From: Elusimicrobia bacterium UBA5214 | GTDB taxonomy: Bacteria; Elusimicrobiota; UBA5214 | Direction of reading: 5' to 3' | NCBI GenBank assembly: GCA_002412545.1 | Contig: DHVG01000001.1 | Coordinates: forward strand, 206,766 to 270,765 | Length of the DNA: 64,000 bases | Shown here: piece after piece, positions 1-64,000 of the stretch | Layout: every line of letters starts with the position of its first letter | Numbering within the stretch: the stretch's first letter is position 1 | The notes under the pieces: model-generated | What the model saw: only the letters and a program-made list of their open reading frames with translations | Database searches by the model: none | Told to the model about the DNA's origin: nothing | Made by a program: the position numbers and the translations under genes

Positions 1-64
1 TCTTATGTAATTTTTATTACTTTTTGAAGAAATTCAAAAAATAAAAAAAATTTAGAAAATATAC

Positions 65-93
65 TTGACAGTTTTTTATATAGGATGTATAAT
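65..93 (+). promoter_or_regulatory. Consensus sigma70-type promoter: TTGACA (65-70), 17-bp spacer, TATAAT (88-93), upstream of the MerR-like gene
   Basis: Exact -35 and -10 hexamers with 17-bp spacing, read directly from the sequence; the ATG of the downstream ORF lies about 65 nt further on. Confidence 0.5.
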
Positions 94-160
94 TTACAAT
101 ACTTGGTGTTTCGTATACCATACGCTAATCAAAAGATACTATAAAAAGGAAATTAAAACT

Positions 161-445
161 ATGAAAAACAAAAACACGGTGGTTATTCCTTTCACTCTCG
201 GTGCGGTATCCAAAAAAACAAGTGTGCCGAAAGGTACCCTGCGTTATTGGCAAGATAGACATAATCTTTTTAAACCTATTGCTCACGATGAACAAGGTAA
301 TCCTCTTTATTCTCCAGAAGTTGTAGAAAGGATAAAAAAAATTAAGTTATTTCGTAATTCTGGTCTTGAGATAGGTGCAGTGAAAAATAGACTTCGGATA
401 ATAGGAAATTCCAAGAGAAAAAAACGCTGGGTTGAAAAAGGGTAA
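161..445 (+). CDS. MerR-family HTH transcriptional regulator (short form, about 94 aa; the track ORF 65..445 probably starts at the internal ATG 161)
   Basis: The segment TSVPKGTLRYWQDRHNLFKP...YSPEVVERIKKIKLFRNSGLEI matches the MerR HTH signature. The stop overlaps the next start (ATGA at 445), which implies translational coupling. Confidence 0.6.
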   Translation: MKNKNTVVIPFTLGAVSKKTSVPKGTLRYWQDRHNLFKPIAHDEQGNPLYSPEVVERIKKIKLFRNSGLEIGAVKNRLRIIGNSKRKKRWVEKG

Positions 446-2280
446 TGATTAAAACTATTATCTCAATCATTTCAATTCTTTTATTATTTTGTGAGAGTGG
501 AAGTCCACAAAGAGAAAGTATTGGAATTGGTAAAAAAATTGCCGACCTTGAACTGAATAGGAGAGAAGAAGCAATTGGTGAAAAAATAAAAAACCGTATA
601 GAAGAAACTCTCAATCGTTACTATTCAAGAGAAAGTTATATAGTCCAGGTATACGTATCTTTAGAAAAAATGCTTCCCACAGAACCTCCTAAGCTTAGTA
701 AGAAAGTTAAAGTTGAAAAGGAAACATTTCTTCCTGGTTTACCTGCGTTGCCACTTGAAGAGTCATCACCTGAATTGAAAGATATCCTTGTTGACCAGTT
801 GACTTTTTCACCTAACTTCAGAATATTATCTATTATTGTAAATATTCTCTTAGATGAAAGAAAATTTTCCACTGCTGATGTAGATTTTGTTAAAAAAGTT
901 ATCCCCACTTGTGTTGTTTTAGATGAAACGCGTGGGGATACTTTGAATGTTAAAGTTATGCCTTTCCCCCCATCAATTACTTCATTAATAGAAAAAAAAG
1001 TGAAAGAAGAAGTAGTTTCTTCAGAAAAAGAAATTTCTATTTTTGTTCGCTATTTTCCCTATTTACAAATTGGGTTGGGTATATTGGTTTTATTGCTTTT
1101 AGGAATAATGCTGATGGAAATCACAAGTTTAAAAAAGAGTAAAAAGGTACCCGAAGAAATATTACCTACGGGTGTTTATCTTAGACCTACGGGCACACCC
1201 CCTCTTCAAGCACCACCTGCACCAGTTGGGATACAGACTGAATTACCTAAATTAGTGACTGTTGAAGAAGGTAAAACTCTTTTTTATGAATTGAGGCAAC
1301 TTATGGTAACTACTCTTGTAGGTAATCCGGAGATTGTATCAGAAATATTCCACCGTTGGGTTGAACAGGACAAAGAAAACGGCATAAAATCAGTTGCCAA
1401 TTTTTTGAAAGCGACCGAACCCCGACTTATAGAATTACTTGCTCCTCGCTGGGAAGAAGAATTGAGAACAAAGGTTGAATCTGCTATGGGTCAAATAACT
1501 ACTATTGAAAAAGACAGCGTAATAGAAACTTTTAAAAAATTTAGAGAAGAATTTCAAAAAGAACAAGAAATAACAACAACTAGTCAACATAAAGAAGATA
1601 TATTTTATTTTTTAAAACAGTTGGAACCGCATCAAGTTCTTCATATTATTAAAGATGAACCCGTAGGAATAATTGCTATTGCCTTAGCGATGGCAAGACC
1701 TGATGTTTCTACATTAGTTATGAAAGAGTTACCGCAAGAAATATCCGCAAGAATTCCTGTGGAAATGGGTAAACTTAAAAAAATACCCTTAACTACTCTT
1801 TCAGAAATTGCTGATAGATTATCAAAAAAAGCACTACAGATTGAAAGTCTGAAGTATGTATCTACTGACGGTACTAAAGCGATAATTGATTTACTTGAAC
1901 ATTCTTCACCGGAAATGGAAAAACAAATCTTGGCTAATATTGTCCATCAAGATCTTAAACTTGCTGAAGAAATAAAAAAACAATATCTTACTTTTGATGA
2001 TTTAACTCTCGTTATGGACAAACCTTTATCTGAAGTATTGAGAACTATTGATGCTGAGGTCATTGTCAAAATGTTAGTTGGTTCACCAGTTGAAATAAAA
2101 GAAAAAATTTTAGCCAATTTACCCAGTAGGATGAAAACTATTGTTACTGACGGTCTTTCTGCAATTAAAGAAGAAATTTCTTCTGAAGAAATACAGGAAG
2201 CACGAAAAGTGTTATTGGCGAAATTGCGCGATTTAGCAAAAAGTGGTAAGCTTGAGTTGACTAAAAAAATAATTTCATAG
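445..2280 (+). CDS. Membrane protein with a FliF-like N-terminal part (signal/TM, about 180-aa periplasmic domain, second TM) fused to FliG-like middle and C-terminal torque domains
   Basis: Hydrophobic N-terminus and a TM helix at about aa 206-226 (GLGILVLLLLGIMLMEI). A periplasmic stretch ending in ...DETRGDTLNVKVMPF resembles the FliF/YscJ ring-motif C-terminus. Residues about 380-440 (EPHQVLHIIKDEPVGIIAIALAMARPDV...LPQEISARI) resemble the FliG middle domain. Residues about 500-611 (YLTFDDLTLVMDKPLSEVLRTID...ILANLPSRMKTIV...EEIQEARKVLLAKLRDLAKSGKLEL) match the FliG C-terminal domain pattern. Confidence 0.6.
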   Translation: MIKTIISIISILLLFCESGSPQRESIGIGKKIADLELNRREEAIGEKIKNRIEETLNRYYSRESYIVQVYVSLEKMLPTEPPKLSKKVKVEKETFLPGLPALPLEESSPELKDILVDQLTFSPNFRILSIIVNILLDERKFSTADVDFVKKVIPTCVVLDETRGDTLNVKVMPFPPSITSLIEKKVKEEVVSSEKEISIFVRYFPYLQIGLGILVLLLLGIMLMEITSLKKSKKVPEEILPTGVYLRPTGTPPLQAPPAPVGIQTELPKLVTVEEGKTLFYELRQLMVTTLVGNPEIVSEIFHRWVEQDKENGIKSVANFLKATEPRLIELLAPRWEEELRTKVESAMGQITTIEKDSVIETFKKFREEFQKEQEITTTSQHKEDIFYFLKQLEPHQVLHIIKDEPVGIIAIALAMARPDVSTLVMKELPQEISARIPVEMGKLKKIPLTTLSEIADRLSKKALQIESLKYVSTDGTKAIIDLLEHSSPEMEKQILANIVHQDLKLAEEIKKQYLTFDDLTLVMDKPLSEVLRTIDAEVIVKMLVGSPVEIKEKILANLPSRMKTIVTDGLSAIKEEISSEEIQEARKVLLAKLRDLAKSGKLELTKKIIS

Positions 2281-2320
2281 GAAGTGTCAACATAAAAATA
2301 AAAACTTAAAGGAAAAACAC

Positions 2321-3394
2321 ATGCTAAAAGAGAAGAAAATTAATAAATTGGTAATATTTCTTTTTTTGTTGACGGTTTTAACCAGTGCTCAATTCATTTA
2401 TGCAGAAGGATTGGCTGAGCAAGAAGTAATTGACCTTTTAGATATTTCTTTAAGAAACTTAACTCAGGAGTTGAAAACTCTGAATCCAGAAATTAGGAAG
2501 GTTCTTTTCTATTCGTTAAAAGGAGACCGGAGAAACATTTCTCAGCCGCTTCTTCGGCAACTACAAGGTAAAATAGAATCCACCTTTGTCACTGCTGGAC
2601 TTAAATTAGTTTATGCACCGGGATTTAAACCGATACAAATTGGTGTAAGTGAAGAGCGTGTTTCTTTAGTTTCCGGATTTAAAGACATTGATGAAATGAG
2701 AGAAACAGCGGCGAAACTAAAATTAGATGGTTTTATGGAAGGAGAACTATTTCTTGCCGAAAGAAGACTTCATTTGAATATAAGAATTTTTGATGCGGAG
2801 ACAATGGCTATTGTTTGGAGTAAAGATTTCAGCAATATTCTTCCTACGCCACCACCTAAACCGCGTACAACTGGAATAGATATTGGTTTTGGAGGAGCAG
2901 GTCTAAGTTTGAGTAGAACTGTAGATTCACAAGACCTTTCTGTGCCTTCTTTTGTTTATTATTATACTGCTGACTTGAGGATTACTCAGACATCCGAATT
3001 GATTAAAAACTCAAGGTATATATTTGGTGGACAGATATTTTATCTTTCTGAAGGGGTGGAAAGCAAAAAGATTAGTTTGGTTTCTGGCAAGTTAGTTGGT
3101 GGTGGATTCGCTTTGCGTGGAGGTATTTATTTATCTTTGATTAAAGCACCAACTAAATCTAAGAATAGAAGTTGGTTAGCAACGGAACTTAGTCTAGGTA
3201 AAATATTCAGTCCGGGTGTTTCACAAACAGCTTTTTTTCTTGGTGTAGAGTGTGACATTACCGAGGATATGTCGTCTGCCTTTAGGGTTGCTTATGTTAT
3301 CCCGAAAGAAATTACTGTAGAAACAAGTAAGAAAGTATCTGCAGGTGGAATTTATTATGAAATATCGTTACTGCGTTTCAATTTTAACCCTTAG
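2321..3394 (+). CDS. Secreted, probably outer-membrane-associated protein: CsgG/FlgP/LpoB-like N-domain followed by a beta-strand-rich C-terminal half
   Basis: Signal peptide (LVIFLFLLTVLTSAQFIYAEG). The N-domain pattern (ERVSLVSGF...DEMRETAAKLKLDGFMEGELFLAERRLHLNIRIFDAETMAIVWS) is the same fold-level motif found in the lipoprotein at 47209..48567. The C-terminal half alternates hydrophobic residues and is Gly/Ser-rich, as expected for a beta-barrel or sheet. Confidence 0.45.
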   Translation: MLKEKKINKLVIFLFLLTVLTSAQFIYAEGLAEQEVIDLLDISLRNLTQELKTLNPEIRKVLFYSLKGDRRNISQPLLRQLQGKIESTFVTAGLKLVYAPGFKPIQIGVSEERVSLVSGFKDIDEMRETAAKLKLDGFMEGELFLAERRLHLNIRIFDAETMAIVWSKDFSNILPTPPPKPRTTGIDIGFGGAGLSLSRTVDSQDLSVPSFVYYYTADLRITQTSELIKNSRYIFGGQIFYLSEGVESKKISLVSGKLVGGGFALRGGIYLSLIKAPTKSKNRSWLATELSLGKIFSPGVSQTAFFLGVECDITEDMSSAFRVAYVIPKEITVETSKKVSAGGIYYEISLLRFNFNP

Positions 3395-4475
3395 TACTAT
3401 TGTTTTTTTCTCGGTGAACTTTGTCAAAGATAGACGTATTTTTGCGGCAGAAGCTCCAGCAGTGAGTATTTCTACCCCGGTTACTCCCGGGATACGCGCA
3501 ACAGAAAGTGAATTGAAATATTTTGCAATTCAAGAGGAAATTCGTCAAAAGTATGAAATACGTCTTGCTGAACAAGAAGAAAAAACAAGAAAACTAGAAT
3601 TATTACTTACAGCGTTATCTAACCTTGTGGAACAAGCGATTGCAGAAAAAATGGAATTCGCCAAGAAAATAGAATCACTCTCTGAACAATTAGAAAAGTT
3701 GAGCCAGAGAAAAGATATTTCCCAACCTACACCTGTGGAGAGTGCCCCGGCAAAAAAAGTTGAAAAAACAAAAGTTACCCCGACAAAAAAAGTTGAAGAA
3801 CCACTAAAAAAAGAAATTAGCGAAGGTACAACAAAACAGATGAAAATTGATGAAAAAAGTGGAAAATCTACTTCAGTAGACCAGTATGTTAAAGTCAGAG
3901 TAAAAGATGGAGACCAGGAAGTAGAAATGGTTCTGGACCCCACTTATACTGATATGGCATTTGAATTTCAAGGCAAGAAGCGTCCTACTGAGTTAAAGAT
4001 AGAACCTGAAACAGTGGAAGAAGTACTCCCACCTACAAAAAGCGATATTCAGGTAAAAAAAAGTATTGAAAAAATAATGAAAAAAATTGACGAACTTAGT
4101 TACGATATAGCCGAATTGAAAAGTGAAAAAGGACCACTGCTAGCTGTTCCACCCAGTGAGAAGGGTGTCCCTGTTCCTCCAAGTGAACCCAAAAAAGCGG
4201 AATTGCCTGAATTACCTAAGGATGTTACTGAAGATGTCTTAGTAAGTATTCATCAAGCACAAAAACTATTTTACGCAGGGAAACATCAAGATGCACTGCG
4301 TGAAGTGCGAAAATCGCTTTCTAAAAAGGAAACTGCCTTAGGTTATGCATTATTAGGTTCTATTTACTTTACGATGGGTGACCTTGATTCGGCTCTGTCC
4401 TCCTGGGATGTTGCATTGGAAATAGACCCACTGATGACTGAAGTATCTGAAATATTAGAAAAATACAAAAGATAA
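3357..4475 (+). CDS. Periplasmic coiled-coil protein with a Lys/Pro-rich linker and C-terminal TPR (CpoB/MotX-like architecture); start uncertain (3345 or 3357)
   Basis: N-terminal hydrophobic signal (CVSILTLSTIVFFSV), long heptad-like coiled coil (EQEEKTRKLELLLTALSNLVEQAIAEKMEFAKKIESLSEQLEKL), and C-terminal TPR (ALGYALLGSIYFTMGDLDSALSSWDVALEIDP). Confidence 0.45.
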   Translation: MKYRYCVSILTLSTIVFFSVNFVKDRRIFAAEAPAVSISTPVTPGIRATESELKYFAIQEEIRQKYEIRLAEQEEKTRKLELLLTALSNLVEQAIAEKMEFAKKIESLSEQLEKLSQRKDISQPTPVESAPAKKVEKTKVTPTKKVEEPLKKEISEGTTKQMKIDEKSGKSTSVDQYVKVRVKDGDQEVEMVLDPTYTDMAFEFQGKKRPTELKIEPETVEEVLPPTKSDIQVKKSIEKIMKKIDELSYDIAELKSEKGPLLAVPPSEKGVPVPPSEPKKAELPELPKDVTEDVLVSIHQAQKLFYAGKHQDALREVRKSLSKKETALGYALLGSIYFTMGDLDSALSSWDVALEIDPLMTEVSEILEKYKR

Positions 4476-4479
4476 ATAA

Positions 4480-5394
4480 ATGGGCACTTTTATTGGTATT
4501 CTCATCGGTTTAGGTTTGACTGTTTATTCAGTGTATGCAAGTTGGGAAATTGCGGCATCGACCAAACAAACGCTTACTCTTGCTGCAGCATTCATTAATA
4601 TACCGGGTTTTCTATTAGTAATCGGTGGTGTGATTGCAGCGACCCTTGTATCTTTTCCTCTAAAGGATGTCACGGAAAGTTTTGTTTCTTTTTTCCGAGT
4701 ATTTTTCCGAAAAGAACATAGTTTTATTAAGCGAATAAATGATATTGCTGAAACTTCAGCACTTTATACTAAAAATGGTATTTCGGCATTAGAAGAAAAA
4801 GTGAAAAATAGTGAGATGTCTTTTTATCGTGATGCGTTAGAAATGTTTGTCAATGGTTACAAAAAAGAAGAAATAGTAAAAGTTTGCGAAGATATGATAA
4901 ACGCAAGATATGAACGTGAAGTTATTCAAGCAGATGTATTTAAAGTTATTGCACGAAGTGCCCCTGCTTTTGGTATGATTGGCACGGTTGTTGGTATGAT
5001 TGGTATGTTTGGGAAACTTGCAGAAAAATTCCGTTTAGAAGCAACTATTGGTGAAGCGACTACCGCAGCGGGGTCTGATGCTGCTGGGTTACAATTTACC
5101 ATATTTTTTCTAATGATGGTTGCTCTGACGACAACTTTTTATGGTTTGATTATTGCGAATTTGGTATTTGGTCCAATGGCAAACAAAATTGTCAATCGCA
5201 GTGATTCTACCAGAGCATACTTGTATATGACTCTTAAGGGGGTATTACTCATTTGTGATAAGAGGCACCCCCTATACATCAAAGATATTCTCATCGGGTA
5301 TTTACCCCCAAAATACAGAAAAGAGTTATACAAAGAATTGGAAAAAGAAACATCGCCAGCACGAGTGCCTACACCAAAACCAGCTAAGAAATAA
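4480..5394 (+). CDS. motA: MotA/PomA-family proton-channel stator subunit (4 TM helices, large TM2-TM3 cytoplasmic loop)
   Basis: Two TM helices, then an about 100-aa cytoplasmic loop, then TM3/TM4 carrying the MotA motif APAFGMIGTVVGMIGMF. This topology differs from ExbB/TolQ (3 TM). Confidence 0.7.
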   Translation: MGTFIGILIGLGLTVYSVYASWEIAASTKQTLTLAAAFINIPGFLLVIGGVIAATLVSFPLKDVTESFVSFFRVFFRKEHSFIKRINDIAETSALYTKNGISALEEKVKNSEMSFYRDALEMFVNGYKKEEIVKVCEDMINARYEREVIQADVFKVIARSAPAFGMIGTVVGMIGMFGKLAEKFRLEATIGEATTAAGSDAAGLQFTIFFLMMVALTTTFYGLIIANLVFGPMANKIVNRSDSTRAYLYMTLKGVLLICDKRHPLYIKDILIGYLPPKYRKELYKELEKETSPARVPTPKPAKK

Positions 5395-5408
5395 CCATTC
5401 AACCTCAA

Positions 5409-6341
5409 ATGGAAAACAATCTTGAGCGATTTTCAGAGTCTAATAAACTCAATAAAAAAGAAGATGAAGGTGAATTATGGATACTCTCATACGGTGACCT
5501 AGTCACGTTGTTAGCATGTTTTTTTGTCTTTCTTGTTGGTTTTTCTACCCTTGACTTAAGAGGTTTGTCTAAAACATTGTTCCCCATAGAAACACCCCCA
5601 GAAAAAATAAAACTTGCTTTAGACGAATTTATCAAGGCACGTAAAGAGTTGATTGGTAGTACAAGAACAGAAATACAAAAGGAGGGTGTAATGTTTGAAA
5701 TATATAACGATGCTCTATTATTCCCGGCTGGTAGCGCACAACTTAAAGAAGGTGCAAAAATTTTATTAAAAGACCTATCAAAATTAATGCAGTCTAATCC
5801 ATTCATTAAAGGGCAATCGGTAAGTATAGAAGGACATACTGATTGTGTGCCGATATCCGGTAAACTTGCGGCTATTTATCCTTCTAACTGGGAACTTTCC
5901 GCTGCACGTGCAGCGAGTGTGGCTAGATACCTTATTGAAGAATGTAATTTGGAAGATGACCGTTTTATGGTCTTAGGATTTTCCGACACAAAACCAAGAT
6001 TAAATCCGGATAATCCCAATAAACCGATAAGTGAAAACCGAAGAGTAATTTTTAAGTTTAAGGATTATAAATTCAAAGCACCAAGTTGGAGGAAACTGGT
6101 TCCAAAAAGAACATATAAGACCATTCCTTTAGAGACACAGACGATGCTACCCACAACAACCAGTAACAACAAAAATACTGCACCGCAAACAAAACTTCTC
6201 TGGGCTGCAGCAGAAAAGTTAAGGCAGGAAGGAAAGTATACTGAGGCAAAAGTTTTATATTTGAAAATTCTTCAGGTAGTTCCGAATCATTCACCTTCAA
6301 TAAGAAAACTTCAATTGATTGCAGAAAGTACAAAAAAGTAA
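5409..6341 (+). CDS. motB: MotB-family stator subunit with OmpA-like peptidoglycan-binding domain and C-terminal TPR-like extension
   Basis: Single N-terminal TM with the conserved Asp (ILSYGDLVTLLACFFVFLV). OmpA/MotB motif NWELSAARAASVARYL. C-terminal helical repeat LYLKILQVVPNH. Confidence 0.75.
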   Translation: MENNLERFSESNKLNKKEDEGELWILSYGDLVTLLACFFVFLVGFSTLDLRGLSKTLFPIETPPEKIKLALDEFIKARKELIGSTRTEIQKEGVMFEIYNDALLFPAGSAQLKEGAKILLKDLSKLMQSNPFIKGQSVSIEGHTDCVPISGKLAAIYPSNWELSAARAASVARYLIEECNLEDDRFMVLGFSDTKPRLNPDNPNKPISENRRVIFKFKDYKFKAPSWRKLVPKRTYKTIPLETQTMLPTTTSNNKNTAPQTKLLWAAAEKLRQEGKYTEAKVLYLKILQVVPNHSPSIRKLQLIAESTKK

Positions 6342-6350
6342 AATATTTCC

Positions 6351-7373
6351 TTAATTATCTGCAAAGACAACACAGTTTCTTCCTATTTTCTTTGCCACAT
6401 AAAGTCTCTTGTCAGCTAATTCCACTAAACTTTCAAGATTCTTTCCTTCATCTGGGTATGAACTAACTCCAATTGATACGGTTACTTTACCTAAAGGTTG
6501 TCTCTTACCACCTGGATAGTCAGTATTTTCAATATTTCTCCGCACATCTTCAATAATTGCGATTGACTTTTCTCTTGGTAAATCGTAAAAAGCAATAGCA
6601 AATTCTTCACCGCCATAACGTCCGTAGATGCTATTTTCTTCTCTTATTGTTAACCTCATAACTTCAGCAGTAATTTTAATTGCTTGATTACCGGCTTGAT
6701 GTCCATTGTTATCGTTATAAACTTTAAAATAGTCAATATCAATAATCGCAAAAATTAGAGTATTTACTCCCGATTTCAATATTTCAGTAATTGTGCGCTG
6801 AACATATCCCGAGTTATAGAGATTAGTTAGAGGGTCAGTGATTGCATTTTCGTAAGTGCGTGCATTATGGATAGAAATAGCTACCACATTTGCTAATGCT
6901 TCAATAATTTTCAAATCCTGTGAGTTGAAGAAACCACTTCCGCTTCGTTTATTCAGAATTTCGATTACTCCTAAAAGCCTGTCTGCAAAAACTAACGGTA
7001 CCGCAATCATTGATTTAGTTTTAAATCCGGTTTTCAGGTCAACCCATTTCAAATGTTGTGTAGTATTCCCCACATTGTTCACAATGACTGACTTTAATGT
7101 TTCCGCTACCTTGCCTGCTATTCCCTTACCTAAGGGGATTCTGACCTCTTTTAGTTCATTTGCTTTTTCTCCTAAAGCAACATCAAAATAAAGTTCTTTA
7201 CTTAATTCATCATAAAGCAAAACTGATGCTGCTTCACAGTTTAAAATCTTCTTTGTATTTTCAAGTATCTTAGGTAATAGGTCTTTAAGATTTAATGTCG
7301 AAGAGAATTCTTTTGCTGAGTTAAATAGTAATGTTAAATACTTTTTGGGTAATTCAATAGTTCTTGTTCTCAT
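6351..7373 (-). CDS. GAF domain-GGDEF diguanylate cyclase
   Basis: N-terminal GAF-like region. GG(E)EF active site RYGGEEFAIAF with upstream DxLT..N..Y motifs. Confidence 0.8.
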   Translation of the reverse strand: MRTRTIELPKKYLTLLFNSAKEFSSTLNLKDLLPKILENTKKILNCEAASVLLYDELSKELYFDVALGEKANELKEVRIPLGKGIAGKVAETLKSVIVNNVGNTTQHLKWVDLKTGFKTKSMIAVPLVFADRLLGVIEILNKRSGSGFFNSQDLKIIEALANVVAISIHNARTYENAITDPLTNLYNSGYVQRTITEILKSGVNTLIFAIIDIDYFKVYNDNNGHQAGNQAIKITAEVMRLTIREENSIYGRYGGEEFAIAFYDLPREKSIAIIEDVRRNIENTDYPGGKRQPLGKVTVSIGVSSYPDEGKNLESLVELADKRLYVAKKIGRNCVVFADN

Positions 7374-7471
7374 TTTAGAGCAGACATATTTTTTGAATTA
7401 ATGAATAATTCAATTTTAAGAAACTTCTTTCTTTTTGTCAACCGATGGGTAGTTAGTACACTTTTTATCTT

Positions 7472-9571
7472 CTAACCAATTTCTAAAAGTTGCATACCCT
7501 GTCCGTATTTCCGATAAACAACCGTGCGTAATTCACTCGCGGTGGGTTGCCAGAAATCTTTTTTCAAGAAGACTGATGCAAGTTTGTTTGTCTGTTGGAG
7601 TAATTGGTAATCTCTGAGTGGGTTGCCAATTTTGTATTCCGGTAGACCATGTTGGACAGTACCAAAGAATTCACCCGGTCCGCGCAGTTTTAAATCTTCT
7701 TCAGCAATCCGAAATCCATCAGTTGTAGAGAGCATAATCTCGCGCCGGCGACGGGCTTCTTCAGTTTTTGGTGCACCAAGTAAAATGCAGTATGATTTTT
7801 CTCCTCCTCTACCAATGCGTCCACGCAGTTGATGTAAGGTAGCTAAACCGAAACGGTCAGCATGTTCAATCACCATTATGGTGGCATTAGGGATGTCAAT
7901 TCCTACCTCAATCACGGTGGTGGCAATTAAAATATGGTATTTTTTTTCACGGAAGACAGACATAATTTCTTCTTTTTCTTTACCCGGTAATTGTCCATGA
8001 ATTAAACCTACTCGGTAGTGAAAAAAGATATCTTTTTTTAACCGTTCTGCTTCAGTAGTTGCTGCTTTCAGTTCAAGTTTATCGGATTCTTCAATTAGTG
8101 GATAAACAATGTATGCCTGACGACCATCTGCCACAGTGGATTTGACAAAATTATACGCCTCTGTTTCAGATAAATGTAAGGTCTCAATTTTTTGTCTTCC
8201 CGGTGGTAGTTCGTTAAGTAGAGAAACATCTAAGTCACCATATAAAGTCAGGGCTAAACTACGGGGAATTGGTGTTGCCGTAAGCACAAGGACATCCGGG
8301 TTTTCTCCCTTTTCGCGTATTTGTGCCCTTTGAATTACACCGAAACGATGTTGTTCATCAATGACAACTAATTTTAAATTCCTGAAAGTAACTTTTTTTT
8401 CAAGTAGTGCATGAGTACCAAGAAGAATAGAAATTTCGCCAGTTTTTAATTTTTCCAAAATATTTTTTCTTTCCTTTCTACTTGTTTTACTGGTTAATAA
8501 AGCAAAATTTATTGGTAGACCTCTTAAGAAATGTTTAAAGGTTAAATAATGTTGTTCGGCAAGTATTTCAGTAGGTGCAAGAAAGGCGGATTGGTAGTTA
8601 TTTTCGGTAGCTAAAAGTATTGCCGATAAAGCTACCACTGTTTTACCTGAGCCGACATCACCTTGGAGCAGACGGTTCATTGGAGAAGAAGATTGTAAAT
8701 CATAGAAAATCTCATTGATTACTTTTTTCTGTGTCTTGGTAAAATCAAACCCAAGATTTTTACGGAAAGGTGTAAGCAGGTTTCGTTTTATTTGATAAGT
8801 GTGATGTTTGAATGTTTTCTTAACTTTTTGCCGTTTTAACGCTAAGGCCAATTGAAAAAGAAAAAATTCTTCAAAAACAAGTCGGTGATACGCTTTTTGT
8901 TTTTCAGCAAAATTTTTTGGGAAATGAATTGCTTCTAAAGCATCTCGGTAGGAAAGAAGATTATGACGATTTTTTAAACTTTCAGGTAGAATGTCCTTAG
9001 TAAAAGAAAGATAACTATTTAATGCAGTTCTAACCAATTCACGGAAAAATTCTTCATTTACTCCTTCAGTTAAATGATATAAAGGAACGATTCTTCCCAA
9101 ATGTAAATTTGACTCAGCCGGACTGCCATTCAAAACTTTGCAAATCTCAACACTTAGTTCTTTGTAATTTCCTGCTGTCGGCGGCAATACACTCCCATAA
9201 ACAAGTATTTCCTTACCGCGCTGGATACTTTTTCTTAATTTACTGAATACATCATAATGAGGATTATCTCTTTTAAACCAAAGAGCATAAACTATACCCG
9301 TTTGGTCAGAAACAGCGACTTTAAATATTTTTAACCGTTTTTGAGTATGCAGAATATCTAATAATTCAACCCGTCCCCGAATGAGAACTTTTTCTCCAGG
9401 TTTTGCTTCCCCAATTAAGACAATTCGTGAACGGTCTTCCCAGTCACGAGGAAAATAAGTTATTAGGTCATTAGTTGTTTGAATCCCTAATCTTTTCAAA
9501 AGTTTAGCTCGTCTTGGTCCAACACCTTTAATAAATTGCACATCAGTATCTAAAAGATTCTTTGTTTGCAT
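7472..9571 (-). CDS. recG: ATP-dependent DNA helicase RecG
   Basis: N-terminal wedge region (IKGVGPRRAKLLKRLGIQTTNDLITYFPRDWEDR). Helicase motifs GDVGSGKT, VIDEQHRFG, and LRGRIGRG. Confidence 0.9.
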   Translation of the reverse strand: MQTKNLLDTDVQFIKGVGPRRAKLLKRLGIQTTNDLITYFPRDWEDRSRIVLIGEAKPGEKVLIRGRVELLDILHTQKRLKIFKVAVSDQTGIVYALWFKRDNPHYDVFSKLRKSIQRGKEILVYGSVLPPTAGNYKELSVEICKVLNGSPAESNLHLGRIVPLYHLTEGVNEEFFRELVRTALNSYLSFTKDILPESLKNRHNLLSYRDALEAIHFPKNFAEKQKAYHRLVFEEFFLFQLALALKRQKVKKTFKHHTYQIKRNLLTPFRKNLGFDFTKTQKKVINEIFYDLQSSSPMNRLLQGDVGSGKTVVALSAILLATENNYQSAFLAPTEILAEQHYLTFKHFLRGLPINFALLTSKTSRKERKNILEKLKTGEISILLGTHALLEKKVTFRNLKLVVIDEQHRFGVIQRAQIREKGENPDVLVLTATPIPRSLALTLYGDLDVSLLNELPPGRQKIETLHLSETEAYNFVKSTVADGRQAYIVYPLIEESDKLELKAATTEAERLKKDIFFHYRVGLIHGQLPGKEKEEIMSVFREKKYHILIATTVIEVGIDIPNATIMVIEHADRFGLATLHQLRGRIGRGGEKSYCILLGAPKTEEARRRREIMLSTTDGFRIAEEDLKLRGPGEFFGTVQHGLPEYKIGNPLRDYQLLQQTNKLASVFLKKDFWQPTASELRTVVYRKYGQGMQLLEIG

Positions 9572-9649
9572 TTTTTCTTAAAGTATGCTATTATTACTAC
9601 AATGTCAAATGTCAAAGCCCAAATAACAAATGAAATCCAAATCTGATAA

Positions 9650-9692
9650 ATCCAAATGTCAAAATCCCAATTCCAAAATTTGACATTTGGAT
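9650..9692. repeat. Near-perfect 16-bp inverted repeat (ATCCAAATGTCAAAAT / ATTTTGACATTTGGAT) in the recG-rpmB intergenic region, preceded by direct TGTCAAA repeats
   Basis: Read directly from the sequence. Lies between the divergent recG (minus) and rpmB (plus) starts. Confidence 0.6.
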
Positions 9693-9750
9693 TTCCTTTG
9701 ATATTTGAGCTTTGGAATTTGTTTTTTTTCGCATTAAAGGAGAAAAGATT

Positions 9751-9942
9751 ATGTCTTTCAAATGTATTATCTGTGGTAAAAAACCAACTGCTGGCAAATC
9801 AGTAAGTCATTCCCATAAAGCAAGCCGTCGTTGGTTTCGCCCGAATTTGCAGAAGATGAAAATTTCTTTTAAGGGTAAGGTTTGTCATGCCTATGTTTGC
9901 ACTTCTTGTCTGCGTTTAGGTAAAGTACAAAAAGTCATTTAG
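9751..9942 (+). CDS. rpmB: 50S ribosomal protein L28 (the track ORF 9712..9942 starts too early; the real start is MSFKC at 9751)
   Basis: MSFKCIICGKKPTAGKSVSHSHKASRRWFRPNLQK matches the L28 signature. An AAAGGAGAAAAG ribosome-binding site lies upstream of 9751. Confidence 0.85.
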   Translation: MSFKCIICGKKPTAGKSVSHSHKASRRWFRPNLQKMKISFKGKVCHAYVCTSCLRLGKVQKVI

Positions 9943-9951
9943 TGATGCGAT

Positions 9952-11673
9952 TCAAACAGAATCCCACAATTGCAACTGATAAAGTCGCCTATAAGTATGA
10001 CATTTCTCCAGTAATTCTTCATGTTTTCCTGAAGCAACAATCACACCCCGGTCAAGAACAATAATCTTATTTGCTTTTTTTATCGTTGAAAGACGGTGAG
10101 CAATAACTAAAGTTGTCCGGTTTTCCATCAGACGGTCTAATGCTTCGTAGACCAGTTTTTCCGTTTCCGGGTCAAGAGCAGAAGTTGCTTCATCAAGAAT
10201 CAGAATTGGTGGGTTTTTTAGTACTGCCCGGGCAATGGCAATCCGTTGTCTCTCCCCCCCGGAGAGCATTATCCCCCGCTCTCCGATGATTGTATTATAT
10301 CCTTGTGGAAGTGTAAGAATAAAATCGTGGACATTGGCAATTTTTGCCGCTTGGAAAATTTCGTTTTCAGTTGCTTCTGGTTTAGCGTAGGCAATATTGT
10401 TCCTTACGGTGTTGTTAAAAAGGATTACCTCCTGCATCACTATCCCGATTTGTTCTCTTAGAGATTTTAAATTTAGTTCACCAGTTTCATCCCCGTCAAT
10501 ATAAATTTTACCTTTTTGCGGAATATAGAATCTGGGAAGTAAATTTACTAAAGTAGTTTTTCCTGCCCCCGAAGGTCCAACTAAAGCGACAATTTCTCCT
10601 TGTTTGACGGTTAGATTGATATCTTGCAGTACATAATCTCTGCCATTATAGGCAAATCCCACATTTTGATAAAGAATTTCTTCTTTGAAAGGAGGTAAAA
10701 TTTTTGCCTCTTTTGGTTCTAACACAGTAGGTTTTTCGTCAAGGAGAGAAAAAATACGTTCACTGGCGGCGAGTGCTTGTTGTAAAATAGGGTTAAAATT
10801 AGAGAAATTTCTAATTGGTTGGTAAGTGGAGAGAACTGCACCGAGAAAAGCAAAAAATGCACCTGGTTTCCAGAAACCCATAATTACATCATAACCACCA
10901 TAAAGAAGGATAAAACTCGCCGCAATTGCTCCTAAGAATTCCATCACCGGACTGGACAACACTTCAACTCTAATGAAACGCACAATAATCTTGAAAAAAC
11001 TATCATTTTCTTTACGGAAATGTTCAATTTCTTTTTCTTCTTGACCGAATGACTTTACTACACTTATCCCGAAGACCAATTCTTGAATCAAAGCGTAAAG
11101 GTCAGACATCTTTTCCTGTCCTAAACGGCTTATCTTGCGCATTTTTCGGGAAAATTCTCTTAAAGGATATAGAGAAAGAGGAAAGACAACCAAACTGATC
11201 AGCGCAAATTTCCAATGTAAGTAAAAAAGTAAACCGACCAAAAAAATTAGAGTTAAACTATCGCGCACCAAAGTTGCTGGAATATTAATTAAAGCCGTTT
11301 CTAAAAGTTTTACATCATTAGTCAAACGAGAAATAATTCTTCCGGTAGAACTCTTATCATAAAAATCAAAAGAAAGTGTCTGTAAATGGGTAAAAAGTTC
11401 ATTACGGATATCTCGGGTAATTTTCTGAGCGATATAGTTCATCAAATAATTCTGAAAATAAACAAATAAACCCTTAAATAAATAAAGAATCGGAATAATA
11501 ATTACTAACCGAATCAATAGGAGTGAGTTTTTAGCAATCAGAGCATTATCAACTACTGTCTTTAATAACCACATTGATGCGGTAGTTAGACCAGCGACAC
11601 CCGCCATACAAACTAATGCCTGAATGAATTTTATCCGATAAGGATAAAAATATTTAATTAACCGTTTATACAT
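9952..11673 (-). CDS. msbA: ABC exporter with fused permease and ATPase, probably lipid A flippase MsbA
   Basis: Six-TM N-terminal domain plus Walker A (GPSGAGKTT), signature LSGGERQRIAIARA, and Walker B ILILDEATS. Overlaps lpxB in an lpx cluster. Confidence 0.7.
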   Translation of the reverse strand: MYKRLIKYFYPYRIKFIQALVCMAGVAGLTTASMWLLKTVVDNALIAKNSLLLIRLVIIIPILYLFKGLFVYFQNYLMNYIAQKITRDIRNELFTHLQTLSFDFYDKSSTGRIISRLTNDVKLLETALINIPATLVRDSLTLIFLVGLLFYLHWKFALISLVVFPLSLYPLREFSRKMRKISRLGQEKMSDLYALIQELVFGISVVKSFGQEEKEIEHFRKENDSFFKIIVRFIRVEVLSSPVMEFLGAIAASFILLYGGYDVIMGFWKPGAFFAFLGAVLSTYQPIRNFSNFNPILQQALAASERIFSLLDEKPTVLEPKEAKILPPFKEEILYQNVGFAYNGRDYVLQDINLTVKQGEIVALVGPSGAGKTTLVNLLPRFYIPQKGKIYIDGDETGELNLKSLREQIGIVMQEVILFNNTVRNNIAYAKPEATENEIFQAAKIANVHDFILTLPQGYNTIIGERGIMLSGGERQRIAIARAVLKNPPILILDEATSALDPETEKLVYEALDRLMENRTTLVIAHRLSTIKKANKIIVLDRGVIVASGKHEELLEKCHTYRRLYQLQLWDSV

Positions 11674-12800
11674 TTCTTTATTTCTTCAGCGATAAGTTTA
11701 GCAACACCGGGTTGACCTGCCTCCTCGGCAGGACGAGAAGGACTGCCTAATTTTTTACGCAGGTCAATCAATTCTTGATGTATTTTCTGCCATTCTTGCG
11801 GATTATTCAACCAAGATTCAGCTTTTTCTACAATTTTTTCAGTTTTTATTTTATGCTGAATGAATTCGGGAAAAAGATTTTTGCCAGAAATTATATTCAC
11901 CAATCCGATATAAGGAACTTTTACCAAACTGCGCGCAACAAGATAAAAAAACCAGGTCGTTTTGTAAATGATTATCGTCGGAATACCAAGCAGGGCATTT
12001 TCTAAAGTTGCTGTGCCGGAACAGGCAAAAGCAATCCTAAATTTTTTTCGTTCTTCATAATTTTCATCGTTGACTAAAGAAATATCAACCGGACTTGTTT
12101 TCACCATTTCTTGCAAATAATCAATCGGCATATTTTTTGTCCAAGGAAGAAAAAATCTACTCTCCGGAAATTTTTCTTTAATCATTTTAGCAAGGTTAAA
12201 AAGTAAAGGCAAATGTCGAGAAATGACTGATTTACGACTACCCGGGAGAAGACCGATGTGGCAGTTAATAGTTGATAGTTGATGGTTGATAGCAGGAACA
12301 ATATCAAGTAAGGGGTGACCAAAGAAAACCGTATCTACCCCGGCATCTTGATAAATTTCTTCTTCAAAAGGTAAAATTACAATCATTTTATCAATACACC
12401 GGGCTAATTTTTTTACTCTCCCCGGACGGCTTGCCCAGACCTGTGGACTGATATAATAAATTACCGGGATATTCCGTTTTTTTGCTTCCCGGGCAAGATG
12501 AATATTGAACCCGTAGAAATCAATCGGAATTACACAATCCGGTCTTTCTGCATCAAGGAATTTCAGTACTACCTCTTGGAAAATTCTCCGGAAAAAGAAA
12601 TAATTTTTTATACTGTCTCCTAATCCGAATACTGCTAACTCAACTAAATTGTAAAGAAATTGGTCAGAAACCGACGAGAGATGTAAACCACCCAAAGAAG
12701 AAATTTTTATTTCCGGTAAAATTTTTTTCAATTCCTTAACTAAATTTGCACCATGTAAATCCGCTGAAGTGTCACCAGCTACTAACAGAATTTTTTTCAT
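11658..12800 (-). CDS. lpxB: Lipid-A-disaccharide synthase LpxB
   Basis: N-terminal MKKILLVAGDTSADLHGANLVKEL matches the LpxB (GT19) family. Carries an in-frame AGTTGAT heptamer repeat at 12265-12293. Confidence 0.85.
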   Translation of the reverse strand: MKKILLVAGDTSADLHGANLVKELKKILPEIKISSLGGLHLSSVSDQFLYNLVELAVFGLGDSIKNYFFFRRIFQEVVLKFLDAERPDCVIPIDFYGFNIHLAREAKKRNIPVIYYISPQVWASRPGRVKKLARCIDKMIVILPFEEEIYQDAGVDTVFFGHPLLDIVPAINHQLSTINCHIGLLPGSRKSVISRHLPLLFNLAKMIKEKFPESRFFLPWTKNMPIDYLQEMVKTSPVDISLVNDENYEERKKFRIAFACSGTATLENALLGIPTIIIYKTTWFFYLVARSLVKVPYIGLVNIISGKNLFPEFIQHKIKTEKIVEKAESWLNNPQEWQKIHQELIDLRKKLGSPSRPAEEAGQPGVAKLIAEEIKKCING

Positions 12801-13747
12801 TACACTGTTTTGATTTTCTTAAGGATTTCCAAACCAAGTTCTAAAGCGTCACGCCCATGTTCACCGGTGACTAAAGGTTTTTTCCCTTCCTGAACACATT
12901 CAATAAAATGACTTAATTCTTTTTCTAAAGGTTCATATTTTTCTAATTTCGGACTGATTACTTGAATATCTTTAAGGGACTTTACCACGGAGAATTTTTT
13001 TTGATAAATTTTGATTCGTTTTTCTTGATAATCTAAAGAAATATAAGAATCCGGTTGGAATATTCTTATCTTCCGAAAGGGGGCCAGGGAAATACGACTT
13101 GCCGAAAGGTCAGCAACACAACCGTTCTCAAATTTTATTCTTACATTAGCAATGTCCTCATGTTCGCTAAATACCGAAGTTCCCAAAGCATCTAATTCTC
13201 TTATTTTTGAGTCTACCAGAGATAATACGATATCTAAATCATGAATCATCAAATCAAGGACAACACCGATATGACTCACTCGCGGGTCGTAAGGACCAAG
13301 TCGTCTACTCTCAATATATTTTGGTTCGTGGATATACTTTCTTGCGGCGATGACTGCCGGATTAAATCTTTCAATATGTCCAATTTGGAGAATTACATTT
13401 TTTTCTTTTCCTAAATCAAGTATTTCTTCGGCATCTTCAAGATTGTCAGTAATTGGTTTTTCAATTAAACAATGAATTGAATAAGAAATAAAATCTTTAC
13501 TTATCGGGTAATGTGTTGGTGTAGGTGTAGCAATGGTTACGGCATCAACTAAGCCCAAGATTTTTTGGTAATCTGTATAAGATAAAGTGTGATAAAGAGA
13601 GGCGATTTTTTTTGCGCGTTCGGGAAGAATATCAACTACCGCGGTTAGTTCTACATTAGTATTTTTTGAGAGGATACGAGCATGGTGTTGTCCTAATTTT
13701 CCTACACCAATGACTGCTACTTTAAGTTTCTTCATCCTTCGGTTCAC
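12800..13747 (-). CDS. Gfo/Idh/MocA-family NAD-dependent oxidoreductase (lpx-cluster associated)
   Basis: N-terminal Rossmann motif LKVAVIGVGKLGQHHARIL and the EKP motif (CLIEKPIT). Confidence 0.7.
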   Translation of the reverse strand: MNRRMKKLKVAVIGVGKLGQHHARILSKNTNVELTAVVDILPERAKKIASLYHTLSYTDYQKILGLVDAVTIATPTPTHYPISKDFISYSIHCLIEKPITDNLEDAEEILDLGKEKNVILQIGHIERFNPAVIAARKYIHEPKYIESRRLGPYDPRVSHIGVVLDLMIHDLDIVLSLVDSKIRELDALGTSVFSEHEDIANVRIKFENGCVADLSASRISLAPFRKIRIFQPDSYISLDYQEKRIKIYQKKFSVVKSLKDIQVISPKLEKYEPLEKELSHFIECVQEGKKPLVTGEHGRDALELGLEILKKIKTV

Positions 13748-13792
13748 TCAGGATGACCCTTCAGGGTGAACCCTGAATTTGTTGAAGGGTCA

Positions 13793-14605
13793 TTAGATAC
13801 ACACAACCGATAAATTATTCTTTTCTGCTTCTTTTAGAAATTTTTCTTTCTCCAGAATAAGTGTTTTTTTTGCTTCACAAACTAAAACTCGTGCTTTTAC
13901 TTTTTTTAAAATTTTTAGTGTCTTGAGACCAACTACCGGAGGGTCAAAACGCATTTCCTGTTTTGGTCTCGCAACTTTGACTACAATAAGACCATTGTTA
14001 TTTATTCTACCCGCACGTTCAATACATTTATCTGTTCCTTCCATTGCCTCAACGGCAATTACCGCTTTATCTTTGACGACTACAGTTTGACCAATATCTA
14101 AACCGGCGAGCATTTTAGCGATTTTGTAGCCGAATTTGATATCTGCCCATTCTCTTTCAGTTGGTTCTAACTTAGTCAATGTCCCACCTGAAGCAAGAAA
14201 AGGTTTAAGAAAAACCGTCGGAGAGATAACTTCAATTCCTTTTCCCGCAAGAATCTTTGTTGCTGCTTTAATTAAGGTTGTTGCTTTTTTATCTTTTAGA
14301 TTATTCCACAATTCTTTCGTTTTTTGGTCAAATTGCCAAGGGTTAAAGATATAACTATGTTTAATTGCACCTAACAGCACTACCTTTTTTACGTTTTCTT
14401 TTTGTAAAAAATGGGCAATTTCTTCCCAACGGTCTAATTCTGCCCAATGGATTGAGTCAACTACTTTGGTTAATCTCGGGTCAGTAATACCCTTGAAGCC
14501 AATGGCACTGATTTCACATTTATTCTTCACTTTCTGAGCAAAAAGGAGCGGCAATTTACCTTCCCCAGCAATTAAACCAATGAAATTTGTTGGTGAATTA
14601 GCCAT
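13793..14605 (-). CDS. lpxI: UDP-2,3-diacylglucosamine hydrolase LpxI (DUF1009 family)
   Basis: N-terminal IGLIAGEGKLPLLFA is typical of LpxI. Size about 270 aa. Sits between lpxA and lpxB. Confidence 0.65.
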   Translation of the reverse strand: MANSPTNFIGLIAGEGKLPLLFAQKVKNKCEISAIGFKGITDPRLTKVVDSIHWAELDRWEEIAHFLQKENVKKVVLLGAIKHSYIFNPWQFDQKTKELWNNLKDKKATTLIKAATKILAGKGIEVISPTVFLKPFLASGGTLTKLEPTEREWADIKFGYKIAKMLAGLDIGQTVVVKDKAVIAVEAMEGTDKCIERAGRINNNGLIVVKVARPKQEMRFDPPVVGLKTLKILKKVKARVLVCEAKKTLILEKEKFLKEAEKNNLSVVCI

Positions 14606-14611
14606 TTATTT

Positions 14612-15379
14612 TTAGCGACAGAAACCACGGTTACTTGTTTTAAGAAAATCAACAAGATATTTTACTTCTCGGTTATTCAACTGTTGTTCTATTTTTTCTA
14701 CCGCTTCTTTGAACATTAATTTTGAACGGAAAAGAATCCGATATGCTTTTTTTAAAGCGATAATTGTCTCTCGGCTATATCCCCGTCTGTGTAAACCAAT
14801 TACGTTCAGTCCGTAAAGTTTCACCCGGTCACCACAAGCTTGCATGAATGGTGGCACATCTAAAGTAACCATCGCCCCGCCACCAAGCATTACTAATTTT
14901 CCAATCCGGACAAACTGATGTACGGCAACTAATCCGCCAAGTACTGCATAATCCCCAACTTGCACATGTCCACCTAAAGTAGCGTTATTTGCCATAATTA
15001 CTTCGTCACCGATTACGCAATCATGAGCAATATGTGCGTAAGCCATCAAAAAACAGCGTTTACCAATTTTTGTTTCACCTTTCATTGCTGTTCCGCGGTT
15101 TATGGTTACATATTCACGAATAAGTGTTTCATCAGCGATTGTAAGACGTGTTTTTTCGTTACGATATTTCCAATCCTGCGGTGGTGTCCCCAGAATTGCA
15201 CCCGTATAAATTTGACAATTTTCACCAATTTGTGTTTCACCTTCAATATGCACATAAGGACCAATCTTTGTCCCCCGTCCAATTTTTACATTCTCAGAAA
15301 TTACCACATAGGGACCAATTTCTACATCCGGTCCAATTTGTGTTTCCGGATGAACAATTGCCGTTGGATGAATTTTCAT
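14612..15379 (-). CDS. lpxA: UDP-N-acetylglucosamine O-acyltransferase LpxA (the track ORF extends to 15406; the likely true start is MKIHPTAIVHP at 15379)
   Basis: Left-handed beta-helix hexapeptide repeats and the N-terminal IHPTAIV motif. An SD-like GGAAGAAAGAG sits upstream of the internal ATG. Confidence 0.85.
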   Translation of the reverse strand: MKIHPTAIVHPETQIGPDVEIGPYVVISENVKIGRGTKIGPYVHIEGETQIGENCQIYTGAILGTPPQDWKYRNEKTRLTIADETLIREYVTINRGTAMKGETKIGKRCFLMAYAHIAHDCVIGDEVIMANNATLGGHVQVGDYAVLGGLVAVHQFVRIGKLVMLGGGAMVTLDVPPFMQACGDRVKLYGLNVIGLHRRGYSRETIIALKKAYRILFRSKLMFKEAVEKIEQQLNNREVKYLVDFLKTSNRGFCR

Positions 15380-15390
15380 CTCTTTCTTCC

Positions 15391-15537
15391 CGCACCTTTC
15401 AGACATCCAACGATTTTTTTAAGTTAGTTATGAATAAGTTAGAAAATATTAAAAGGTAAAAATCAGTATCTAAAAGCACGCAGAGGATAACTTTATCGTT
15501 GGGAAGAAACTAAAACTGACTATGTCTGAAAGGTGCG
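15391..15537. promoter_or_regulatory. Long-range perfect 16-nt inverted repeat (CGCACCTTTCAGACAT at 15391-15406 and ATGTCTGAAAGGTGCG at 15522-15537) bracketing the lpxC/fabZ-lpxA intergenic region
   Basis: Read directly from the sequence. The first arm covers the SD region of lpxA on the minus-strand transcript. Confidence 0.5.
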
Positions 15538-15549
15538 AGATCTCCTCCT

Positions 15550-16848
15550 TTATTTATTTACTAAGTAGAACATAAATTCTGCTTCCGCAACTAAGCGACC
15601 GTTAACATAAGCATTTCCTTTAACTTTGCCACCTTTTTCTCGTGCTCGTAGAACTTCAATTTGTAATTCTAAAAGGTCACCCGGATATACCGGTTGACGA
15701 AATTTTGCATCATTAATACTCATAAAGTAAGCAAGTTTTTCACTATGTTCAGGATGAGCAAGGAATAATACACAGGAAGTTTGTGCCATTGCTTCCACAA
15801 CTAAGACACCAGGCATAATTGGTCTTCCCGGGAAATGTCCCTGGAAAAAGTCCTCTTTTCCGGTGAGGTGTTTGTATCCAACGGCTTTTATTCGGTTCGT
15901 AATTGTTACTTGGTCAAGAAAAAGAAAAGGATACCGATGGGGGATAACTTTTTTTATTTCTTCATGGTTTAAAGTTCGTCCTTCTACTTGGGGAAAGTCA
16001 ATTTTTTTCGTCTGTAAAGTTTCAGTAAGTAATTTGGTAAAGGCAATATTGTGACTATGTCCACAACGAATAGCAATAATCTCCGCTTTCAGAGGCCCCC
16101 CGAGAAGATACAAATCACCAAGTAAATCAAGAATTTTATGACGCACAAATTCATCAGCAAAACGTAAACTTTTTTCTTTATTATGGATACGGTCCATACC
16201 AATTACTACCGCATTATCTAAACTTCCACCCTTTGCTAATCCTTTTTTCTTTAAAGATTCAATTTCATAGTCAAAACAGAAAGTTCTTGCGGAGGATAAC
16301 TCTTTCTTAAAGGTCTCCGCGGTAATCAAAAAAGATGCATATTGGCTTTTTAACATTGGATGATGATAGTCAATAGTGCAGGAAATTCTCAAATTTTCAC
16401 TTGGGAAAGCAATCAATTCAGTCTCATCTTGGACATAATGCAAAGGTTGAAGAAGAGTAAAATATTTTTTTTCTGCTTCTTGTTCAATAAGACCAGCTTT
16501 TTCCAAAATCTGCACGAAAGGTAATACTGAACCATCAGCAACCGGTGGTTCATTAGTATTAATTTCAATGATTAAATTATCGATTCCTAAACCATAAAAA
16601 GTTGCTAAAAGATGTTCCGTAGTGTGAATACGAACATCATCGTTACCGAGGGTAGTTCCCCGAATTACCCCAAGTACATTTTTGGAGTTCATTTCAATTA
16701 TGGGTTTATCCGGTAAATCTACCCGGATAAATTTTATTCCCGAGTTTACCGGTGCAGGTTTAAAAACTACTGTGCTTAGACTACCTGTATGTAAAGAAAT
16801 ACCCGTATAAGAAATTTCTTTAGCGATAGTTTTTTGTCTTTCACTCAT
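15550..16848 (-). CDS. lpxC-fabZ: Bifunctional LpxC (UDP-3-O-acyl-GlcNAc deacetylase) / FabZ (3-hydroxyacyl-ACP dehydratase) fusion
   Basis: N-terminal LpxC features (YTGISLHTGSLSTVVFKPAP, HHP, HSHN motifs). C-terminal FabZ hot-dog features (HRYPFLFLD...GHFPGRPIMPGVLVVEAMAQ). Confidence 0.85.
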   Translation of the reverse strand: MSERQKTIAKEISYTGISLHTGSLSTVVFKPAPVNSGIKFIRVDLPDKPIIEMNSKNVLGVIRGTTLGNDDVRIHTTEHLLATFYGLGIDNLIIEINTNEPPVADGSVLPFVQILEKAGLIEQEAEKKYFTLLQPLHYVQDETELIAFPSENLRISCTIDYHHPMLKSQYASFLITAETFKKELSSARTFCFDYEIESLKKKGLAKGGSLDNAVVIGMDRIHNKEKSLRFADEFVRHKILDLLGDLYLLGGPLKAEIIAIRCGHSHNIAFTKLLTETLQTKKIDFPQVEGRTLNHEEIKKVIPHRYPFLFLDQVTITNRIKAVGYKHLTGKEDFFQGHFPGRPIMPGVLVVEAMAQTSCVLFLAHPEHSEKLAYFMSINDAKFRQPVYPGDLLELQIEVLRAREKGGKVKGNAYVNGRLVAEAEFMFYLVNK

Positions 16849-17894
16849 TTTTCTTTTTTTCTCCCTAAATCTTTTGACGAAGTTGGTCTCTTTCGCAGTT
16901 TACGAAAATATTGATATAGTTCAGGTAAGCGGTCAATCAATGCTTGAATTCTTAACATTTTACGGTGTTCTCTTGCTGGATAACCGGAAACTATTAATCC
17001 GTCAGCGATATTACCGATTACCCCTGCTTGGGCAGCTACTTTTACTCCTTGACCAATAGAGATGTGGTCAGCTACACCTGCCTGCCCGCCAAAAAATACA
17101 TTATTTCCAATTTTTGTTGAACCAGCAATACCAACCTGCCCGGCAAGAACACAATTTTCGCCAATTTCTACATTATGTCCGATTTGTACTAAATTATCAA
17201 TTTTTGTCCCTGAACCAATTTTTGTTTTACCAACTGTAGCACGGTCAATAGTACAGTTTGCACCGATTTCTACACTGTTGCCAATTTCTACTCTACCAAT
17301 TTGTGGTATTTTTTCCTGTTTACCTTCAACACTTAAGAAACCAAACCCATCGCTACCAATGACTGTACCGGAATGAATAATTACATTATCACCGATATCC
17401 GTTTTTTCCCGGATACACACTCGTGAGTAAATTAGACAATTTTTACCAATTTTTGTTTCTTTACCGATATAACAAAGTGGATAGACAATTGTTCCTTTAC
17501 CAATTTCTGTGTTATCTTCAATAACCGTATAAGCGCCAAGCGTAACTTCTTTGTCTAATTTTACATTTTTGCCAATTAATGCTGTGGGATGAATACCTTG
17601 GGGATGAATAACCAAAGCGGATTCTTCATTAACTAAATTTAAAACTTTGACAAAAGCAAGATAAGGATTTTTAACTTTGATTAAATTTTTTTCTGGGAGG
17701 ACGATATTTTCAGAAACAATTACTGCCCCGGCTTTTGTCTTCTTTAATTGGGGTAAATACTTGATATCCGAAAGAAAGGAAATTTCTTCTTTTCTTGCCT
17801 CGGACAATCCAGATACACCCTTAATAAGAATATTCTCATTACCTTCTATTTTTCCTTGAACAAGTTTTGCTATTTCTTTTAATTTTAATTCCAT
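16845..17894 (-). CDS. lpxD: UDP-3-O-acylglucosamine N-acyltransferase LpxD
   Basis: N-terminal LpxD-like domain followed by extended hexapeptide-repeat beta-helix. Overlaps lpxC-fabZ. Confidence 0.85.
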   Translation of the reverse strand: MELKLKEIAKLVQGKIEGNENILIKGVSGLSEARKEEISFLSDIKYLPQLKKTKAGAVIVSENIVLPEKNLIKVKNPYLAFVKVLNLVNEESALVIHPQGIHPTALIGKNVKLDKEVTLGAYTVIEDNTEIGKGTIVYPLCYIGKETKIGKNCLIYSRVCIREKTDIGDNVIIHSGTVIGSDGFGFLSVEGKQEKIPQIGRVEIGNSVEIGANCTIDRATVGKTKIGSGTKIDNLVQIGHNVEIGENCVLAGQVGIAGSTKIGNNVFFGGQAGVADHISIGQGVKVAAQAGVIGNIADGLIVSGYPAREHRKMLRIQALIDRLPELYQYFRKLRKRPTSSKDLGRKKEK

Positions 17895-17895
17895 A

Positions 17896-20148
17896 TTAGA
17901 ATATGTTTCCCATACTGAAATAAAATTGCCATTCCTTTTTTTCTTTATTCAAAGGATAACCCCAATCAAATCTTAGAGGAAAAACTGGACTTATCATTCT
18001 TATTCCAAAACCAATACCTGATTTCATCCAATTCTCGGGTGTGCCAATATGGAAATTTATATCATTTCTTTCTGCCCAAGTACCTCCGAGGTCATAAAAA
18101 ATTGCTCCTTGCACTACGGTTCTTCCTCTTTCCATTGAAATTGGGAAACGATATTCGGCATTAAACACGGCCATATATTTTCCCCCTTCTTTAGCTCCAA
18201 TTTCACCACCGTAAGCATATGCTCTCACCGTGTCCGCACCGCCAATAAAAAATCGTTCATATACCGGGACATCAGTTGAATTTATCCCTTCTACAAAAGC
18301 AACACGGGCGTTTAGAGCTAAAACAAATTTCCAAAATGTCGGCAAGAACCAGCTGGAAGAAAGAGTTGGCTTATAAAAATTTACATTCCCACCGAGTAAA
18401 CTACCTGCTAACTGTATGGAGAAAGTATCCTTTGTCCCGTGTGCCGGGTCAAAAATATTATCCCGGCTATCATAATTTATACTGCTTGTAAGACTGGAAG
18501 TTACTTTCGTTTCTTCTTTGATTCCCGTAGGATTAGTTGGATATTTATATTCTTCTTTAATGTTGAAAATACCTATTTTTTCGTAAGCATAAGCAAAATT
18601 TAAACCTAAATAATCGGAGAGACGCGGACCCAATCTTAAACCGCCACCTTCACGCTTTTCTTCGTATGCTGATTCTTCAGTTCTATATTGTTTGGTGGTT
18701 AGAGTATTAAAAACATCTACTCCCAAAGACATTGGTTTTTGTAAAAACCAAGGGTCAGTGAAACTAACATCGTAATTTTGTTTCCGGGCACCAAATTCCC
18801 AGAGTAAATTTAACTGGTATGCCCGACCGAATAGATTCTTGTGTTGTACCTGTAAAGTACCAACTAAACGGTCAGTTGAAGAATAACCCGCACCGGCAGA
18901 AAGCATACCTGGTTTACCCTCACTAATCGTAAAAACTAAGTCCGCCAGATTGGGGCTTTTCACTTGTTGTACATCAACTTTGACATCATCAAGAAAACCT
19001 AAGTTATAAAGTCGTTCCAAACTGCGACGTACTTTATTCGCCAAAAGCGGTACACCTTCTTGGACTAATAATTCTCGCCGGAAAACATATTCTTTAGTGG
19101 AAGTATTACCTTCAATGTAAATACGTTCTATGTTTACTACTTCACCTTCATTGATTTGGAATTTTATTTTCAAGTTACCTTTTTCGCTGTCTTCAATCAT
19201 TTCCGGTTCAATAGATGCATGCAAGTAACCTTTATCGCCATAGAGAGTTTGTAAATTGATTAAGGTTTCTTCATATTTTGCCTGTTCAAAATTTTTGCCC
19301 TTTTTTAAAGTAACTACTTTTTCTAATTCCTTTTCACTTAAGATTTTATTTCCCATAAATTCAAATTCTTGCACTTTAAATTTTGTTCCTTCATTTATTT
19401 GTAGAGTAATTTGCATTTCGGTGCGTGCGGGATTAAAAGTTATCATTGGTGCTTCGAGTTTCATCTTTAAATATCCGTGGTTTTTGTAAAAGGATTCTAT
19501 TTCCTTCAAGTCGTTATCTAAATCTTCTTTCTGGTATACTTTTTTTGTTTTTGTCTTCATCAATTTGAATATTTTTTTTGGTGGGAAAGATTTTACTCCT
19601 TCAAATTTTATCTCCTGAATAACAATTTGATTCCCTTCGGTAATAAAAATATTAACCGTAACTTTATTTTCTATTTCAGCAGTTTCATAACCTTCTACCC
19701 GGCAATCAGCATAACCTTTATCTTTATATAAATCAACAATTTTAGCAATGTCTTCTTGCAATTTTTTCTGGTCAAAAAATTCCTTTTCTTTCAGAGAAAA
19801 TTCACCTTTCAATTTGCGGTCAGAAAAATGTTTGTTCCCCCGAAAGACGATTTTTTTAATTTGTGGTTTTTCTTTAACATTGAAAATAAGTTTTACTCCT
19901 TTTTCTACTTCTACGGTTTCGGCATTAACTTCAAGAAAAAAACCAAGGGAAACAATATTTTCAATATCTTCTTTTAGTGCTTGTTCAGTTAAAAGGTCTC
20001 CTTTACTGAGTTTAATTTTTTCTCGGATTTCATTTTTTGAGACATAACGATTTCCTTGTATTTCAATACTTCTAATCTTTTTCAATTCCGCAAAGAGAGT
20101 AGTGGTAAAAAAAGTGGTCAAAAAAAAGAAAAAAAACATTCTTTTCAT
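17896..20148 (-). CDS. bamA: Outer membrane protein assembly factor BamA (Omp85 with POTRA repeats)
   Basis: Signal peptide, multiple POTRA-like repeats, and a C-terminal Omp85 barrel ending ...FYFSMGNIF. Confidence 0.85.
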   Translation of the reverse strand: MKRMFFFFFLTTFFTTTLFAELKKIRSIEIQGNRYVSKNEIREKIKLSKGDLLTEQALKEDIENIVSLGFFLEVNAETVEVEKGVKLIFNVKEKPQIKKIVFRGNKHFSDRKLKGEFSLKEKEFFDQKKLQEDIAKIVDLYKDKGYADCRVEGYETAEIENKVTVNIFITEGNQIVIQEIKFEGVKSFPPKKIFKLMKTKTKKVYQKEDLDNDLKEIESFYKNHGYLKMKLEAPMITFNPARTEMQITLQINEGTKFKVQEFEFMGNKILSEKELEKVVTLKKGKNFEQAKYEETLINLQTLYGDKGYLHASIEPEMIEDSEKGNLKIKFQINEGEVVNIERIYIEGNTSTKEYVFRRELLVQEGVPLLANKVRRSLERLYNLGFLDDVKVDVQQVKSPNLADLVFTISEGKPGMLSAGAGYSSTDRLVGTLQVQHKNLFGRAYQLNLLWEFGARKQNYDVSFTDPWFLQKPMSLGVDVFNTLTTKQYRTEESAYEEKREGGGLRLGPRLSDYLGLNFAYAYEKIGIFNIKEEYKYPTNPTGIKEETKVTSSLTSSINYDSRDNIFDPAHGTKDTFSIQLAGSLLGGNVNFYKPTLSSSWFLPTFWKFVLALNARVAFVEGINSTDVPVYERFFIGGADTVRAYAYGGEIGAKEGGKYMAVFNAEYRFPISMERGRTVVQGAIFYDLGGTWAERNDINFHIGTPENWMKSGIGFGIRMISPVFPLRFDWGYPLNKEKKEWQFYFSMGNIF

Positions 20149-20216
20149 ATTTTACTTTACTTTCCGTTGTATTTTAATAAAAATTTTGAAAAAACACAAC
20201 ATTGAAACAAATATTC

Positions 20217-23200
20217 TTATTCTTCCCAGCCGAAACGCCAGCGGGGTTCAAGATAAATTTTTCTTTCCGGTGCTGCACTACCCGAAGTAGTTTGTCCTTT
20301 TTCTAATTCGTAAGTTGCCCTCAGGAGCACATCCCCTTTCCAGTGGAAACGATAAGCGAGTTCAAGTTCATGTTTTAAATCAAGACGGTTGACCAAAGTA
20401 TCTAATTTTACGCTGTAACCCAAAAGGACATTTTGTAAGACATATTTCTCAAATGTAACTTTACTGCCCTTAACTAACTCACGCCAATCGGTTGGTAGAG
20501 GAATCTTCTCCGGTGTCATTTCTTTGCCAGTTTCTCGTTCCATTTTTACGGTATCTACCAAGCCAGTGTAACCAAGAATATTTTTTATTAACGGTGTAGT
20601 CAAACTTGTATCTAACCAACGCAATATTTCACGCCGGAAAAGAACCATTTGTTCTTCCTGAGTAAGCGCCGATGTATCTACATTAGCAAAAACATATTTT
20701 AATGCTTTCTCTTGGGTTAATAAAGGATAATTTTTAGAATAAAATTTAGGTTGGGCTTCAACTAATTTACTACGGTCAATGACCATTACTACAGTATCCG
20801 GTGACATTTGTTTACTCTCCGGGTCTAAGACTGAAGTTTTTGTTTCCGCTACCCCTTCAAGATAACAGATATTAGCAATTACTTCAAAAATTGCTTTTTT
20901 TATTTCAAAATTATGGTTCAAATAACTAAGATTGCCCCGTAGTGTTTCAATCTTTCCGTTAACTTTTATTTTGTCTTTATCGGTGGTCAATTTCAAGAAA
21001 CCATTGATATTTGTATCTACTAATTCGTTTTCATACCAGACATTATCTTTAGCTCTAATTTCCAAATTGAAATCAAGGAAGTTAAAGATTTTGTTCCAGG
21101 TTTCATCGGTTTCTTTATCTTTTGGGGGATAGGTAAAATGAGTATTGCTTAATTCAATAATACCATCTAATATTGGTTTGTGTTTTCCTTTGACCATACT
21201 GAGATTAACTTTTATTTCACCTTGGGATGGTGCATAAACTAAACGTTTAAAGACAGTAGAACGCGGAATGACTAAATTTTCCAAAACGATACTTATACCT
21301 TTGGCATTAGTTGATTTCAAAGAAAAAACATAATCTTTTATTTTGAAGTAAGGGAACTCATCCTGGGTAGAAAGAATTAACTCTACTTTTCCATCGGCTT
21401 CAATTTTTCCTTGTCCAATTTTAGCACTTGCCGAACGCAAGAAGATATCTTGTCCACTAAATTCCAATTCAGTATTTAATTCGCTAATTTTTTTTAATCC
21501 ATACTTGGTCTCAATCTCACCGTTAGAAATAGATAAATTACCCTCAATTTGAGGAGAATCGGTGTTTCCTTTGATTATTATTTTACCGTTAATCTTTCCT
21601 TTTGATTCACTAATTTGGGGAGTTATATTCTTTAAAAAGGAAAGGTTTCCTTCTTCTAATGAAAGAGTAAGAATAAATGATTTCAGTCCAAATTTATCTT
21701 TTCCGGTTAGGGGAAGTTCACCAAACCCGCTGAGTGAATATTCCCCGGGAGAATAAACCTTCAAATTGTCAAGAAAAAAAGTATTTTTTTCTAAACGGAA
21801 ACTGGTAGTAAAAGTAGTAAATGATAATTCATATATTTTACTTTTGTTTAAGTTAAATTCACCAGTGATTAAAGGTTGGTGATAAGAACCCTTAGCAAGT
21901 AATTTAAAATTTATTTCTCCTTGGCAAGGAATCTTCTGGTTGGTTAATTCAACTAAATCCGGGAGAGAGAACTTTTCACTATTTAGAGAAAAAGTGAAAT
22001 TGTTTTCTTCAAACATTCCTTGAGCAGTAAGAATTGTTTTTCCTGCTTGAGTTAAATTTAAACTTTTCAAATAAACTTTAGGATATTGGGTAAAATCAAT
22101 TTCACTAGTGAGATTTTGGAATTGTTTCTCAGCAGATAAAAAAGTCAATTTTCTATTTGTGTATTGAATGTAGAATTGCGCTGTTCGAAAATTATGTTGG
22201 TTAATCCAAAAATTATCAGTATTGACTTTTGCCTCAAGAATAAGTTCCTGAGCAGTTTTTATTTCACCATCTAAGTTTAATTTTCCAAATAGAATTAAAT
22301 TTGCCAAATGCAAATTGCGTATTTCGGTAAGAAGAATAAATTTATCTTTTTCAATATATGAACCATCAAGAAAATAAATTTCACTTTCTTTAATCTTAGT
22401 CTGAAACGAATCAAATAAAATTCGTTCTTTTTCGTTATGTAGTTTGAGTTTTGTTTTTTCCAAGATAAGATTTTTGGAGAGAAGAAGTTTCTCACTTTCA
22501 ATTAATCCAGTTAATTTCAGGTAATCACCTTTGAAAACTGAAAGAGGGTCATCTATGTTTAACTTACTTTTTATTTCACCAGAAAAAGGTTCTTGGAAAG
22601 AAAAAGATGTCTCTAACTTTAGAGGTGACCGAAATCCGTCATCTTGGATGGCAGAGCCTTTGAGTAAAAATTTTATCCCCTGCCAGTTTCCTTCTTGAAT
22701 TTTAAATTTACCTTCTAATTTAGGTTGGGACAGTTTACCGGTTAAACTAAAAAACGCATCAAATTTACCATCAGGAGAATATTTATTTTTTCCACCGGAA
22801 GTAATTATTTTTTCTAATCTTTTCAAATCAATAGGTTTAATTTCAAGTGTTCCTTTGATTTCTTCTTTCCCTTGTGGAGAAAAACTCACTTCACTTTCTA
22901 TTTGAGCAAAATCATCAATTGAAGAAAAAAAAGTTAGGTTCTTATTAGCATAATGAATTTTCCCTTGCGCCTTTTCTAAATTTATCTGATTGATTTGTAT
23001 TGGTGAAATTGAAAAATCAGCATCAAGTTCCCCGGAAGAGAATTTATGTGTACCGGTAATGTCTAAAATTCCGTTAAGAAGAGTATTTGACCAAGAAAAA
23101 TTTCTTGCTTCAGTATGAGAAACAAATTTAGAAATATTTAACTGCCGGTCAGTGCTGACTGACTGCCGGTCGGTGCTAACCGACTGCCAGTTAAGTTGGA

Positions 23201-24881
23201 ATGAAAGATTACCTTCTTTTTGTTTAATAAAACACTTATTGAAATTGAAATATTCTTTTGTGTAAATAAAAGAACTTTCTACCTCATCCCAAAATAATTT
23301 TTTCCAGTACCCTTGGTTAATTTTGACATTCGTACTTAGGGTAGGTTTTTCTTTTGTTCCATCATATTCCAAGAAAGCGTAAAATTTACCCTGCAGTTCT
23401 TCTTCGGAATAATCAAGAAAAGTTGAAACCAAATTGAGGTTACTGGAAAGGTTACCTTTAAATAAAGGTTTATTATTCTGAAAAATAAGAGTCCCTTGAA
23501 ATTCTGAAACACCACTTAAATGTTTTTTCCCCGGCACGACAACCGCAAGGAGTAGTTTCTCAATAGATATTTCTTCTGGTTTTCGTTTGGCATTTAATTG
23601 AAATTTATAAATTTGTTTTTTGTCTTTACTTCTAATTTGTAATTTGTCATTTCGGTAAATTATGTCCAGCTCAAACTTATCTAATTCAGGTAGATTTTTA
23701 TTAATTGTGAGATGCTCAATTCTAATTTTACTTTTAATTTGAGGCAGATTAAATCCTTGTCTAAAATCCAGAGAAAGGTTACCGTTTACCTTTCCTTCGT
23801 TAAGGTCAAAGGCTAAGGAGTCAATATTTAGTGTTTTTGACCCGTAATTGATTTCAAATGATAAATTGCTTAATTTTACTTTTTGCCAATTTGAGGGAAT
23901 CACCGCTAAAGAAGCACATTCCACTTTTCCGTTCAAGGAAGGACTTTCATAGGGAGGATATATTTCACCCTTCAGTTTTAAAAATGAATTACCATATTTT
24001 GCTTGACTAATGTTAAAAATACATTTTTCCTTATTAAAATTGATTTCCGCTGAAATCTCGTTCAAATTAAGAGGTAAATCAGTCAGTTCAATTTTAGTTT
24101 TTTCCAAAGAAACTTTTCCTCGGTAATCCCATTGTTTTGGATTTTGCCAATTATTACTCTGGACATCTACGGTAAAACTAACTGTTCCCTGGACCCGCCT
24201 GAGGCGGGTTGACCATTCAGAAAAAGTGAAAGGAAAACTTTTTCCCTCCATCTGGAAAAGAATGTTGTCTCTTTCGGTATAAACTCTACCGTTTAATTTC
24301 CATTCTTTGGAAGTGATTCCATCATTCCCCCAGAAATTAAAGATTATTTTCTTTTCACGGAATAAGAGAAAACCAGTAATATTAGTAATATTCAATCCGG
24401 GCAGTTTGTTGCTTACATCTTCGGTTTTTAAGAGAAAGTTTTTGAAGTGCACTTGGGGAATTGTGAAAATCGGAAGTAAATTCTTTTTTTCTATTGGTGT
24501 CTCACCAAATGAGAAACGGTTAGTAAGAAAGATTTCCCCTTGGTTAAAAGTAAGTTTTTTGATACTTTGGAATGGTTCTTTCCAGTGAACGAGCAGGTTA
24601 ATAATATTGAAACGGAAAGAGATGGTTCTACTTTTTAAAAGAAATCTCTCAGTAGATAACAAATCATAATAAATAGTTACATTATCCAAATAGAAATTGG
24701 TGAAAAAATTTGTCCGCAATTTAGTAAAATTAATCCTTCTTCCAGTACTTTTTTCAATTGATGAAATGAAGTTTTTTACTGGTGGGAATAGTTCAGGTGA
24801 GATACCAATATAAGAAAAATATAAGAAAATACTTCCCGCAAGGGAAAAAAGTAAAATAAAAATGATAGATTTTTTAGCCAA
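20217..24881 (-). CDS. tamB: TamB/AsmA-like giant periplasm-spanning protein (translocation and assembly module)
   Basis: 1554 aa with an N-terminal TM anchor, beta-rich repetitive body and a DUF490-like C-terminus. Adjacent to bamA. Contains an internal 21-nt tandem duplication (STDRQSV x2) at 23141-23190. Confidence 0.65.
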   Translation of the reverse strand: MAKKSIIFILLFSLAGSIFLYFSYIGISPELFPPVKNFISSIEKSTGRRINFTKLRTNFFTNFYLDNVTIYYDLLSTERFLLKSRTISFRFNIINLLVHWKEPFQSIKKLTFNQGEIFLTNRFSFGETPIEKKNLLPIFTIPQVHFKNFLLKTEDVSNKLPGLNITNITGFLLFREKKIIFNFWGNDGITSKEWKLNGRVYTERDNILFQMEGKSFPFTFSEWSTRLRRVQGTVSFTVDVQSNNWQNPKQWDYRGKVSLEKTKIELTDLPLNLNEISAEINFNKEKCIFNISQAKYGNSFLKLKGEIYPPYESPSLNGKVECASLAVIPSNWQKVKLSNLSFEINYGSKTLNIDSLAFDLNEGKVNGNLSLDFRQGFNLPQIKSKIRIEHLTINKNLPELDKFELDIIYRNDKLQIRSKDKKQIYKFQLNAKRKPEEISIEKLLLAVVVPGKKHLSGVSEFQGTLIFQNNKPLFKGNLSSNLNLVSTFLDYSEEELQGKFYAFLEYDGTKEKPTLSTNVKINQGYWKKLFWDEVESSFIYTKEYFNFNKCFIKQKEGNLSFQLNWQSVSTDRQSVSTDRQLNISKFVSHTEARNFSWSNTLLNGILDITGTHKFSSGELDADFSISPIQINQINLEKAQGKIHYANKNLTFFSSIDDFAQIESEVSFSPQGKEEIKGTLEIKPIDLKRLEKIITSGGKNKYSPDGKFDAFFSLTGKLSQPKLEGKFKIQEGNWQGIKFLLKGSAIQDDGFRSPLKLETSFSFQEPFSGEIKSKLNIDDPLSVFKGDYLKLTGLIESEKLLLSKNLILEKTKLKLHNEKERILFDSFQTKIKESEIYFLDGSYIEKDKFILLTEIRNLHLANLILFGKLNLDGEIKTAQELILEAKVNTDNFWINQHNFRTAQFYIQYTNRKLTFLSAEKQFQNLTSEIDFTQYPKVYLKSLNLTQAGKTILTAQGMFEENNFTFSLNSEKFSLPDLVELTNQKIPCQGEINFKLLAKGSYHQPLITGEFNLNKSKIYELSFTTFTTSFRLEKNTFFLDNLKVYSPGEYSLSGFGELPLTGKDKFGLKSFILTLSLEEGNLSFLKNITPQISESKGKINGKIIIKGNTDSPQIEGNLSISNGEIETKYGLKKISELNTELEFSGQDIFLRSASAKIGQGKIEADGKVELILSTQDEFPYFKIKDYVFSLKSTNAKGISIVLENLVIPRSTVFKRLVYAPSQGEIKVNLSMVKGKHKPILDGIIELSNTHFTYPPKDKETDETWNKIFNFLDFNLEIRAKDNVWYENELVDTNINGFLKLTTDKDKIKVNGKIETLRGNLSYLNHNFEIKKAIFEVIANICYLEGVAETKTSVLDPESKQMSPDTVVMVIDRSKLVEAQPKFYSKNYPLLTQEKALKYVFANVDTSALTQEEQMVLFRREILRWLDTSLTTPLIKNILGYTGLVDTVKMERETGKEMTPEKIPLPTDWRELVKGSKVTFEKYVLQNVLLGYSVKLDTLVNRLDLKHELELAYRFHWKGDVLLRATYELEKGQTTSGSAAPERKIYLEPRWRFGWEE

Positions 24882-24949
24882 TTTTTGACCAACTTCACCC
24901 CGTTAGAAAATCCGCCATAAATATCAGGAAGGGTTTATGGGGTAGACCC

Positions 24950-24996
24950 CGTAGATTGAAAATCCTCGTAAAGAGGCGTGGCCTCCACGAGGCTTT
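24950..24996 (-). terminator. Imperfect GC-rich hairpin immediately downstream of the clpC stop (CGTAAAGAGGCGTGGCCTCCACGAGGCTTTACG)
   Basis: 7-bp plus 4-bp stems with an internal bulge, seen in the sequence. Position fits an operon terminator, but the U-tract is weak. Confidence 0.3.
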
Positions 24997-25002
24997 ACGG
25001 CT

Positions 25003-27474
25003 TTACGGGGTAGATGAAACTTCTTTAAGGGGTTTACCAGCAAAAGTTAACTTTTTTTCTTCCGGATTGAATTCTGCATATATTTTAGAAGGGGAGGCGA
25101 ATTTTTTTGCTAAGATTTCTTCCGCTAAAGGGTCAGAAAGAAGACGCTGAATTGTTCTTTGTAAAGGTCGTGCGCCATAATGAGGGTCAAATCCTTTTTC
25201 TAAAAGGAAATCTTTCGCTGGTTCACTTAATTCAATTTCATATCCCTGTTCAGCAAGTCTATTTTTAAAACGGTTCAGTAGTAACTCTAAAATTTTGCGC
25301 ATTTCTTCGCGGGAGAGCGGATGGAACACAACAATCTCATCAATCCGGTTCAAAAATTCGGGATTAAAAGTTTTTTTCACTTCATCCATCACTGTTTCTT
25401 TCATCGTCTGATAATCGCGTAAACTATCTTCCTGAACCAAAAATCCAAGAGCTTTACCTTTGGAAATTAAGCGTGCTCCAACATTGGAGGTCATAATGAT
25501 TACCGTATTTTTAAAATTTACCTTATGTCCTAAACCATCAGTAAGAACACCGTTATCAAAAATTTGTAGAAGGATGTTAAATACTTCAGTATGTGCTTTC
25601 TCAATTTCATCAAGAAGAACTACGGAGTAAGGCTTACGTCTTACTGCTTCCGTAAGTTGTCCTCCTTCTTCATAGCCGACATACCCCGGTGGAGCACCGA
25701 TTAAACGAGAGACAGAAAATTTTTCCATATATTCGGACATATCCACTCTGACTAATGAATCTTCGTTCCCAAAAAGAAATTCAGCTAATGTCCGGGCAAG
25801 TTCAGTTTTACCTACACCAGTTGGTCCAAGAAAAATGAAACTACCTATTGGTCGTTTTAAATCTTTTAGACCAGTTCTACTGCGTCTAATCGCTTGAGAA
25901 ACAACTTTTATTGCTTCATCCTGTCCGATTACCCGTTTATGTAGTTCGTCCTCCATATGTAACAACTTTTCTGATTCTTTTTCGGTCAACCGTTGCACCG
26001 GTATACCGGTCCATTTGGAAACAATATTAGCAATATCTTCTTCAGTCACCGTAGGAATTAGATTATTTCTTTTTTCACGCCATTTTTTCTTTAACTCTTC
26101 TAAGTTTTTTCTTAATTCTTTTTCTTTATCTCTCAAACGTGCTGCTTTTTCATATTCTTGTTGAACAATTGCCGTTTCTTTTTCCTTCGTAACTTTGAGA
26201 ATTTCTAATTCTTTATCTTTAAACTGTGAAGGAAGAATTGTTGATTGCAGACGCGCTCGTGAACCTGCCTCATCAATTAAATCAATTGCCTTATCCGGTA
26301 GGTAACGGTCAGAAATATAACGGTCAGATAACTCAGCCGCAGTTTTTAATGCCTCTTCACTGAATTTTACCCGGTGGTGTGTTTCGTATTTTTCCTGTAT
26401 ACCTTGAAGGATATTTGTTGTTTCCTCAACGGTTGGCGGGTCAACATTAATCGGTTGGAAACGACGTTCTAAAGCGGCATCATGTTCAATGTGTCGGCGA
26501 TATTCATCTAAAGTTGTTGCACCAATACATTGTAATTCACCCCTTGCCAAAGCTGGTTTAAGCATATTTGAGGCATCAATTGCTCCCTCCGCAGCACCTG
26601 CACCAATTACCGTATGTAGTTCGTCAACAAAAAGGATGATTGTATTTTTGGCTCTTCTAATTTCGTCAATAATATTTTTTAGACGCTGTTCAAATTCACC
26701 ACGATATTTTGTTCCGGCAACTACGGCCGCCAAATCTAAAGTAACTACTCTCCTATTGAGTAGAATTTCCGGTGCTTCACCGTGAGCAATTTTCTGAGCT
26801 AAACCTTCCACGATTGCTGTTTTGCCAACTCCGGGGTCACCAATGAGAACTGGATTATTTTTTGTTCTCCGAGAAAGAATTTGAATTAAACGTTCAATTT
26901 CATTTTCTCGTCCAATGATTGGGTCAAGTTTACCTTCTTTAGCCATTTGGGTAAGGTCGCGACCGAAATCATCAAGAGTGGGTGTACGGGAACGCGTTTT
27001 TCCCGGTGCCACTGTTGGGGGTCCATAGGTCGGTTGCATTTCACCAAGTAGATTGATTACTTCCTCACGAACTGTTTCCAATCGCACCCCTAAATTTTCC
27101 AACACCCTTGCGGATACACCTTCTTCTTGACGGATTAGCCCAAGAAGGATATGTTCAGTACCGACATAGTTATGTCCAAGATTTTGTGCTTCTTCAACTG
27201 CAAATTCTAACACTTTTTTTGCTTGCGGTGTGAAAGGTATTTCGCCTAAAAGAAGAATATTATCACCGGTGCCAACAATTTTTTCTACTTCGGCACGCAG
27301 ACGGCGTAAATCAACCCCTAAATTCGCCAGGACTTGTGCCGCTACACCTTCACCTAAAGCGACTAATCCTAAAAGTAGATGCTCAGTACCGACATAATCA
27401 TGATTTAATCTTTTTGCTTCCTCTTGAGCAATAAGAATTACTCTTTGTGCACGTTCAGTAAAACGATTAGACAT
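25003..27474 (-). CDS. clpC: AAA+ chaperone ClpC (two Clp_N repeats, two nucleotide-binding domains, short UVR-containing middle domain)
   Basis: Clp_N repeats at the N-terminus, a Walker A (GDPGVGKT) in each NBD, and a short (about 60-aa) M-domain with UVR motif, which favours ClpC over ClpB. Confidence 0.85.
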   Translation of the reverse strand: MSNRFTERAQRVILIAQEEAKRLNHDYVGTEHLLLGLVALGEGVAAQVLANLGVDLRRLRAEVEKIVGTGDNILLLGEIPFTPQAKKVLEFAVEEAQNLGHNYVGTEHILLGLIRQEEGVSARVLENLGVRLETVREEVINLLGEMQPTYGPPTVAPGKTRSRTPTLDDFGRDLTQMAKEGKLDPIIGRENEIERLIQILSRRTKNNPVLIGDPGVGKTAIVEGLAQKIAHGEAPEILLNRRVVTLDLAAVVAGTKYRGEFEQRLKNIIDEIRRAKNTIILFVDELHTVIGAGAAEGAIDASNMLKPALARGELQCIGATTLDEYRRHIEHDAALERRFQPINVDPPTVEETTNILQGIQEKYETHHRVKFSEEALKTAAELSDRYISDRYLPDKAIDLIDEAGSRARLQSTILPSQFKDKELEILKVTKEKETAIVQQEYEKAARLRDKEKELRKNLEELKKKWREKRNNLIPTVTEEDIANIVSKWTGIPVQRLTEKESEKLLHMEDELHKRVIGQDEAIKVVSQAIRRSRTGLKDLKRPIGSFIFLGPTGVGKTELARTLAEFLFGNEDSLVRVDMSEYMEKFSVSRLIGAPPGYVGYEEGGQLTEAVRRKPYSVVLLDEIEKAHTEVFNILLQIFDNGVLTDGLGHKVNFKNTVIIMTSNVGARLISKGKALGFLVQEDSLRDYQTMKETVMDEVKKTFNPEFLNRIDEIVVFHPLSREEMRKILELLLNRFKNRLAEQGYEIELSEPAKDFLLEKGFDPHYGARPLQRTIQRLLSDPLAEEILAKKFASPSKIYAEFNPEEKKLTFAGKPLKEVSSTP

Positions 27475-27490
27475 TTTTGATTTACCCCCA

Positions 27491-28600
27491 CTAAGTAGTA
27501 TTTTTGTTTATCTTTTTTTGGTCAATTTTATTTTTTGTTGTTTTATTTAATTTTTGACGGATAAATTCTGCCCTAAGCACATCTCTCTGAGTTGAGGATA
27601 ATTCTTTATTAGCAATTTCCTGCAAGTGTGCTGGTTGAGCAAGTAATAAAAGTTCATTTAGTATATTTATGTCCACCGGCAAATTTAAACCAAGATAGAT
27701 ACCTAAACGAATTTTTGATAAATGATTGATTGTTTCTTCGTAAGTAATTGTACGTGCATTGGCTAAAAGTCCGTAAGCACGGTAAATTGTGTCTTCAGTT
27801 TTAGTTTTAGTGATACTTTCAGTAAGAAGTTTTGTACGACTTTTCTTTTCGTAATCAATAATTTGTTTACCTACACGGCTAAGGTTATCAACAATTTCAT
27901 TTTCTGTTTGTCCTAAGGTAGTAGCATTAGAAATCTGAAAAAAATCACCCAATACTTTTGTTCCCTCACCGTAAAACCCACGCGCAACTATACCAATTTT
28001 TGACAGATTTTGGAGCACATGTTCTATTTCTTCACTATGGACCAAGGCTGGTAAATGCATTAAACAAGATGTTCTTAAACCGGTACCCGTATTTGTCGGA
28101 CAGGCAGTAAGAAAACCCCACTGTTGAGAAAAAGCAAAAGGTAGAAATTTTGCCAGTTCGTCGTCTAAAGAGTTTAAATTATCCCAAGCATTATTTAAAG
28201 CAAATCCCGGTTCTAATGACTGTAAACGTAGATGGTCTTCTTCATTAATCATCATACTAATTTTTTCTCCCGGACCAATCATTACTCCCCGGACGAAATT
28301 TGCTTGTGCATGTTCGTAGGAAATAAGATGGCGTTCCATCAAAAATTGGCGGTCAATTTTATCTAATCCGCCCGGTGCGGACAGATTAAGAAAAGTTGCT
28401 TCCGACATTGATGTTTTCTTAACCGTTTCTTCAACTAGATTTAATATTTCCTGTTGTATACTCCGATTTGCTCTTGCCGGAAAGGGTTTCCCGGAGATAT
28501 TTCGTGCTAAACGTATTCTTGAGGAAAGCACGACCTCGCTTTCTGGACCTTCACCGGAGAGCCAAACAGTTTTATTTTTTGCCATTTCCTGTAACTGCAT
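27491..28600 (-). CDS. mcsB: Protein-arginine kinase McsB
   Basis: Phosphagen-kinase signature CPTNTGTGLRTS and conserved EEDHLRLQ. Confidence 0.8.
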   Translation of the reverse strand: MQLQEMAKNKTVWLSGEGPESEVVLSSRIRLARNISGKPFPARANRSIQQEILNLVEETVKKTSMSEATFLNLSAPGGLDKIDRQFLMERHLISYEHAQANFVRGVMIGPGEKISMMINEEDHLRLQSLEPGFALNNAWDNLNSLDDELAKFLPFAFSQQWGFLTACPTNTGTGLRTSCLMHLPALVHSEEIEHVLQNLSKIGIVARGFYGEGTKVLGDFFQISNATTLGQTENEIVDNLSRVGKQIIDYEKKSRTKLLTESITKTKTEDTIYRAYGLLANARTITYEETINHLSKIRLGIYLGLNLPVDINILNELLLLAQPAHLQEIANKELSSTQRDVLRAEFIRQKLNKTTKNKIDQKKINKNTT

Positions 28601-28632
28601 AGGAACTCCTTTTGCGTTTTCGCGTTATTGGG

Positions 28633-29169
28633 TTATAGCGTTTTTGCGTTAAAAGTAAGTTTACGGAGTCGGTCACGTATTTCTGCAGCCTGTTCGTACT
28701 TTTCGTTCTTGATTGCTTCTTTCAGTTCTTTCTGTAATGAAACAATTGTTTCTTTTATTCGTTTATCGTCTGTTGGTGTTTTTTCTTCTCCATTACTGAC
28801 CATTGAGGTTAATTTCTTCCCGGTATGACACGGGAAACCATGAATACGTTTCAAGAGCGGAGCGAGTTGTTTATAAAAAGTTTGATAGCAGTCACTGCAA
28901 CCAAGTCTGCCTGTCTCTCTAAAATCAGAATCGGTTAATCCACAGGTCGGACAACATATTGTTTTTACCACCTTGGGTTCGTTCTCAAAACCTAAACCAG
29001 TCAATCCGGCTAAAAGGTCAGCGAGAGAAAAATGTGGAAATCCTTCACTGACATCAATACCTTTCTTTTTTGCACAATCTTCACATAGATGCATCTTGAT
29101 TACCTGATTATTGATAATTTCAGTAAGATGTATCGTTGCTTCGTTCTTGTGACAGACACTGCAATTCAT
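28633..29169 (-). CDS. mcsA: McsA (protein-arginine kinase activator; zinc-finger plus UVR domain)
   Basis: Paired CxxC zinc fingers (CSVCHKNEA...CEDCA, CPTCG...CSDCY) and a C-terminal UVR-like helix (EQAAEIRDRLRKL). Confidence 0.75.
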   Translation of the reverse strand: MNCSVCHKNEATIHLTEIINNQVIKMHLCEDCAKKKGIDVSEGFPHFSLADLLAGLTGLGFENEPKVVKTICCPTCGLTDSDFRETGRLGCSDCYQTFYKQLAPLLKRIHGFPCHTGKKLTSMVSNGEEKTPTDDKRIKETIVSLQKELKEAIKNEKYEQAAEIRDRLRKLTFNAKTL

Positions 29170-29180
29170 CTTTTTTCCTT

Positions 29181-29245
29181 ACGAATTAACACGAATTATT
29201 AGTGCGAATTCGCACGAATTTTTATTCGTGTGCATTCGTGTATAT
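29181..29245. promoter_or_regulatory. Cluster of ATTCGTG/CACGAAT motifs, including a perfect 14-bp palindrome GTGCGAATTCGCAC (29202-29215), upstream of the mcsA-mcsB-clpC operon
   Basis: Five or more direct or inverted copies of the heptamer within 65 bp. The same motif repeats upstream of leuS (57883-57928). It is not a CtsR or CIRCE consensus. Confidence 0.4.
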
Positions 29246-30139
29246 CGGTGTTCCACTGTTTCTCGTTAAATGGTGAAATTCTTCCCTTAACCGGCAGGTG
29301 GTTTTTCCCGGTTTACCTTCACCAATTATTCGTCCATCAATTTTTACTACCGGGATGATTTCCGCTGCCGTGCCGGTCAAAAAACATTCATCAGCGGTAT
29401 AAAGTTCATATTGAGTAAAAACATTTTCTTCCACTTTAAAATTAAGTTTTTCTTTAGCTATTTTTATTACTACATTACGGGTAATTCCTTCAAGGACACC
29501 AATATGTGTAGGTGGAGTAAAAATTTCCTTATCCTTGATGATGAAAATATTATCCCCGGTACATTCAGCAACGAAACCATCCTTATTGAGCATAATTGCT
29601 TCCGGTGTACCCCGCAGACCAGCTTCAATCTTTGCTAAAATATTATTTAGATAGTTCAATGATTTTATCGCTGGATTAAGTGCTTCCGGCAAATTACGTT
29701 TTGTGGCAACAGTGACTACTTCTAACCCCTGTGTATAATATTCTTCCGGATAAAGAACAATTTTATCCGTGATAATGACAATACTCGGTTGTGGACATTT
29801 CTTTGGGTCAAGTCCTAAATCACCTTCTCCGCGAGTAACCACTAAACGAATATAAGCATCAGATAATTTGTTTTCTCTCAAAGTAGAAATTACCGCTTTC
29901 CTTAATTTTTCTTTGCTTAAAGGAATGATAAGCATAATCGCTTGCGCGGAATTGTAAAGACGGTCCAAATGTTCATCTAAACAGAATACTTTTCCGGCAT
30001 AAGCACGAATACCTTCAAAAACACCGTCACCGTAAAGTAAGCCGTGGTCAAAGACCGAAATTTTTGCTTCTTCTTTCTCTACTAATTTACCATTAAGATA
30101 AATTTTCATTGAATTCTCCCTACCTCTTCGGTAGGTCAC
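29222..30139 (-). CDS. ilvE: Class IV (fold type IV) aminotransferase, branched-chain amino acid / D-amino acid aminotransferase family
   Basis: FDHGLLYGDGVFEGIRAY near the N-terminus, plus ECFLTGTAAEI. The start is probably the internal MKIYLNG (30109). Confidence 0.75.
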   Translation of the reverse strand: MTYRRGRENSMKIYLNGKLVEKEEAKISVFDHGLLYGDGVFEGIRAYAGKVFCLDEHLDRLYNSAQAIMLIIPLSKEKLRKAVISTLRENKLSDAYIRLVVTRGEGDLGLDPKKCPQPSIVIITDKIVLYPEEYYTQGLEVVTVATKRNLPEALNPAIKSLNYLNNILAKIEAGLRGTPEAIMLNKDGFVAECTGDNIFIIKDKEIFTPPTHIGVLEGITRNVVIKIAKEKLNFKVEENVFTQYELYTADECFLTGTAAEIIPVVKIDGRIIGEGKPGKTTCRLREEFHHLTRNSGTPIYTNAHE

Positions 30140-30845
30140 CGTTGAGGTGACCGTTAATTAAGATTAATATTCGTTCCGCACCTTTAGCAATTTCTTCATC
30201 GTGAGTAACAAAAAGTAACGAAGATTTCCGTTTTTTTACTTCTTCCCACAATATATATTTTACTTCTTCACCGGTCTCCCAGTCAAGATTACCCGTCGGT
30301 TCATCAGCTAAAATTATTTCCGGTTCATTGATTAAGGCACGGGCTAAAGCGACTCGTTGTGCTTCACCTAAAGAAAGTTCATTCGGACGATGATTTAAAC
30401 GGTTCCTCAAACCTAATTCTACAAGTAAAGATTTTGCTTTTTCTATACTTACTTTCTTATTTTCACCACCGATTATTGCTGGTAAATCAACATTTTCATA
30501 AGCACTAAATTCCGGTAAAAGATGATGACACTGGAAAACAAAACCTATTTTTTTGTTCCTTAAATTGGCACGTTCCTCATCATTAAGAAGTGATACTCTT
30601 CTATTTCCAATATAAATTTCTCCCTCGCTTGGTTTATCAAGTAAACCCAAAAGATGTAATAAAGTTGTTTTCCCTGCACCACTCGGTCCAACAATTGCTA
30701 AAATTTCATTATTCCGAAGTTCTAAATTTACCTCCTTGAGAACCGGTAAGGTATACTCACCAATGATATAATTTTTAGATAAATTTTCTGCTTTTAAAAC
30801 TGTTTTTTGGGTTGCGACTTTCTCTTTTTCTAAGGTTGTTATCAT
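30120..30845 (-). CDS. lolD: Lipoprotein-releasing system ATP-binding protein LolD
   Basis: Walker A ([15 protein letters not shown]), ABC signature [15 protein letters not shown], and the LolD-type segment around [18 protein letters not shown]. Confidence 0.8.
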
Positions 30846-30962
30846 TTTTTGTAATACCTGATTACAACGATTTTTTATAGAGTCCGACTACATGGATTAA
30901 TATCCCGATTACAGTGATAAGTCTTTAACTCATAACTCATAATTCATAACTCATACTTTGAC

Positions 30963-32186
30963 TCATTCGTATCTCAATGCTTCTGCCGGGTTTATCCGTG
31001 AAGCCTTATATGATGGATAGAAAGTTGAAAGTAAACTAATCAACAATGCCGATACACAGATTAAAAAAATATCTAAAGGCATAATTTTTACCGGTATGTT
31101 TTGAATATAATAAACATCAGCCGGTAATTTAATAAATTGGTAACGGTCTAAAAGTTTAGAAATAACGATTCCTAAAATACTCCCGCTGAAAATGCCTAAA
31201 ATACCGATACTTAGCCCTTCGTAGAGAAAAATGCGTAAGATATTCTTTTTCTTTGCACCGAGTGCCTGGAGGATAGCGATATCTTTAATTTTTTCCATGG
31301 TCATCAGCATTAAAGTAGAAAAAATATTAAACGCAGCAACTAAAATAATCAGAGTCAAAACAATAAACATCATTATTTTTTCTAATTTTAAAGCGGAAAA
31401 GAGATTCTTGTTCATACTTGTCCAGGGACGTGCCCAAACCGAAAAACCAAGTAGTTTTTCTATCTTATCTGCTAAACGATCTGCCTGATAAATATCTTTA
31501 ATTTTCAACTGATAGCCGGTAATACCTTGTCCAAGATTAAATATTTCTTGTGCTTTTCTTAATGAAATGTAGGCTAAAGAATTGTCATATTCATACATTC
31601 CTGATTCAAAAATGCCTGCAACACGAATTTTTTCTATTTTTGGTAGAGTCATACCAGTAAAATTAGTTTCTTGTTGTAGAGAGAATAAAAATATTTCTTC
31701 ACCAAGGGAAACACCTAAATTTTTTGCTAATTCTTTCCCGAGAATAATTCTCGGTTCCGAAGAGTTTAATGTAGTCAAATTTATTGTCGGATTCTGCCGG
31801 GTTAAATTAGTTACTCTTATTTCTTCCTCCGGAATAATTCCCTTAAGCACTGCACCTACCGATTTGTTTCTTGCACGGAGAAGTGTTTGTCCGTAGATAA
31901 AAGGTGAGCCAGCAATAACTTCTGGTAAATTCGTAACCTGATTAAGAATTTCCGGTGCAGGTTTGAAAACTTTCTCTCCATTCGGCAGAAGAAGAATATG
32001 TGCTTGAGTACCCAGTATTTTATCTCTAATTTCGTTCTGAAACCCGTTCATTATGGATAAAGTTACCACTAATGCGGCTACACCTAAAGTAATACCACTG
32101 ATTCCAACTAAAGTAGTAAAAAGAGTAAAAATTTGTTTTCTTCGTGCCGATAAATAACGTTTAACAACTAAAATTTCCCAGTTCAT
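30963..32186 (-). CDS. lolE: Lipoprotein-releasing system permease LolC/E (FtsX-like)
   Basis: N-terminal TM (SIMNGFQNEIRDKILG), large periplasmic domain, and a C-terminal FtsX four-helix bundle. Confidence 0.8.
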   Translation of the reverse strand: MNWEILVVKRYLSARRKQIFTLFTTLVGISGITLGVAALVVTLSIMNGFQNEIRDKILGTQAHILLLPNGEKVFKPAPEILNQVTNLPEVIAGSPFIYGQTLLRARNKSVGAVLKGIIPEEEIRVTNLTRQNPTINLTTLNSSEPRIILGKELAKNLGVSLGEEIFLFSLQQETNFTGMTLPKIEKIRVAGIFESGMYEYDNSLAYISLRKAQEIFNLGQGITGYQLKIKDIYQADRLADKIEKLLGFSVWARPWTSMNKNLFSALKLEKIMMFIVLTLIILVAAFNIFSTLMLMTMEKIKDIAILQALGAKKKNILRIFLYEGLSIGILGIFSGSILGIVISKLLDRYQFIKLPADVYYIQNIPVKIMPLDIFLICVSALLISLLSTFYPSYKASRINPAEALRYE

Positions 32187-32270
32187 CTTTTTCTCGCAAA
32201 AGTGCTAAACGCAAAATCACAAAATATTCGCAAAAACGCAAAAGGACTTTTTTGGCGCTTTGGCGGAAAT

Positions 32271-33758
32271 TTAGCGGTTTAGCGTGTCAGGACGTAATAA
32301 CGGAAAAGGTATCGTTTCCCGAATTGAAGAAGTATTAGTTAAAAGCATTACTAAACGGTCAATACCAATTCCTAAACCTGCTGCTGGTGGCATACCGTGT
32401 TCTAAAGCGGTAAGGAAATCCTCATCTAAAAGCATTGCTTCCTCATCACCTTTTGCTTTTGCTTTCGCTTGTTCCTCAAGCCGTTTACGCTGTTCTCTCG
32501 GGTCATTAAGTTCGGAGTAAGCATTAGCAATTTCTTCACCAGCAATAAAGAGTTCAAAACGTTCAACTATTTCTGAGTTATCTTTCTTACTTTTTGCTAA
32601 CGGTGTCCACTTCTTTAGATAATCAGTAACAAAAATCGGTTCGCTTGAGGTGATTACCTCTAATTCAGGTAATATTTTCTGGTCAAAAATATAGTCAAAA
32701 ATTTTATGTTCCGGGGTATCGGTTTTGAGTTCAATTCCTAAATCTTTAGCTAATTTTGCTAAGTTTATATCGGGTAAATCTTCTTTTATTCCGATATATT
32801 TTTTGAATAAGTCAGAAAGTTTAACCCGTTGAAAAGGTAGTTTGAGAGAAATCGTTTTATCTTGATACTCAAATTCTTCTTTACCAGTGATTTCTTTTGC
32901 TAAAAAACAAATCATTTCTTCACTGATTCTCATCATTTCTTCATAGTCAACATACGCTTGGTATACTTCCAACATCATAAATTCCGGATTATGTCGGGTA
33001 GAGATACCTTCATTACGGAAATTCTTGTTCAATTCGTATATTTTTTCATAACCAGCGACAAGTAAACGTTTAAGATGGAGTTCCGGAGCAATCCGTAAAT
33101 ATAAATCTACCCCCAAAGCATTATGGTAAGTGGAAAAAGGTTTTGCGGTTGCTCCCCCAGGTAAAACCTGCAACATTGGTGTTTCTACTTCTAAGAAACC
33201 TTTCTGGTCAAGATAATTGCGAATTAAACGAATAACCTTGCTCCGGGTTTCAACAATTTTATTTATTTCCGGGTTGACAATTATATCTAAATACCTTTGC
33301 CGATAACGGGTTTCTACATCTTTAAGTCCATGCCATTTTTCCGGTAAAGGACGTAATGACTTACTTAAAATTTGAAATTTTTCTACTAAAATGGTTAATT
33401 CACCAGTTTTTGTACGGAAAACTTGTCCTTCCACACCTAAAAAATCAGCTAAATCAATCGTTTTCAAAAAAAGGTCATAATTCTCTTTAGCGACAATATC
33501 CTCTCGTAAATAAACTTGTATTTTTCCTTTACTATCTTGAAGATGTAAAAAGGTTGACCGTCCCATTTCCCGTAAAGAAATAATCCGTCCGGCAAAAGAA
33601 ACTTTCTTTTCACTTTTTTCTCCATTTTTTAAGAAACCAAATTCAGTAATCAGATTTTCACTGGAATGGGTTACCGTAAATTTTGTCGGATAAGGGTCAA
33701 TCTTTTTTTCTTCTAAGATTTTTAATTTTTCTTTTCTCTGTTCTATAAGTTTTTCCAT
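32271..33758 (-). CDS. lysS: Lysine--tRNA ligase (class II)
   Basis: N-terminal OB anticodon-binding domain and class II motifs (FRNEG, GIGIDRLVMLL). Confidence 0.9.
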   Translation of the reverse strand: MEKLIEQRKEKLKILEEKKIDPYPTKFTVTHSSENLITEFGFLKNGEKSEKKVSFAGRIISLREMGRSTFLHLQDSKGKIQVYLREDIVAKENYDLFLKTIDLADFLGVEGQVFRTKTGELTILVEKFQILSKSLRPLPEKWHGLKDVETRYRQRYLDIIVNPEINKIVETRSKVIRLIRNYLDQKGFLEVETPMLQVLPGGATAKPFSTYHNALGVDLYLRIAPELHLKRLLVAGYEKIYELNKNFRNEGISTRHNPEFMMLEVYQAYVDYEEMMRISEEMICFLAKEITGKEEFEYQDKTISLKLPFQRVKLSDLFKKYIGIKEDLPDINLAKLAKDLGIELKTDTPEHKIFDYIFDQKILPELEVITSSEPIFVTDYLKKWTPLAKSKKDNSEIVERFELFIAGEEIANAYSELNDPREQRKRLEEQAKAKAKGDEEAMLLDEDFLTALEHGMPPAAGLGIGIDRLVMLLTNTSSIRETIPFPLLRPDTLNR

Positions 33759-33906
33759 AAAAATCGCGCCAAATCGCCAAAATACTGCTAAATCGCTAAA
33801 AAGAATCTCCGCAAGACCGCCGGGAACTTCATTTTAGGATTTTTTGTGCAAGTGTTTAAGAACTTTTTCAAAATTCATTTTACTAAATTTTTCTCTCTAT
33901 GTCAAA

Positions 33907-35038
33907 CTAATGACTTTCGCTCCTCATTCGCCAATCTAAATAGGACTCAATAAACTGGTCAAGTTCACCGTCCATTACTGCGTTAATGTTGCCGGTTTCC
34001 ATTCCGGTGCGATGGTCTTTAACCATCTGGTAAGGCATAAAGATATAAGAACGAATCTGACTACCCCAAGCAATTTCACCTTTCTCATCGTAATGTTTCT
34101 CTAAAGCGAGACGCTGTTTTTCCTTTTCTAACTCGGAGAGTTTTGCTTTTAGGACTTTTAAAGCGGTAATTTTATTTTTATATTGTGAACGTTCATTTTG
34201 GCATTGGACAACAATCCCCGTAGGGAGATGAGTTATTCTTACTGCCGAGTCAGTTTTCTGTAAATGTTGTCCCCCGTGTCCGGAAGCACGGAAGGTATCA
34301 ATTCTTAAATCTTCATCCTTAATTTCAATTTTGATTGTATCTTCTATTTCCGGTAAGACATCGCAGGAAGCAAAAGAGGTATGTCTTCGTTTATTAACAT
34401 CAAAAGGTGAAATGCGCACTAAACGATGGACACCGATTTCTGATTTCAAATAACCGTAAGCATATTCACCTTTGACTAAGAAAGTTACACTTTTTATTCC
34501 CGCTTCTTCACCCGGAGAAAGGTCAGTAATAATTGTCGGATATCCTTTCTTATCTGTCCAACGGAGATACATCCGGAGAAGCATCTCACACCAGTCACAA
34601 GCTTCCGTCCCACCAGCCCCGGCATGTAAAGTCACAATTGCATTGTCTCTATCTTCCGGTTGAGAAAGTTTAAGCCGAAAATCTAAATTATGGATATCTT
34701 TTTCTAAAGTTTTAACTTTTTCTTCAATCTCAGGGAGAAGAATTTTTTCTTCTTCTGGATGTCCACCTACGGCGGATTCGGCAAGTTCAAGAAGTGTTTC
34801 TAATTCTTCAGTTTCTTTTTTAAGTTGATACCAGGGATGGAGGACTTCTTTTAAATTGTTTAATTCCTGAAGGATTTTTTGTGCTTCCAGTGGGTTAGCC
34901 CAGAATTCTGGCTGGTGAGTTTTTTCTTCAAGTTGACGGATATATTTTTCTTTATTTTCAACTTCAAAGGCACCTCCGGAATTTATCTAATTTTTCTTTA
35001 AAAAGATTACTTTTTTCTTCCCATTCTTTTAACATCAT
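33907..35038 (-). CDS. prfB: Peptide chain release factor 2 with programmed +1 ribosomal frameshift (shift site CTT TGA A at 34969-34964 on the minus strand)
   Basis: The frame-0 N-terminal peptide MMLKEWEEKSNLFKEKLDKFRRCL ends at an in-frame TGA preceded by an SD-like GGAGGTG. The +1 frame continues EVENKEKYIRQLEEKTHQPEFWANPLEAQKIL...TLHAGAGGTEACDW. The downstream part carries the GGQ motif (SGHGGQHLQKT). Confidence 0.85.
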
Positions 35039-36701
35039 TTTTTACCTCTTTTTTAATATACAATAAATTTGCCAAAAAAACAAGAGTTATTCCTAAACCT
35101 AACCAAACAAAAAGATCACCGTAAAGGGTATAAAAAGTCATCTTCTTTTGGGGATAAATTTGTTCGGAAAGATCAGCAGTGATAAATATTGGTGTTTGTT
35201 TGATTACTCTTCCATAAGGGTCAATAAATGCAGAAATACCGGTATTGGCAGAGCGAACTACATATCTGCGGTTTTCCACAGCACGGAAAATGTTCATTGT
35301 GAAATGTTGATAAGGAGCAGAAGTTTGTAAAAACCAAGCATCGTTGGTTAAATTAACAATAATTTCTGCACCGTTTTTGACAAAATTGCGTACTAAATGG
35401 GGAAAAATTGCTTCAAAACAGATGTTCACACCAAACTTGGTGAGTGGTGAGTGGCGAGTGGTAAGTGGTAAATTAAAAACCGTAAAGTCTTTGCCGGAAG
35501 AGAAGTCACCGAGTTCGTTAAGGACTTTAATATACTTGGAAAGAAAATCTTTTAAAGGGATAGTTTCGCCAAAAGGGACAGGATGGATTTTATCATATTC
35601 GGCAAGTAATTTTCCTTCTGGTGAGAAAAGAAATACTGAATTATAGAGTTTATCTTTTTTGTAATGGACTGAGCCGATAAGATGGTAACAATTACTCTGT
35701 TGAATAATCTTTTTTACCTGTTCATAAAGATGTCGTTCATAAAGAAGATATCCGGGAATAGCACTTTCGGGCCAGATTATCAAAGAGGGTGATTGGGTAA
35801 TTCGGTGATTAGGTGATTGGGGATTAGGAATGGATAAGCGAGTAGTTTGTTTGATGAGATTTTCGTAAGTGTCCATAATTTCTTTTTCATATTCTTTTGA
35901 CCATTTTTTGTATTGGTCAATGTTGCCTTGAAGTAAAACTACCATAAGTGGTGAGTGATTAGTGGTTAGTGGTGATTGGTGAGTGGTGTGTGGTGAAAGG
36001 ACCAAAAACCCATAGACCAAACAAAATAAAAAAACAGTTAAAGTAGGTAAAACTATTCTTATTTTTTCTCGCCACTTCCCACTTCCCGCCTCCCACAACC
36101 TAAATAAGGTAGTGTTTACTAAAACAATAAGGAAGGATACACCGTAGACACCGGTAAATTCAGAAATTTGTATAACCGGTAAAAAATTCCATTGGGTATA
36201 GCCGAGTAAAGCCCAAGGGAAACCAGTAAAAAGATGACTGCGGAGATATTCTAAGGAAACCCAGAGAAAAGCAGAAAATAAGTTGATAGTTGGTAGTGGA
36301 TAGTGGATAGTGAAAAGACGGAAACAAAGAGTAAAAAATCCAAAATAAAGAGCGAGATAGGCGGATAAAAGGATAAGACAAAGAATGCCAAGGAATAAAG
36401 ATTCGCCAGCAGTGGTAATGGTAGTAACAATCCAATAGAGTAAACCTAAATATGCAAGAAAACCCGTCAAAAAACCTAAAATAAAAGCACTTTTAGGAGA
36501 TGAATTTTCAATTGCTAAAAAAAGTGGAATTAAAGCAACCCAAGCAAGAGGGAAAAGGTTAAATTTAGGAAAACTTAGAATAAGCAGGAAAGTGGAAAGT
36601 AAAAGATAAACCCTGCCCTTTTGTTTAGAAAAGTTTTGTTTTTGGGGGATAACTTTTGTGAATTTGTCATATATCTTAAACAAAGGGGCGGGGCATTTCA
36701 T
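35007..36701 (-). CDS. lnt: Apolipoprotein N-acyltransferase Lnt (with several in-frame heptamer-repeat insertions)
   Basis: Multi-TM N-terminal domain plus a C-terminal CN-hydrolase domain with the catalytic Cys context GVNICFEAIFP. Repeat-encoded segments PLTTNHSPLTTNHSPL, SPNHRITQSPS and HHSPLTKF occur within the ORF. Confidence 0.75.
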   Translation of the reverse strand: MKCPAPLFKIYDKFTKVIPQKQNFSKQKGRVYLLLSTFLLILSFPKFNLFPLAWVALIPLFLAIENSSPKSAFILGFLTGFLAYLGLLYWIVTTITTAGESLFLGILCLILLSAYLALYFGFFTLCFRLFTIHYPLPTINLFSAFLWVSLEYLRSHLFTGFPWALLGYTQWNFLPVIQISEFTGVYGVSFLIVLVNTTLFRLWEAGSGKWREKIRIVLPTLTVFLFCLVYGFLVLSPHTTHQSPLTTNHSPLMVVLLQGNIDQYKKWSKEYEKEIMDTYENLIKQTTRLSIPNPQSPNHRITQSPSLIIWPESAIPGYLLYERHLYEQVKKIIQQSNCYHLIGSVHYKKDKLYNSVFLFSPEGKLLAEYDKIHPVPFGETIPLKDFLSKYIKVLNELGDFSSGKDFTVFNLPLTTRHSPLTKFGVNICFEAIFPHLVRNFVKNGAEIIVNLTNDAWFLQTSAPYQHFTMNIFRAVENRRYVVRSANTGISAFIDPYGRVIKQTPIFITADLSEQIYPQKKMTFYTLYGDLFVWLGLGITLVFLANLLYIKKEVKNDVKRMGRKK

Positions 36702-37615
36702 TTGCTATTTTTTTCTGTCGGTTGTGGTGTTTCCTTCTTGGGAGGAAGTTCTTCCTTTTTTCGGGTTTCGTCTTCTTGGACATAACCACGCAAGAGCCAG
36801 TGTTTCTGAGCAGCGATGATCAGTTTTTTTACTTCTTCAACAGTTTTTTTTGCTTCTTCAATAGTTTCCTGGACTTTGGTCACTGTCGGTGGAGCTTGAG
36901 CCGCTGACTTTTCTAAATTTTGACTTGCCATTTCTAAGTTACCAAGAATTCTCTTTGTGGTGCTAAATACTTCTTCAGCATTTTTGTACATTTTTCTATC
37001 ATCTTTGAGCAAGTAACCAATACTTCCTTTACCTTCATTTAGTTCAGTAGTAATCTCCCGAATGTTTTTCAGGACTATAGACAGTTCACCTTCCGGAGAG
37101 ACTAATTTTTCCGTAATTTGAAAAATATTATCAGAAATTTTTTCTATATATTCCAGGGTCGGAGTAATTTTCTGGGCAATATCGGTTATTTCTACTGCCA
37201 TATGCGCAGAGATTTTATCTTCATTTTCCAGAATTGGTGAATCAACTGCCCCGAGCGTAATATTAAGAAATTTTTCACCGGCTAGACCTTCGCGAGCTAT
37301 ACTTACAATTGAATTGTTTCTAATTTTTTCTTGGAATTTTTTTCTTATCTTCATAACTACTTCAACTTTATTTTCCGGAGTGAAATTTACCGAATCAACT
37401 GTACCTACTTCAATACCCGCAAGTTTAACGATTGTCCCGGGAGTTAGACCATAACCTTCATTAAGTATAGTCCGGATACGGTAGTCCTGTTCGAACATTC
37501 CTTTCTTTTTCCCAACAAAGAAAAAGGTTAAAAGAAGAAAAATTAAAGAAAAAAGAACAAAAAAAGTGATAATTTTTTCTAAAGTTTTAATCGAATAACG
37601 ATGGATATAATGCAT
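36698..37615 (-). CDS. mlaD: MlaD-like MCE-domain protein
   Basis: N-terminal TM plus the MCE domain motif (LNEGYGLTPGTIVKLAGIEVGTVDSVNF). Sits in an mlaE-mlaF-mlaD gene order. Confidence 0.75.
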   Translation of the reverse strand: MHYIHRYSIKTLEKIITFFVLFSLIFLLLTFFFVGKKKGMFEQDYRIRTILNEGYGLTPGTIVKLAGIEVGTVDSVNFTPENKVEVVMKIRKKFQEKIRNNSIVSIAREGLAGEKFLNITLGAVDSPILENEDKISAHMAVEITDIAQKITPTLEYIEKISDNIFQITEKLVSPEGELSIVLKNIREITTELNEGKGSIGYLLKDDRKMYKNAEEVFSTTKRILGNLEMASQNLEKSAAQAPPTVTKVQETIEEAKKTVEEVKKLIIAAQKHWLLRGYVQEDETRKKEELPPKKETPQPTEKNSK

Positions 37616-37635
37616 TTCTCTCTCCTCAAATAATT

Positions 37636-38370
37636 CTACTTTATTTTTGGTAAATGAGCAATAAGTTTATCTTTTACATCTTCTAAATGTTCAAATACTG
37701 ATATTTTAGCCGATTCAATTATAGCTAAACGTTTGGCTAATCTTAACACCGTAGGAATATTATAAGTAGCCACTATAGAAGTGATACCATTTTCGTTAAC
37801 TTTCTTGATTATCTCGGAAACTATTTCTCCACCTAAAGTATCAAGTTCAGCAGTAGGTTCATCGTAAAAAACAATTTCTGGTTCCATTATCAATGCCCGG
37901 GCAATACTGGCTCGTTTTTTAATGTTTGGCGTAAGTTCAGCTGGGAATTTGTTTTGGTATTCTACAATTTCCAGAAGGTTCATTTTTTCTTTCACTTTAG
38001 CGAGGATACTTTCTTCATCTAAGTTAGTGTGATAGCGTAAAGGTAAAGCAAGATTATCAATTATCCGCATATTACTCAGAAGTGCTGATTCTTGAAATAC
38101 AAAACCAATCTGAGAACGTATTTTTTGTAATTCACTGCTGGGGATGTTGTTAAGGTCAATTCCTTTGAATTTTACTGTCCCATTTGACGGTTTAAGTAGA
38201 CCAATACATAATTTGAGTAAATCGCTTTTATGTGAACCGCTGGGTGCAAAAATGACAAAAATTTCACCGGCATAAATTTGTAAACTAAACTCGGCAAATA
38301 CTTTTTCTCCATCAAGAGTAAAATAAACATTTTCTAATTCTAATACTATTGGGGCACTCAGGTTATCCAT
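37636..38370 (-). CDS. mlaF: MlaF-like ABC transporter ATP-binding protein
   Basis: Walker A-like motif (APSGSHKSDLLKL) and Walker B (IVFYDEPTAELD) in an ABC ATPase domain. Overlaps mlaE. Confidence 0.7.
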   Translation of the reverse strand: MDNLSAPIVLELENVYFTLDGEKVFAEFSLQIYAGEIFVIFAPSGSHKSDLLKLCIGLLKPSNGTVKFKGIDLNNIPSSELQKIRSQIGFVFQESALLSNMRIIDNLALPLRYHTNLDEESILAKVKEKMNLLEIVEYQNKFPAELTPNIKKRASIARALIMEPEIVFYDEPTAELDTLGGEIVSEIIKKVNENGITSIVATYNIPTVLRLAKRLAIIESAKISVFEHLEDVKDKLIAHLPKIK

Positions 38371-39166
38371 AAGTCAAGACGGTAACCGTACCATTAAGAA
38401 TAATAATGAAAATTATTGAATTAACGATTGCTCTCGTTGTCTGTTGTGGTATTTCCGTAGGTGATATTTTTACCGATAGCCCATGGTAGCAACTAATCAG
38501 CGAAATAATTAACCCGAAAGATAAACTCTTCAAGAGACAGATGAAAATATCTTTGAAACTTAAAGCCGAAATTAAGCTACTAAAAAGAGTATATAATGAT
38601 GCTTTAAGAAGGAAGGCAGAAACAATAAATCCGCCAAGGATAGAAACAAAATTAAAATACAAAGTTAAACAAAACATCGCTACAATACATCCGATAATTC
38701 GTGGGAAAATAATTAGATGGAATGGATTGATACCCATCACTTCTAAGACATCAATTTCGTTGGAAATTCTCATTGTCCCGATTTCCGTAGCAATCGCTGA
38801 ACCGGAACGGCTAATTACTAAAAATGCAGTCAGTAAAGGGCTCATTTCTCGGACAATTGCTAAAACCAGTATTTTACCGATTAAATTTACCGCTCCGACT
38901 TTTGACAACTGGGGTACAGCTTGGAGAATTACAATTACTCCTAAGGATAAGGCAATTACACTGACAATCAACAAAGCGTCAATACCGGTAAAAATAATTT
39001 GGTTTAAAGTAATTTTTCTTACTATTCTTCTGCCTTCTAAGGGAGCAAGAAAAAATATTTTTCCAGTTAAATATAACAGAAGAAAAAGGTCAGAAAGATA
39101 TCTAAAAAATGAAAGTATTCTTTTGTCAATAGTTCGAGTTATCTTATTTATTATTTCCCACAGCAT
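38363..39166 (-). CDS. mlaE: MlaE-like ABC transporter permease
   Basis: About 260-aa polytopic membrane protein with the MlaE/YrbE topology, upstream of mlaF-mlaD. Confidence 0.7.
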
Positions 39167-41763
39167 TTTTTATATTTTTTTCCACTACCACAAGGACAAG
39201 GGTCATTCCGACCAATCTTTTTCGGAAGATTAACCGATTCTTTTGAAGAACCAGAAGTAACCAACACCGGTTCTTTTTCTTTCCTTGGTGCACCGCTAAT
39301 CACTGGAGTTGCTCTTCTTACTGGTTGAGGTACAATTTGCAGACGGAAAAGATACTCTAAAGTCTCTTCACGGATACGACGCATCATATTCTGAAATAGA
39401 GCATTCGATTCGCTTTTATATTCTATGAGAGGGTCCTTCTGTCCGTAAGCACGTAAACCGATTCCTTTCCGTAACTGGTCTAAGTCATATAGATGCTCCT
39501 TCCAGCAAGTATCAATTACCTGTAAAAGGACCATTCTTTCTAAATGACGGATTAAATCCTTGCCAAGTTGATTTTCACGCATTTCGTAAGCAGTGGAAAG
39601 ATTTTTTTGTAAATACTCTACAAGATTTTCTTTCTTAAAAGTTAAAATTCTTTCTTTCTCTAAATTAAGTTCAATTCCGTAAACTCGCCGGAGCCAAATT
39701 TTTAGGTTATCTAAATCCCAATTTTCGGCATATTTATCGGTAGCATAGGTATCGGTTTTTTCCTCAATACTTTCGTCAAGCATATCTCTGATTCGTCCGG
39801 AGACATCTTCACCATCTAAAATTGCATTTCTTAAGGCGTAGATTGCCTCTCGTTGCATATTCATTACATTGTCATATTCAAGTAATTGCTTACGAATATC
39901 AAAATTTGTCGCTTCTACTCTTGCCTGTGCTTGTTCAATTGCTTTACTTATCCAGGGATGTTCAATTTGTTCCCCTTCCTGCATACCTAATTTTTCCATT
40001 AACGGTGCAATCCGGCCTGAACCAAAAAGACGCATCAGTTCATCTTCTAAAGAAAGATAAAATCGTGATGAACCGGGGTCACCCTGTCTTCCCGAGCGTC
40101 CGCGGAGTTGGTTATCAATTCGTCTCGCTTCGTGTCTTTCCGTACCAAGTATATGTAGTCCACCTAAAGAAACGACAAATTTCTGTTCTTCAAGGTCAGG
40201 AGGATTACCCCCAAGGATAATATCGGTTCCTCTTCCCGCCATATTCGTAGCAATAGTTACCATACTTTTCCGTCCGGCTTGAGCAATAATTTGTGCTTCC
40301 ATTTCGTGGTATTTAGCATTAAGTACATTATGCGGAACACCTTTACGGCGCAGTGTAGCGGAAAGTTTTTCACTTTTTTCAATTGACCTTGTTCCGACTA
40401 ATACCGGCTGTCCTTTTTTCCATAAATCTTCAATTTCATTAATTATTGCATTATCTTTTTCTTTCTCGGTTTTATAAATTGCATCAGGATAATCAAGACG
40501 AATCATTTGTTTATTTGGAGGCACTACCACCACGTCAAGTTTGTAAACACTGAAGAATTCTTCCGCTGAGGTTAATGCTGTGCCGGTCATCCCGGCAAGT
40601 TTTTTATAAAGACGGAAAAAATTTTGAAAAGTAATTGTAGCTAAAGTTTGGTTTTCTTCGGCAATCCTTAAATTTTCTTTCGCTTCAATTGCTTGGTGTA
40701 AACCTTCTGACCAACGTCTTCCGGGCATTAAACGTCCGGTGAATTCATCAACAATTACTACTTGACCATCTTTAACTACATAATCAACATCACGTTGGAA
40801 AAGTTTATGTGCCCGTAATGCCTGGGAGATATGGTGAACCCATTCCGATTGGATATTTTCATATAAATTTTTTACTCCGATTAATCTTTCACATTTAGCG
40901 ATTCCCTGGTCAGTCAGAGTTACATTTTTTGCTTTTTCGTCAAGGACATAGTCATATCCTTTAGTTAAATCAATACCTTTATATTTAGCGTCAATTTCTT
41001 CGGCCTCGCTGATAAATTTACCTTTAAGTTGCGGTACAATACGGTTAATGATGTAATATTTATCGGTAGATTCTTCGGCTGGTCCGGAGATGATTAATGG
41101 TGTCCTCGCTTCATCAATTAAAATAAAATCTACTTCGTCAACAATTGCGTAGTTTAATTCGCGTAAAACACGGTCTTCTTTACGCACGACCATATTATCG
41201 CGTAAATAATCAAAACCAATTTCGTTATTCGTTACATAAGTAATGTCACACTGGTATGCTTCTTTCCGTGTTTCATTATCTAAGTCATGCTGGATATATC
41301 CCACTTTTAAACCAAGAAATTCAAAGATTGGACCCATCCAATAACGGTCACGTTTAGCTAAATAATCGTTCACCGTAACAATGTGTACACCTTTACCTTC
41401 TAAAGCATTAAGATAAGCCGATAAAGTAGCGACCAAAGTTTTACCTTCACCGGTTTTCATTTCGGCAATTTTGCCCTGATGCAGAACTATCCCACCCATC
41501 AGTTGCACATCAAAATGTCTTAACCCGATAGTGCGTTTGCCTACTTCCCGAACTACGGCGAAAGTTTCCGGGAGAAGGTCGTCAAGTGTTTCCCCCTTGT
41601 TTAAGCGTTCTTTAAATTCAACAGTTTTTGCGGCTAATTCTTTATCCGCAAGGGCAGAAATATCGGGTTCTAAAGAATTTATCTCTTCAGCAATTGGTTG
41701 CAAACGACGTAAATCGCGTTGATTTTTTGACCCTAAAATTAGACGCAAAATTAAGTTCAACAT
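39151..41763 (-). CDS. secA: Preprotein translocase ATPase SecA
   Basis: DEAD-like motor motifs, preprotein cross-linking domain, and the C-terminal zinc-binding tail [15 protein letters not shown]. Confidence 0.95.
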
Positions 41764-41904
41764 TTACCTAAATATTGATTACAGCGATTATTAAAGGCGA
41801 TTACAGCGATTTTATCTATGTTGTTTATCACCATCATCGTTATTTTATCGTTGTAATCAAAGATTGTTGATTTTCCAACAATCTTATTGTACCAGATTTT
41901 TCCT

Positions 41905-42000
41905 AAAAAAACAAATCCCCCTCTTTTCTTGCTTGCCTCTGCGTCTCTCGACGCAAGTCGTGGCAGCGGGCGAAAGCAAGAAGGGGGGATTTGTTTTTTT
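41905..42000 (-). terminator. Long imperfect hairpin flanked by an A-run (left) and a T-run (right): bidirectional intrinsic terminator downstream of cspA
   Basis: AAAAAAACAAATCCCCCTCTTTTCTTGC...GCAAGAAGGGGGGATTTGTTTTTTT, read directly from the sequence. Confidence 0.7.
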
Positions 42001-42031
42001 CTGTCAATGCCTTTAAGGACTACTTGCAATA

Positions 42032-42235
42032 TTACTTCGCTTTGACTACATTTGCTGCTTTTGGTCCCTTGTCTGAGTCAACTATATCAAATTCAACAGC
42101 ATCACCTTCGCGTAGGGTCTTAAAACCGTCTCCCTTAATTGAAGAGAAATGGACAAACACATCACCTGAACCGTCATCTTTCGTAATGAAACCATAGCCT
42201 TTGCGGTCATTGAACCATTTTACTTTACCACGCAC
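42032..42235 (-). CDS. cspA: Cold-shock protein (CspA family)
   Basis: [17 protein letters not shown]...[10 protein letters not shown] carries RNP1 and RNP2 motifs. 67 aa. Confidence 0.9.
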
Positions 42236-42324
42236 TTCTCAGTTTACTCCTCTGTTTTCCATTTTGCTACTCCCCGATGTTACATCGGGAAGCAAGTCGA
42301 CCAGTTACAAAAAATCTAATAAAT

Positions 42325-43236
42325 TTATATTGAGATAATCCGTCCCAGAATATAAGCGAAACTTAATATCAGTCCGATAATTAGATGCAACTGTATTGTT
42401 CCCGCCATCGCCGGGATAAGTCCTTGAACATCAGCGTAAGACCTTAATGCAGTTTTACCAGATTTAATCGCTATCGGAAGAGTGAGAAAAGTCAACAACG
42501 CTAAGTAAGGAACTGCTTTCAGTCCCAGAGCAAAAAGAACCGTTAGATAAATCAACAGCAAAAGTAAAACATATCCCCGTGAAGCTTTTTCCCTTCCTAA
42601 AAGAACAACAAGATGATTTTTCCCCGCGGTTTTATCCGGTTCATAATCGGGGAATTCGTTAATATAAAGTATCCCCCCAACCAGAAGTCCAACCGGTAAG
42701 GAAACAAGGAATGCTTCCCAGGATAAAGTTTTCGCTTGGACATAATATGCACCAAGGACGGATAAAGGTCCCAAACAAAGAGCAACGACTAATTCACCTA
42801 ACCCGTGGTAATCAAGAAATAAGGGTGGTGCAGTATAAGAATAATTCAAAACAAAACCAATCAGGATAATATAAAGTAAAACCGGTCCAGTGCGATAAAC
42901 CAAATAAATACCAATAACTAACGAAATTAAATAAGCAATAATTGCACCTCTGAGGAACGCCTTTGCCGGAAGTAACCCTTTTTGGATAATCTGTGAACCA
43001 CCAGAGAACGGTGTAGGTTGGGGATTAATATTATCTGAAGGACGGTCAAAATAATCGTTAATTAGATTTACTGCTGCATTAAGACTGACATTAGCAATTA
43101 AGGCAAGAATAAATAAAAATAATGAAGAGAATTTACCCTGATAGAAAGCAACCGCTGTGCCTAAAATTACGGGTATTGCTGCGGCTTGAAAAAATGGTGC
43201 CCGTAATGCTCTAATCCATAAAATAAATCGGTTCAT
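42325..43236 (-). CDS. UbiA-family aromatic/polyprenyl prenyltransferase (membrane)
   Basis: Eight or nine TM helices and the NDYFDRPSD Asp-rich motif. Confidence 0.7.
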   Translation of the reverse strand: MNRFILWIRALRAPFFQAAAIPVILGTAVAFYQGKFSSLFLFILALIANVSLNAAVNLINDYFDRPSDNINPQPTPFSGGSQIIQKGLLPAKAFLRGAIIAYLISLVIGIYLVYRTGPVLLYIILIGFVLNYSYTAPPLFLDYHGLGELVVALCLGPLSVLGAYYVQAKTLSWEAFLVSLPVGLLVGGILYINEFPDYEPDKTAGKNHLVVLLGREKASRGYVLLLLLIYLTVLFALGLKAVPYLALLTFLTLPIAIKSGKTALRSYADVQGLIPAMAGTIQLHLIIGLILSFAYILGRIISI

Positions 43237-43304
43237 AAGCTTAACAAAACTTGTTTAAGTTTACAATTTCTTAAAAACTTTGTCAAGTGTTTCCAAAAAA
43301 ATAT

Positions 43305-43610
43305 TTATCTTTTCTTAAACCTTTTTTCTATCTTGAGCAACAGGGTTTTTTTCTTTAATCCTTGCGAATATCCGCCTAACGAACCATCCTTACGGATTAC
43401 CCGATGACAGGGAATAATTACCGGGAAAGGGTTATTCTTTAATGCTTGTCCTACCGCACGGGCTGCTTTCGCTGAACCGACTTTTTTTGCTACCCAACTA
43501 TAGGAGCGGACCTCACCTTTTGGGATTTGGGCGACTACTTTCCAAACTTTCTGGTAAAATTCAGGATATTTTTTTATTATTTCTTTTGTAAATAATTTTT
43601 TATTGCACAA
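43305..43610 (-). CDS. ogt: Methylated-DNA--protein-cysteine methyltransferase, stand-alone C-terminal DNA-binding/active-site domain (Ogt-like, 101 aa)
   Basis: IPCHRVI active-site motif with conserved flanking (VIIPCHRVIRKDGSLGGY). Confidence 0.75.
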   Translation of the reverse strand: MCNKKLFTKEIIKKYPEFYQKVWKVVAQIPKGEVRSYSWVAKKVGSAKAARAVGQALKNNPFPVIIPCHRVIRKDGSLGGYSQGLKKKTLLLKIEKRFKKR

Positions 43611-44916
43611 TTCTATCTAAATAAACAATTTTTTCTTTTGCGTTATAACCGAAGAGTTCGGCATATCTTCCCCAGGAAATAAGTGTCCTAAAAATTCGGT
43701 CCGGATTTTCAGTCGGTAAAAGTAAAATTAACTCGTCAATAATTACTTCCCGTGGAAGTTTCGTTTCTTTACTCTTTTTGAGCATATCAATAATAATCTT
43801 TGCTAAACCAAGATTTTGTAGTTGTTTATTCAAAATAATCTTGCGCTCATTAATATCACTACCAACAAACTTTTTACCTAAATCAGTAAAAATAATTTCG
43901 TGTTTCATACTGTCAATGAAATCAAGCAATTCTGCTGCTTTCACAATGAGAGCGATTCTTCCGAAATCTTTTCCTACCTCGCCAGCAAAATCAAAAATAT
44001 CTAATCTCCCTTGATTATCGTTTAGTGCTTCCAAAAGTCCAATAATTTCGGTCACTTCCGCACGCGGGACGGCATCCACACGGAAAGGTAACTTGAGTAA
44101 TTCGGCCTTGACTTCTACTGTTGGTTTCTCGGGGATAACCACACTGGTGATAATATCTTGGATTTTCTCTACCATTTCCATAAATAATCCCGAACGATAA
44201 TCCCTCGGATAAGGAATGTTATTCTCAATAATTGTATGAATTTTTGCTGGCGGTGGGGTGAGGATTACAATCCGACTTGCCAAATAAACTACTTCCTCAA
44301 TATTGTGACTGACTAAAAATATTGACTTCGGATTTTTTTCATGGGCTAACCAGAGATTAAGCACCTCGTCTCTTAAATGTATTGCGGTCAAGAGGTCAAG
44401 TTCACTAAATGGTTCATCCAGGCAAAGTAATTCAGTATCCGAAACCAAAGCACGAGCAATACCGACTCGTTGTTTCATCCCCCCGGATAATTCTCTTGGG
44501 TAGGCTTCTTCAAACCCGTCAAGACCAATTTTGTCAATTACTTTACTAATCATTTCTTTTTGCATATCAAGGTCAATACTTTTGCCTTCAAAACCGACCG
44601 CAATATTTTCTTGCACCGTCAACCAAGGGAAAAGAGCAAACTTTTGGAAAACAATACTTGCTTGAGGATTTATCCCACTTAAGAGTTGCCCGTAAGATAA
44701 TACTTCTCCCTCGGTAGGTTTAATCAGACCGGCAAGAATTCTTAAAATTGTAGATTTTCCTGAACCGGAAGGACCAAGGAGAGACAAGACCTCACCGGTT
44801 TTTACCGGAAGATTAAAATTTTCTACAACTTTAAAGGATTGACCTGAAGGTTGAGGAAAATAATGAGAAATATTTTTTAATTCAGCAATAATGTTGTTAT
44901 TTGAATTTCCAGCCAT
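43600..44916 (-). CDS. ABC transporter ATP-binding protein (NitT/TauT-like) with an about 180-aa C-terminal extension of unknown function
   Basis: Walker A GPSGSGKST, signature LSGGMKQRVGIARAL, and Walker B LLCLDEPFSELD. The C-terminal about 180 aa has no recognisable motif. Confidence 0.7.
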   Translation of the reverse strand: MAGNSNNNIIAELKNISHYFPQPSGQSFKVVENFNLPVKTGEVLSLLGPSGSGKSTILRILAGLIKPTEGEVLSYGQLLSGINPQASIVFQKFALFPWLTVQENIAVGFEGKSIDLDMQKEMISKVIDKIGLDGFEEAYPRELSGGMKQRVGIARALVSDTELLCLDEPFSELDLLTAIHLRDEVLNLWLAHEKNPKSIFLVSHNIEEVVYLASRIVILTPPPAKIHTIIENNIPYPRDYRSGLFMEMVEKIQDIITSVVIPEKPTVEVKAELLKLPFRVDAVPRAEVTEIIGLLEALNDNQGRLDIFDFAGEVGKDFGRIALIVKAAELLDFIDSMKHEIIFTDLGKKFVGSDINERKIILNKQLQNLGLAKIIIDMLKKSKETKLPREVIIDELILLLPTENPDRIFRTLISWGRYAELFGYNAKEKIVYLDRIVQ

Positions 44917-44929
44917 TAGTTATACCTAC

Positions 44930-46645
44930 TTAGATAAGTGCATATTTTGTTCGGGCAATTGAATATAACCTTTTCCAAACGAGACGATTAAATAATACAA
45001 CCATTAAAGCCATCACTAAAACACTACCAGAAAGGAGAGAAAAGTCCCCTTTGGATGTAGATAGAGTAATCAATGAACCTAATCCAGTTGCTGAAATCGT
45101 TCGTCCTTTAAAGTGGATATATTCCGCAACAATACTGGCATTCCATGCTCCGCCCATCGCAGTAACCCAACCGGTAACTAAATAAGGAAAAATCGTCGGA
45201 AGAATTACTCTTCTCCAGAATTTTGTTTTCTCTAAATGGTAAATTTTTCCTACTTCCACCAAATCGGTCGGAATAGTTGTTGCTCCGGCAATCGTATTAA
45301 ACAAAATATACCATTGTGTTCCAAGCATCATTAAAATTACTGCACCAAATTGTAAACTGATTCCGAAATAATTCATTATTACTATTACCAGAGGAAAAAG
45401 CATTGGTGCCGGGAAAGAAGCTGCAATTTGTGTTACCGGTTGCAGTATTTTTGATAAACGAGGATTCATCCCAATGGCTACACCGGTCGGTATTGCCCAG
45501 ATTGAACCGATAAATAGAGATAATAAAGTACGCAACAAGGTTAAAGAACCTCTTCCTAAGATAGTAGACCAATCGGCAAAAGAAACTTTGCTTAAAAGTG
45601 AAAACAAATGAATTATTCCATCAAGAATAAAAAATGTAACCAAAATAAGTAAAGTCCAACGGAAAATCTTACTCAAAGAAGTAACTTTTCTCTGGTTTAC
45701 TTTCCTCTGGGAAAGTATTTCTTTTATCTTAAGCAAAACCTTCTTATTTAGATAATCTACAAGTAAACTAATAATTTTTGATTCTTGAAATAAATCAAGA
45801 ATAAACGAGTTAGAAATTACTGCTGACTTTGTCTCTTCAAATTTAAACTTCTGTGACCAGACGACTAATGGACGCCAGAGTAAACGGTCAACACCGATAA
45901 TCATCAGAATCATTGTTAAAATTGCATAAAACATCGCCTGGATATTACCTTGTTCAATGGCTACACTCATATAAGAACCAATACCGGGCAGACGAAAATC
46001 TTTATTCCCGAGAACGAATGCTTCACAGATAGTCAAAAAAAACCAACCACCAGCCATTGACATCATACTATTCCAAATCAGACCAATTGATGCATAAGGT
46101 AGTTCCAGTCGCAATAATTTTTCTAACCGTCCAAATTTCCATACTTTAACTGTATCAATAAGGTCCTGAGGAATTGATTTTAAAGAAGAATAAAAACTAA
46201 AAGTCATATTCCAGACCTGCCCACTGAAAATCATCAAAATACAAGCTAATTCTAATCCAATATTCCAATGCGGGAAAATTGAAATAAAGGAGATAACTAA
46301 CCCGGGTAAAAAACCAAGCACTGGAATACTTTGTAAAATATCTAATATTGGAATCATTATTTTTTCCGCCTTTTTGTTATGAGCAGCGACATAGCCATAA
46401 ATAATCGTAAAAATTAAAGAAAGAAAATATGCCACAAATCCTCGGGATAAAGAAAACAAGGTATATTTCGGTAATGACCATGGACTTAAACTTATCTCAA
46501 CTAATGGTTGAACCGGTGCCCCCCATCTTTGTGCAATTTTAAGTAATGCCCAAAAAGCACCGAAAATAAAAATAAAAATAATTAAATCGGCTAAAAAAAA
46601 AGTTTTCTCTAATTTAACCTGTGATTTGATTAAACTCATAAACAA
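44930..46645 (-). CDS. ABC transporter permease with two fused BPD-type transmembrane domains (NitT/TauT-like)
   Basis: 571 aa, about 12 TM helices in two halves. Adjacent to the ATPase. No substrate-binding protein gene nearby. Confidence 0.65.
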   Translation of the reverse strand: MFMSLIKSQVKLEKTFFLADLIIFIFIFGAFWALLKIAQRWGAPVQPLVEISLSPWSLPKYTLFSLSRGFVAYFLSLIFTIIYGYVAAHNKKAEKIMIPILDILQSIPVLGFLPGLVISFISIFPHWNIGLELACILMIFSGQVWNMTFSFYSSLKSIPQDLIDTVKVWKFGRLEKLLRLELPYASIGLIWNSMMSMAGGWFFLTICEAFVLGNKDFRLPGIGSYMSVAIEQGNIQAMFYAILTMILMIIGVDRLLWRPLVVWSQKFKFEETKSAVISNSFILDLFQESKIISLLVDYLNKKVLLKIKEILSQRKVNQRKVTSLSKIFRWTLLILVTFFILDGIIHLFSLLSKVSFADWSTILGRGSLTLLRTLLSLFIGSIWAIPTGVAIGMNPRLSKILQPVTQIAASFPAPMLFPLVIVIMNYFGISLQFGAVILMMLGTQWYILFNTIAGATTIPTDLVEVGKIYHLEKTKFWRRVILPTIFPYLVTGWVTAMGGAWNASIVAEYIHFKGRTISATGLGSLITLSTSKGDFSLLSGSVLVMALMVVLFNRLVWKRLYSIARTKYALI

Positions 46646-46767
46646 CTATTTTAATAAACCTTAAGGAAAAAGTCAAAAATTTTGTTATTTTAAATCAGGC
46701 AGGAATGAATTGTAGCCGAGCCTTAAGGCTCGGCTGAATTATTGAACATTAACAACCGTCCCTAATT

Positions 46768-46797
46768 CTAAAATTGACACGGTTACCGAAGTCAATA
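46768..46797. repeat. Direct repeat copy 1 (CTAAAATTGACACGGTTACCGAAGTCAATA), left flank of the Bro-N fragment
   Basis: 27 of 29 nt identical to copy 2 at 47110-47138. Both copies are followed by TGTCACC-like sequence. Confidence 0.6.
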
Positions 46798-47022
46798 ACA
46801 AAAGGTAACTTCCAATTTCAGTCGGTGACAAAATGTCACCACCTCACTTCCTTCTTCTCTTAATCTTTGAGCAAGTTTATTCCAATATTTTCTAGCCGTA
46901 TAATCATCAACTTGGTCGGTTAATACTCGCACTACATCCACAACCGAAAACCACCATTCATTGTTAAATAGTGATCTTCTGATTCTTTTGCCTTTGAATA
47001 ATACAATTTTAGTTGTTTCCAT
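46792..47022 (-). pseudogene. Truncated Bro-N/KilA-N-like (phage antirepressor N-terminal domain) gene fragment, 76 aa
   Basis: The stretch KGKRIRRSLFNNEWWFSVVDVVRVLTDQ fits the Bro-N pattern (IR...E.WF.a.DVa.aL). The ORF is too short for a complete domain and is isolated between direct repeats. Confidence 0.45.
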
Positions 47023-47109
47023 AATTTACTCCTATCAAATTTAAGATTTAATCAGTTTGTAATCCAAATTTCAAGGCATTGGGGAGCCGATTTCTCACCC
47101 GATAAATTT

Positions 47110-47138
47110 GAAAATTGGCACGGTTACCAAAGTCAATA
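47110..47138. repeat. Direct repeat copy 2 (GAAAATTGGCACGGTTACCAAAGTCAATA), right flank of the Bro-N fragment
   Basis: See copy 1 at 46768-46797. Confidence 0.6.
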
Positions 47139-47208
47139 TGTCACCCTGAACATAAGTGAAGGGTCTCACATTTCTGACCCCATTCCCCTCAAGTTGTGTC
47201 TTATTCTT

Positions 47209-48567
47209 TTAATAATCAATATTAAAAAACTTTTTTAAATTTTGTCTTGCAGTTTCACTTCCTAAATCTGCCGCTTTTTGCCAGTCACTAATGCTTAATT
47301 TATTTAATCCTTTTTTATAATAAGCGACTCCACGATTATAGTAGGCATCTTCATGTTGTGGATATAAATCTATAGCTTTATTGTAATCTTTTATTGCTTC
47401 ATCATATAACTCTTTATCTATATAAATAGAAGCACGGTCATTATAAACAAAACGAAGTACCCACTCACTAGCTTCAAAAACTTCATCTTCTGGAAATAAA
47501 ACTAAGACTGCAGTAGTAATATCAAAATTACCTGTCGTAATTTTCGCTCTTTCAGTCCCGGAAGATGATAATACCCAGAAGTATGTTGTAATTTCCGATA
47601 ATCCGAAGTAATTGTAATTTGGGATTGAAGCTAATTGAATCGCTTCCGTATAATCTTGTATTGCTTTGTCATATAATCCTAATTTTCTATAAATGCCCCC
47701 GCGAATTCGATGTGCATTTGCATTTCTAGGTTTTAGTTCAATCCATTTTGTATAGTCGCTTATTGCCATGTAATTCAATTCCTTATTGGCATAAGCATCA
47801 CCGCGGTTCTCATAGGCATATGCATATTCGGGATTTACTTTTATTGCCTTTGTATAGTCTTCTATTGCTTCGTCATCCAATTTTTTATAATAATGATAAA
47901 TAAACCCACGGGCAATGTATGCCTTTGCATATTTTGAGTCCAATTCGATTGCTTTTGTAAAATATTCTATTGCTTTATCAAAAAGATGTAAATAATATAC
48001 TTCTTCACCTTTAATAAACCATTGGTATGCGGTTAGGTTTTCGGTCGGATTAACTTTTATTTCTTCTTTTTCTTTTTCACCCAAAACAATTTTCAAACTA
48101 TCCAATAAATTAAACGCAATTTCATCTTGAAGTTTAAAAATATCGGATATATTACCAGTTATTTCTGCTGTGTCAATTACTTCCCGGGTTTCCACATCCA
48201 CAAATCTTGCCGTAACTCTTAGTTTATCTCCCATAACCTGAAAAGAACCAAAAACTAACACATCGGCGCCATACATTTTGCCTATTTCAACTGCGGTTTT
48301 TTCATCAACGGCACCTGAATACTGAAACTTTATCTCTTCTAATATTTTTGACAGATATTCTCTTTCAAGTACGGTTATTTCGCTGACTTTAACTATTTTT
48401 GTAGTTAAGGTTTCTGAAAATCCCGCACCTATCCAGTTTTTTTCTTTATCTTCGGTTATATTTTGAAAAGGGATTACTGCAATATTTTTTGTCTGATTAG
48501 ACCCCTTCGGGGATAATACGGGGCAAGTAACAAACAAGATAATAATGGCTAGAAATATTTTTTTCAT
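47209..48567 (-). CDS. Lipoprotein with CsgG/FlgP/LpoB-like N-domain and multiple TPR repeats
   Basis: Lipobox LFVTC. N-domain NIAVIPFQNITEDKEKNWIGAGFSETLTTKIV...VLEREYLSKILEEIKFQYSGAVDEKTAVEIGKMYGADVLVFGS. C-terminal TPR units (AYIARGFIY, AYENRGDAY, AYYNRGVAY). Confidence 0.6.
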   Translation of the reverse strand: MKKIFLAIIILFVTCPVLSPKGSNQTKNIAVIPFQNITEDKEKNWIGAGFSETLTTKIVKVSEITVLEREYLSKILEEIKFQYSGAVDEKTAVEIGKMYGADVLVFGSFQVMGDKLRVTARFVDVETREVIDTAEITGNISDIFKLQDEIAFNLLDSLKIVLGEKEKEEIKVNPTENLTAYQWFIKGEEVYYLHLFDKAIEYFTKAIELDSKYAKAYIARGFIYHYYKKLDDEAIEDYTKAIKVNPEYAYAYENRGDAYANKELNYMAISDYTKWIELKPRNANAHRIRGGIYRKLGLYDKAIQDYTEAIQLASIPNYNYFGLSEITTYFWVLSSSGTERAKITTGNFDITTAVLVLFPEDEVFEASEWVLRFVYNDRASIYIDKELYDEAIKDYNKAIDLYPQHEDAYYNRGVAYYKKGLNKLSISDWQKAADLGSETARQNLKKFFNIDY

Positions 48568-48835
48568 TAAAATTCCTCCAAGGAAAACGGTGTCGGATTT
48601 AAAATTTTCAATCTTTTGTATCTTTGCCAGACTTGATTTCTTAATTTATTTCAACGATATAAATATAAAAACTATTTTATAAATCTAATCGCTACAAACC
48701 ACCGCTTTCAGCGGGGTCTCCGAAATACAAAAACCGACTTGGTGAGTTACATCATATTCTCCGGATTAATCCGCTTTTCCAAACACCTCGTTCAGTCCAT
48801 CAATGGTTTTTTGCATATCAAAGGATTTCTGGGCT

Positions 48836-48958
48836 TCAATTGTCAATACAGGAAACAGTAATATAATAATCTTTCTCAAGAAGCCTTAAAGGGAATCCTG
48901 TCTGTGCAGATGCTCTTTCAAGAATCTTAAGAAATTCCTCTTTATCGTTATGAAGCAT
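48836..48958 (-). pseudogene. abiEii: Truncated AbiEii/AbiGii-family nucleotidyltransferase toxin remnant (40 codons, then stop)
   Basis: Minus-strand ORF MLHNDKEEFLKILERASAQTGFPLRLLEKDYYITVSCIDN* carries the AbiEii N-terminal EKDY(W/Y)(V/I)T signature. Its ATG overlaps the abiEi stop by 11 nt (ATGCTTCATAA). The reading frame collapses after about 40 codons. Confidence 0.5.
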
Positions 48959-49748
48959 TTTCAATTAACATCCATTTTTTATTAACCTTGCCTTTCCTTG
49001 ATTTTGAAGGATAAAGGTTAATCAATGATGTTTTTTTAACCGCCTTCAGCAAAGGCACGAGCTCTTTATCAGGCACCCCTGCACTTTCAAGCACAAAGCC
49101 GATTCTCTTTGCTGTTGCGACATCAGGAAACCTCAGAGCATATCTTTTAAGCTTTCCTGCATCTATTTTCCTATTTTTTATCTGTTCTTTTAATATCTCA
49201 AATGCTTTTTTCATGCCTCCGATGGGGTCAGGAAAATAAACCAGGTCAACAAGAGTTCTCTCCCGGTCACTCACTATCACCCCGGTATCCTTGATTCTGA
49301 TTTTTTTAAGACCATACATCCTTTTCTGGGAAATCTTAACCATTTTAAAACGCATGCTGCCGATTACCTTTTCCCTCTGCAAAGAGGTATTTAGTATGTA
49401 CATCACCTGAAAAATTTGGTCAGTAAAGCCATAGTAGTTATACATAGGTGAATAACCGATGTAATAATTGTCTTTGGGAAAGAAAACTGAAGGAATAAGA
49501 AATTCATTGATATTGCTTCCGGCAGGTCCTGCCTCAAGAGGCGAATAAAGATAAACACCCTTCTTTATCTTTTTCAGGATGCCCTGCCTGTTGAGCCTGA
49601 AAAGTATTTTTTCCCTTGCCTTCTTAGGAAATCTAAAGTATCTGCCAAACTGCTCCAGGGTTACTATCGAAACCTTTTCGTAGGCAAGTCTTGCAATGAC
49701 TTTTTTTTCCCTGGGACTTAAATATTGCATTGTATTATTTTTTACCAT
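48948..49748 (-). CDS. abiEi: AbiEi-family type IV toxin-antitoxin antitoxin / transcriptional regulator (apparently orphaned)
   Basis: N-terminal wHTH-like segment (LSPREKKVIARLAYEKVSIVTLEQFGRYF). Immediately upstream of, and overlapping, an AbiEii-like remnant. The gene is about 45% GC against about 33% in its flanks. Confidence 0.5.
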   Translation of the reverse strand: MVKNNTMQYLSPREKKVIARLAYEKVSIVTLEQFGRYFRFPKKAREKILFRLNRQGILKKIKKGVYLYSPLEAGPAGSNINEFLIPSVFFPKDNYYIGYSPMYNYYGFTDQIFQVMYILNTSLQREKVIGSMRFKMVKISQKRMYGLKKIRIKDTGVIVSDRERTLVDLVYFPDPIGGMKKAFEILKEQIKNRKIDAGKLKRYALRFPDVATAKRIGFVLESAGVPDKELVPLLKAVKKTSLINLYPSKSRKGKVNKKWMLIENAS

Positions 49749-49790
49749 TTTTCCATCTCTCGGAAATATTGTAAATTTCTATACAATATG

Positions 49791-49818
49791 ATTTTACATC
49801 TTTTTAGGCTTTTGTCAA
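49791..49818 (-). promoter_or_regulatory. Putative abiEi promoter on the minus strand (TTGACA, 16-bp spacer, TAAAAT), followed by an ATTGTA...TACAAT inverted repeat (49769-49788)
   Basis: Hexamers read from the reverse complement. The inverted repeat lies between the -10 element and the start codon, consistent with an autoregulatory operator. Confidence 0.35.
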
Positions 49819-49906
49819 GTCAAAAATGCTTGAATGCTCGCACAGTAAGAATCATTCCGCATTACTGTAACTAGTGTAGTGCGTCAAACAGATCTTTACA
49901 TTTGGT

Positions 49907-49980
49907 TGTCATTGCGAGGTCTCTTTTAAGAGACCGTGGCAATCCCATTATGAGATTGCTTCACTTCGTTCGCAATGACA
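49907..49980. mobile_element. MITE-like element copy A (74 bp) with terminal inverted repeats tGTCATTGCGAgg ... cgTTCGCAATGACa, abutting the uvrC stop codon
   Basis: Shares its termini and internal blocks (GGCAATCyCAT.A.GAGATT, GATTGCTTC) with copy B at 51396-51519. Confidence 0.6.
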
Positions 49981-49994
49981 TTTCAGTGTAATCA

Positions 49995-51383
49995 TTAGCC
50001 GGGAGTGACTTTTGCGATAGGCTGAAATTTATCTTTTTTGCGCAGGAGTTTGTGGTAGGAAATAGCGAAGCGGTGGGCTTCGTCACGAATCCGCTGGAGT
50101 AGTTGTAAAGCCGGTGAATTTGCCGGTAAATTAAGAGGTTTACTTTTTTTCGGCAATCCCTCCTTCACTAAAGCTTCCTCTTTCGCCAAGGCTTTAGAGG
50201 ACAAGTCGGAGGGCAGGTAGATTTCTTCTTTTTCTTTAGCTAAAGCGATTATAGGTAGTGTAAGGTGTAAGGTGTTAAGTGTTTCCACTGCGGTAGATAG
50301 ATGTCCTTTACCACCGTCAATGAGAATAAGGTCGGGAAATTTCTCCCCCGCTTCCAGAATTCTTTTGTATCGCCGGGAAAGAACTTCGCTAATCATTTTA
50401 TAATCGTCAATTTTATTTACTGTCTTTATTTTATATCTCCGGTATAAGTTTTTGTTCGGTTCACCTTTTTCAAAAACAACTAAAGAACCTACTGCCTGTT
50501 TACCGGAAATATTGGAAATATCAAACGCTTCAATATGTAAAGGTACATTGGGTAAGGAGAACAACTTTTTCAGTTCGCTTAAACCTTGAGTAATTTTGAT
50601 TTTTTTCGGTAAATCTGTTTCTCGGACTTCTTTAAAATCAATCCGCTCGGGAATATTTTGGATTGCGGAAATCGTATCGCGGATTTTTCTTGCTTCTTCA
50701 AAATCAAGTTTTTTTGAATATTGCTGCATTTGTTTTTCTAAATGCTTAAGTAATTCTTGATGGTTCCCTTCTAAAAAAAGAATAACTTGGTTAACTATTT
50801 CCCGATATTTTTTTTGACTAATTTCACCAAGACAGGGTGCGGGACATTGTTTTATATGATAATAAAGGCAGGAACGCACTTTTTTTTCCGGTATCGGTGT
50901 ATCTTTAGAAAGCGGGTATTTACAGAGACGGAGTGGGAACACCCGCTGTAACCAGCGTAAAGTCCTGCGGGTTTGTCCGACTTCAGTGTAAGGTCCGAAA
51001 TAACGGGCATTTTTTACTCTCCCTTCCCGTTTTCTTGCCAGGAATAAACGCGGAAACTCTTCACCCAAAGTGAGCATTAAATGCGGGTAGGATTTATCGT
51101 CCCGCCAGAGGATATTGTATTTCGGCTGGTATCTTCTAATCAGTTTACTTTCTAAAATTAACGCTTCGGTTTCGGTTTTTGTTACCAAGTAGTCAATTTT
51201 GGCAATTTGCGGGAGCATAATTGCATTTTTTGTAGATTGTTCAATATGTGGGTAAAAATAGGAAGCGACCCGTTTTTTTAGAGAAGTAGCTTTACCGATG
51301 TAGATGATTTGACTGCTGCTATTCTGCATTAAATATACGCCGGGTGCAGAAGGTAAGTTTTTCAGTTTTTCTTTTAGATTCAT
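49995..51383 (-). CDS. uvrC: Excinuclease ABC subunit C lacking the C-terminal (HhH)2 domain (462 aa)
   Basis: N-terminal GIY-YIG domain (APGVYLMQNSSSQIIYIGKATSLKKRV), the UvrBC-interacting region, and the RNase H-like endonuclease domain (IEAFDISNISGKQAVGSLVVF...YRRYKIK, DLILIDGGKGHLS, RDEAHRFAISYH). The ORF ends right at MITE copy A. Carries a GGTGTAA heptamer-repeat insertion at 50256-50284. Confidence 0.8.
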   Translation of the reverse strand: MNLKEKLKNLPSAPGVYLMQNSSSQIIYIGKATSLKKRVASYFYPHIEQSTKNAIMLPQIAKIDYLVTKTETEALILESKLIRRYQPKYNILWRDDKSYPHLMLTLGEEFPRLFLARKREGRVKNARYFGPYTEVGQTRRTLRWLQRVFPLRLCKYPLSKDTPIPEKKVRSCLYYHIKQCPAPCLGEISQKKYREIVNQVILFLEGNHQELLKHLEKQMQQYSKKLDFEEARKIRDTISAIQNIPERIDFKEVRETDLPKKIKITQGLSELKKLFSLPNVPLHIEAFDISNISGKQAVGSLVVFEKGEPNKNLYRRYKIKTVNKIDDYKMISEVLSRRYKRILEAGEKFPDLILIDGGKGHLSTAVETLNTLHLTLPIIALAKEKEEIYLPSDLSSKALAKEEALVKEGLPKKSKPLNLPANSPALQLLQRIRDEAHRFAISYHKLLRKKDKFQPIAKVTPG

Positions 51384-51395
51384 TTAAGCGATGCA

Positions 51396-51519
51396 GTCAT
51401 TGCGAAGCCCGAATGTTCTATTGGGCTGAGGCAATCTCATGAGATTTAAGAGCCTGTTCCGAGCTAAGTGAGGAATCTTGATTTGAGATTGCTTCGTCAT
51501 TTCATTCCTCGCAATGACA
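51396..51519. mobile_element. MITE-like element copy B (124 bp): GTCATTGCGAag ... cCTCGCAATGAC, upstream of uvrC
   Basis: Same terminal inverted repeats and internal conserved blocks as copy A. A solo right-end copy (TTCATTCCTCGCAATGACAC) follows at 51573-51593. Confidence 0.6.
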
Positions 51520-51664
51520 CTTATCGGTAAACTGGTTTATGGTTTACCGGCCTATTCTCTTTCGTTAACTGGTTTCATTCCTCGCAATGACACGATTGCT
51601 ATTATCCGTGCAATCACGATTAATAATCTGTGTAATCTATGTTTTAGAAATCTGCGTAATCTAT

Positions 51665-53215
51665 TTACAGTTCACCGGTTTCTTCTTTTTCGAGGACTGC
51701 GAATAATGTCTTGCTTTCTTCCATTTTCAAGAAATGGGTGAGCAGAAAATAAATAACTACACCGCTGGTAATCGGGATGATTACCGAAAGGAACTTTGAC
51801 CAGGGGAAAAAATGGTAAGCGAGAAGATAGCAGACTATAGCCATAATCAGAGTAGCGAGCAGAGTGCGTTTGACCGTTTCTATTATTCTTCTTAATCCTA
51901 CTTTGCCAATCCGCAGGCGGAGAATAATTAAGAGGATACTGAAATTGACAATTGAAGAAATTGCCGTGGCTAAAGCTAATCCACCGACACCCATTATTTC
52001 CATAAGGATGAGATTGAGGACAACATTTAAACTTAAAGCCAAAACCGCTACTTTTAAGGGTGTTTTTGTATCCTGCAAGGAATAAAAAACTGCAGCGACA
52101 ATTTTTGTCCCGGCATAAGCGAAAGTCCCTAAAGCATAATAGAAGAGTGCCTGACTGGTTAGTTTTGTTGCTTCAGCAGTGAAAGCACCACGCTGGAAAA
52201 GTAAACGCACAATCGGTTCGGCAAGAACCATCAGTCCTACCGAAGCCGGGATGATAATAAAGAATACGGTTCTTAGAGATAAGGAGAGCGTATCTTTTAA
52301 TTCAGTAAAATTCTTTGCACTTACGCTTTTTGCCATCATCGGTAAAGAAACCGTCGCCATTGCGATACCGAAAAGAGCTAACGGGAGTTGCATTAAACGG
52401 TTAGAATAATAAAGTGCAGTTACACTGCCTTCTCTTAGGAACGAACCGCAGAGAGTATCAACAAAGGAATTAATTTGTTCTACGGAAAAACCAATCATTG
52501 CCGGTAACATTAAAAGAAAGATTCTTCTTAAGCCGGGATGACGAAAATTAATCTTAAACCGTAATTGCCAGCCGTGTTTAAAAAGTATTGGTAACTGGTA
52601 GGCAAATTGTCCCAAGCCACCGATTACTACCGCGACGGCTAATCCTTTAATTGGTGAAAGTAGATAACCAGCAATTAGTAAAATATAGATTATTTCGGCA
52701 AAGTCAAGGTAAAGCGGTGATAAGGCGGGAAGAAAAAAGATATGTAAAGCATTCAAAGTTCCTAAAAGTAATGCGGCTAAACAAATTAGAAGTAGGTAAG
52801 GGAACATTATTCGGACCAGAGTAATGGTAAGTTCTAATTTTTTTGGACTGATTTCAAATCCCCAGGCGACAAGTTTAGTAATTTCGGATGCAAAAATTAT
52901 ACCTAAAATAGTTAAGATAGAAAGAATTATAAAGAGTGTCGTAAAAACTGCATTTAATAAGTCCTGAGTTTCTTCTTTACTTTTTGTGTTCAGGTATTCG
53001 GTAAAGACCGGCACAAAGGATGCGGAAAACGCACCTTCACCGAGAAGACGGCGGAAAAGGTTAGGTATGCGGTAGGCGGCATAGAATGCATCGGCAAAAA
53101 GCCCGGCACCAAAAAATTTTGCTACGAACATATCCCGGATATAACCGAAAATCCGGCAAATTAGAATAGCAAAACTAACTTTCCCGAAATATTGGGTAAT
53201 TTTTTTTGTAGACAT
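51665..53215 (-). CDS. murJ: Lipid II flippase MurJ (MviN)
   Basis: 14-TM MOP-superfamily protein. The N-terminus ITQYFGKVSFAILICRIFGYIRDMFVAKFFGAG is typical of MurJ. Confidence 0.85.
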   Translation of the reverse strand: MSTKKITQYFGKVSFAILICRIFGYIRDMFVAKFFGAGLFADAFYAAYRIPNLFRRLLGEGAFSASFVPVFTEYLNTKSKEETQDLLNAVFTTLFIILSILTILGIIFASEITKLVAWGFEISPKKLELTITLVRIMFPYLLLICLAALLLGTLNALHIFFLPALSPLYLDFAEIIYILLIAGYLLSPIKGLAVAVVIGGLGQFAYQLPILFKHGWQLRFKINFRHPGLRRIFLLMLPAMIGFSVEQINSFVDTLCGSFLREGSVTALYYSNRLMQLPLALFGIAMATVSLPMMAKSVSAKNFTELKDTLSLSLRTVFFIIIPASVGLMVLAEPIVRLLFQRGAFTAEATKLTSQALFYYALGTFAYAGTKIVAAVFYSLQDTKTPLKVAVLALSLNVVLNLILMEIMGVGGLALATAISSIVNFSILLIILRLRIGKVGLRRIIETVKRTLLATLIMAIVCYLLAYHFFPWSKFLSVIIPITSGVVIYFLLTHFLKMEESKTLFAVLEKEETGEL

Positions 53216-53233
53216 TTTTTAGCAATTAACCCC

Positions 53234-53262
53234 TTGACTAAATTAATATTTTTTGTTACACT
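53234..53262 (+). promoter_or_regulatory. Putative promoter TTGACT, 17-bp spacer, TACACT upstream of rpsT
   Basis: Hexamers and spacing read from the sequence. It lies about 175 nt upstream of the rpsT ATG, so assignment to rpsT is tentative. Confidence 0.3.
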
Positions 53263-53436
53263 GGTATTTTAAGACCGTTGAAAAAGAACGATTACAGCGA
53301 TTACCGACTTTCAATCTGCGTAATCTGTTTTTTTAATCTGCGTAATCAGAAATTGCAAGCAATCTCATTTTAATAAATCCAGACGAATAAATCAAGGTAT
53401 AAACCAAAAAGGTTCATACTGAAGAAAGGAAAAAAA

Positions 53437-53739
53437 ATGGCAGCGAAACTACCTAAGGGAAGACACCGTTCAGCAATAAAAGAAGCAAGGAAGGCAAAAA
53501 AACACTATCTGCGCAACCGGGCAGTAAAAAAGAAAATACATTCGTTAGTTAAAAAGTTAGAACTTGCCAGTAAAGAGAAAAAGCAGAATGAAGCGAAAGA
53601 GTTACTTTCACAAATATTTACTGCTTATGATAAAGCAGCAAAACGGAGAATAATTCATCCTAATACCGCGGCACGGAAAAAATCACGTCTTTCCCATAGA
53701 TACAATACGCTCTTCAGTACCGGTCAGCCGAAAAATTAA
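53437..53739 (+). CDS. rpsT: 30S ribosomal protein S20
   Basis: Basic protein, 100 aa. MAAKLPKGRHRSAIKEARKAKK...AYDKAAKRRIIHPNTAARKKSRL matches the S20 pattern. Confidence 0.8.
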   Translation: MAAKLPKGRHRSAIKEARKAKKHYLRNRAVKKKIHSLVKKLELASKEKKQNEAKELLSQIFTAYDKAAKRRIIHPNTAARKKSRLSHRYNTLFSTGQPKN

Positions 53740-54711
53740 GTTCTCCAGAGCGATTTGTGCGGTTTTCTTCCCGGTTTTCATCTCGTAATCTGCTTGCTGG
53801 CAGTATTCCAAAAATCTGACTAATATTTTTTTGTCAAACTTTCTTACCTGTTTAAAAAAAAGCGGGTCATAAGATTTGTAAATTCTTAATTTTGTGCTGA
53901 TTTCTTCATCAGATAATTCTTGCTCTTTAAAAGATAAGGCGTAAATGAATTGTCTGATTCTTCGGGAAATTGCTCCTAAAATTATTTCCGGTCTTTCATT
54001 TTCAATAAATAGGTTGTTGAGAATTTTTAATGTTTGTTCCAGTTTATTTTCAAATAAAATTTTAGCCAATTCGTTAATTTGATAAATTCTTCCTTCAGCA
54101 CTAAGTGAGAAAACAATCTTTTCATTGATTTCCCTTTTTTCTTTATTGTAGAGACAGATTTTGTCAATTTCATTATTCAAATTAGATAAATTGTTACCGG
54201 TAAGTTCAAGTAGTAATTGTGCCGCCGGTGTGGAAATTGTTTTTTCTTCACTACTAAACCTTTTTCTAATCCAGAATAGAATTTCTCCCTCATTAAGATT
54301 CTTACAGTTAACAATTAAGCCAACTTGATTGATTTTTGTGTGTAAAAGATTTTTGGAATCAACTCTTCTGTTAGTTAATACCAAACAACTATTTAAAGAA
54401 GGTTTATCTAAATAGTTAATAATCTGTTGCTCATCTTTCTCTTTCCAATCATCAATATTTTCAACTACGATGAGGCGTTTTTCGGCAAGAAAAGGGACAG
54501 TGGCAAGGGTATCAATTATTACTTTTGGTGGAATGTCTGAGGCAGAATAAGAATTGTAGTTTAATTCTTTATTTTCGGCATTGAGAAGTGTTCTCTCTAT
54601 TTTTTTAAGCGCTTCTTGTTTTAGGTAGTTTTCTTCACCAGAAAAGAGATATACTGGAGATATTTTATTTTCTTTGAGGTGTTGAAGAAATTGAGTATAG
54701 TTAATAGTCAT
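53683..54711 (-). CDS. holA: DNA polymerase III delta subunit HolA
   Basis: N-terminal PVYLFSGEENYLKQEALKKI and overall size and helical C-terminus match HolA. Conserved leuS-lptE-holA synteny. Confidence 0.7.
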   Translation of the reverse strand: MTINYTQFLQHLKENKISPVYLFSGEENYLKQEALKKIERTLLNAENKELNYNSYSASDIPPKVIIDTLATVPFLAEKRLIVVENIDDWKEKDEQQIINYLDKPSLNSCLVLTNRRVDSKNLLHTKINQVGLIVNCKNLNEGEILFWIRKRFSSEEKTISTPAAQLLLELTGNNLSNLNNEIDKICLYNKEKREINEKIVFSLSAEGRIYQINELAKILFENKLEQTLKILNNLFIENERPEIILGAISRRIRQFIYALSFKEQELSDEEISTKLRIYKSYDPLFFKQVRKFDKKILVRFLEYCQQADYEMKTGKKTAQIALENLIFRLTGTEERIVSMGKT

Positions 54712-55298
54712 TCACTTCGGCTTGGTATTTTTCGTTCAGAAGCACCAGTAACGGTGCCGAAACCATATATCGTACGATGTAAAATATCACGGGATAAAAT
54801 ATTCCAAAGCTCCTCCCGTGCATCTTCTTCAGTAATACCTCCGGGTAATGTCGGGGCAAGAAAACGATATACACCTTCAAGATTTTTTTCTTCCCAGAGC
54901 GGTTCTTCTTTATCTTTTTCGTAAAGGGCAAGGTCAAAAATTACCCAGAGTTTATATTCTTTAACAACAAAATCAGCAGTATAAGTTAGCGGTTCAAGTA
55001 CATAACGAGTGATTTCACCCTTGATTAGAGCATCAGCATTTTCTTCTTTAGTAATTTCTAACCGTCCGTCACGAAGAAATTCTTCAATTACTCTTAAAGT
55101 AAACTTTTCCTCAATTCCATAGTAAATAGTTTTATTTTCAAAAGTAGGAATTACAATCTTCTTTATGTTGGGCGGTAGAATTTGAGGAGCGGGCATATAA
55201 CCGGCACAACCAATTAAACCAATAACCAATAACCAACAACCAATAACCAGCGAGATTTTTTTCATTTGTTTTTCCTCCCGATATTTATTGAGTAACAA
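54708..55298 (-). CDS. lptE: LPS-assembly lipoprotein LptE-like
   Basis: Lipobox LIGCAG and about 190 aa. Sits between leuS and holA, as in the conserved leuS-lptE-holA operon. Its signal peptide region carries a CCAATAA heptamer repeat. Confidence 0.5.
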   Translation of the reverse strand: MLLNKYREEKQMKKISLVIGCWLLVIGLIGCAGYMPAPQILPPNIKKIVIPTFENKTIYYGIEEKFTLRVIEEFLRDGRLEITKEENADALIKGEITRYVLEPLTYTADFVVKEYKLWVIFDLALYEKDKEEPLWEEKNLEGVYRFLAPTLPGGITEEDAREELWNILSRDILHRTIYGFGTVTGASERKIPSRSE

Positions 55299-57861
55299 TA
55301 TTTACTAACTTTTTACGAATATGGATAATTTTATTTATTTTTTTGTTAGAGAGATAATTTTGTACTTTTGTTTCGTTCAGGACTTTTTCTTCAGTTTCCT
55401 TTTCCGTAAGCAGAGAGTCAACTTTTATTCTCGTCCGTAATTTGCCATCAATCTGAACCGCAATTTCAATTTCCTCCGAAGTCAATAATTGAGAATTATA
55501 TTCTGGCCAAGGAAGATAATCAAGTTCCAATTTATCAGAAGCAAATTTTTCCCATAACTCGTTGCTTAAATGCGGAGCAAAAGGATGGAGAAGGAGAATT
55601 AAATTTTTTATTGTTTCTCGCGATGTGTTATCACCAAGATAATTATAACGATAAAGAAAATTGACTAATTCCATAATTGCCGCAATTGCCGTATTGAACT
55701 GTATTCTTTTTTCAATATCTTCAGTAACCCGTTTGATAGTCAAATTTGTCAAACGAACAAGTTCCTTAGTTTCAGGTTTCAGGTTACCGGTTTCAGGTTT
55801 TTTCTCTCCACTTGTAACTTGTAACTTGTAACTTGTAACTTGATTTACTAAGCGGTATACGCGGTTCAAGAAACGCCAGCAACCTTCAATACCTTGTTCT
55901 GACCATTCTAAATCCTTTTCCGGTGGACTGGCAAAGAGGATAAAAAGTCGTAAAGCATCAACACCATATTTTTCAATCATTGTTTCCGGCTCAACAACAT
56001 TTCCTCTTGATTTGGACATCGCTAAACCGCCGAGGGTAACCATCCCTTGGGTAAGCAGATTAGTAAAAGGTTCATCACAGGTTACTAAGTTCAAATCACG
56101 CATTACTTTATGAAAGAAACGGGCATAAATCAAATGCATACAAGCATGTTCAATTCCACCGACATACTGGTTCACCGGTAGCCAGGGATTAACTTTATCC
56201 GCAGCGAAAGGTAGCTCATTATTCTTCGGGTCACAATAACGAGCATAATACCACGAAGAATCAACAAAAGTATCCATCGTATCGGTTTCCCGACGAGCAG
56301 GTGAATTACATTTCGGACATTTAGTTTCTACAAATTCTTTTACCTTAGTGAGCGGTGATTCTCCGGTACCGGTAAAAGGGACATCTTTGGGTAAGGTTAC
56401 CGGTAAATTTTCTTCTTTTTCCGGAACGATTCCACATTGTTCACAGTAAATCATCGGTATTGGTGTTCCCCAGTATCTCTGTCGTGAGATTAGCCAATCT
56501 TTAATCCGGTATTCAACCTTTCTTTTCCCGAGATTTTTATTTTCTAACCAGCGGATAATTTTTTCTTTACCTTCGTTTGAATCAAGACCATTGAATTCAC
56601 CGGAATTGACCATTATTCCTTCACCTTCATAAACTTGGTGATTAGGTAATTGGGTTATTAGGTGATTAGGTGATTGAGTGATTAGGTTATTAGGTGACTG
56701 ACCGGATGGACGGATAACTTCACGAATCGGAAGATTATATTTCTTTGCAAAATCAAAATCTCTCTGGTCATGAGCGGGAACAGACATAATTGCTCCGGTA
56801 CCATATTCCATGGTTACATAATCAGCAATAAAAACTGGTATTTTTTCGTTATTTACCGGATTAATTGCAAAGATTCCTTCTAATTTTATGCCGGTTTTTT
56901 CAGTTGTCCTTTCCTGGATATTTTTTTGCCGGCATTTTGCTATGTATTTTTTCACTTCGTTATAGTTCTTAATATTTGATTCTAAATTTTTTCCACCCGA
57001 GGCGGATCCGCCTTTGGCGGAAATTATTGGATGTTCCGGAGCAAGAACCATAAAAGTTGCTCCAAATAAAGTATCCGGTCTAGTAGTAAAAACGGTAATT
57101 GTATAATTAGGTGATTGCTCGCCCGCCGTAGCTTTAGCGAAGGCGGGGGTGATTGGGAAATTAACTAAGACACCTTCACTTTCACCAATCCAATTTTTTT
57201 GCATTAAAATTACGCGTTCCGGCCAACCCGATTTTAATTTTTCTAAATCGGCAAGCAATTCTTGAGCATAAGCACGAATACGGAAAAACCATTGTTCAAG
57301 TTCTTTCTGCTCAACAAGGAAATTGCAACGCCAGCATTCACCACTTGCTGAAACTTGTTCATTAGCTAATACGGTTTGACAAGAAGGGCACCAGTTCACC
57401 GCTGATTTTGCGCGGTAGACTAACCCTTTTTCATAAAATTTTAAAAAAAACCATTGATTCCATTTGTAATATACAGGTTCACAAGTAGCAATTTCTCGTG
57501 TCCAATCATAGGATATCCCCAGATTTTTTAATTGTTTACGCATCTGGGTAATGTTATCTTTTGTCCATTGGGAAGGACTTATTTGCCGTTGAATAGCGGC
57601 ATTTTCTGCTGGCATTCCGAAAGCATCCCAGCCGATTGGATGAAGGACATTGTATCCTTTTCTTCTTTTGTAGCGGGCTAACACATCTCCAATAAGATAA
57701 TTTCGTGCATGTCCCATATGTATTTTCCCTGAAGGATAAGGATACATTACTAAACAATAATAGTTTTTCTTTTTCGGGTCAGGATGTAGGTTATATATTC
57801 CTTCCTCCTGCCAAATTTTTTGCCATTTAGATTCTATTTTCTTGAAATCGTATTTATCCAT
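55285..57861 (-). CDS. leuS: Leucine--tRNA ligase
   Basis: HIGH-region motif (PYPSGKIHMGHARNY), KMSKS (LAMSKSRGN), and CP1 editing domain. Carries two in-frame repeat insertions (see findings). Confidence 0.95.
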   Translation of the reverse strand: MDKYDFKKIESKWQKIWQEEGIYNLHPDPKKKNYYCLVMYPYPSGKIHMGHARNYLIGDVLARYKRRKGYNVLHPIGWDAFGMPAENAAIQRQISPSQWTKDNITQMRKQLKNLGISYDWTREIATCEPVYYKWNQWFFLKFYEKGLVYRAKSAVNWCPSCQTVLANEQVSASGECWRCNFLVEQKELEQWFFRIRAYAQELLADLEKLKSGWPERVILMQKNWIGESEGVLVNFPITPAFAKATAGEQSPNYTITVFTTRPDTLFGATFMVLAPEHPIISAKGGSASGGKNLESNIKNYNEVKKYIAKCRQKNIQERTTEKTGIKLEGIFAINPVNNEKIPVFIADYVTMEYGTGAIMSVPAHDQRDFDFAKKYNLPIREVIRPSGQSPNNLITQSPNHLITQLPNHQVYEGEGIMVNSGEFNGLDSNEGKEKIIRWLENKNLGKRKVEYRIKDWLISRQRYWGTPIPMIYCEQCGIVPEKEENLPVTLPKDVPFTGTGESPLTKVKEFVETKCPKCNSPARRETDTMDTFVDSSWYYARYCDPKNNELPFAADKVNPWLPVNQYVGGIEHACMHLIYARFFHKVMRDLNLVTCDEPFTNLLTQGMVTLGGLAMSKSRGNVVEPETMIEKYGVDALRLFILFASPPEKDLEWSEQGIEGCWRFLNRVYRLVNQVTSYKLQVTSGEKKPETGNLKPETKELVRLTNLTIKRVTEDIEKRIQFNTAIAAIMELVNFLYRYNYLGDNTSRETIKNLILLLHPFAPHLSNELWEKFASDKLELDYLPWPEYNSQLLTSEEIEIAVQIDGKLRTRIKVDSLLTEKETEEKVLNETKVQNYLSNKKINKIIHIRKKLVNIVTQ

Positions 57862-57882
57862 TATTGCTTAATACAAATTTTT

Positions 57883-57928
57883 ATTCGTGTATATTCGTGT
57901 ATCTTTTTACATTCGTGTGTATTCGTGT
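57883..57928. promoter_or_regulatory. Four direct copies of ATTCGTGT (spacings 10, 18 and 10) immediately upstream of the leuS start
   Basis: Read directly from the sequence. The same heptamer family occurs upstream of mcsA (29181-29245) and inside tlyA (58975-59045). Confidence 0.4.
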
Positions 57929-58579
57929 TTATTTAATTGTCATTAATGCTTGGGCAACATATTGTTTGACTTGTTCGTCTTTTAGACCTAATAATAATGC
58001 CGGTACTGCTGGACGACCGATATTACCTAATGCTTCGGCAGCGTAACGACGGACAAAATCGTTTTCATCTTTAAGTGAACGATACAATGACGGTATTGCT
58101 CGCGGGTCAGCGATACAACCCAAGGCAATAGCTGCTTTCATTCGTGCTACTGCACTCGGGTCTTCCAGAGATTTAATTAAAGCCGGAACCGCTAAACGGT
58201 CACGCAGATGTCCCAAAACACCCGCTACCGTAATTCTCACTTCTTCACTCTCATCATGTAAAGTTTCAATCAATGCTGGAACTGCTTTATGTTCTCCGAT
58301 ATACCCTAAAGCAATCGCTGCTTTTTCTCGGACATATTTTGAAGGGTCTTTAAGCGAGAGTATAAGTTGGTCAACTGCTTTCTTTTCTTTCATTCTTCCG
58401 AGTACTTCTGCAGATACTGCCCGCACAAATGGTTCCCTATCTTTCAAACTGTCAACCAAAGCAACATTAGTTTTCTTTTTCAATTCTTCTTCCACACTAA
58501 CCGGTACTCTTTTTGGAGCAAAGATGATTTTCATTCCTTCTTTGAGCCATTCTCCACCGACAAAACGTATTTTTTTCAT
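57929..58579 (-). CDS. HEAT-repeat (PBS-lyase type) protein
   Basis: Tandem repeats of about 31 aa of the form ...R..AA.ALG.IG...AVP.LI..L.D....VR..AA.AL... Confidence 0.7.
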   Translation of the reverse strand: MKKIRFVGGEWLKEGMKIIFAPKRVPVSVEEELKKKTNVALVDSLKDREPFVRAVSAEVLGRMKEKKAVDQLILSLKDPSKYVREKAAIALGYIGEHKAVPALIETLHDESEEVRITVAGVLGHLRDRLAVPALIKSLEDPSAVARMKAAIALGCIADPRAIPSLYRSLKDENDFVRRYAAEALGNIGRPAVPALLLGLKDEQVKQYVAQALMTIK

Positions 58580-58622
58580 TTTAGGTACGACTCCTCCTTA
58601 AAGTAATCACTTCTTGGAATAA

Positions 58623-59456
58623 TTATTTCTCCATTGCAATTAGATATTCTGTGTTACCTTTTGGTCCTTTTAATGGCGAAGGAATTATTCCAGATATTCC
58701 CAACCCTAAATTTTGCATAAATTTTTTTATTTTTTCAATAACTTCATCCTGAATTTTTTTATCTTTAACTACTCCCTTTTTGACTTTATCTTTTCCTGCT
58801 TCAAATTGTGGTTTAATCAAAGCAATAATTTTACTTTTTTCCTTTAACAATTCGCAGACCCTCGGCAAGACTTTTTCTAAAGAAATGAAAGAAACATCAA
58901 TGGTTACTAAGTCGGGGAGAAGAGAGTTGAGAGTGGAGAGTGGATAGTGGATAGTTTTAGGGTTGAGAGTTGAAGAGATTCGTGGGGATTCGTGTTCAAT
59001 AATTCGAGGTAATTCGTTTTCTATAATTAGTGCCAATTCGTGTTTACCAAAGTAACGGATATTAGTTTTTTCAATATTTACTACCCGTGGGTTGTTTCTC
59101 AACGACCAGTCAAGTTGTCCGTAACCCACATCTAAGGCATAAACCAATTTTGCACCGTGTTTCAATAAACAATCAGTAAAACCGCCGGTTGATGCACCGA
59201 CATCAAGACAGATTTTATCTTTTGCTTCAATATTAAAGAAAGAAAGTGCTTTTTCTAATTTTAAACCTCCGCGGGATACATAAGGGAACCTTTTCCTGAC
59301 TTCAATTTTAGAGTCGGGGTCAATTAATTTGGATGGTTTACTAATTTTTTCTTGGTTAACATAAATTTCACCAGCAAGGATAAGTCTTTCCGCTTTATTG
59401 CGTGTGTTAACTAACCTTTTCGTTACTAATAATTTATCTAACCTTTCTTTTCCCAC
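58623..59456 (-). CDS. tlyA: TlyA-family rRNA 2'-O-methyltransferase (S4 domain plus FtsJ-like methyltransferase)
   Basis: N-terminal S4 motif (RLDKLLVTKRLVNTRNKAERLILAGEIYVN), then an AdoMet-binding motif (LDVGASTGGFTD). Contains an insertion of about 125 nt of tandem repeats (58921-59045). Confidence 0.8.
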   Translation of the reverse strand: MGKERLDKLLVTKRLVNTRNKAERLILAGEIYVNQEKISKPSKLIDPDSKIEVRKRFPYVSRGGLKLEKALSFFNIEAKDKICLDVGASTGGFTDCLLKHGAKLVYALDVGYGQLDWSLRNNPRVVNIEKTNIRYFGKHELALIIENELPRIIEHESPRISSTLNPKTIHYPLSTLNSLLPDLVTIDVSFISLEKVLPRVCELLKEKSKIIALIKPQFEAGKDKVKKGVVKDKKIQDEVIEKIKKFMQNLGLGISGIIPSPLKGPKGNTEYLIAMEK

Positions 59457-59470
59457 TTAGAATAAGCAGA

Positions 59471-61330
59471 TTAACCAGCAAGAAAATCTTTTATCTTTTT
59501 TACAATTTTTTCTGGAGATAAACCATATTCTTCTTTGAGTAATTCTATTTCACCTTGTTCAACAAACTGGTCAGGTAAGCCGATAGACAATATTTCTACT
59601 TTTTCTTTACTGAATATCTCCTTTACTGCACCTCCTAAACCACTAACTACATTTTCTTCAATCGTAACAATTCGGGGGTGGACCGATTCTTTAAGTTTTT
59701 CTCTAATGAGAACTTCATCTAAAGGTTTAAGAAAACGTAAATTGATTAAAGTGGAATAGATATTTTCTTTTTCTAATTGTTTTATTGCTTCTAATGCCGG
59801 GTAAACCATACTACCAATAGCGACAATCAACAAATCTTTACCCGAGATAAGAATTTCACCTTTACCATATGGCAATTTCTTGAAATCAGGGTCAAAGTTT
59901 ATACCTTTTCCTTCTCCACGGGGATAACGAATTGCTACCGGTTTTTCCAGGTCAAGTGCGGTATAAAGCATATGGCGCAATTCATTTTCATCCGCTGGTG
60001 CCATTACCGTTAGATTAGGTATCATTCGCAAATAGGTTAAATCAAATATTCCTTGATGGGTCGGTCCATCTTCGCCAACTATTCCCGCACGGTCAATAGC
60101 AAAAATTACTGGTAACTTTTGTAAAGCAACATCGTGAATAATCTGGTCAAAAGCACGTTGTAAAAAGGTTGAGTAAATTACACATACTGGATGCATTCCT
60201 ACCGCAGCTAAACCAGCCGCAAAAGTTACCGCATGTTGTTCGGCAATTCCCACATCAAAAAATCTTTCCGGGAACTCTTTAGCGAATTCAGTTAGTCCGG
60301 TTCCTACCGACATTGCGGCGGTAATCGCACAAATATGTTTGTCTTCCTTTGCTAAATGGACTAAAGTTTGGCCAAAAACTGATGAGTAAGTTGGACAATT
60401 ACTAATTTTTAAGATGTTACCAGTTGTGATGTCGAAAGGTTCAATACCGTGAAATTTTGTTGGTTCTTTTTCGGCTAAAGGAAAACCTTTACCTTTTTTG
60501 GTGATGATATGGAGTAATAGTGGCCCTTTAAAATCTTTAAAATTTTTTATTCGTTCTAAAGTATCAATTAGTAAATTCAAGTCATGACCATCAATTGGAC
60601 CTAAATAAGAAAATCCTAACTCTTCAAAAAGCATACCCGGGAAAAAAAGAACTTTAAATCTCTTCGCTATCCTTAAGGTAAATAACCCGGCAAAATGTAA
60701 TCGGTGGAAAAAGTATTCAATTTTTCTTTCTGCTTTTTTTAATAGTCCAAGAGTGAGTATCCGGGTTAAATAACCAGCAATTGCACCAACCCGATGTGAA
60801 ATGAACATTTCGTTATCATTAAGAATAACTAATAAATTAGTCCGTAAATGTCCGGCATTATTCAACGCTTCGTAAGCCATTCCTCCGGTGATTGTACCGT
60901 CACCAATGACGGCAACCACACTATATTTTCCTTTGCTCAAATCTCGGGCGGTGGCTATTCCTAAAGCTGCAGAAACTGCAGTTGAAGAATGTCCGGTACC
61001 AAAAAAATCATATTCACTTTCTTCACGACGAGTAAATCCACTAATCCCTCCCCATTGGCGTAAGGTAGCAAATTTATCTTTTCTTCCAGTAAGTATCTTA
61101 TGAGCATAGGATTGATGCCCGACATCCCAGATGATTTTATCCTTAGGTGTATCATATACATAATGCAAAGCAATTGCTAACTCTACACATCCTAAAGAAG
61201 GGGCTAAGTGTCCACCAGTCTTTGCCACCGTCTCAATGATTAACTTCCGTATTTCTTCCGCCAATTGTGGAAGAAATTCTCTCCGTAGTAAGCGTAAATC
61301 TTCTGGTGAATTTATCTTTTCTAAAATCAT
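59471..61330 (-). CDS. dxs: 1-deoxy-D-xylulose-5-phosphate synthase
   Basis: ThDP-binding motifs (GDG...N at VAVIGDGTITGGMAYEALNNAG), transketolase-like Pyr and C-terminal domains. 619 aa. Confidence 0.9.
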   Translation of the reverse strand: MILEKINSPEDLRLLRREFLPQLAEEIRKLIIETVAKTGGHLAPSLGCVELAIALHYVYDTPKDKIIWDVGHQSYAHKILTGRKDKFATLRQWGGISGFTRREESEYDFFGTGHSSTAVSAALGIATARDLSKGKYSVVAVIGDGTITGGMAYEALNNAGHLRTNLLVILNDNEMFISHRVGAIAGYLTRILTLGLLKKAERKIEYFFHRLHFAGLFTLRIAKRFKVLFFPGMLFEELGFSYLGPIDGHDLNLLIDTLERIKNFKDFKGPLLLHIITKKGKGFPLAEKEPTKFHGIEPFDITTGNILKISNCPTYSSVFGQTLVHLAKEDKHICAITAAMSVGTGLTEFAKEFPERFFDVGIAEQHAVTFAAGLAAVGMHPVCVIYSTFLQRAFDQIIHDVALQKLPVIFAIDRAGIVGEDGPTHQGIFDLTYLRMIPNLTVMAPADENELRHMLYTALDLEKPVAIRYPRGEGKGINFDPDFKKLPYGKGEILISGKDLLIVAIGSMVYPALEAIKQLEKENIYSTLINLRFLKPLDEVLIREKLKESVHPRIVTIEENVVSGLGGAVKEIFSKEKVEILSIGLPDQFVEQGEIELLKEEYGLSPEKIVKKIKDFLAG

Positions 61331-62181
61331 TTCTTCCTTGTGCTAACCAGGTCAGCAAATTCTTTTAAAATTTTTCCTCTTGGACCAAAAATTTTCAGTG
61401 CTTTTTTCGCTTCCATAGTCAATTCTTTGATTCTCTTCTTAGTTTGTTTTATACCAAAAATTCGTGGATAAGTCCATAGTTTCATTTCTTTTTGCTGTTT
61501 ATAGTCAATAAGGTCATCACCGATCTGGAATGCTAAACCAATATTTTCACCGTATTTTTCTAAAGCACGTAATTGGTCTGATTTTGCTCCGGAAAGTAAA
61601 GCGCCGATTTTAAGACAAACTTTAATCAAGGCACCGGTTTTCTTCCGATAAATTTTTTCTAACTTTGAACTTTGAACTTTGAACTTTGAACTTAAGGTAA
61701 TATCCATTACCTGTCCACCAATCATTCCTTCTCCACCACAAGCGTAAGATACTTCTTTTAACACTTGTTTGAGTGAACCTGCTTCTTTTGTAGTTTCCGC
61801 GAGTATTTCAAATGCTTTAGTAAGTAAAGCATCACCAGCAAGGATTGCTAATGCTTCACCGAATTTTTTATGAGAAGAAAGTTTACCGCGACGGAAATCG
61901 TCATTATCTAAAGCGGGTAAATCGTCATGAATCAAAGAAAAAGTATGAATCATTTCCAAAGCACAAGCAGCCGGAAGGACATTTTCTATTTTTCCACCAA
62001 CCGATTCACTGGCGGCAAGCACAAGTAGAGGACGAAGACGTTTGCCACCGTCTAAAAGAGAATAGGCCATTACTTTGTAAAGTAAAGAATTTGAACGTAT
62101 ATATTTTTTTAATTCTTTTTCTAATAAAGGTAAATTTTTCTTCCAGAAAAAATTTAATCTCTCCATTTTTTTCTGCACCAT
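61327..62181 (-). CDS. ispA: Polyprenyl synthetase (farnesyl/geranylgeranyl diphosphate synthase, IspA-like)
   Basis: First Asp-rich motif (LIHDDLPALDNDDFRRG) and second Asp-rich motif (GLAFQIGDDLID). Contains a CTTTGAA/AACTTTG heptamer repeat at 61660-61692. Confidence 0.85.
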   Translation of the reverse strand: MVQKKMERLNFFWKKNLPLLEKELKKYIRSNSLLYKVMAYSLLDGGKRLRPLLVLAASESVGGKIENVLPAACALEMIHTFSLIHDDLPALDNDDFRRGKLSSHKKFGEALAILAGDALLTKAFEILAETTKEAGSLKQVLKEVSYACGGEGMIGGQVMDITLSSKFKVQSSKLEKIYRKKTGALIKVCLKIGALLSGAKSDQLRALEKYGENIGLAFQIGDDLIDYKQQKEMKLWTYPRIFGIKQTKKRIKELTMEAKKALKIFGPRGKILKEFADLVSTRKK

Positions 62182-62212
62182 TTTCTGTTTATAGAACTTC
62201 TATAATAAAGAT

Positions 62213-63043
62213 TTACATATCTCCCGCAGGTATTTGTAACCTTTTGATATTTGTCGCTTTACCACTTTTTTCGTCAAGGTCAATGATTACAGCAGAAAAA
62301 ATTAAATCTTTCGCTGCTACTTCAAAACGCAAGGGTATTTGAGTAAGATATTTTTTTAAAATAATTTCTTTCTTTATGCCGATAACACTATCTCGTGGAC
62401 CGGTCATTCCGCAATCAGTAATATAAGCCGTCCCCTCGGGAAGAATACGTTCATCGGCAGTTTGTACATGGGTATGTGTCCCGATTACCGCTGAGACCTT
62501 ACCATCAAGATACCAACCCAGAGCCTGTTTTTCGGAAGTAATCTCGGCATGGAAATCAACAATAATTAGATTTGTTTCTTTCTTGATTTCCGGAATAAGT
62601 GTATCCATACAACGAAATGGACAGTCCAAATCAGGCATATACACTCTTCCCATTAGATTAACTACCGAAATTTCTGTTTTCTGATTTGAAAAATAAAAAT
62701 TATATCCTTTACCGGGTGTAAAAGGTGGGTAATTTGCGGGTCGTAATATCCGTTGGTCGTCAATAATGTCTTTAATTTCTTTACGGTCCCAGACATGATT
62801 GCCGAGAGTTAAAACTTCTACTCCAGAATTAATAATCTCTTCAGCAACATTTTTTGTCAGTCCGAAACCACCTGCTGCATTTTCGGCATTAGCAATAGTA
62901 AATTCAATATTTTCCTTTTTCTTCAATTCGTTAAGAATCTTATTTACTGTCTTTCTACCCGGTTCTCCAATAATATCCGCAATAAATAGTATTTTTACCA
63001 TTTTCGTTTCACCTTGAGACTCTTCCCGTTCGGTGGGGGTCAT
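62213..63043 (-). CDS. ymdB: YmdB-family metallophosphoesterase (TIGR00282)
   Basis: N-terminal [17 protein letters not shown] and GNH..D metal-binding motifs. Conserved position downstream of rny. Confidence 0.8.
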
Positions 63044-64000
63044 TTAGCCGTTTCAATAGCTCTTAATTCACGGATTACCGTTACTTTTACTTGTCCGGGA
63101 TATTCTAACTCTTTTTCTACTTTCTTTGCAATTTCCTTAGCTAAGATTGCCGTTTGTGCGTCATCAATTTCTTCTGGTTCAACAACAATTCTTATTTCTC
63201 TACCGGCCTGAATTGCATAAGCATTCACTACTCCACGAAAAGAAGATGCTAATTTTTCTAATTTTTCAATTCTTTTCAGATAATGTTCTACACTTTCTTT
63301 ACGGGCACCCGGACGGGCTGCAGAAACCGCATCCGCCGCTGCCAAAATTACTGCTTCTAATGACTGAGGTTCCACATCTTCATGGTGAGATAAAATAGCG
63401 TTAATCATTTTTTCGCTTTCTCCATATTTTCTGGCAAGGTCAGCGGAAATTTGATGGTGTGTTCCTTCGACATCATGGTCAACCGCTTTACCAAGGTCAT
63501 GTAATAATGCAGCCTTTTTACAGAAACGTCCATCAGCATTTAATTCACCAGATAAAGCCCCAGCAATATAGGCAACTTCAAGTGTGTGTTGAAGTTGGTT
63601 TTGTCCGTAAGAAGTACGATATTTCAGTTTACCAAGAAGTTTAAGTAATTCAATTGACAATCCACTTACACCAACTTCTAAAGCAGCTTCTTCACCTATT
63701 TCCTTAAGATGTGTTTCCATATCCTTTTTTATTTTTTCTACTACCTCTTCTATTCTCCCCGGATGGATTCTTCCGTCGGCAATCAAGCGTTCCAAAGCAA
63801 GACGAGCAATTTCTCTTCTCACGCCGTCAAAAGCGCTCACCGTAATCGCTTCCGGAGTATCGTCAACGATTAAATCAACACCAGTCAGTTGTTCAAAAGT
63901 ACGGATATTCCTTCCTTCCCGACCAATAATTCTTCCTTTAACTTCGTCATTAGGTAAAGGTACAGTAGTAATAGTCACTTCTGCAGTATGGTCAGCAGCA
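63040..64000 (-). CDS. rny: Ribonuclease Y (partial: C-terminal KH and HD domains; the N-terminus lies beyond the window end)
   Basis: KH motif ([24 protein letters not shown]) and HD domain ([13 protein letters not shown]...LHDLGKA). The ORF is open at the window edge. Confidence 0.85.

Follow-up and report, generated by a model that had tools for sequence, protein, structure and literature searches.

What has become of the toxin-antitoxin (TA) cassette that an uncultured bacterium, deposited as an Elusimicrobia MAG, carries between uvrC and a gene for a CsgG/TPR lipoprotein, and does anything of it still work? In the NCBI annotation, its 266-aa protein is a 'hypothetical protein' and the toxin pseudogene beside it is unflagged. 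The DNA examined here is a 64-kb stretch (the window), which belongs to a contig at least 642 kb long. An earlier note had proposed that the locus is a decayed AbiE locus, in which AbiEi with its own promoter stands beside an AbiEii killed by deletion. Profile matches, a mapped deletion and intact relatives all bear this out, and we put at about 80% the probability that the locus is the relic of an AbiE (DUF1814-COG5340) TA/abortive-infection cassette whose AbiEi is whole and whose AbiEii toxin has been lost. The AbiE cassette is a known and common two-gene TA/phage-defence system, and its decay here is of an ordinary kind. In intact form, the abiEi-abiEii cassette is compact (~1.75 kb) and carries its own promoter. 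No further copies of abiEi or abiEii were found within the 64-kb window.

The intact gene abiEi (48948..49748, minus strand) is predicted, from profile matches over its full length, to encode a COG5340-type antitoxin/autorepressor of 266 aa. The PADLOC model PDLC02267 matches residues 9-265 on profile positions 1-242 of 252 (E=9.2e-50), 29 additional PADLOC AbiEi models are also matched, and Pfam AbiEi_1 (PF09407) scores 34.6 bits for a cut-off of 22.2, in agreement with the full-length AbiEi described earlier. Pfam AbiEi_4 (PF13338), the profile that had been suggested for the search, aligns to N-terminal residues 20-68 with 14.4 bits (E=0.041), under its cut-off of 25. The NCBIfam model TAA_AbiEi gives 16.7 bits, so far under its cut-off of 150 that the window AbiEi does not qualify as an equivalog under this narrower model. 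The protein shares 57-80% identity with over 100 others, 260-272 aa long, some of them named AbiEi family antitoxin. In AbiEi proteins whose toxin partners are intact, 83 columns reach at least 95% conservation; the window protein departs at one of these, by a conservative I-to-V change, and falls inside the range of the paired proteins themselves (0-6 departures). AbiEi shows no sequence decay.

Structure prediction was less informative. Two AF2 runs, with 34 and 84 sequences, reached pLDDT values of 60 and 64 with a disordered middle; in the model of mean pLDDT 64, residues 63-148 are below 50, and three helices are predicted at residues 12-23, 31-38 and 42-54 (pLDDT 64-88). The top Foldseek match of this poor model in the PDB was Mycobacterium tuberculosis Rv2827c (1ZEL; probability 1.0, E=0.046, TM 0.30 over 101 columns), and the lower-ranked matches were wHTH regulators with E>0.5. 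Searching the PDB sequences with a 34-sequence AbiEi profile returned nothing relevant.

The toxin gene survives in two pieces. The 5' remnant (48854..48958, minus strand) comprises codons 1-35 (MLHNDKEEFLKILERASAQTGFPLRLLEKDYYITV) and was recognised by its homology to the abiEii of the related locus L006, with which it shares 33/35 residues and 85% of nucleotides, and to three PADLOC AbiEii models that match the stub at profile positions 2-40 (E=1e-6 to 3e-5). When the whole window was searched by tblastn, stub residues 1-35 were 94% identical to the N-terminus of a related 294-aa AbiEii (E=2.7e-16). The toxin gene starts with an ATG at 48958, so that it and the end of abiEi share 11 nt, the same geometry as in the intact loci L006 and L010. 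In the list of open reading frames, the stub appears as a 40-aa frame (48836..48958, minus strand) made of the 35 toxin codons, five out-of-frame codons (SCIDN) and a stop, and JGI annotates it as a 40-residue gene (L001, 6791-6913). The 3' remnant (48766..48858, minus strand), located by tblastn to L006, holds codons ~262 to the end (LFPVLTIEAQKSFDMQKTIDGLNEVFGKAD, then the stop) in the +1 frame relative to the stub. It encodes the C-terminal ~30 AbiEii residues and runs to the ancestral stop at 48766; it is 76% identical to residues 262-286 of the L006 AbiEii (E=3e-7, tblastn), and its C-terminus and stop line up with those of intact genes such as L047, which ends in ELNRVFGKTD. A 37-aa open reading frame at 48766..48879 was rejected as a separate small gene, being the frame-shifted abiEii C-terminus. 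The earlier statement that only the first ~40 codons are kept is thus right as to the family of the stub and incomplete as to its extent, as codons 1-35 and a C-terminal part both remain.

Alignment to full-length AbiEii allowed both endpoints of the deletion to be mapped. Window position 48855 aligns by blastn to both nt 104 and nt 787 of the L006 abiEii, placing the junction at 48854..48856 and leaving ~682 nt (codons ~36-261) missing and the rest out of frame, as expected for the toxin inactivation by deletion put forward before. When the junction context was set against five intact abiEii genes, the microhomology amounted to 2 nt at most (TT). Because the original C-terminus and stop are still encoded, the lesion is an internal deletion and no 3' truncation. 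The PF08843 domain, which covers aa 41-248 in relatives, lies wholly inside the deleted segment, as do motifs I/II (G51-G52-x15-D68-x-D70), III (K187-LRAAATR) and IV (R200-DFYD), identified by the published nucleotidyltransferase (NTase) definitions (I/II, hG[GS]x15DhD; III, KLxAaxxR; IV, +DxxD; PMC3985639). With the whole NTase domain deleted, an active toxin from this locus is impossible, and the loss of all four motifs together with PF08843 makes the locus an AbiE relic and no working member of the family. Neither toxicity nor abortive infection would be expected from a locus with this gene content. Inside the toxin remnants, no secondary stops or indels were found, which makes the deletion look recent. 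The deletion also happens to create a near-consensus promoter (TTGTCA-16-TATAAT, 48840-48867) on the plus strand, antisense to abiEi.

The deletion is no assembly artefact. Variants can be collapsed in metagenome assemblies, and both alleles do occur in related populations (L014 and L018 intact, L015 deleted), so that the junction could in principle be a consensus error or a minority allele in a population that really has an intact abiEii. This is very improbable, since JGI, the NCBI MAGs and Logan (two sequencing runs), all independently made, share the junction wherever it is spanned. The identical sequence, deletion included, is present in the JGI copy (L001), one NCBI copy (L002) and two Logan contigs (L003 and L005) at 100% identity, and a second NCBI copy (L004), with 1 mismatch in 5,257 nt, stops within the remnant yet covers the junction. 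The junction itself joins two homologous segments in different frames cleanly, with no Ns and no contig end. Within the abiE region, no differences separate the five public copies, which hold no within-population variation for a dN/dS test.

Related loci show what has been lost. Among metagenome loci of this AbiEi subfamily, 387 were confirmed, in many gene contexts, and 58 related loci could be assessed for a toxin gene. A full-length ~290-aa AbiEii (PF08843) follows abiEi in 51/58 of them, and the PF08843 profile matches two related AbiEii proteins with E=1e-29. In relatives, abiEi is directly upstream of and co-oriented with abiEii, whose start precedes the abiEi stop by 11 nt (by 4 nt in some loci) or, in the most remote loci, follows it by a few nt; the window keeps both ends of the toxin gene in the same position. 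At least 7/58 loci have AbiEi without the toxin, or ~12-15% of related loci, which is not an unbiased rate because the survey was seeded on AbiEi and loci lacking AbiEi were invisible to it. The clearest case is L015: it matches its sister L014 at 99.5% identity through abiEi, and a clean 828-nt deletion in abiEii, with 5-nt microhomology, sets the two apart. L014 and L018 are intact and L015 is deleted, a strain-level polymorphism. In-frame internal deletions of abiEii were found in L032, L058 and L076, a frameshift in L035 and replacements in L086 and L028. The relatives therefore provided the intact pairs that had been sought, though at related loci and not at the same site: in the species collection, the UvrC of the closest genome shares only 47% identity, and no intact pair was found at the window site.

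Upstream of abiEi, the promoter pointed out in the earlier note is present at 49791..49818 on the minus strand, with a -35 element TTGACA (49818..49813), a 16-nt spacer and a -10 element TAAAAT (49796..49791), matching 11/12 consensus positions. Sites as good as this one number five in the 64-kb window, counting both strands. Across 44 distinct homologous upstream regions, the -35 hexamer is (near-)invariant and the -10 varies between TAAAAT, TAAACT, TACAAT and TAGAAT at equal distance. Similarity between loci starts only ~6-10 nt upstream of the -35, which makes the promoter part of the cassette. The inverted-repeat operator candidate mentioned in that note is also there: O1 (ATTGTATAGAAATTTACAAT; 49768..49787, minus strand), a 20-bp palindrome ATTGTA-N8-TACAAT, sits where transcription is expected to start, 3 nt past the -10, and is the sole perfect match in the window to the family consensus ATTGTAT-N5-TTTACRAT. 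Over the 44 loci, its TTGTA and TTTAC(G/A)AT halves are kept and 86% of cells are pairable; variation is one-sided only, and double-sided changes are absent. Such conservation of sequence, with only one-sided change, fits a protein-binding site. Like the promoter, the inverted repeat belongs to the cassette, both being conserved in the 44 upstream regions. S. agalactiae AbiEi and M. tuberculosis Rv2827c repress via inverted repeats in their own promoters (PMC3985639, PMC7319586), and from these two proteins we infer that AbiEi may bind at O1.

A second palindrome, TTTCC-N7-GGAAA (49750..49766, minus strand), lies in the leader directly 5' of the abiEi ATG, its 3' arm overlapping the likely ribosome-binding region. 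Its columns pair in relatives of differing sequence (TTTCC/GGAAA, TTTCT/AGAAA and GTTAY/RTAAC), with double-sided changes in 4/6 pairs and a covariation of 0.297 compared with 0.182 in shuffles (reached in 0/500), although leader sequences are essentially of two types and therefore represent few independent covariation events. It may act as an RNA hairpin or as a DNA operator, which are indistinguishable by sequence. Further downstream, a possible second operator-like site (49729..49748) reads ATGGTA-N8-TACAAT on the minus strand and has one mismatch to the O1 consensus on the plus strand. Lying 39 nt from O1, it overlaps the start codon of abiEi, and the AAAAATAATACAA stretch under it shows at least 90% nucleotide conservation across loci; its use as an AbiEi site is speculative. 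Outside the 5' region of abiEi itself, the 64-kb window holds no operator-like sites. A search of Rfam at E up to 1 over 46500-51700 gave no known RNA for the leader or the flanks, and its sole match, an lncRNA inside the abiEi coding region, was judged spurious.

The locus had been considered compositionally foreign, with abiEi at ~45% GC and flanks at ~33%. We measured 37.8% for abiEi, 32.6% for the stub and 36.0% for the window, with flanks of 33.3% (46000-48835) and 39.4% (49749-52500). Nothing comes near 45%, a local GC or skew anomaly is absent, and compositional foreignness was rejected. The proposed horizontal acquisition loses its GC argument. Cassettes 57-80% identical occupy unrelated gene neighbourhoods, in MAGs named as different phyla, and the distant relative UBA4817 has kept the MurJ-UvrC...MGMT synteny with abiE absent. 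It is these varied contexts and the abiE-free syntenic relative that mark the cassette as accessory. Target-site duplications or flanking repeats were not found at the ends of the window cassette.

AbiE of Lactococcus lactis and Streptococcus agalactiae was first classed as a type IV TA/abortive-infection system (Dy et al. 2014, PMC3985639); a 2026 preprint moved it to type VII (bioRxiv 10.64898/2026.01.19.700257). The window subfamily resembles these systems in being bicistronic with the antitoxin first and the reading frames overlapping, in its COG5340-type antitoxin with an AbiEi domain at the C-terminus and a predicted DNA-binding part at the N-terminus, in the DUF1814/PF08843 NTase toxin with motifs I-IV (in the intact relatives), and in the inverted repeats in the promoter, suited to autorepression. 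It differs in that the window AbiEi has no detectable pairwise or profile similarity to the solved S. agalactiae AbiEi. The S. agalactiae operator consists of two 23-bp repeats spanning the -35 and +1, unlike the 20-bp palindrome just past the -10 and the covarying palindrome before the ATG found here. With its toxin deleted, the window locus, unlike these systems, cannot work as a TA or Abi module. Rv2827c, the AbiEi-family antitoxin of the DUF1814 toxin Rv2826c (PDB 1ZEL; Beck et al. 2020, PMC7319586), is not only the best structural match of the AF2 model but also an autorepressor that binds inverted repeats, and its promoter has more than one set of them, comparable to the possible O1 plus second site in the window. 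Identity across the aligned columns is only 18%, and the poor AF2 model makes the match a marginal one. Rv2827c also has a live toxin as its partner and is required for growth, whereas the window AbiEi is left without a toxin.

A single illegitimate-recombination event cut ~682 nt from abiEii and left codon 35 joined, out of frame, to codon ~262. Transcription of abiEi probably continues from its own sigma-70-type promoter, as judged from the DNA, and by analogy with characterised AbiEi proteins the putative N-terminal winged-helix domain probably represses that promoter via ATTGTA-N8-TACAAT, possibly with the second site at the start codon; we infer expression, DNA binding and antitoxin activity alike. 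The antitoxin domain would be left without a cognate target inside the 64-kb window. The undamaged antitoxin and toxin remnants suggest that the deletion is fairly recent, and the orphan abiEi would most simply be a remnant yet to erode. Loss of the toxin first is harmless and loss of the antitoxin first is harmful, so decay is expected to take the toxin before the antitoxin. Well-sampled species often carry orphan antitoxins, as in a population survey of Klebsiella pneumoniae (PMC7192599), where the antitoxin likewise sits beside a disrupted toxin as a common end state of chromosomal TA loci and the same question, remnant or anti-addiction gene, arises. That survey dealt with 50-150-aa antitoxins of types II and IV in one species complex, whereas the antitoxin of the window is a two-domain AbiEi of 266 aa, its lineage is uncultured and the deletion beside it is mapped exactly.

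Selection could instead have kept the orphan, as an anti-addiction or immunity gene against AbiEii brought in by plasmids, phages or cassettes of this widespread family, or as a domesticated transcription factor with control over other genes; we consider this unlikely. The open reading frame, promoter and operator are whole although the toxin is destroyed, but the dead toxin remnants are equally undecayed, so the integrity of AbiEi needs no selection and a recent deletion fits as well. The abundance and mobility of the cassette family in like environments (the 387 loci) make exposure to a cognate toxin plausible, toxin-less AbiEi arose independently in at least seven of the assessable loci, and an anti-addiction role of orphan antitoxins has been raised (PMC7192599). 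Work cited in the 2026 preprint reports that S. suis AbiEi acts on SezAT, and loss of an AbiEi homologue reportedly gives phenotypes in M. huakuii (PMC8436566). On the other hand, AbiEi proteins beside degraded toxins have a median of 2 changes at conserved positions against 0.5 for paired ones (one-sided Mann-Whitney p=0.017, uncorrected for phylogeny), which hints at relaxed constraint, and a domesticated regulator finds no operator-like sites in the window beyond its own 5' region. It is quite doubtful, too, that the recurrent abiEii deletions (the window, L015, L032, L058 and L076) represent a route of disarming, with the orphan AbiEi selected as an immunity gene or repressor and the antisense promoter at the junction perhaps adding control.

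The 40-aa stub peptide might itself be functional, coupled to abiEi translation and serving as a partner or co-regulator of AbiEi. Five independent deletions keep codons 1-12 (L015), 1-19 (L032), 1-19 (L058), 1-25 (L086) and 1-35 (window), no part of the remnant is better conserved than the N-terminal 35 residues (94% identity), and the S. agalactiae AbiEi joins AbiEii in a stable complex (bioRxiv 10.64898/2026.01.19.700257). Yet the kept lengths vary between loci, and no evidence places an AbiEi-binding surface in residues 1-35. Furthermore, 11 nt of the toxin gene suffice for a whole abiEi and the survey was blind to deletions entering abiEi, so a short 5' piece is expected from ascertainment alone. 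We regard a functional stub as highly improbable and the remnant yet to erode as the simplest account of the locus.

Taken alone, the result is of little weight, beyond correcting the annotation of AbiEi and of the toxin pseudogene; in censuses of defence systems, the locus is to be scored as non-functional. It does provide a base-pair-resolved case of the death of a chromosomal TA/Abi cassette, toxin first, via a short-microhomology internal deletion. For a large uncharacterised environmental AbiE subfamily, it defines a conserved promoter/operator/leader layout, distinct from the paradigms known from S. agalactiae and M. tuberculosis. By a first estimate from the AbiEi-seeded survey, about one cassette of this kind in seven to eight is toxin-less with AbiEi kept. 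The surveyed set, with its matched intact/deleted strain pair L014/L015, could support a selection test on orphan AbiEi genes. Finally, a consensus scan placed a weak terminator-like hairpin, CCGCTGAAAGCGG, 3' of the toxin remnant (48702..48714, minus strand); it is not conserved in related loci, the sequences of which diverge right after the toxin stop.

The 266-aa ORF at 48948..49748 on the minus strand, found in the ORF listing and annotated as 'hypothetical protein' at NCBI (DHV62_04510), encodes an AbiEi, the antitoxin and repressor of the AbiE cassette. It is matched end to end by the PADLOC AbiEi model PDLC02267 (E=9.2e-50), as well as by 29 other PADLOC AbiEi models, and the Pfam C-terminal domain PF09407 scores 34.6 bits, above its cut-off of 22.2. 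The Pfam N-terminal wHTH model AbiEi_4 gave a weak match below cut-off (E=0.041), and the threshold of the narrower NCBIfam equivalog model was not reached. The databases contain more than 100 proteins, 260-272 aa long, with 57-80% identity to this AbiEi. Their source MAGs bear labels such as Nitrospirota, Omnitrophota, Planctomycetota and Patescibacteria, and several of the proteins carry the name 'type IV toxin-antitoxin system AbiEi family antitoxin' or 'predicted transcriptional regulator of viral defense system'. No solved structure related to the window AbiEi was detectable by sequence search. The AF2 models were mediocre (pLDDT 60 and 64); in a fold search of the PDB, the better one came closest to the mycobacterial AbiEi homologue Rv2827c (1ZEL), a marginal hit (E=0.046).

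A short ORF of 40 residues runs from the ATG at 48958 to 48836 on the minus strand, overlapping the abiEi stop by 11 nt; its start was set by homologues, and JGI called the same gene. In two close relatives, L006 and L010, the gene directly downstream of abiEi has the same 11-nt overlap, encodes 291-294 aa and matches PF08843 (AbiEii) over residues 41-248 (E~1e-29). The L006 AbiEii, aligned to the window as protein and DNA, falls into two collinear pieces. The 5' piece, L006 residues 1-35, lies at 48958..48854 (minus strand; 33/35 residues and 85% of nucleotides identical). The 3' piece, residues 262-286, lies in the next reading frame at 48858..48784 (minus strand; 76% identity) and continues to a stop at 48766 aligned with the ancestral stop. 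Window position 48855 aligns to both nt 104 and nt 787 of the L006 gene, which puts the loss at about 682 nt and leaves the two pieces joined in different frames. Microhomology between the two sides of the deletion is no more than a TT dinucleotide.

The earlier note had read this region as a decayed AbiE locus with an intact abiEi, and the profile matches to the 266-aa protein and to the relatives' downstream gene, the searches it had proposed, bear this out. It had described the toxin as truncated to a stub of about 40 codons; inactivation with retention of the 5' end holds, but the alignment to a full-length AbiEii places the deletion endpoint at 48855, inside the gene, and the remnants reach 48766. 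The lost segment includes the polymerase-beta motif pair G51-G52-x15-D68-x-D70, motif III (K187-LRAAATR) and motif IV (R200-DFYD), and with them everything needed for activity; in the characterised AbiE system, mutating these NTase motifs abolished toxicity (PMC3985639). No additional stops or indels were found in either remnant. A 37-aa ORF at 48766..48879 was discarded, being simply the frame-shifted abiEii C-terminus. A sigma-70-type promoter near consensus (TTGTCA-16-TATAAT, 11/12) lies across the junction at 48840-48867 on the plus strand, antisense into abiEi. The 3' remnant supplies its -35 and the 5' remnant its -10, which means that the deletion created this promoter; it is among only five equally good sites in the 64-kb window and could be due to chance.

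The source is an uncultured bacterium deposited as an Elusimicrobia MAG. Five public assemblies cover all or part of the abiE locus; four are identical to the window across the shared abiE region and the fifth has one mismatch in 5,257 nt, so the abiEii deletion is not an assembly accident. These five copies offer no population variation to use at abiE. The gene order is LeuS-LptE-HolA-S20-MurJ-UvrC-[abiE locus]-CsgG/TPR lipoprotein-76-aa ORF-ABC transporter-MGMT-like-UbiA. The sole difference between the window and one public copy (L002, the NCBI MAG GCA_002400355.1) is an indel in the CsgG/TPR lipoprotein gene (47209..48567) at 47293-47326, where 34 nt of the window are matched by 5 nt in L002 and the called product shrinks from 452 aa to 416 aa; it lies in the TPR repeat region and reflects a difference either between strains or between assemblies. 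The 76-aa ORF (46792-47022, minus strand), two genes from the abiE relic, aligns to no more than positions 5-71 of profile phrog_15286, which has 274 positions (E=1.9e-11), and gives weak Bro-N and AbiJ_NTD4 hints; it seems to be a further truncated gene of phage or mobile-element origin.

Toxin loss was also found in related loci. Of 80 metagenome loci collected with an AbiEi profile, 58 had enough downstream sequence to judge; full-length AbiEii was present in 51 and absent in seven, in a survey that, being seeded on AbiEi, is blind to the opposite outcome, loss of the antitoxin. The toxin is reduced to 12 codons in L015, has lost about residues 20-188 in frame in L032 and about 43 residues in frame in L076, is frameshifted in L035, has its interior replaced by other genes in L086 and its C-terminus replaced past residue 230 in L028, and is gone from L046. 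Three shorter contigs also carry damaged toxins: L058 (in-frame loss of about residues 20-157), L042 and L074 (premature ends). The clearest case is L015: over the upstream flank plus abiEi it shares 99.5% identity with L014, and what separates the two is a clean 828-nt deletion within the L015 abiEii, with 5 nt of microhomology (L014 2620-3447; L015 3818-3822). Both represent the same genomic site in sediment metagenomes, with abiEi-abiEii intact in L014, and the pair is a natural comparison of this site before and after the toxin was lost. Internal toxin deletion with the antitoxin kept is thus a recurrent decay route in this AbiE subfamily. The in-frame internal deletions in L032 (3791-4141), L058 (2346-2519) and L076 (690-1433) are independent; in L032 and L058 the break follows residue ~19 and takes out the catalytic core, leaving the N- and C-terminal toxin parts as open reading frames, and L032 also lacks the promoter -35 region.

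The abiE promoter recognised in the earlier note, TTGACA-16-TAAAAT (49818..49791, minus strand), matches 11/12 consensus positions, and only five sites as good occur in the 128 kb of two-stranded sequence. In an alignment of 44 distinct upstream regions from related loci, similarity started a few bases 5' of the -35 and extended to the ATG, so the promoter is part of the cassette. The conserved pattern is CTTGACAAAG-N-GTAAAAT-N4-(T)ATTGTAT-N5-TTTAC(G/A)AT, then a short palindrome and the start codon. The first palindrome, ATTGTA-N8-TACAAT (O1; 49787..49768, minus strand), is conserved in sequence without compensatory changes, which looks like the pattern of a protein operator, and we consider it a candidate AbiEi site. 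It covers the expected transcription start, which would be a natural position for autorepression; Rv2827c and characterised AbiEi proteins repress their operons via promoter inverted repeats (PMC3985639, PMC7319586). For the second palindrome, TTTCC-N7-GGAAA (49766..49750, minus strand), the same columns pair in relatives with different sequences, with double-sided changes in 4/6 pairs and a covariation score reached by none of 500 shuffles. This covariation, from only about two sequence types, is suggestive of either an RNA hairpin at the ribosome-binding site or a co-evolving DNA site. An operator-pattern search returned a third, O1-like site overlapping the abiEi start codon (49748..49729) and no others in the window. 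A 24-nt imperfect direct repeat (71% identity; 49704-49727 and 49748-49771) joins the abiEi leader (CAATATTTCC...GGAAAAA) with the beginning of the coding sequence (CAATATTTAAG...GGGAAAAA); together with the start-codon site, it suggests that a regulatory unit was duplicated about 39-44 bp apart.

Erosion of AbiEi was assessed at 83 alignment columns whose conservation reaches 95% or more in a set of 40 distinct AbiEi that have an intact toxin partner. The window AbiEi deviates at one (I to V), within the range of 0 to 6 for paired AbiEi, and so appears free of erosion. The abiEii remnants are as clean, so a recent deletion accounts for both, and our preferred reading is a recently disarmed cassette. 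AbiEi would probably still be expressed and self-repressing, with no cognate toxin in the sequence examined. That it serves as an anti-addiction gene or domesticated regulator seems to us unlikely. Anti-addiction is a standard hypothesis for orphan antitoxins (PMC7192599), and regulation of other loci by AbiEi homologues is reported in the Discussion of a preprint (bioRxiv 10.64898/2026.01.19.700257). AbiEi beside degraded toxins (0, 1, 1, 2, 2, 4, 6 and 6 deviations) deviate somewhat more than paired ones (one-sided Mann-Whitney p=0.017, eight values, uncorrected for phylogeny), which hints at relaxed constraint.

In its ancestral form the cassette belongs to the AbiE / DUF1814-COG5340 family, which was first classed as type IV TA and as an abortive-infection system (PMC3985639). 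In a 2026 preprint AbiE is argued to be type VII, the antitoxin inducing auto-phosphorylation of the toxin, a tRNA-modifying pyrimidine NTase (bioRxiv 10.64898/2026.01.19.700257). The window locus lacks the intact NTase toxin that defines AbiE and should be classed as a relic of such a system, consisting of an orphan abiEi and an abiEii pseudogene. The environmental subfamily differs from studied AbiE in operator sequence and position, and its AbiEi from solved AbiEi proteins in having no detectable sequence similarity, but these differences are not categorically new.

The cassette is accessory, given that near-identical architectures occur in unrelated neighbourhoods (sortases and PIN toxins, GmrSD, DUF488, CHAT proteins), that homology has sharp limits, the promoter on one side and the toxin stop on the other, and that a distant relative, UBA4817 (with UvrC 47% identical, the closest available), keeps MurJ-UvrC with an MGMT-like gene 0.8 kb downstream and no abiE. 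The UvrC and MGMT-like anchors are about 6.4 kb apart in the window, with abiE among the genes in between. The compositionally foreign abiEi of the earlier note (45% against 33% GC) was an error, the gene having 37.8% GC against 36.0% in the window and 33-39% in the flanks. No flanking repeat or target-site duplication was found at the cassette in the window. In a related locus without the usual promoter-proximal operator (L049), direct repeats of ~85 nt bracket the whole cassette (2862-2946, 4646-4730, 4734-4818); each holds two palindromes and resembles attC or REP-type repeats, which may be a clue to cassette movement. Palindromic structured repeat elements without an Rfam match fill both uvrC-flanking intergenic regions of the window (49896-49991, 51390-51595), with the pattern TCATTGCGA ... 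GCAATC ... GATTGC ... TCGCAATGA. A 9-mer of this element occurs five times there and nowhere else in the window (chance expectation 0.4). Two contigs from Logan stop inside the element, at 49918, which suggests that it is a multi-copy genomic repeat.

Follow-up and report, generated by a model that had tools for sequence, protein, structure and literature searches.

Gene-less palindromic repeats beside uvrC in an Elusimicrobia genome and their putative GIY-YIG nuclease partner

The described systems closest to the elements reported here are the REP/REPIN repeats with their RAYT enzymes, the bacterial MITEs (Correia, ERIC/IRU, RUP, Nezha), the free-standing GIY-YIG homing endonuclease genes (I-TevI relatives, T4 Seg) and the Slx1/UPF0213 proteins (BH0048, EF2693; E. 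coli YhbQ group). RAYT is a Y1 HUH, IS200-like transposase, and REPs, which have a GTAG or CGTC head, are lineage-specific. Concerning the GIY-YIG enzymes, the Slx1 lineage has been regarded as one of vertically inherited repair enzymes, and the selfish GIY-YIG enzymes have been derived from a UvrC-like lineage (Dunin-Horkawicz et al. 2006, PMC1564403). GIY-YIG enzymes of the Slx1 lineage and ANKLE1 cut junctions and cruciforms (PMC9071465, PMC10287932). The literature describes no tie of the bacterial Slx1/UPF0213 members to repeats or to mobility.

Here we analysed a stretch of 64 kb (the window) in which two short elements lie on either side of uvrC. These two copies, A and B, carry no gene and belong to a large family of palindromic DNA repeats that crosses many phyla, and full-length members of the family carry the gene of a minimal GIY-YIG nuclease.

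The elements on either side of uvrC

The features of the locus are the following.

49907-49980, no strand assigned: copy A, gene-less complete element, 74 bp
49907-49918 pairing with 49969-49980: P1 of copy A
49918-49935: variable P2 hairpin of copy A (GGTCTCT/AGAGACC)
49938-49947 pairing with 49951-49962: P3 of copy A (GGCAATCCCA / TGAGATTGCTTC)
49995-51383, minus strand: uvrC, 462 aa, intact, not part of the element
51396-51518, no strand assigned: copy B, gene-less complete element of the four-way type, 123 bp, with left arm GTCATTGCGAAG (one mismatch)
51407-51428: hairpin on one side of copy B
51429-51440 and 51484-51495: P3 arms of copy B, with a 43-nt loop
51496-51508: mini-hairpin complement of copy B, GTCATTTCATTCC, which is GGAATGAAATGAC on the other strand
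51521-51572: 52-nt interval from copy B to the solo end, containing an unrelated 11-bp hairpin (51524-51550)
51573-51593, no strand assigned: solo right end, half-element remnant

Copy A, copy B and the solo right end are real and stand far above chance. The 12-nt terminus GTCATTGCGAGG occurs exactly at 49908-49919 (+), 51507-51518 (-) and 51580-51591 (-), against an arithmetical expectation of about 0.008 for an exact 12-mer in 2 x 64 kb; it recurs with one mismatch at 51396-51407 (+) and with two at 49968-49979 (-). The internal block GAGATTGCTTC, common to both copies, has six matches at up to one mismatch where 1.0 was expected, a number reached in none of 100 shuffles. A sequence-only reading of the same DNA had placed the elements correctly, and its solo right end proved to be an exact 21-nt duplicate of 51500-51520. 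It had also described the elements as non-coding, hairpin-forming repeats, which agrees with what we found: the terminal inverted repeats pair over 12 bp, neither copy contains an ORF, and both copies fold into branched hairpins on both strands (z from -2.5 to -8.1 as RNA and from -3.0 to -8.6 as DNA). Copy B, of the four-way type, has junction hairpins on either side, and its AT-GAA-AT mini-hairpin arm is also present in L325. At the outer ends of copy A, T (49907) and A (49980) covary as a Y-R pair and are part of the element.

Copy A was aligned with 37 elements of other genomes, and P1, P2 and P3 all appear in the resulting consensus structure. A half-arm HMM, built from 158 arms of other genomes, also matches copy A (E = 3e-10). 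With this HMM, and with scans for the terminus and the internal block that allowed mismatches, no further copies, even diverged ones, were found in the 64-kb window.

Copy A lies 14 nt from the uvrC stop codon and copy B 12 nt upstream of the uvrC ATG. Two syntenic relatives (L005 and L007), whose UvrC is 72-75% identical, have a murJ-uvrC spacer of 41 nt and neither copy; therefore copies A and B and the solo end are insertions that occurred after the split from these relatives, in agreement with the mobile insertions that had been suspected from the sequence. Copy A is the site of a break in two Logan assemblies of this genome.

The same reading had proposed that an insertion may have truncated uvrC. 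The protein has the canonical GIY-YIG, UVR and RNase H-like endonuclease domains, and the domain search confirmed that the C-terminal (HhH)2 is absent. However, the UvrC of the two element-free relatives ends at the same point (...SYHKLLRKKEKFEK), also with no (HhH)2, and 108 of the best 120 UvrC homologues are shorter than 500 aa. According to the precomputed Pfam column, the Elusimicrobia/Endomicrobia-type homologues among these 120 have no (HhH)2; a few Omnitrophota-type matches below 500 aa do have HhH. A tblastn search with HhH-containing C-termini found no HhH remnant past the uvrC stop codon. Truncation by the element was thus rejected: the missing (HhH)2 is a lineage trait unrelated to the elements, and a short UvrC is the natural state throughout this phylum. 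For this window a false lead is removed, and uvrC is undamaged.

As to the role of the copies at this site, they are non-autonomous, carry no gene and are probably passive. The sole plausible local effect would be on the murJ-uvrC transcript, in which the copies could form stable hairpins ahead of the uvrC start and behind its stop. Consensus scans for a promoter or terminator role of the two copies stayed at chance level, and neither copy is followed on the uvrC strand by the T-run that an intrinsic terminator would require. An Slx1-like GIY-YIG gene of the element type is absent from the 64-kb window, and we found no evidence linking the elements to the GIY-YIG domain of uvrC itself.

A repeat family with a GIY-YIG gene

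The family consists of palindromic repeats of the form YGTCATTGCGAG...GAAGCAATC // GATTGCTTC...CTCGCAATGACR, spread across many phyla. The pattern GTCATTGCGA-N4-20-GAAGCAATC has at least 120 matches in genome_contigs and at least 120 in IMG/VR, so that the window copies are not the only ones; the sequence-only reading had named the opposite outcome, no copies elsewhere, as evidence against mobile repeats. Hosts among the matches listed include Chloroflexi, Proteobacteria (e.g. Bradyrhizobium), Bacteroidota, Cyanobacteria, Patescibacteria, Planctomycetota, Nitrospirota, Helicobacter and Sporomusa, and only a handful of matches came from the collections of cultured plasmids and phages. Rfam gave no match to the element, either at the gathering threshold or at E up to 10 for the window and up to 1 for 14 other loci, and a literature search returned no description of such a family, which is very widespread and apparently undescribed. 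The arms are annotated neither in Rfam nor in RefSeq, where a Planktothrix plasmid record marks the CDS only. Few other short repeats are as widespread in bacterial and metagenome-assembled genomes, where the arms cause assembly breaks and spurious ORFs.

Solo and tandem half-arms, such as the one at 51573-51593, are typical of the family. Half-elements are about as frequent as complete elements, and in some viral contigs they stand upstream of nearly every gene.

Full-length members carry, in the P3 loop, the gene of a minimal GIY-YIG nuclease of about 95 aa that belongs to the Slx1/UPF0213 lineage. The 377-nt copy at locus L079, for example, has a 96-aa GIY-YIG ORF (PF01541, E = 6e-18). Among the 80 closest metagenomic relatives of this protein, an 11-nt arm (up to one mismatch) lies within 300 nt of the gene in 79, and both arms are present in the correct orientation in 63, where chance would give about 0.002 per flank. 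The stop codon of the nuclease overlaps the P3 arm TGAGATTGCTTC, a motif kept in both window copies.

The nuclease proteins, of 95-99 aa, consist of the catalytic domain alone, with no C-terminal DNA-binding module (NUMOD/HTH), and none of the catalytic residues Y9, Y20, R30, H34, E67 and N86 varies among 27 sequences. A 95-aa example is the Planktothrix protein WP_083616022. Comparison of the profile with the PDB gave UPF0213 BH0048 (1ZG2) as nearest (E = 2e-7), with 1YWL at 4.5e-4 and UvrC at 0.075; after BH0048, the nearest solved structures are those of Slx1-Slx4 with branched DNA. A Foldseek search with the predicted nuclease model (pLDDT 93) likewise ranked 1ZG2 first, followed by 6SEH, 7CQ3 and 4XLG, before UvrC. 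The NCBIfam model of group I intron endonucleases scored 18 bits against a cut-off of 56, and PHROGs holds no family for the nuclease.

Different nuclease clades go with different arm variants. One nuclease clade is named by its arms, GTCATTGCGAG. Arms of the main type were found in none of 12 sister-clade loci (seven distinct sites), which carry GTCATTCTGAG, GTCATCCCGG, GTCATTCCGG or GTCATCCCCG arms in their place; an Elusimicrobia genome is among these hosts.

Conservation is much stronger in the arms than in the nuclease gene: the nucleotide identity of the ORF is 67% on average, while that of the arms is at least 91%. At the few arm positions that vary, the changes compensate each other. 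For the -1/+1 pair, C-G was counted 71 times (42 expected) and T-A 72 times (47 expected). Watson-Crick pairing at the three inner P3 pairs was seen 134, 155 and 98 times, where 87, 84 and 50 would be expected, and RNAalifold on 38 elements found compensatory changes at six base pairs. Members of the family fold as three- or four-way junctions, and the junction hairpins are mostly GNA triloops (53, against 3 of the complementary type). GNA triloops, as in d(GCGAAGC), are characteristic of stable DNA mini-hairpins. The side on which the junction hairpin lies was tried as a guide to the orientation of gene-less copies and abandoned as unreliable (29 against 14 in gene-bearing copies).

A probable nuclease-hairpin partnership and its alternatives

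The best explanation is probably a partnership between a selfish Slx1-like GIY-YIG nuclease and its hairpins, of which the window copies would be gene-less members, with uvrC uninvolved. The arms would be the cognate DNA substrate of the nuclease, either as an extruded cruciform or as hairpins of single-stranded DNA, with a three- or four-way junction. Nicking or cutting at the arms may then lead to recombinational repair between copies, and this repair could maintain and spread the repeats and move the gene among them. Such a system would be analogous to REPIN/RAYT, with a structure-selective GIY-YIG enzyme replacing the HUH transposase; for the window copies, a putative partner nuclease would act in trans.

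Several observations count against this partnership, among them the absence of such a nuclease gene from the 64-kb window. Arm positions immediately outside GCAATC show no covariation. One identical GIY-YIG protein was found in ten assemblies, always at the same single genomic locus, so that no recent movement of the gene was seen among them. The length polymorphism nearby at these loci was also considered, and it belongs to a different hairpin repeat. Finally, a simple nuclease-plus-hairpin model does not predict abundant half-elements.

The strongest alternative, which we consider unlikely, is that the hairpins are independent repeats, either useful to the host as REPs are (as mRNA 3' stabilisers, supercoiling sites or protein-binding sites) or spread by another enzyme, and that the GIY-YIG gene homes into their loop. 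Gene-less copies are indeed far commoner, the gene being present in just one or two of 120 randomly sampled loci, and when present it keeps a constant position in the P3 loop; at some loci it lies between two complete hairpins and not inside one. The placement of the elements also fits, with ORF overlap in 42% of elements against 88% of random placements and 17 of 32 elements within 30 nt of a gene 3' end. Against it, a host function alone can hardly account for arms of the same sequence in different phyla. The arm sequence also follows the nuclease clade in at least five variants, which fits co-evolution, but a homing enzyme would follow its site too. The association of gene and arms could equally arise from homing of the gene into pre-existing hairpins spread by other means, a point against the partnership.

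It is improbable that the copies are a structured RNA of murJ-uvrC, that is a cis-regulatory element, an RNase III processing site or a small RNA. The strong RNA folds (z down to -8.1), the location directly after the uvrC stop codon and directly before the start codon, and the excess of G.U-compatible over A.C mismatches at two P3 positions of ORF-oriented copies (15:5 and 16:3) would all be compatible with it. However, the element matches Rfam neither in the window nor at the 14 other loci, it is a near-perfect palindrome whose arms and half-arms point either way relative to genes, its hairpins have no following U-run, the dominant junction hairpins are the GNA triloops typical of stable DNA mini-hairpins, and the syntenic relatives lack the element.

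Classical MITEs, which arise by deletion from an insertion sequence that has the same ends and a DDE transposase, are very improbable: small, non-coding, multicopy elements with terminal inverted repeats and presence/absence between relatives would suit them, and one L..R pair (L060) encloses a Mutator-family transposase, but this is the single case of a transposase between arms in 320 loci, where only six L..R pairs lie 600-4000 nt apart, with unrelated contents, while no target-site duplication flanks 145 of 169 non-identical elements (the remainder being at chance level), the internal helices, and not the termini alone, are conserved and covary, and all 52 ORF-size elements, a sample partly collected through the GIY-YIG gene itself, came from loci fetched via that gene or containing it. 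The flanks of the elements share only the Y...R pair that belongs to the stem. The sequence-only reading had suggested searches for a transposase with matching ends (for example IS630/Tc1 or IS200/IS605) and for target-site duplications; the gene found is instead that of the 95-aa GIY-YIG nuclease.

Going farther than the partnership itself, it is possible, and we propose it only tentatively, that these elements form an unrecognised class of bacterial and phage mobile element in which the bare 95-aa Slx1-like nuclease recognises the three- or four-way DNA junction that its own palindromic arms extrude, structure-selective cleavage and host recombination spread both the nuclease gene and the gene-less hairpins, arm variants co-evolve with nuclease clades, and half-arms serve in phage genomes as portable recombination boundaries around other genes. 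The link between nuclease and arms gives a testable role to the large UPF0213 group ("GIY-YIG nuclease family proteins"), and it challenges the view of the prokaryotic Slx1 lineage as vertically inherited repair genes (PMC1564403). The pair of enzyme and substrate is compact (95 aa and about 75 bp) and would lend itself to the study of structure-selective cleavage and of what may be a new route of DNA mobility.

Comparison with known systems

The elements resemble REP/REPIN-RAYT in being short, multicopy, palindromic intergenic repeats with dispersed gene-less hairpin doublets, in having a nuclease gene flanked by its own inverted repeats with no target-site duplication, and in the co-variation of repeat sequence and enzyme clade. 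They differ in their enzyme, a 95-aa GIY-YIG protein (PF01541) and not an HUH transposase, in the repeat head, which is YGTCAT, in a fold with a three- or four-way junction and two conserved helices, and in arms common to many phyla and viral contigs.

With the bacterial MITEs they share terminal inverted repeats, a length of 70-125 bp, the lack of coding capacity, hairpin potential, intergenic location and assembly breaks, but they have neither target-site duplication nor a DDE transposase parent, and their internal sequence is conserved as much as the termini. Like the free-standing GIY-YIG homing genes, they present a GIY-YIG gene as a selfish insert at a fixed position in conserved sequence, a possible homing site; unlike them, the protein has its catalytic domain only and neither linker nor DNA-binding domain, the nuclease is of the Slx1 lineage, and the "site" is a dispersed palindromic repeat, not an intron, intein or host gene. 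Slx1/UPF0213 gives the best matches in sequence and fold and the same minimal standalone GIY-YIG domain, and it differs in that no tie of its bacterial members to repeats or mobility has been described.

Repeats on both sides of uvrC

The elements beside uvrC are very probably members of a family of hairpin repeats whose gene-bearing form encodes a GIY-YIG nuclease. The features concerned are the following.

49907-49980: copy A (74 bp)
49995-51383, minus strand: uvrC, 462 aa, with GIY-YIG, UVR and RNase H-like endonuclease domains
51396-51518: copy B (123 bp)
51573-51593: solo right end

The sequence-only reading had described terminal inverted repeats (TIRs), a shared internal block, a solo end and hairpin-forming copies around a uvrC lacking (HhH)2, and these observations were borne out. 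In a scan of the window, GTCATTGCGAGG and its complement had three exact matches and two more with 1-2 mismatches, all inside 49907-51593; the block GAGATTGCTTC, common to both copies, gave six matches at no more than one mismatch against 1.0 expected, a count reached by no shuffle; the solo right end repeats the 21 nt of 51500-51520 exactly; and a domain search of the 462-aa protein found no (HhH)2. Each strand of copies A and B folds into a branched hairpin far beyond shuffled controls (z from -2.5 to -8.1 as RNA and from -3.0 to -8.6 as DNA). Copy A is of a three-way-junction type with mixed arms (the conserved stem strands) in its distal stem P3, GTGGCAATC versus GATTGCTTCAC, and copy B is of a four-way type with a P3 loop of 43 nt.

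On the uvrC transcript the copies are predicted to give stable hairpins that lie 12 nt ahead of the start codon and 14 nt past the stop; these hairpins have no terminator-like U-run, and nothing was found tying their location to the GIY-YIG domain of uvrC itself. A half-arm HMM (158 arms) matched copy A at E = 3e-10 and nothing beyond it anywhere in the window, and no GIY-YIG gene of the element-associated kind lies within these 64 kb. The copies are probably best seen as inert, non-autonomous insertions. Contigs of this genome in two independent Logan assemblies (L002 and L004) both stop inside copy A, about 43 nt past the uvrC stop, so that the repeat evidently breaks short-read assemblies.

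It had also been proposed that insertion of an element truncated uvrC, and this must be rejected. UvrC is shorter than 500 aa in 108 of its best 120 homologues, among which HhH domains are absent from the Elusimicrobia/Endomicrobia type and present in a few short Omnitrophota-type proteins; in two element-free relatives it stops at the same point (...SYHKLLRKKEKFEK), and tblastn with HhH-containing C-termini gave no match downstream of the stop codon. The short UvrC is therefore a lineage trait, and the elements were inserted later, leaving the gene intact; in Elusimicrobia/Endomicrobia, absence of (HhH)2 from UvrC seems to be the norm. A few homologues (P0023, P0032, P0036, P0106, P0111) carry a fused SLT transglycosylase domain.

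Two relatives (UvrC identity 75% and 72%) keep the gene order leuS-lptE-holA-rpsT-murJ-uvrC-ABC permease with no element on either side of uvrC, and their murJ-uvrC spacer is 41 nt versus 281 nt in the window; relative to them the elements are insertions. Copy A also lies at the uvrC-side edge of about 3.2 kb (46706-49906) absent from these relatives, where 328 nt lead from uvrC to the ABC permease. This extra stretch contains:

46792-47022: 76-aa ORF, flanked by ~33-nt direct repeats ttgacttYggtaaccgtgYcaatttt
47209-48567: CsgG/TPR protein
48948-49748: AbiEi-like gene
within 46706-49906: 40-aa ORF

The window contains four copies of the 13-mer AATCTGCGTAATC, one of them with 1 mismatch, arranged in two tandem pairs spaced by 22-24 nt, one pair in each intergenic region either side of murJ (51625-51661 and 53313-53347); possible readings are a binding site for a regulator or a further small repeat. 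Another hairpin motif, GAAATTTCTAACGGGGTT, unrelated to that of the elements, lies downstream of uvrC in Elusimicrobia relatives (L005 7480-7510, L007 7465-7495) and inside an insertion polymorphism in an unrelated metagenome contig (L331, about 3990-4180).

Architecture and distribution of the repeat family

The pattern GTCATTGCGA-N4-20-GAAGCAATC has at least 120 matches in a species-representative genome collection and at least 120 in IMG/VR viral contigs. Hosts among the matches listed are Chloroflexi, Alpha-, Gamma- and Deltaproteobacteria (many Bradyrhizobium), Bacteroidota (Pedobacter, Mucilaginibacter, Flavobacterium, Chryseobacterium), Cyanobacteria, Patescibacteria, Omnitrophota, Nitrospirota, Planctomycetota, Helicobacter rodentium and Sporomusa malonica. 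Copies, mostly 66-125 nt, have a 12-bp outer stem P1 (YGTCATTGCGAG / CTCGCAATGACR), a second conserved stem P3 (GAAGCAATCyn / nrGATTGCTTC) with a variable loop and, at the junction, a short, variable GC hairpin P2 on one side or both, often a GC-GAA-GC-type mini-hairpin. Half-elements are as common as complete copies, the solo end in the window being one of them.

Compensatory changes preserve the stems. The -1/+1 flanking bases form covarying Watson-Crick pairs (C-G 71 versus 42 expected, T-A 72 versus 47 expected), which puts the true boundary of the element one base further out than the TIR first described; the three loop-proximal P3 pairs covary too, and with copy A among its 38 input elements RNAalifold recovered P1, P2 and P3 and six pairs with compensatory changes. 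Rfam 15 has no match to the element, and the searchable literature, which does not reach most subscription journals, yielded no earlier description.

The GIY-YIG gene and its arms

In a Planctomycetota contig (L079), a 377-nt copy carries in its P3 loop a 96-aa ORF with a GIY-YIG domain (PF01541, E = 6e-18). The association was tested from the protein side on the 80 closest metagenomic relatives of this protein (59-73% identity): the 11-nt arm (at most one mismatch) lies within 300 nt of the gene in 79, and both arms in correct orientation in 63. Typically the left arm is about 50 nt upstream of the ATG, and stop codon and P3 arm overlap in the sequence TGAGATTGCTTC, which both window copies keep. 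Arms are more conserved than the gene, being at least 91% identical versus a mean nucleotide identity of 67% for the ORF.

The nuclease family is huge, with over 8000 clusters at 90% identity and a protein length of about 95-98 aa; its catalytic residues are invariant, and databases give it no name beyond 'putative endonuclease' or 'GIY-YIG nuclease family protein'. Among solved structures the closest are UPF0213 BH0048 (profile E = 2e-7) and EF2693 (4.5e-4); next in line, by a confident model (pLDDT 93) of the nuclease, come Slx1-Slx4 structures, which rank above the GIY-YIG domain of UvrC. 1ZG2 and 1YWL have been classed as bacterial Slx1-family members, and the Slx1 lineage is seen as vertically inherited, selfish GIY-YIG enzymes deriving from a UvrC-like lineage (Dunin-Horkawicz et al. 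2006, PMC1564403).

As to the MITE-like nature first ascribed to the copies, no target-site duplication was found flanking family elements and no recurrent transposase between arms: the gene in full-length copies is the nuclease. One arm pair in a Patescibacteria contig (L060 556-1838) encloses a 308-aa Mutator-family transposase, probably a secondary insertion.

More distant nuclease clades are surrounded by analogous but different arms.

GTCATTCTGAG: Planktothrix agardhii plasmid NZ_LR882964 (L329), where RefSeq annotates the CDS only and no repeat
GTCATCCCGG: L340, L341, L393 and L396
GTCATTCCGG: Elusimicrobia bacterium GWF2_52_66
GTCATCCCCG / GTCATTCCCG: Thiohalobacter thiocyanaticus (L391)

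Since none of these loci has arms of the type shared by the window copies and the main clade, arm sequence tracks nuclease clade. Such arms are missing from phage GIY-YIG genes with less than about 45% identity. In L391 and L329 the gene stands amid tandem arrays of solo arms, e.g. GTCATTCCCGccaccc x8.

Possible mode of spread

Direct duplications of 60-170 nt often stand on either side of gene-bearing copies; in three loci (L079, L395-397, L198) they are host gene ends and not arms. In co-directional gene arrays on some IMG/VR viral contigs, half-elements stand alone upstream of nearly every gene.

L079 4877-5551: GIY-YIG element and solo arm, enclosed by a duplication (99% identical) of the first 116 nt of pheT that leaves pheT intact
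L395-L397: 91 nt of the purL 3' end, duplicated and flanking the cassette
L224 3300-12800: nine right halves, each followed by AGGGCTAAAGAAG and ATG
L212 4355-7100: three left halves directly upstream of the ribosome-binding site

These duplications and per-gene half-elements hint at recombination or cassette-like behaviour beyond a simple model.

The palindromic symmetry of the elements, the occurrence of arms and half-arms in either orientation relative to genes, and the excess of GNA triloops in junction hairpins (53 versus 3 of the complementary type) weakly suggest that the structure acts at the DNA rather than the RNA level. Loops of the d(GCGAAGC) type are very stable as DNA.

We give an even chance to a mechanism in which the arms, as folded DNA, would be the substrate of the nuclease, and the system would be propagated by cleavage and recombination among copies. 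GIY-YIG enzymes of the Slx1 lineage and of the ANKLE1 type cleave junctions and cruciforms (PMC9071465, PMC10287932). In the main rival explanation, the hairpins would spread or persist on their own, with the gene simply homing into them. For a hairpin-plus-nuclease system such as the one proposed here, the closest functional analogue is REPIN/RAYT.

Follow-up and report, generated by a model that had tools for sequence, protein, structure and literature searches.

How does a tandem repeat whose unit is not a multiple of three come to reside in an essential gene? The question is raised by leuS of Elusimicrobia bacterium UBA5214, in which an earlier note had reported two repeat tracts inserted into leucyl-tRNA synthetase (LeuRS); from a GGTGATT-type unit shared with lnt, it had suggested a dispersed micro-element rather than independent slippage. 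Coding DNA would be expected to lose non-triplet units. The window analysed here is the whole stretch of 64,000 nucleotides, to which all coordinates refer.

Repeat tracts and hairpin inserts in leuS

The ORF that carries the repeats is identified as LeuRS by its match to the T. thermophilus enzyme 1h3n (phmmer, E=5e-264). Pfam places the editing domain (PF13603) at aa 222-440 and Anticodon_1 at aa 699-819, and the AF2 model has a pLDDT of 84.7 and a TM score of 0.88 against E. coli 4aq7. The gene and its repeat features are the following.

55285..57861, minus strand: leuS CDS, host of the repeats, 858 aa (ORF, phmmer, Pfam, AF2)
57094..57156, minus strand: site A, a third AATCACC-type array of four CAATCACC-like octamers, split by a hairpin insert (codon alignment)
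57118..57147, unstranded: 30-nt GC-rich inverted-repeat insert CCCGCC...GGCGGG within the site A array (alignment; motif match at 57122-57147)
56992..57021, unstranded: 30-nt GC-rich double hairpin TCCGCCAAAGGCGGATCCGCCTCGGGTGGA (GC island; DNA fold)
56637..56701, minus strand: array C, octamer GGTGATTA on the plus strand, TAATCACC on the coding strand, 7.6 copies (TRF)
55810..55842, minus strand: array D1, ACTTGTA on the plus strand, TACAAGT on the coding strand, 4.7 perfect copies (TRF 100%, score 66)
55769..55800, minus strand: array D2, GTTTCAG on the plus strand, CTGAAAC on the coding strand, 4.6 copies (TRF, 84% matches)

Both tracts of the earlier note are recovered by TRF as arrays at 55769-55800, 55810-55842 and 56637-56701; the two peptides that it quoted are present in the ORF, and the DNA repeats are translated in frame. 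Its description of the units needs amendment. The (ACTTGTA)x4 repeat stands, but the GGTTTCAGGTT duplication beside it is in fact a second heptamer array, GTTTCAG x4.6, and the second tract, given as GGTGATT/GGTTATT heptamers, has period 8 (GGTGATTA) with a 24-nt super-period. The site A array and the two GC-rich hairpin inserts (57118-57147 and 56992-57021) were absent from that note.

The peptide encoded by array C, GQSPNNLITQSPNHLITQLPNHQ (aa 387-410), forms part of a CP1 editing-domain loop. TRF fits the array with period 8 at 79% matches and with period 24 at 87% matches (2.7 copies), and it is better described as a 24-nt unit in 2.7 copies; each third octamer opens with C (CAA) rather than T (TAA). 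Neither DNA strand of the array folds better than shuffled sequences, and slippage driven by a hairpin at this array was rejected on that ground.

Site D (aa 674-698) combines D1, which encodes QVTSYKLQVTS (aa 674-684), and D2, which encodes KPETGNLKPET (aa 688-698) directly N-terminal of Anticodon_1. The D1 unit contains no stop in any of the three frames, whereas its reverse complement is not stop-free. The two arrays are partly complementary: the plus-strand DNA folds at -8.7 kcal/mol (z -2.4), while the mRNA strand of site D folds no better than shuffles (z -1.06).

Site A (aa 236-256) lies directly ahead of the TTRPDT motif of the editing domain, with GGTGATT words at 57110 and 57148. All four relatives carry (AATYACC)x4 heptamers at this site, where TRF reports CCAATCA x4.3 at 100% in L003 and CCAATTA in L002 and L004. 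The insert that splits the array in the window encodes PAFAKATAGE (aa 239-248) and is missing in L001-L004. The double hairpin encodes SAKGGSASGG (aa 281-290) and folds as DNA at -10.9 kcal/mol (z -3.0); a copy with 29 of 30 nucleotides identical occupies the same site of L003 leuS and another lies in the L003 tlyA region, while the element is missing from L001, L002 and L004.

Only four segments of the LeuRS model fall below a pLDDT of 50, at aa 241-250, 284-290, 392-404 (within array C) and 681-693 (within site D), and these are the four insert sites formed by the arrays and the two hairpin inserts. The inserts, which occupy surface loops, are predicted to be disordered coil. Sites A-C lie within the editing domain and site D directly N-terminal of Anticodon_1 according to Pfam; the inserts sit within or beside canonical domains and form no new domain. 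The corresponding segments measure 24, 23, 33 and 46 aa in the window, against medians of 14, 13, 17 and 38 aa among 57 more distant LeuRS orthologs. Canonical LeuRS modules (the CP1 editing domain or the leucine-specific domain) were rejected as an identity for the inserts, which are coil with pLDDT <50 and are missing or much shorter in the 57 orthologs.

An alignment with orthologs, which the earlier note had proposed as a check, maps the inserts to a CP1 editing-domain loop and to the linker before the anticodon-binding domain. The word insertion suits the editing-domain tract, where the segment exceeds the ortholog median by 16 aa, better than the first tract, where the excess is 8 aa over the median and only about 3 aa over T. 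thermophilus. The note had also held that coincidence with variable regions shared by all relatives, free of DNA-level repeats, would count against it. The positions are indeed length-variable loops among relatives, but the extra length and the DNA periodicity are lineage-specific.

A population of 7- and 8-nt arrays

The leuS tracts do not stand alone. Ten period-7 arrays with a score of at least 40 are found in the window, against none in 30 dinucleotide shuffles, and a chance origin is excluded. The window also contains the following arrays.

12263..12292, minus strand: LpxB gene, AGTTGAT on the plus strand, ATCAACT on the coding strand, 4.3 copies (TRF, Pfam LpxB, in-frame translation)
30926-30955: intergenic array (TAACTCA)x4.3 (TRF)
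35788..35828, minus strand: lnt, octamer array GGTGATTA, 5.2 copies (PNPQSPNHRITQSP) (TRF, translation)
35947..35996, minus strand: lnt, heptamer AGTGGTG on the plus strand, CACCACT on the coding strand, 7.1 copies (TRF, in-frame translation)
55217..55249, minus strand: LptE gene, AACCAAT on the plus strand, ATTGGTT on the coding strand, 4.7 copies (TRF, Pfam LptE)
58922..59044, minus strand: TlyA-like methyltransferase gene, heptamer array at 58922-58973 (7.3 copies) and 24-nt array at 58988-59044 (TRF, codon alignment)
61661..61693, minus strand: IspA-like gene, AACTTTG on the plus strand, CAAAGTT on the coding strand, 4.7 perfect copies (TRF 100%)

The lnt-like gene (35007-36701; Pfam LNT_N and CN_hydrolase) holds five arrays (35438-35469, 35788-35828, 35947-35996, 36072-36096 and 36281-36312), the second of them in the interdomain linker. 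The LptE array encodes the signal-peptide core LVIGCWLLVIGL, and the corresponding position of LptE orthologs is taken by other T-rich units (TTACTGG in L003, CTTTACA in L001 and L002). The TlyA-like gene is 13 codons longer than those of L001 and L002, the latter having (CCTTACC)x2.9 at the same site, while the IspA array is length-neutral, the alignment giving 12 codons in both the window and the L002 ortholog. The array-bearing proteins (LeuRS, Lnt, TlyA, IspA, LpxB, UvrC and a signal peptide) are functionally unrelated. An Rfam scan of the whole window gave no match.

The excess, in which periods 7 and 8 dominate, is lineage-wide, extending from the window to its relatives L001-L004. In this clade of five related genomes 21 of 28 arrays of 7- or 8-nt units lie inside ORFs, compared with 40 of 273 in other phyla. 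Every coding array is in frame, and arrays and hairpin inserts alike are open multiples of 3 nt. Units of coding arrays are stop-free in three frames in 34 of 40 cases; if inverted, only 12 of 40 would be. Deviant units in the window sit at the position of an in-frame stop, both in the octamer array (TAA to CAA) and in the CTGAAAC array (TGA to GGT, or TGT in L001). Unit composition follows coding needs, being T-rich and hydrophobic-coding in the LptE signal peptide and polar-coding in loops. Copy numbers in the clade cluster at 4.x (17 arrays) and 7.x (3), with one array at 5.x and none at 6.x, against 60, 16, 11 and 4 arrays at 4.x to 7.x in other genomes (Fisher p=0.023). The mode at about four copies also appears in non-coding arrays, where frame cannot explain it.

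Relatives differ in the units rather than in the sites. Orthologous loops carry arrays of other, internally homogenised units: the site C unit is TAATCACC in the window, CCAATCAC in L001, AACCGTT in L003 and GTCCAAT in L004. The leuS genes of L003 and L004 are 90% identical in nucleotide sequence, yet differ at all array sites; at site C 4 of the 7 unit positions differ in each copy, with equal array length and an intermediate edge unit. Two forms of site D occur: form 1, in the window, L001 and L004 (the genomes that have D1), and form 2, in L002 and L003, which lack D1 in the codon alignment; L003 and L004 are sisters, so the distribution is incongruent with the tree. The form 1 segment is 95% identical in nucleotide sequence between the window and L001, against 82% for the whole gene. 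The LeuRS tracts are identical in three conspecific assemblies, and likewise among members of two other 90% clusters, a small sample.

In a second clade, unrelated and of about 41% GC, the same LeuRS loops and the LptE signal peptide also carry heptamer arrays, built from unrelated units. This clade holds 38 period-7 arrays in 460 kb, and its array at site D adds no length. This comparison drew on 80 unbiased leuS loci from a metagenome scan with LeuRS, in which the matches listed had at most 58% identity.

Origin of the tracts

Within the lineage-wide population of 7- and 8-nt arrays, typically of about four or seven copies, the leuS tracts are unexceptional. They probably arose by local slippage and selection in a repeat-prone lineage, a reading favoured here over a mobile micro-element. 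Strand slippage, as we suppose, or unequal exchange would create arrays and turn them over locally. Survivors in coding DNA would have to keep frame, through net steps of three units (21 or 24 nt), to be free of in-frame stops, and to lie in segments that tolerate any flexible peptide; in LeuRS such places would be two CP1 editing-domain loops and the linker before the anticodon-binding domain. Since the period is coprime to 3 and the array is read in three phases, 7- or 8-residue peptide repeats result, such as YKLQVTS, KPETGNL and SPNHLITQ. These peptides are most likely functionless and presumably neutral passengers.

Several observations sit uneasily with slippage. The origin of arrays inside essential genes is awkward for a stepwise process: growth unit by unit from 1-2 to 4-5 copies would cross frameshifted, presumably lethal states, which implies multi-unit jumps or copying from elsewhere. 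Recurrence of the same AATCACC unit, which also accounts for about 10% of the additional, unselected arrays in the octamer-bearing genomes, exceeds what independent slippage predicts. The site D cassettes are tree-incongruent, with form 1 nearly identical in the window and L001, and the arrays that add no length, in IspA and at site D of the second clade, are not what pure expansion predicts.

The dispersed micro-element of the earlier note answers some of these points. Arrays of a given unit, chiefly AATCACC(T), would then be copies of a mobile or gene-converting module that arrives in preformed blocks of about 30 nt, and only in-frame copies in tolerant loops would survive. Such blocks would bypass the lethal frameshifted intermediates; at about 30-33 nt they also resemble the co-resident GC hairpin inserts (27-33 nt) in size, and the tree-incongruent site D cassette, 95% identical between distant genomes, would fit them. 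As the note had stated, the unit of its second tract recurs in lnt, where the array at 35788-35828 has the GGTGATTA unit and 16 consecutive nucleotides (CAATCACCTAATCACC) in common with the leuS array. Within the five related genomes the AATCACC type occurs in lnt and at three leuS sites and makes up about 9 of the 28 arrays; exact AATCACCT octamer arrays turn up across many phyla, in at least 120 genome stretches. However, the flanks, which the note had suggested comparing, have nothing in common, either between the lnt array and array C or among six AATCACC-type arrays compared, in which terminal inverted repeats and target duplications were likewise not found. At the array sites one array tends to stand in for another, instead of being plainly there or missing, and target-site duplication is not seen; set against this is the tree-incongruent distribution of the site D cassette. 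The majority of arrays are built from unrelated units, the unit follows what the local coding context requires, and the homogenised substitutions with an intermediate edge unit fit the evolution of tandem repeats in situ.

AATCACC-type units account for none of the 43 arrays of 7- or 8-nt units in the 80 unbiased leuS loci, and isolated GGTGATT words outside arrays occur at chance level. Against composition-matched controls, in viral contigs only, the octamer scored 7 versus 3, 2 and 2, too weak an enrichment to single out AATCACCT. A search of 5.8 billion protein sequences with (QSPNHLIT)x5 gave one weak match among 276 candidates, the 40-aa query being too short for arrays of 2-3 units to reach significance. 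The unit does recur in unrelated genes, as the note had said, but its preference for a micro-element over slippage is not supported for the arrays, for which that reading is unlikely. The true dispersed micro-elements here are the GC-rich hairpins, not the tandem arrays: near-identical palindromic copies lie at sites that have nothing to do with each other, in either orientation and in more than one frame. The 14-nt hairpin GAGGT(GATT/AATC)ACCTC, whose core is GGTGATTA and which lends the micro-element reading some support, is truly dispersed in this sense; it occurs 4-5 times in L001 and also at position 32647 of the window.

A more doubtful proposal is that a dedicated, sequence-preferring process, not stepwise slippage, writes or overwrites patches of about 30 nt (about four tandem 7-8-mers) in many uncultured bacterial lineages, with AATCACCT as a favoured template and with small hairpins such as GAGGTGATTACCTC as the inverted form. 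If this were true, one cause would underlie the tracts in leuS and the arrays that add no length, together with the four-copy mode outside coding DNA and the tree-incongruent cassettes. ATCACCT matches the 3' end of 16S rRNA, and its complement an extended Shine-Dalgarno sequence.

A selected function is improbable. The peptides might serve as flexible linkers or interaction sites, or the tracts might act as RNA or DNA, for example through the imperfect hairpin at site D. In line with this, the site D cassette equals the catalytic motifs in DNA conservation when the window is compared with L001, its arrays are partly complementary on the plus strand, the tracts are identical in the three conspecific assemblies, and octamer arrays of other phyla tend to be near gene starts, 58 of 123 lying within 60 nt upstream for the AATCACCT strand, compared with 38 for the opposite strand. 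However, the peptides are predicted to be disordered, unrelated sequences replace them in sister species, their host proteins share no function, the mRNA of site D does not fold better than shuffles, and array C has no fold. An assembly or sequencing artefact, to which short repeats in a metagenome-assembled genome are prone, can be dismissed: three independent assemblies carry identical tracts, four related genomes from different projects have orthologous arrays, and the frame is intact across every array.

Two further candidates were rejected. Translational bypass elements, such as Magnusiomyces byp and that of T4 gene 60, break the frame or contain stops and must be skipped; bypass or intein-like removal does not apply to these inserts, all of which are open multiples of 3 nt. 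A protein-level repeat domain is contradicted by the unrelated peptides that sister species have at the same sites.

The arrays have consequences beyond leuS. In at least two uncultured lineages, length variation in essential, slowly evolving proteins comes mainly from 7- and 8-nt arrays, which thereby test, as a natural experiment, where proteins such as LeuRS, Lnt, TlyA and LptE have loops that accept arbitrary peptides. Because one 7-mer is read in all three frames, they offer a new route to disordered segments, unlike triplet-unit repeats. The tracts inflate protein length, yield low-confidence segments in models, and might lead astray the alignment of sequences from metagenome-assembled genomes, their phylogeny and the annotation of insertion domains. 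A mechanistic cause behind the cross-phylum recurrence of AATCACC(T) arrays, if there is one, would indicate a mutational or repair process that has yet to be described. Literature searches found no paper with the exact repeat strings and none describing heptamer arrays inside essential genes.

Comparison with known repeat systems

In contingency loci, frequent one-unit changes toggle non-essential surface genes of host-adapted pathogens. Like these phase-variable loci, the leuS arrays have an in-ORF unit that is not a multiple of three; unlike them, they lie in an essential gene, are identical in three conspecific assemblies and occur in frame-preserving states only, in a small sample. Rickettsia palindromic elements, reportedly described by Ogata and colleagues in 2000, are said to be in-frame selfish inserts, and small dispersed repeats of cyanobacteria were reportedly treated by Elhai and colleagues in 2008. 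The GC-rich hairpins of leuS resemble both in being tolerated at surface positions of conserved protein genes, in some orthologs and not in others. Hairpins of the leuS type are, however, much shorter (12-33 nt) than Rickettsia palindromic elements, and the tandem arrays differ from palindromic elements in having no palindrome, no shared ends and no consensus beyond the unit.

Amino-acid tandem repeats of Borgs are in-ORF, fast-evolving, of independent origins and associated with disordered segments, with unit lengths all divisible by three (PMC9879509). The leuS arrays likewise evolve fast and encode segments of predicted disorder, pLDDT being below 50 only at the inserts. Unlike Borg repeats, they have 7- or 8-nt units that are read in all phases and keep frame in three-unit steps only, and their hosts are core genes of bacterial chromosomes.

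TAACTGA repeats of marine Beggiatoaceae, cyanobacteria and Bacteroidetes come in 2-6 or more copies, often directly upstream of starts, and occur in distantly related phyla without an evident transfer mechanism; almost all are intergenic, those within ORFs being confined to the reverse orientation and to small hypothetical genes (PMC4679880). (AATCACCT)n arrays are similarly spread across phyla, and the window has its own intergenic (TAACTCA)x4.3, but the unit differs.

The heptanucleotide class of prokaryotic long SSRs (Mrazek et al. 2007, as summarised in PMC4679880 and PMC4692102) has units of 5-11 nt, with period 7 dominant, in some lineages only. In these summaries long SSRs are attributed to polymerase slippage and are over-represented in intergenic and under-represented in coding DNA (PMC4679880, PMC4692102). 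The present clade differs in that 21 of 28 arrays lie within ORFs, including those of essential housekeeping genes, and in that its units are A/C/T-rich and stop-free, not G-rich. The leuS arrays nevertheless resemble long SSRs in being head-to-tail repeats of a 5-11-nt unit in at least three copies (4.6, 4.7 and 7.6), beyond chance expectation. Heptamers of Xanthomonas and Nostoc prefer about four units (PMC4692102), and the same four-unit preference is found in this clade too.

Repeat features of leuS and their place in the protein

The repeat region lies in an 858-aa minus-strand ORF (leuS, 55285-57861) encoding a bacterial leucyl-tRNA synthetase (LeuRS; phmmer against T. thermophilus LeuRS 1h3n, E=5e-264), with Pfam domains for editing at aa 222-440 and Anticodon_1 at aa 699-819. 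Its AlphaFold2 model (pLDDT 84.7, pTM 0.82) superposes on E. coli LeuRS 4aq7 with a TM score of 0.88. The gene contains the following repeats.

Repeat features within minus-strand leuS (arrays at sites C and D from Tandem Repeats Finder)
55769-55800, site D: GTTTCAG array, 4.6 copies
55810-55842, site D: perfect ACTTGTA array, 4.7 copies
56637-56701, site C: octamer array of GGTGATTA, 7.6 copies; better fitted by a 24-nt unit, 2.7 copies, 87% matches
56992-57021, site B: 30-nt double hairpin TCCGCCAAAGGCGGATCCGCCTCGGGTGGA, encoding SAKGGSASGG; fold -10.9 kcal/mol, z -3.0
57094-57156, site A: third AATCACC-type array, directly ahead of the TTRPDT motif, split by a hairpin
57118-57147, site A: the splitting 30-nt CCCGCC...GGCGGG hairpin, with GGTGATTG on both flanks

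The protein was aligned with those of its four closest relatives (P0002-P0005, 70-80% identical; DNA loci L001-L004), 57 more distant orthologs and T. thermophilus. The window LeuRS exceeds the typical 817 aa by about 41 aa, and the surplus is confined to four sites.

Sites of extra length in the window LeuRS, with the median of the 57 distant orthologs
Site A, aa 236-257: AATCACC-type array interrupted by a GC-rich hairpin; 24 aa, median 14 aa
Site B, aa 281-290: GC-rich double hairpin; 23 aa, median 13 aa
Site C, aa 387-410: octamer array; 33 aa, median 17 aa
Site D, aa 674-698: two heptamer arrays; 46 aa, median 38 aa

Sites A-C fall within the CP1 editing domain and site D in the linker directly ahead of the anticodon-binding domain. 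The model drops below pLDDT 50 in four stretches only (241-250, 284-290, 392-404 and 681-693), which are these four sites and are all coil. An earlier note had described the tracts at sites C and D as heptamer insertions into LeuRS. The two peptides it cited are exact translations of the ORF, and its observation is correct except that the site C tract has a period of 8 and that "insertion" overstates site D, which exceeds its T. thermophilus counterpart by only about 3 aa. The possibility that the inserts are variable domains present in all relatives without DNA repeats is half borne out: the positions are permissive loops whose length varies in other lineages too, yet both the added length and the periodicity of the DNA are specific to the lineage.

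Array populations in this clade and beyond

Both leuS tracts are ordinary for this genome. The window (GC 36%) contains 10 period-7 arrays with a score of at least 40, whereas 30 dinucleotide-preserving shuffles contain none; thus, the repeats are real and beyond chance. An lnt-like gene has five arrays, one of them the GGTGATTA octamer (35788-35828), TlyA has two, and LpxB, UvrC, IspA and the LptE signal peptide have one each; the leuS orthologs of L001-L004 carry one to five apiece. Of the 28 7/8-nt arrays in the window and L001-L004, 21 have an ORF running through them. Intergenic arrays occur between minus-strand genes at 30926-30955, (TAACTCA)x4.3, one base off the published TAACTGA repeat, and at 9601-9679 (AATGTCA/14-nt). 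A 10-nt-period array of TATTCGTGTA (5.4 copies, 57882-57933) sits in the spacer that separates leuS, at its start codon, from the gene upstream, and its CACGAAT core is found again about 1 kb off, in a 24-nt array (58988-59044) of a TlyA-like gene.

An unbiased set of metagenome leuS loci (80 listed, 460 kb, 48-58% identical to the window LeuRS) yielded 38 period-7 arrays, most from one unrelated clade (GC ~41%, LeuRS ~50% identical to the window's). Arrays of this second clade (L157-L191) share the LeuRS loops of the window (window-equivalent aa 385-404 and 676-701), with a further one at 546-558, and occur in the LptE signal peptide as well as in the spacer 2-8 nt past the leuS stop codon, as (AGCAAAG)n and (AAAGTTC)n. 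In several of its members, site C contains a GC-rich insert that encodes PPTHPSPSRGEGKGGG.

AATCACC-type units are found at site A in all five genomes, at site C in two, at site D in L003 and in lnt in the window, and are over-used within the clade. The exact pattern AATCACCTAATCACCNAAT matched at least 120 stretches of species-representative genomes, against a rough expectation of ~17 in uniform random sequence; matches listed come from Chloroflexota, Bacteroidota, Omnitrophota, Armatimonadota, candidate-phyla-radiation (CPR) groups, cyanobacteria, Burkholderiales and others. Arrays of (AATCACCT)n, the longest with more than 10 perfect units, are present in genomes of many phyla (L005-L124). 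Perfect arrays of the AATCACCTAATCACCNAAT pattern have stops in all six frames and are therefore presumably intergenic in those genomes. Among the matches listed, an inverted (GTGAYT)x2 precedes 21 of 123 arrays by no more than 150 nt (5' side) and follows only 1 (3' side), and a long ORF starts no more than 60 nt downstream of 58 of 123 arrays when the AATCACCT strand is read, compared with 38 for the other strand. ATCACCT matches the 3' end of 16S rRNA. The same family makes up ~10% of additional, unselected arrays in the matched genomes listed. A special status for the AATCACC-type octamer is suggested and no more, because the 43 7/8-nt arrays of the 80 unbiased leuS loci listed include no such array and because composition-matched controls (7 for the octamer versus 3, 2 and 2) were confined to viral contigs. 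The genome-wide array habit and the cross-phylum AATCACCT arrays merit a proper census.

Proposed array turnover, and hairpin inserts

The best explanation, held with moderate confidence, is that arrays would turn over locally by slippage-type events, while a filter would retain those that keep the frame, hold no in-frame stop and sit where the protein tolerates them. The site C units differ: the window has TAATCACC, L001 CCAATCAC, L003 AACCGTT and L004 GTCCAAT. The leuS genes of L003 and L004 are 90% identical at the nucleotide level; their equally long site C arrays disagree at 4 of the 7 positions of each unit, and the first L004 unit, CCGTCCA, is intermediate between the two, a pattern that would be expected from in-place concerted evolution of a tandem array. 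The LptE signal-peptide units (window ATTGGTT, L003 TTACTGG, L001 and L002 CTTTACA) are all T-rich and hydrophobic-coding, unlike the loop arrays, which code for polar peptides. Array units track local coding needs.

Because a period coprime to 3 takes a unit through all three reading phases, only units lacking a stop in each of them are tolerated. Such units make up 34 of 40 coding arrays; inversion would leave just 12 of the 40 open. Where the consensus unit of a window array bears a stop, periodicity breaks where the stop would be in frame: every third octamer in the leuS and lnt arrays opens with CAA, not TAA, and in the CTGAAAC array TGA is replaced by GGT (window) or TGT (L001). Heptamer arrays of the clade with 4.x, 5.x, 6.x and 7.x copies number 17, 1, 0 and 3, compared with 60, 16, 11 and 4 in other genomes, where arrays are mostly non-coding (Fisher p=0.023). 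This clustering fits frame-preserving three-unit steps; the four-copy mode is present in non-coding DNA too, and is reported for Xanthomonas and Nostoc heptamers (PMC4692102).

Simple slippage is a poor fit in places, among them the recurrence of AATCACC-type units and the four-copy mode of non-coding arrays. One-unit steps in an essential gene traverse frameshifts, so that array origin needs multi-unit events or copying from elsewhere. The arrays in IspA and at site D of the second clade are length-neutral. The site D cassette (55765-55845) has one form in the window, L001 and L004 and another in L002 and L003, contradicting the gene tree. Window and L001 are 95% identical here versus 82% for the gene, and L004 has a nucleotide identity of 0.80-0.87 to them versus 0.36-0.75 to its 90%-identical sister L003. 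This distribution suggests inter-lineage recombination/exchange or an old dimorphism. The site D arrays (55769-55842) are imperfectly complementary: the plus-strand DNA has a fold of -8.7 kcal/mol (z -2.4; equalled by 5 of 200 shuffles), and the fold of the mRNA strand does not surpass those of shuffles.

The earlier note had taken the GGTGATT unit for a dispersed micro-element. The unit does recur in unrelated genes (lnt, leuS), but same-unit arrays share neither flanks nor terminal repeats nor target duplications, and the surplus of GGTGATT words (18 versus 8.5 expected) lies within arrays, isolated words being at chance level. This reading is not supported, although a micro-element origin may apply to how arrays are seeded. 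An assembly artefact is ruled out by identical tracts in three independent same-species assemblies.

The hallmarks of dispersed micro-elements are borne by the hairpins, not the arrays. leuS and its neighbours hold short GC-rich inverted repeats inserted in frame; the length of each insert is a multiple of 3 nt and its frame is open, making translational bypass unnecessary. The 30-nt double hairpin of site B has copies at 10694-10723 and 8770-8799 of L003, one at the same leuS site (29/30 identical, in a gene only 74% identical to the window's at the nucleotide level) and one in the tlyA region; L001, L002 and L004 have none. This pattern suggests either a genuine dispersed micro-element or recurrent insertion at a specific site. 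The site A array, present as (AATYACC)x4 in all four relatives, predates the clade.

Positions of the 14-nt hairpin GAGGT(AATC/GATT)ACCTC
L001: 9169-9196, 14869-14882, 16188-16201, 16611-16624
Window: 32647-32660, 22519-22530

The four to five copies in L001 lie in MurJ (twice, in two different frames), UvrC (once, inverted) and an intergenic spacer (in tandem). Their core is the octamer unit GGTGATTA, which hints that direct and inverted duplication of one seed are linked. Further GC-rich islands with hairpin potential occur in window ORFs at 10243-10279, 11705-11737, 23141-23188 (a 21-nt repeat, 2.3 copies), 24182-24215 and 49519-49543, including ACCCGCCTGAGGCGGGT in a TamB-like gene, and are probably additional in-frame hairpin inserts.

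Comparison with known systems

In kind, the hairpin inserts are similar to Rickettsia palindromic elements and to the small dispersed repeats of cyanobacteria. Contingency loci are hypermutable, whereas the leuS arrays are not, since no length variation was seen inside three 90%-identity clusters. Borg tandem repeats make disordered protein segments with every in-ORF unit divisible by three (PMC9879509), in contrast to the 7/8-nt units of this clade. The TAACTGA repeats, one specific heptamer common to distant phyla (PMC4679880), are a precedent for the cross-phylum octamer arrays. An excess of heptanucleotide simple sequence repeats (SSRs) in some prokaryotes and its explanation by slippage are established, and these SSRs are described as mainly intergenic and ORF-depleted (Mrazek et al. 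2007, as related in PMC4679880 and PMC4692102), whereas 21 of 28 arrays here are within ORFs. The literature searched held no account of 7/8-nt arrays occurring regularly in essential genes.
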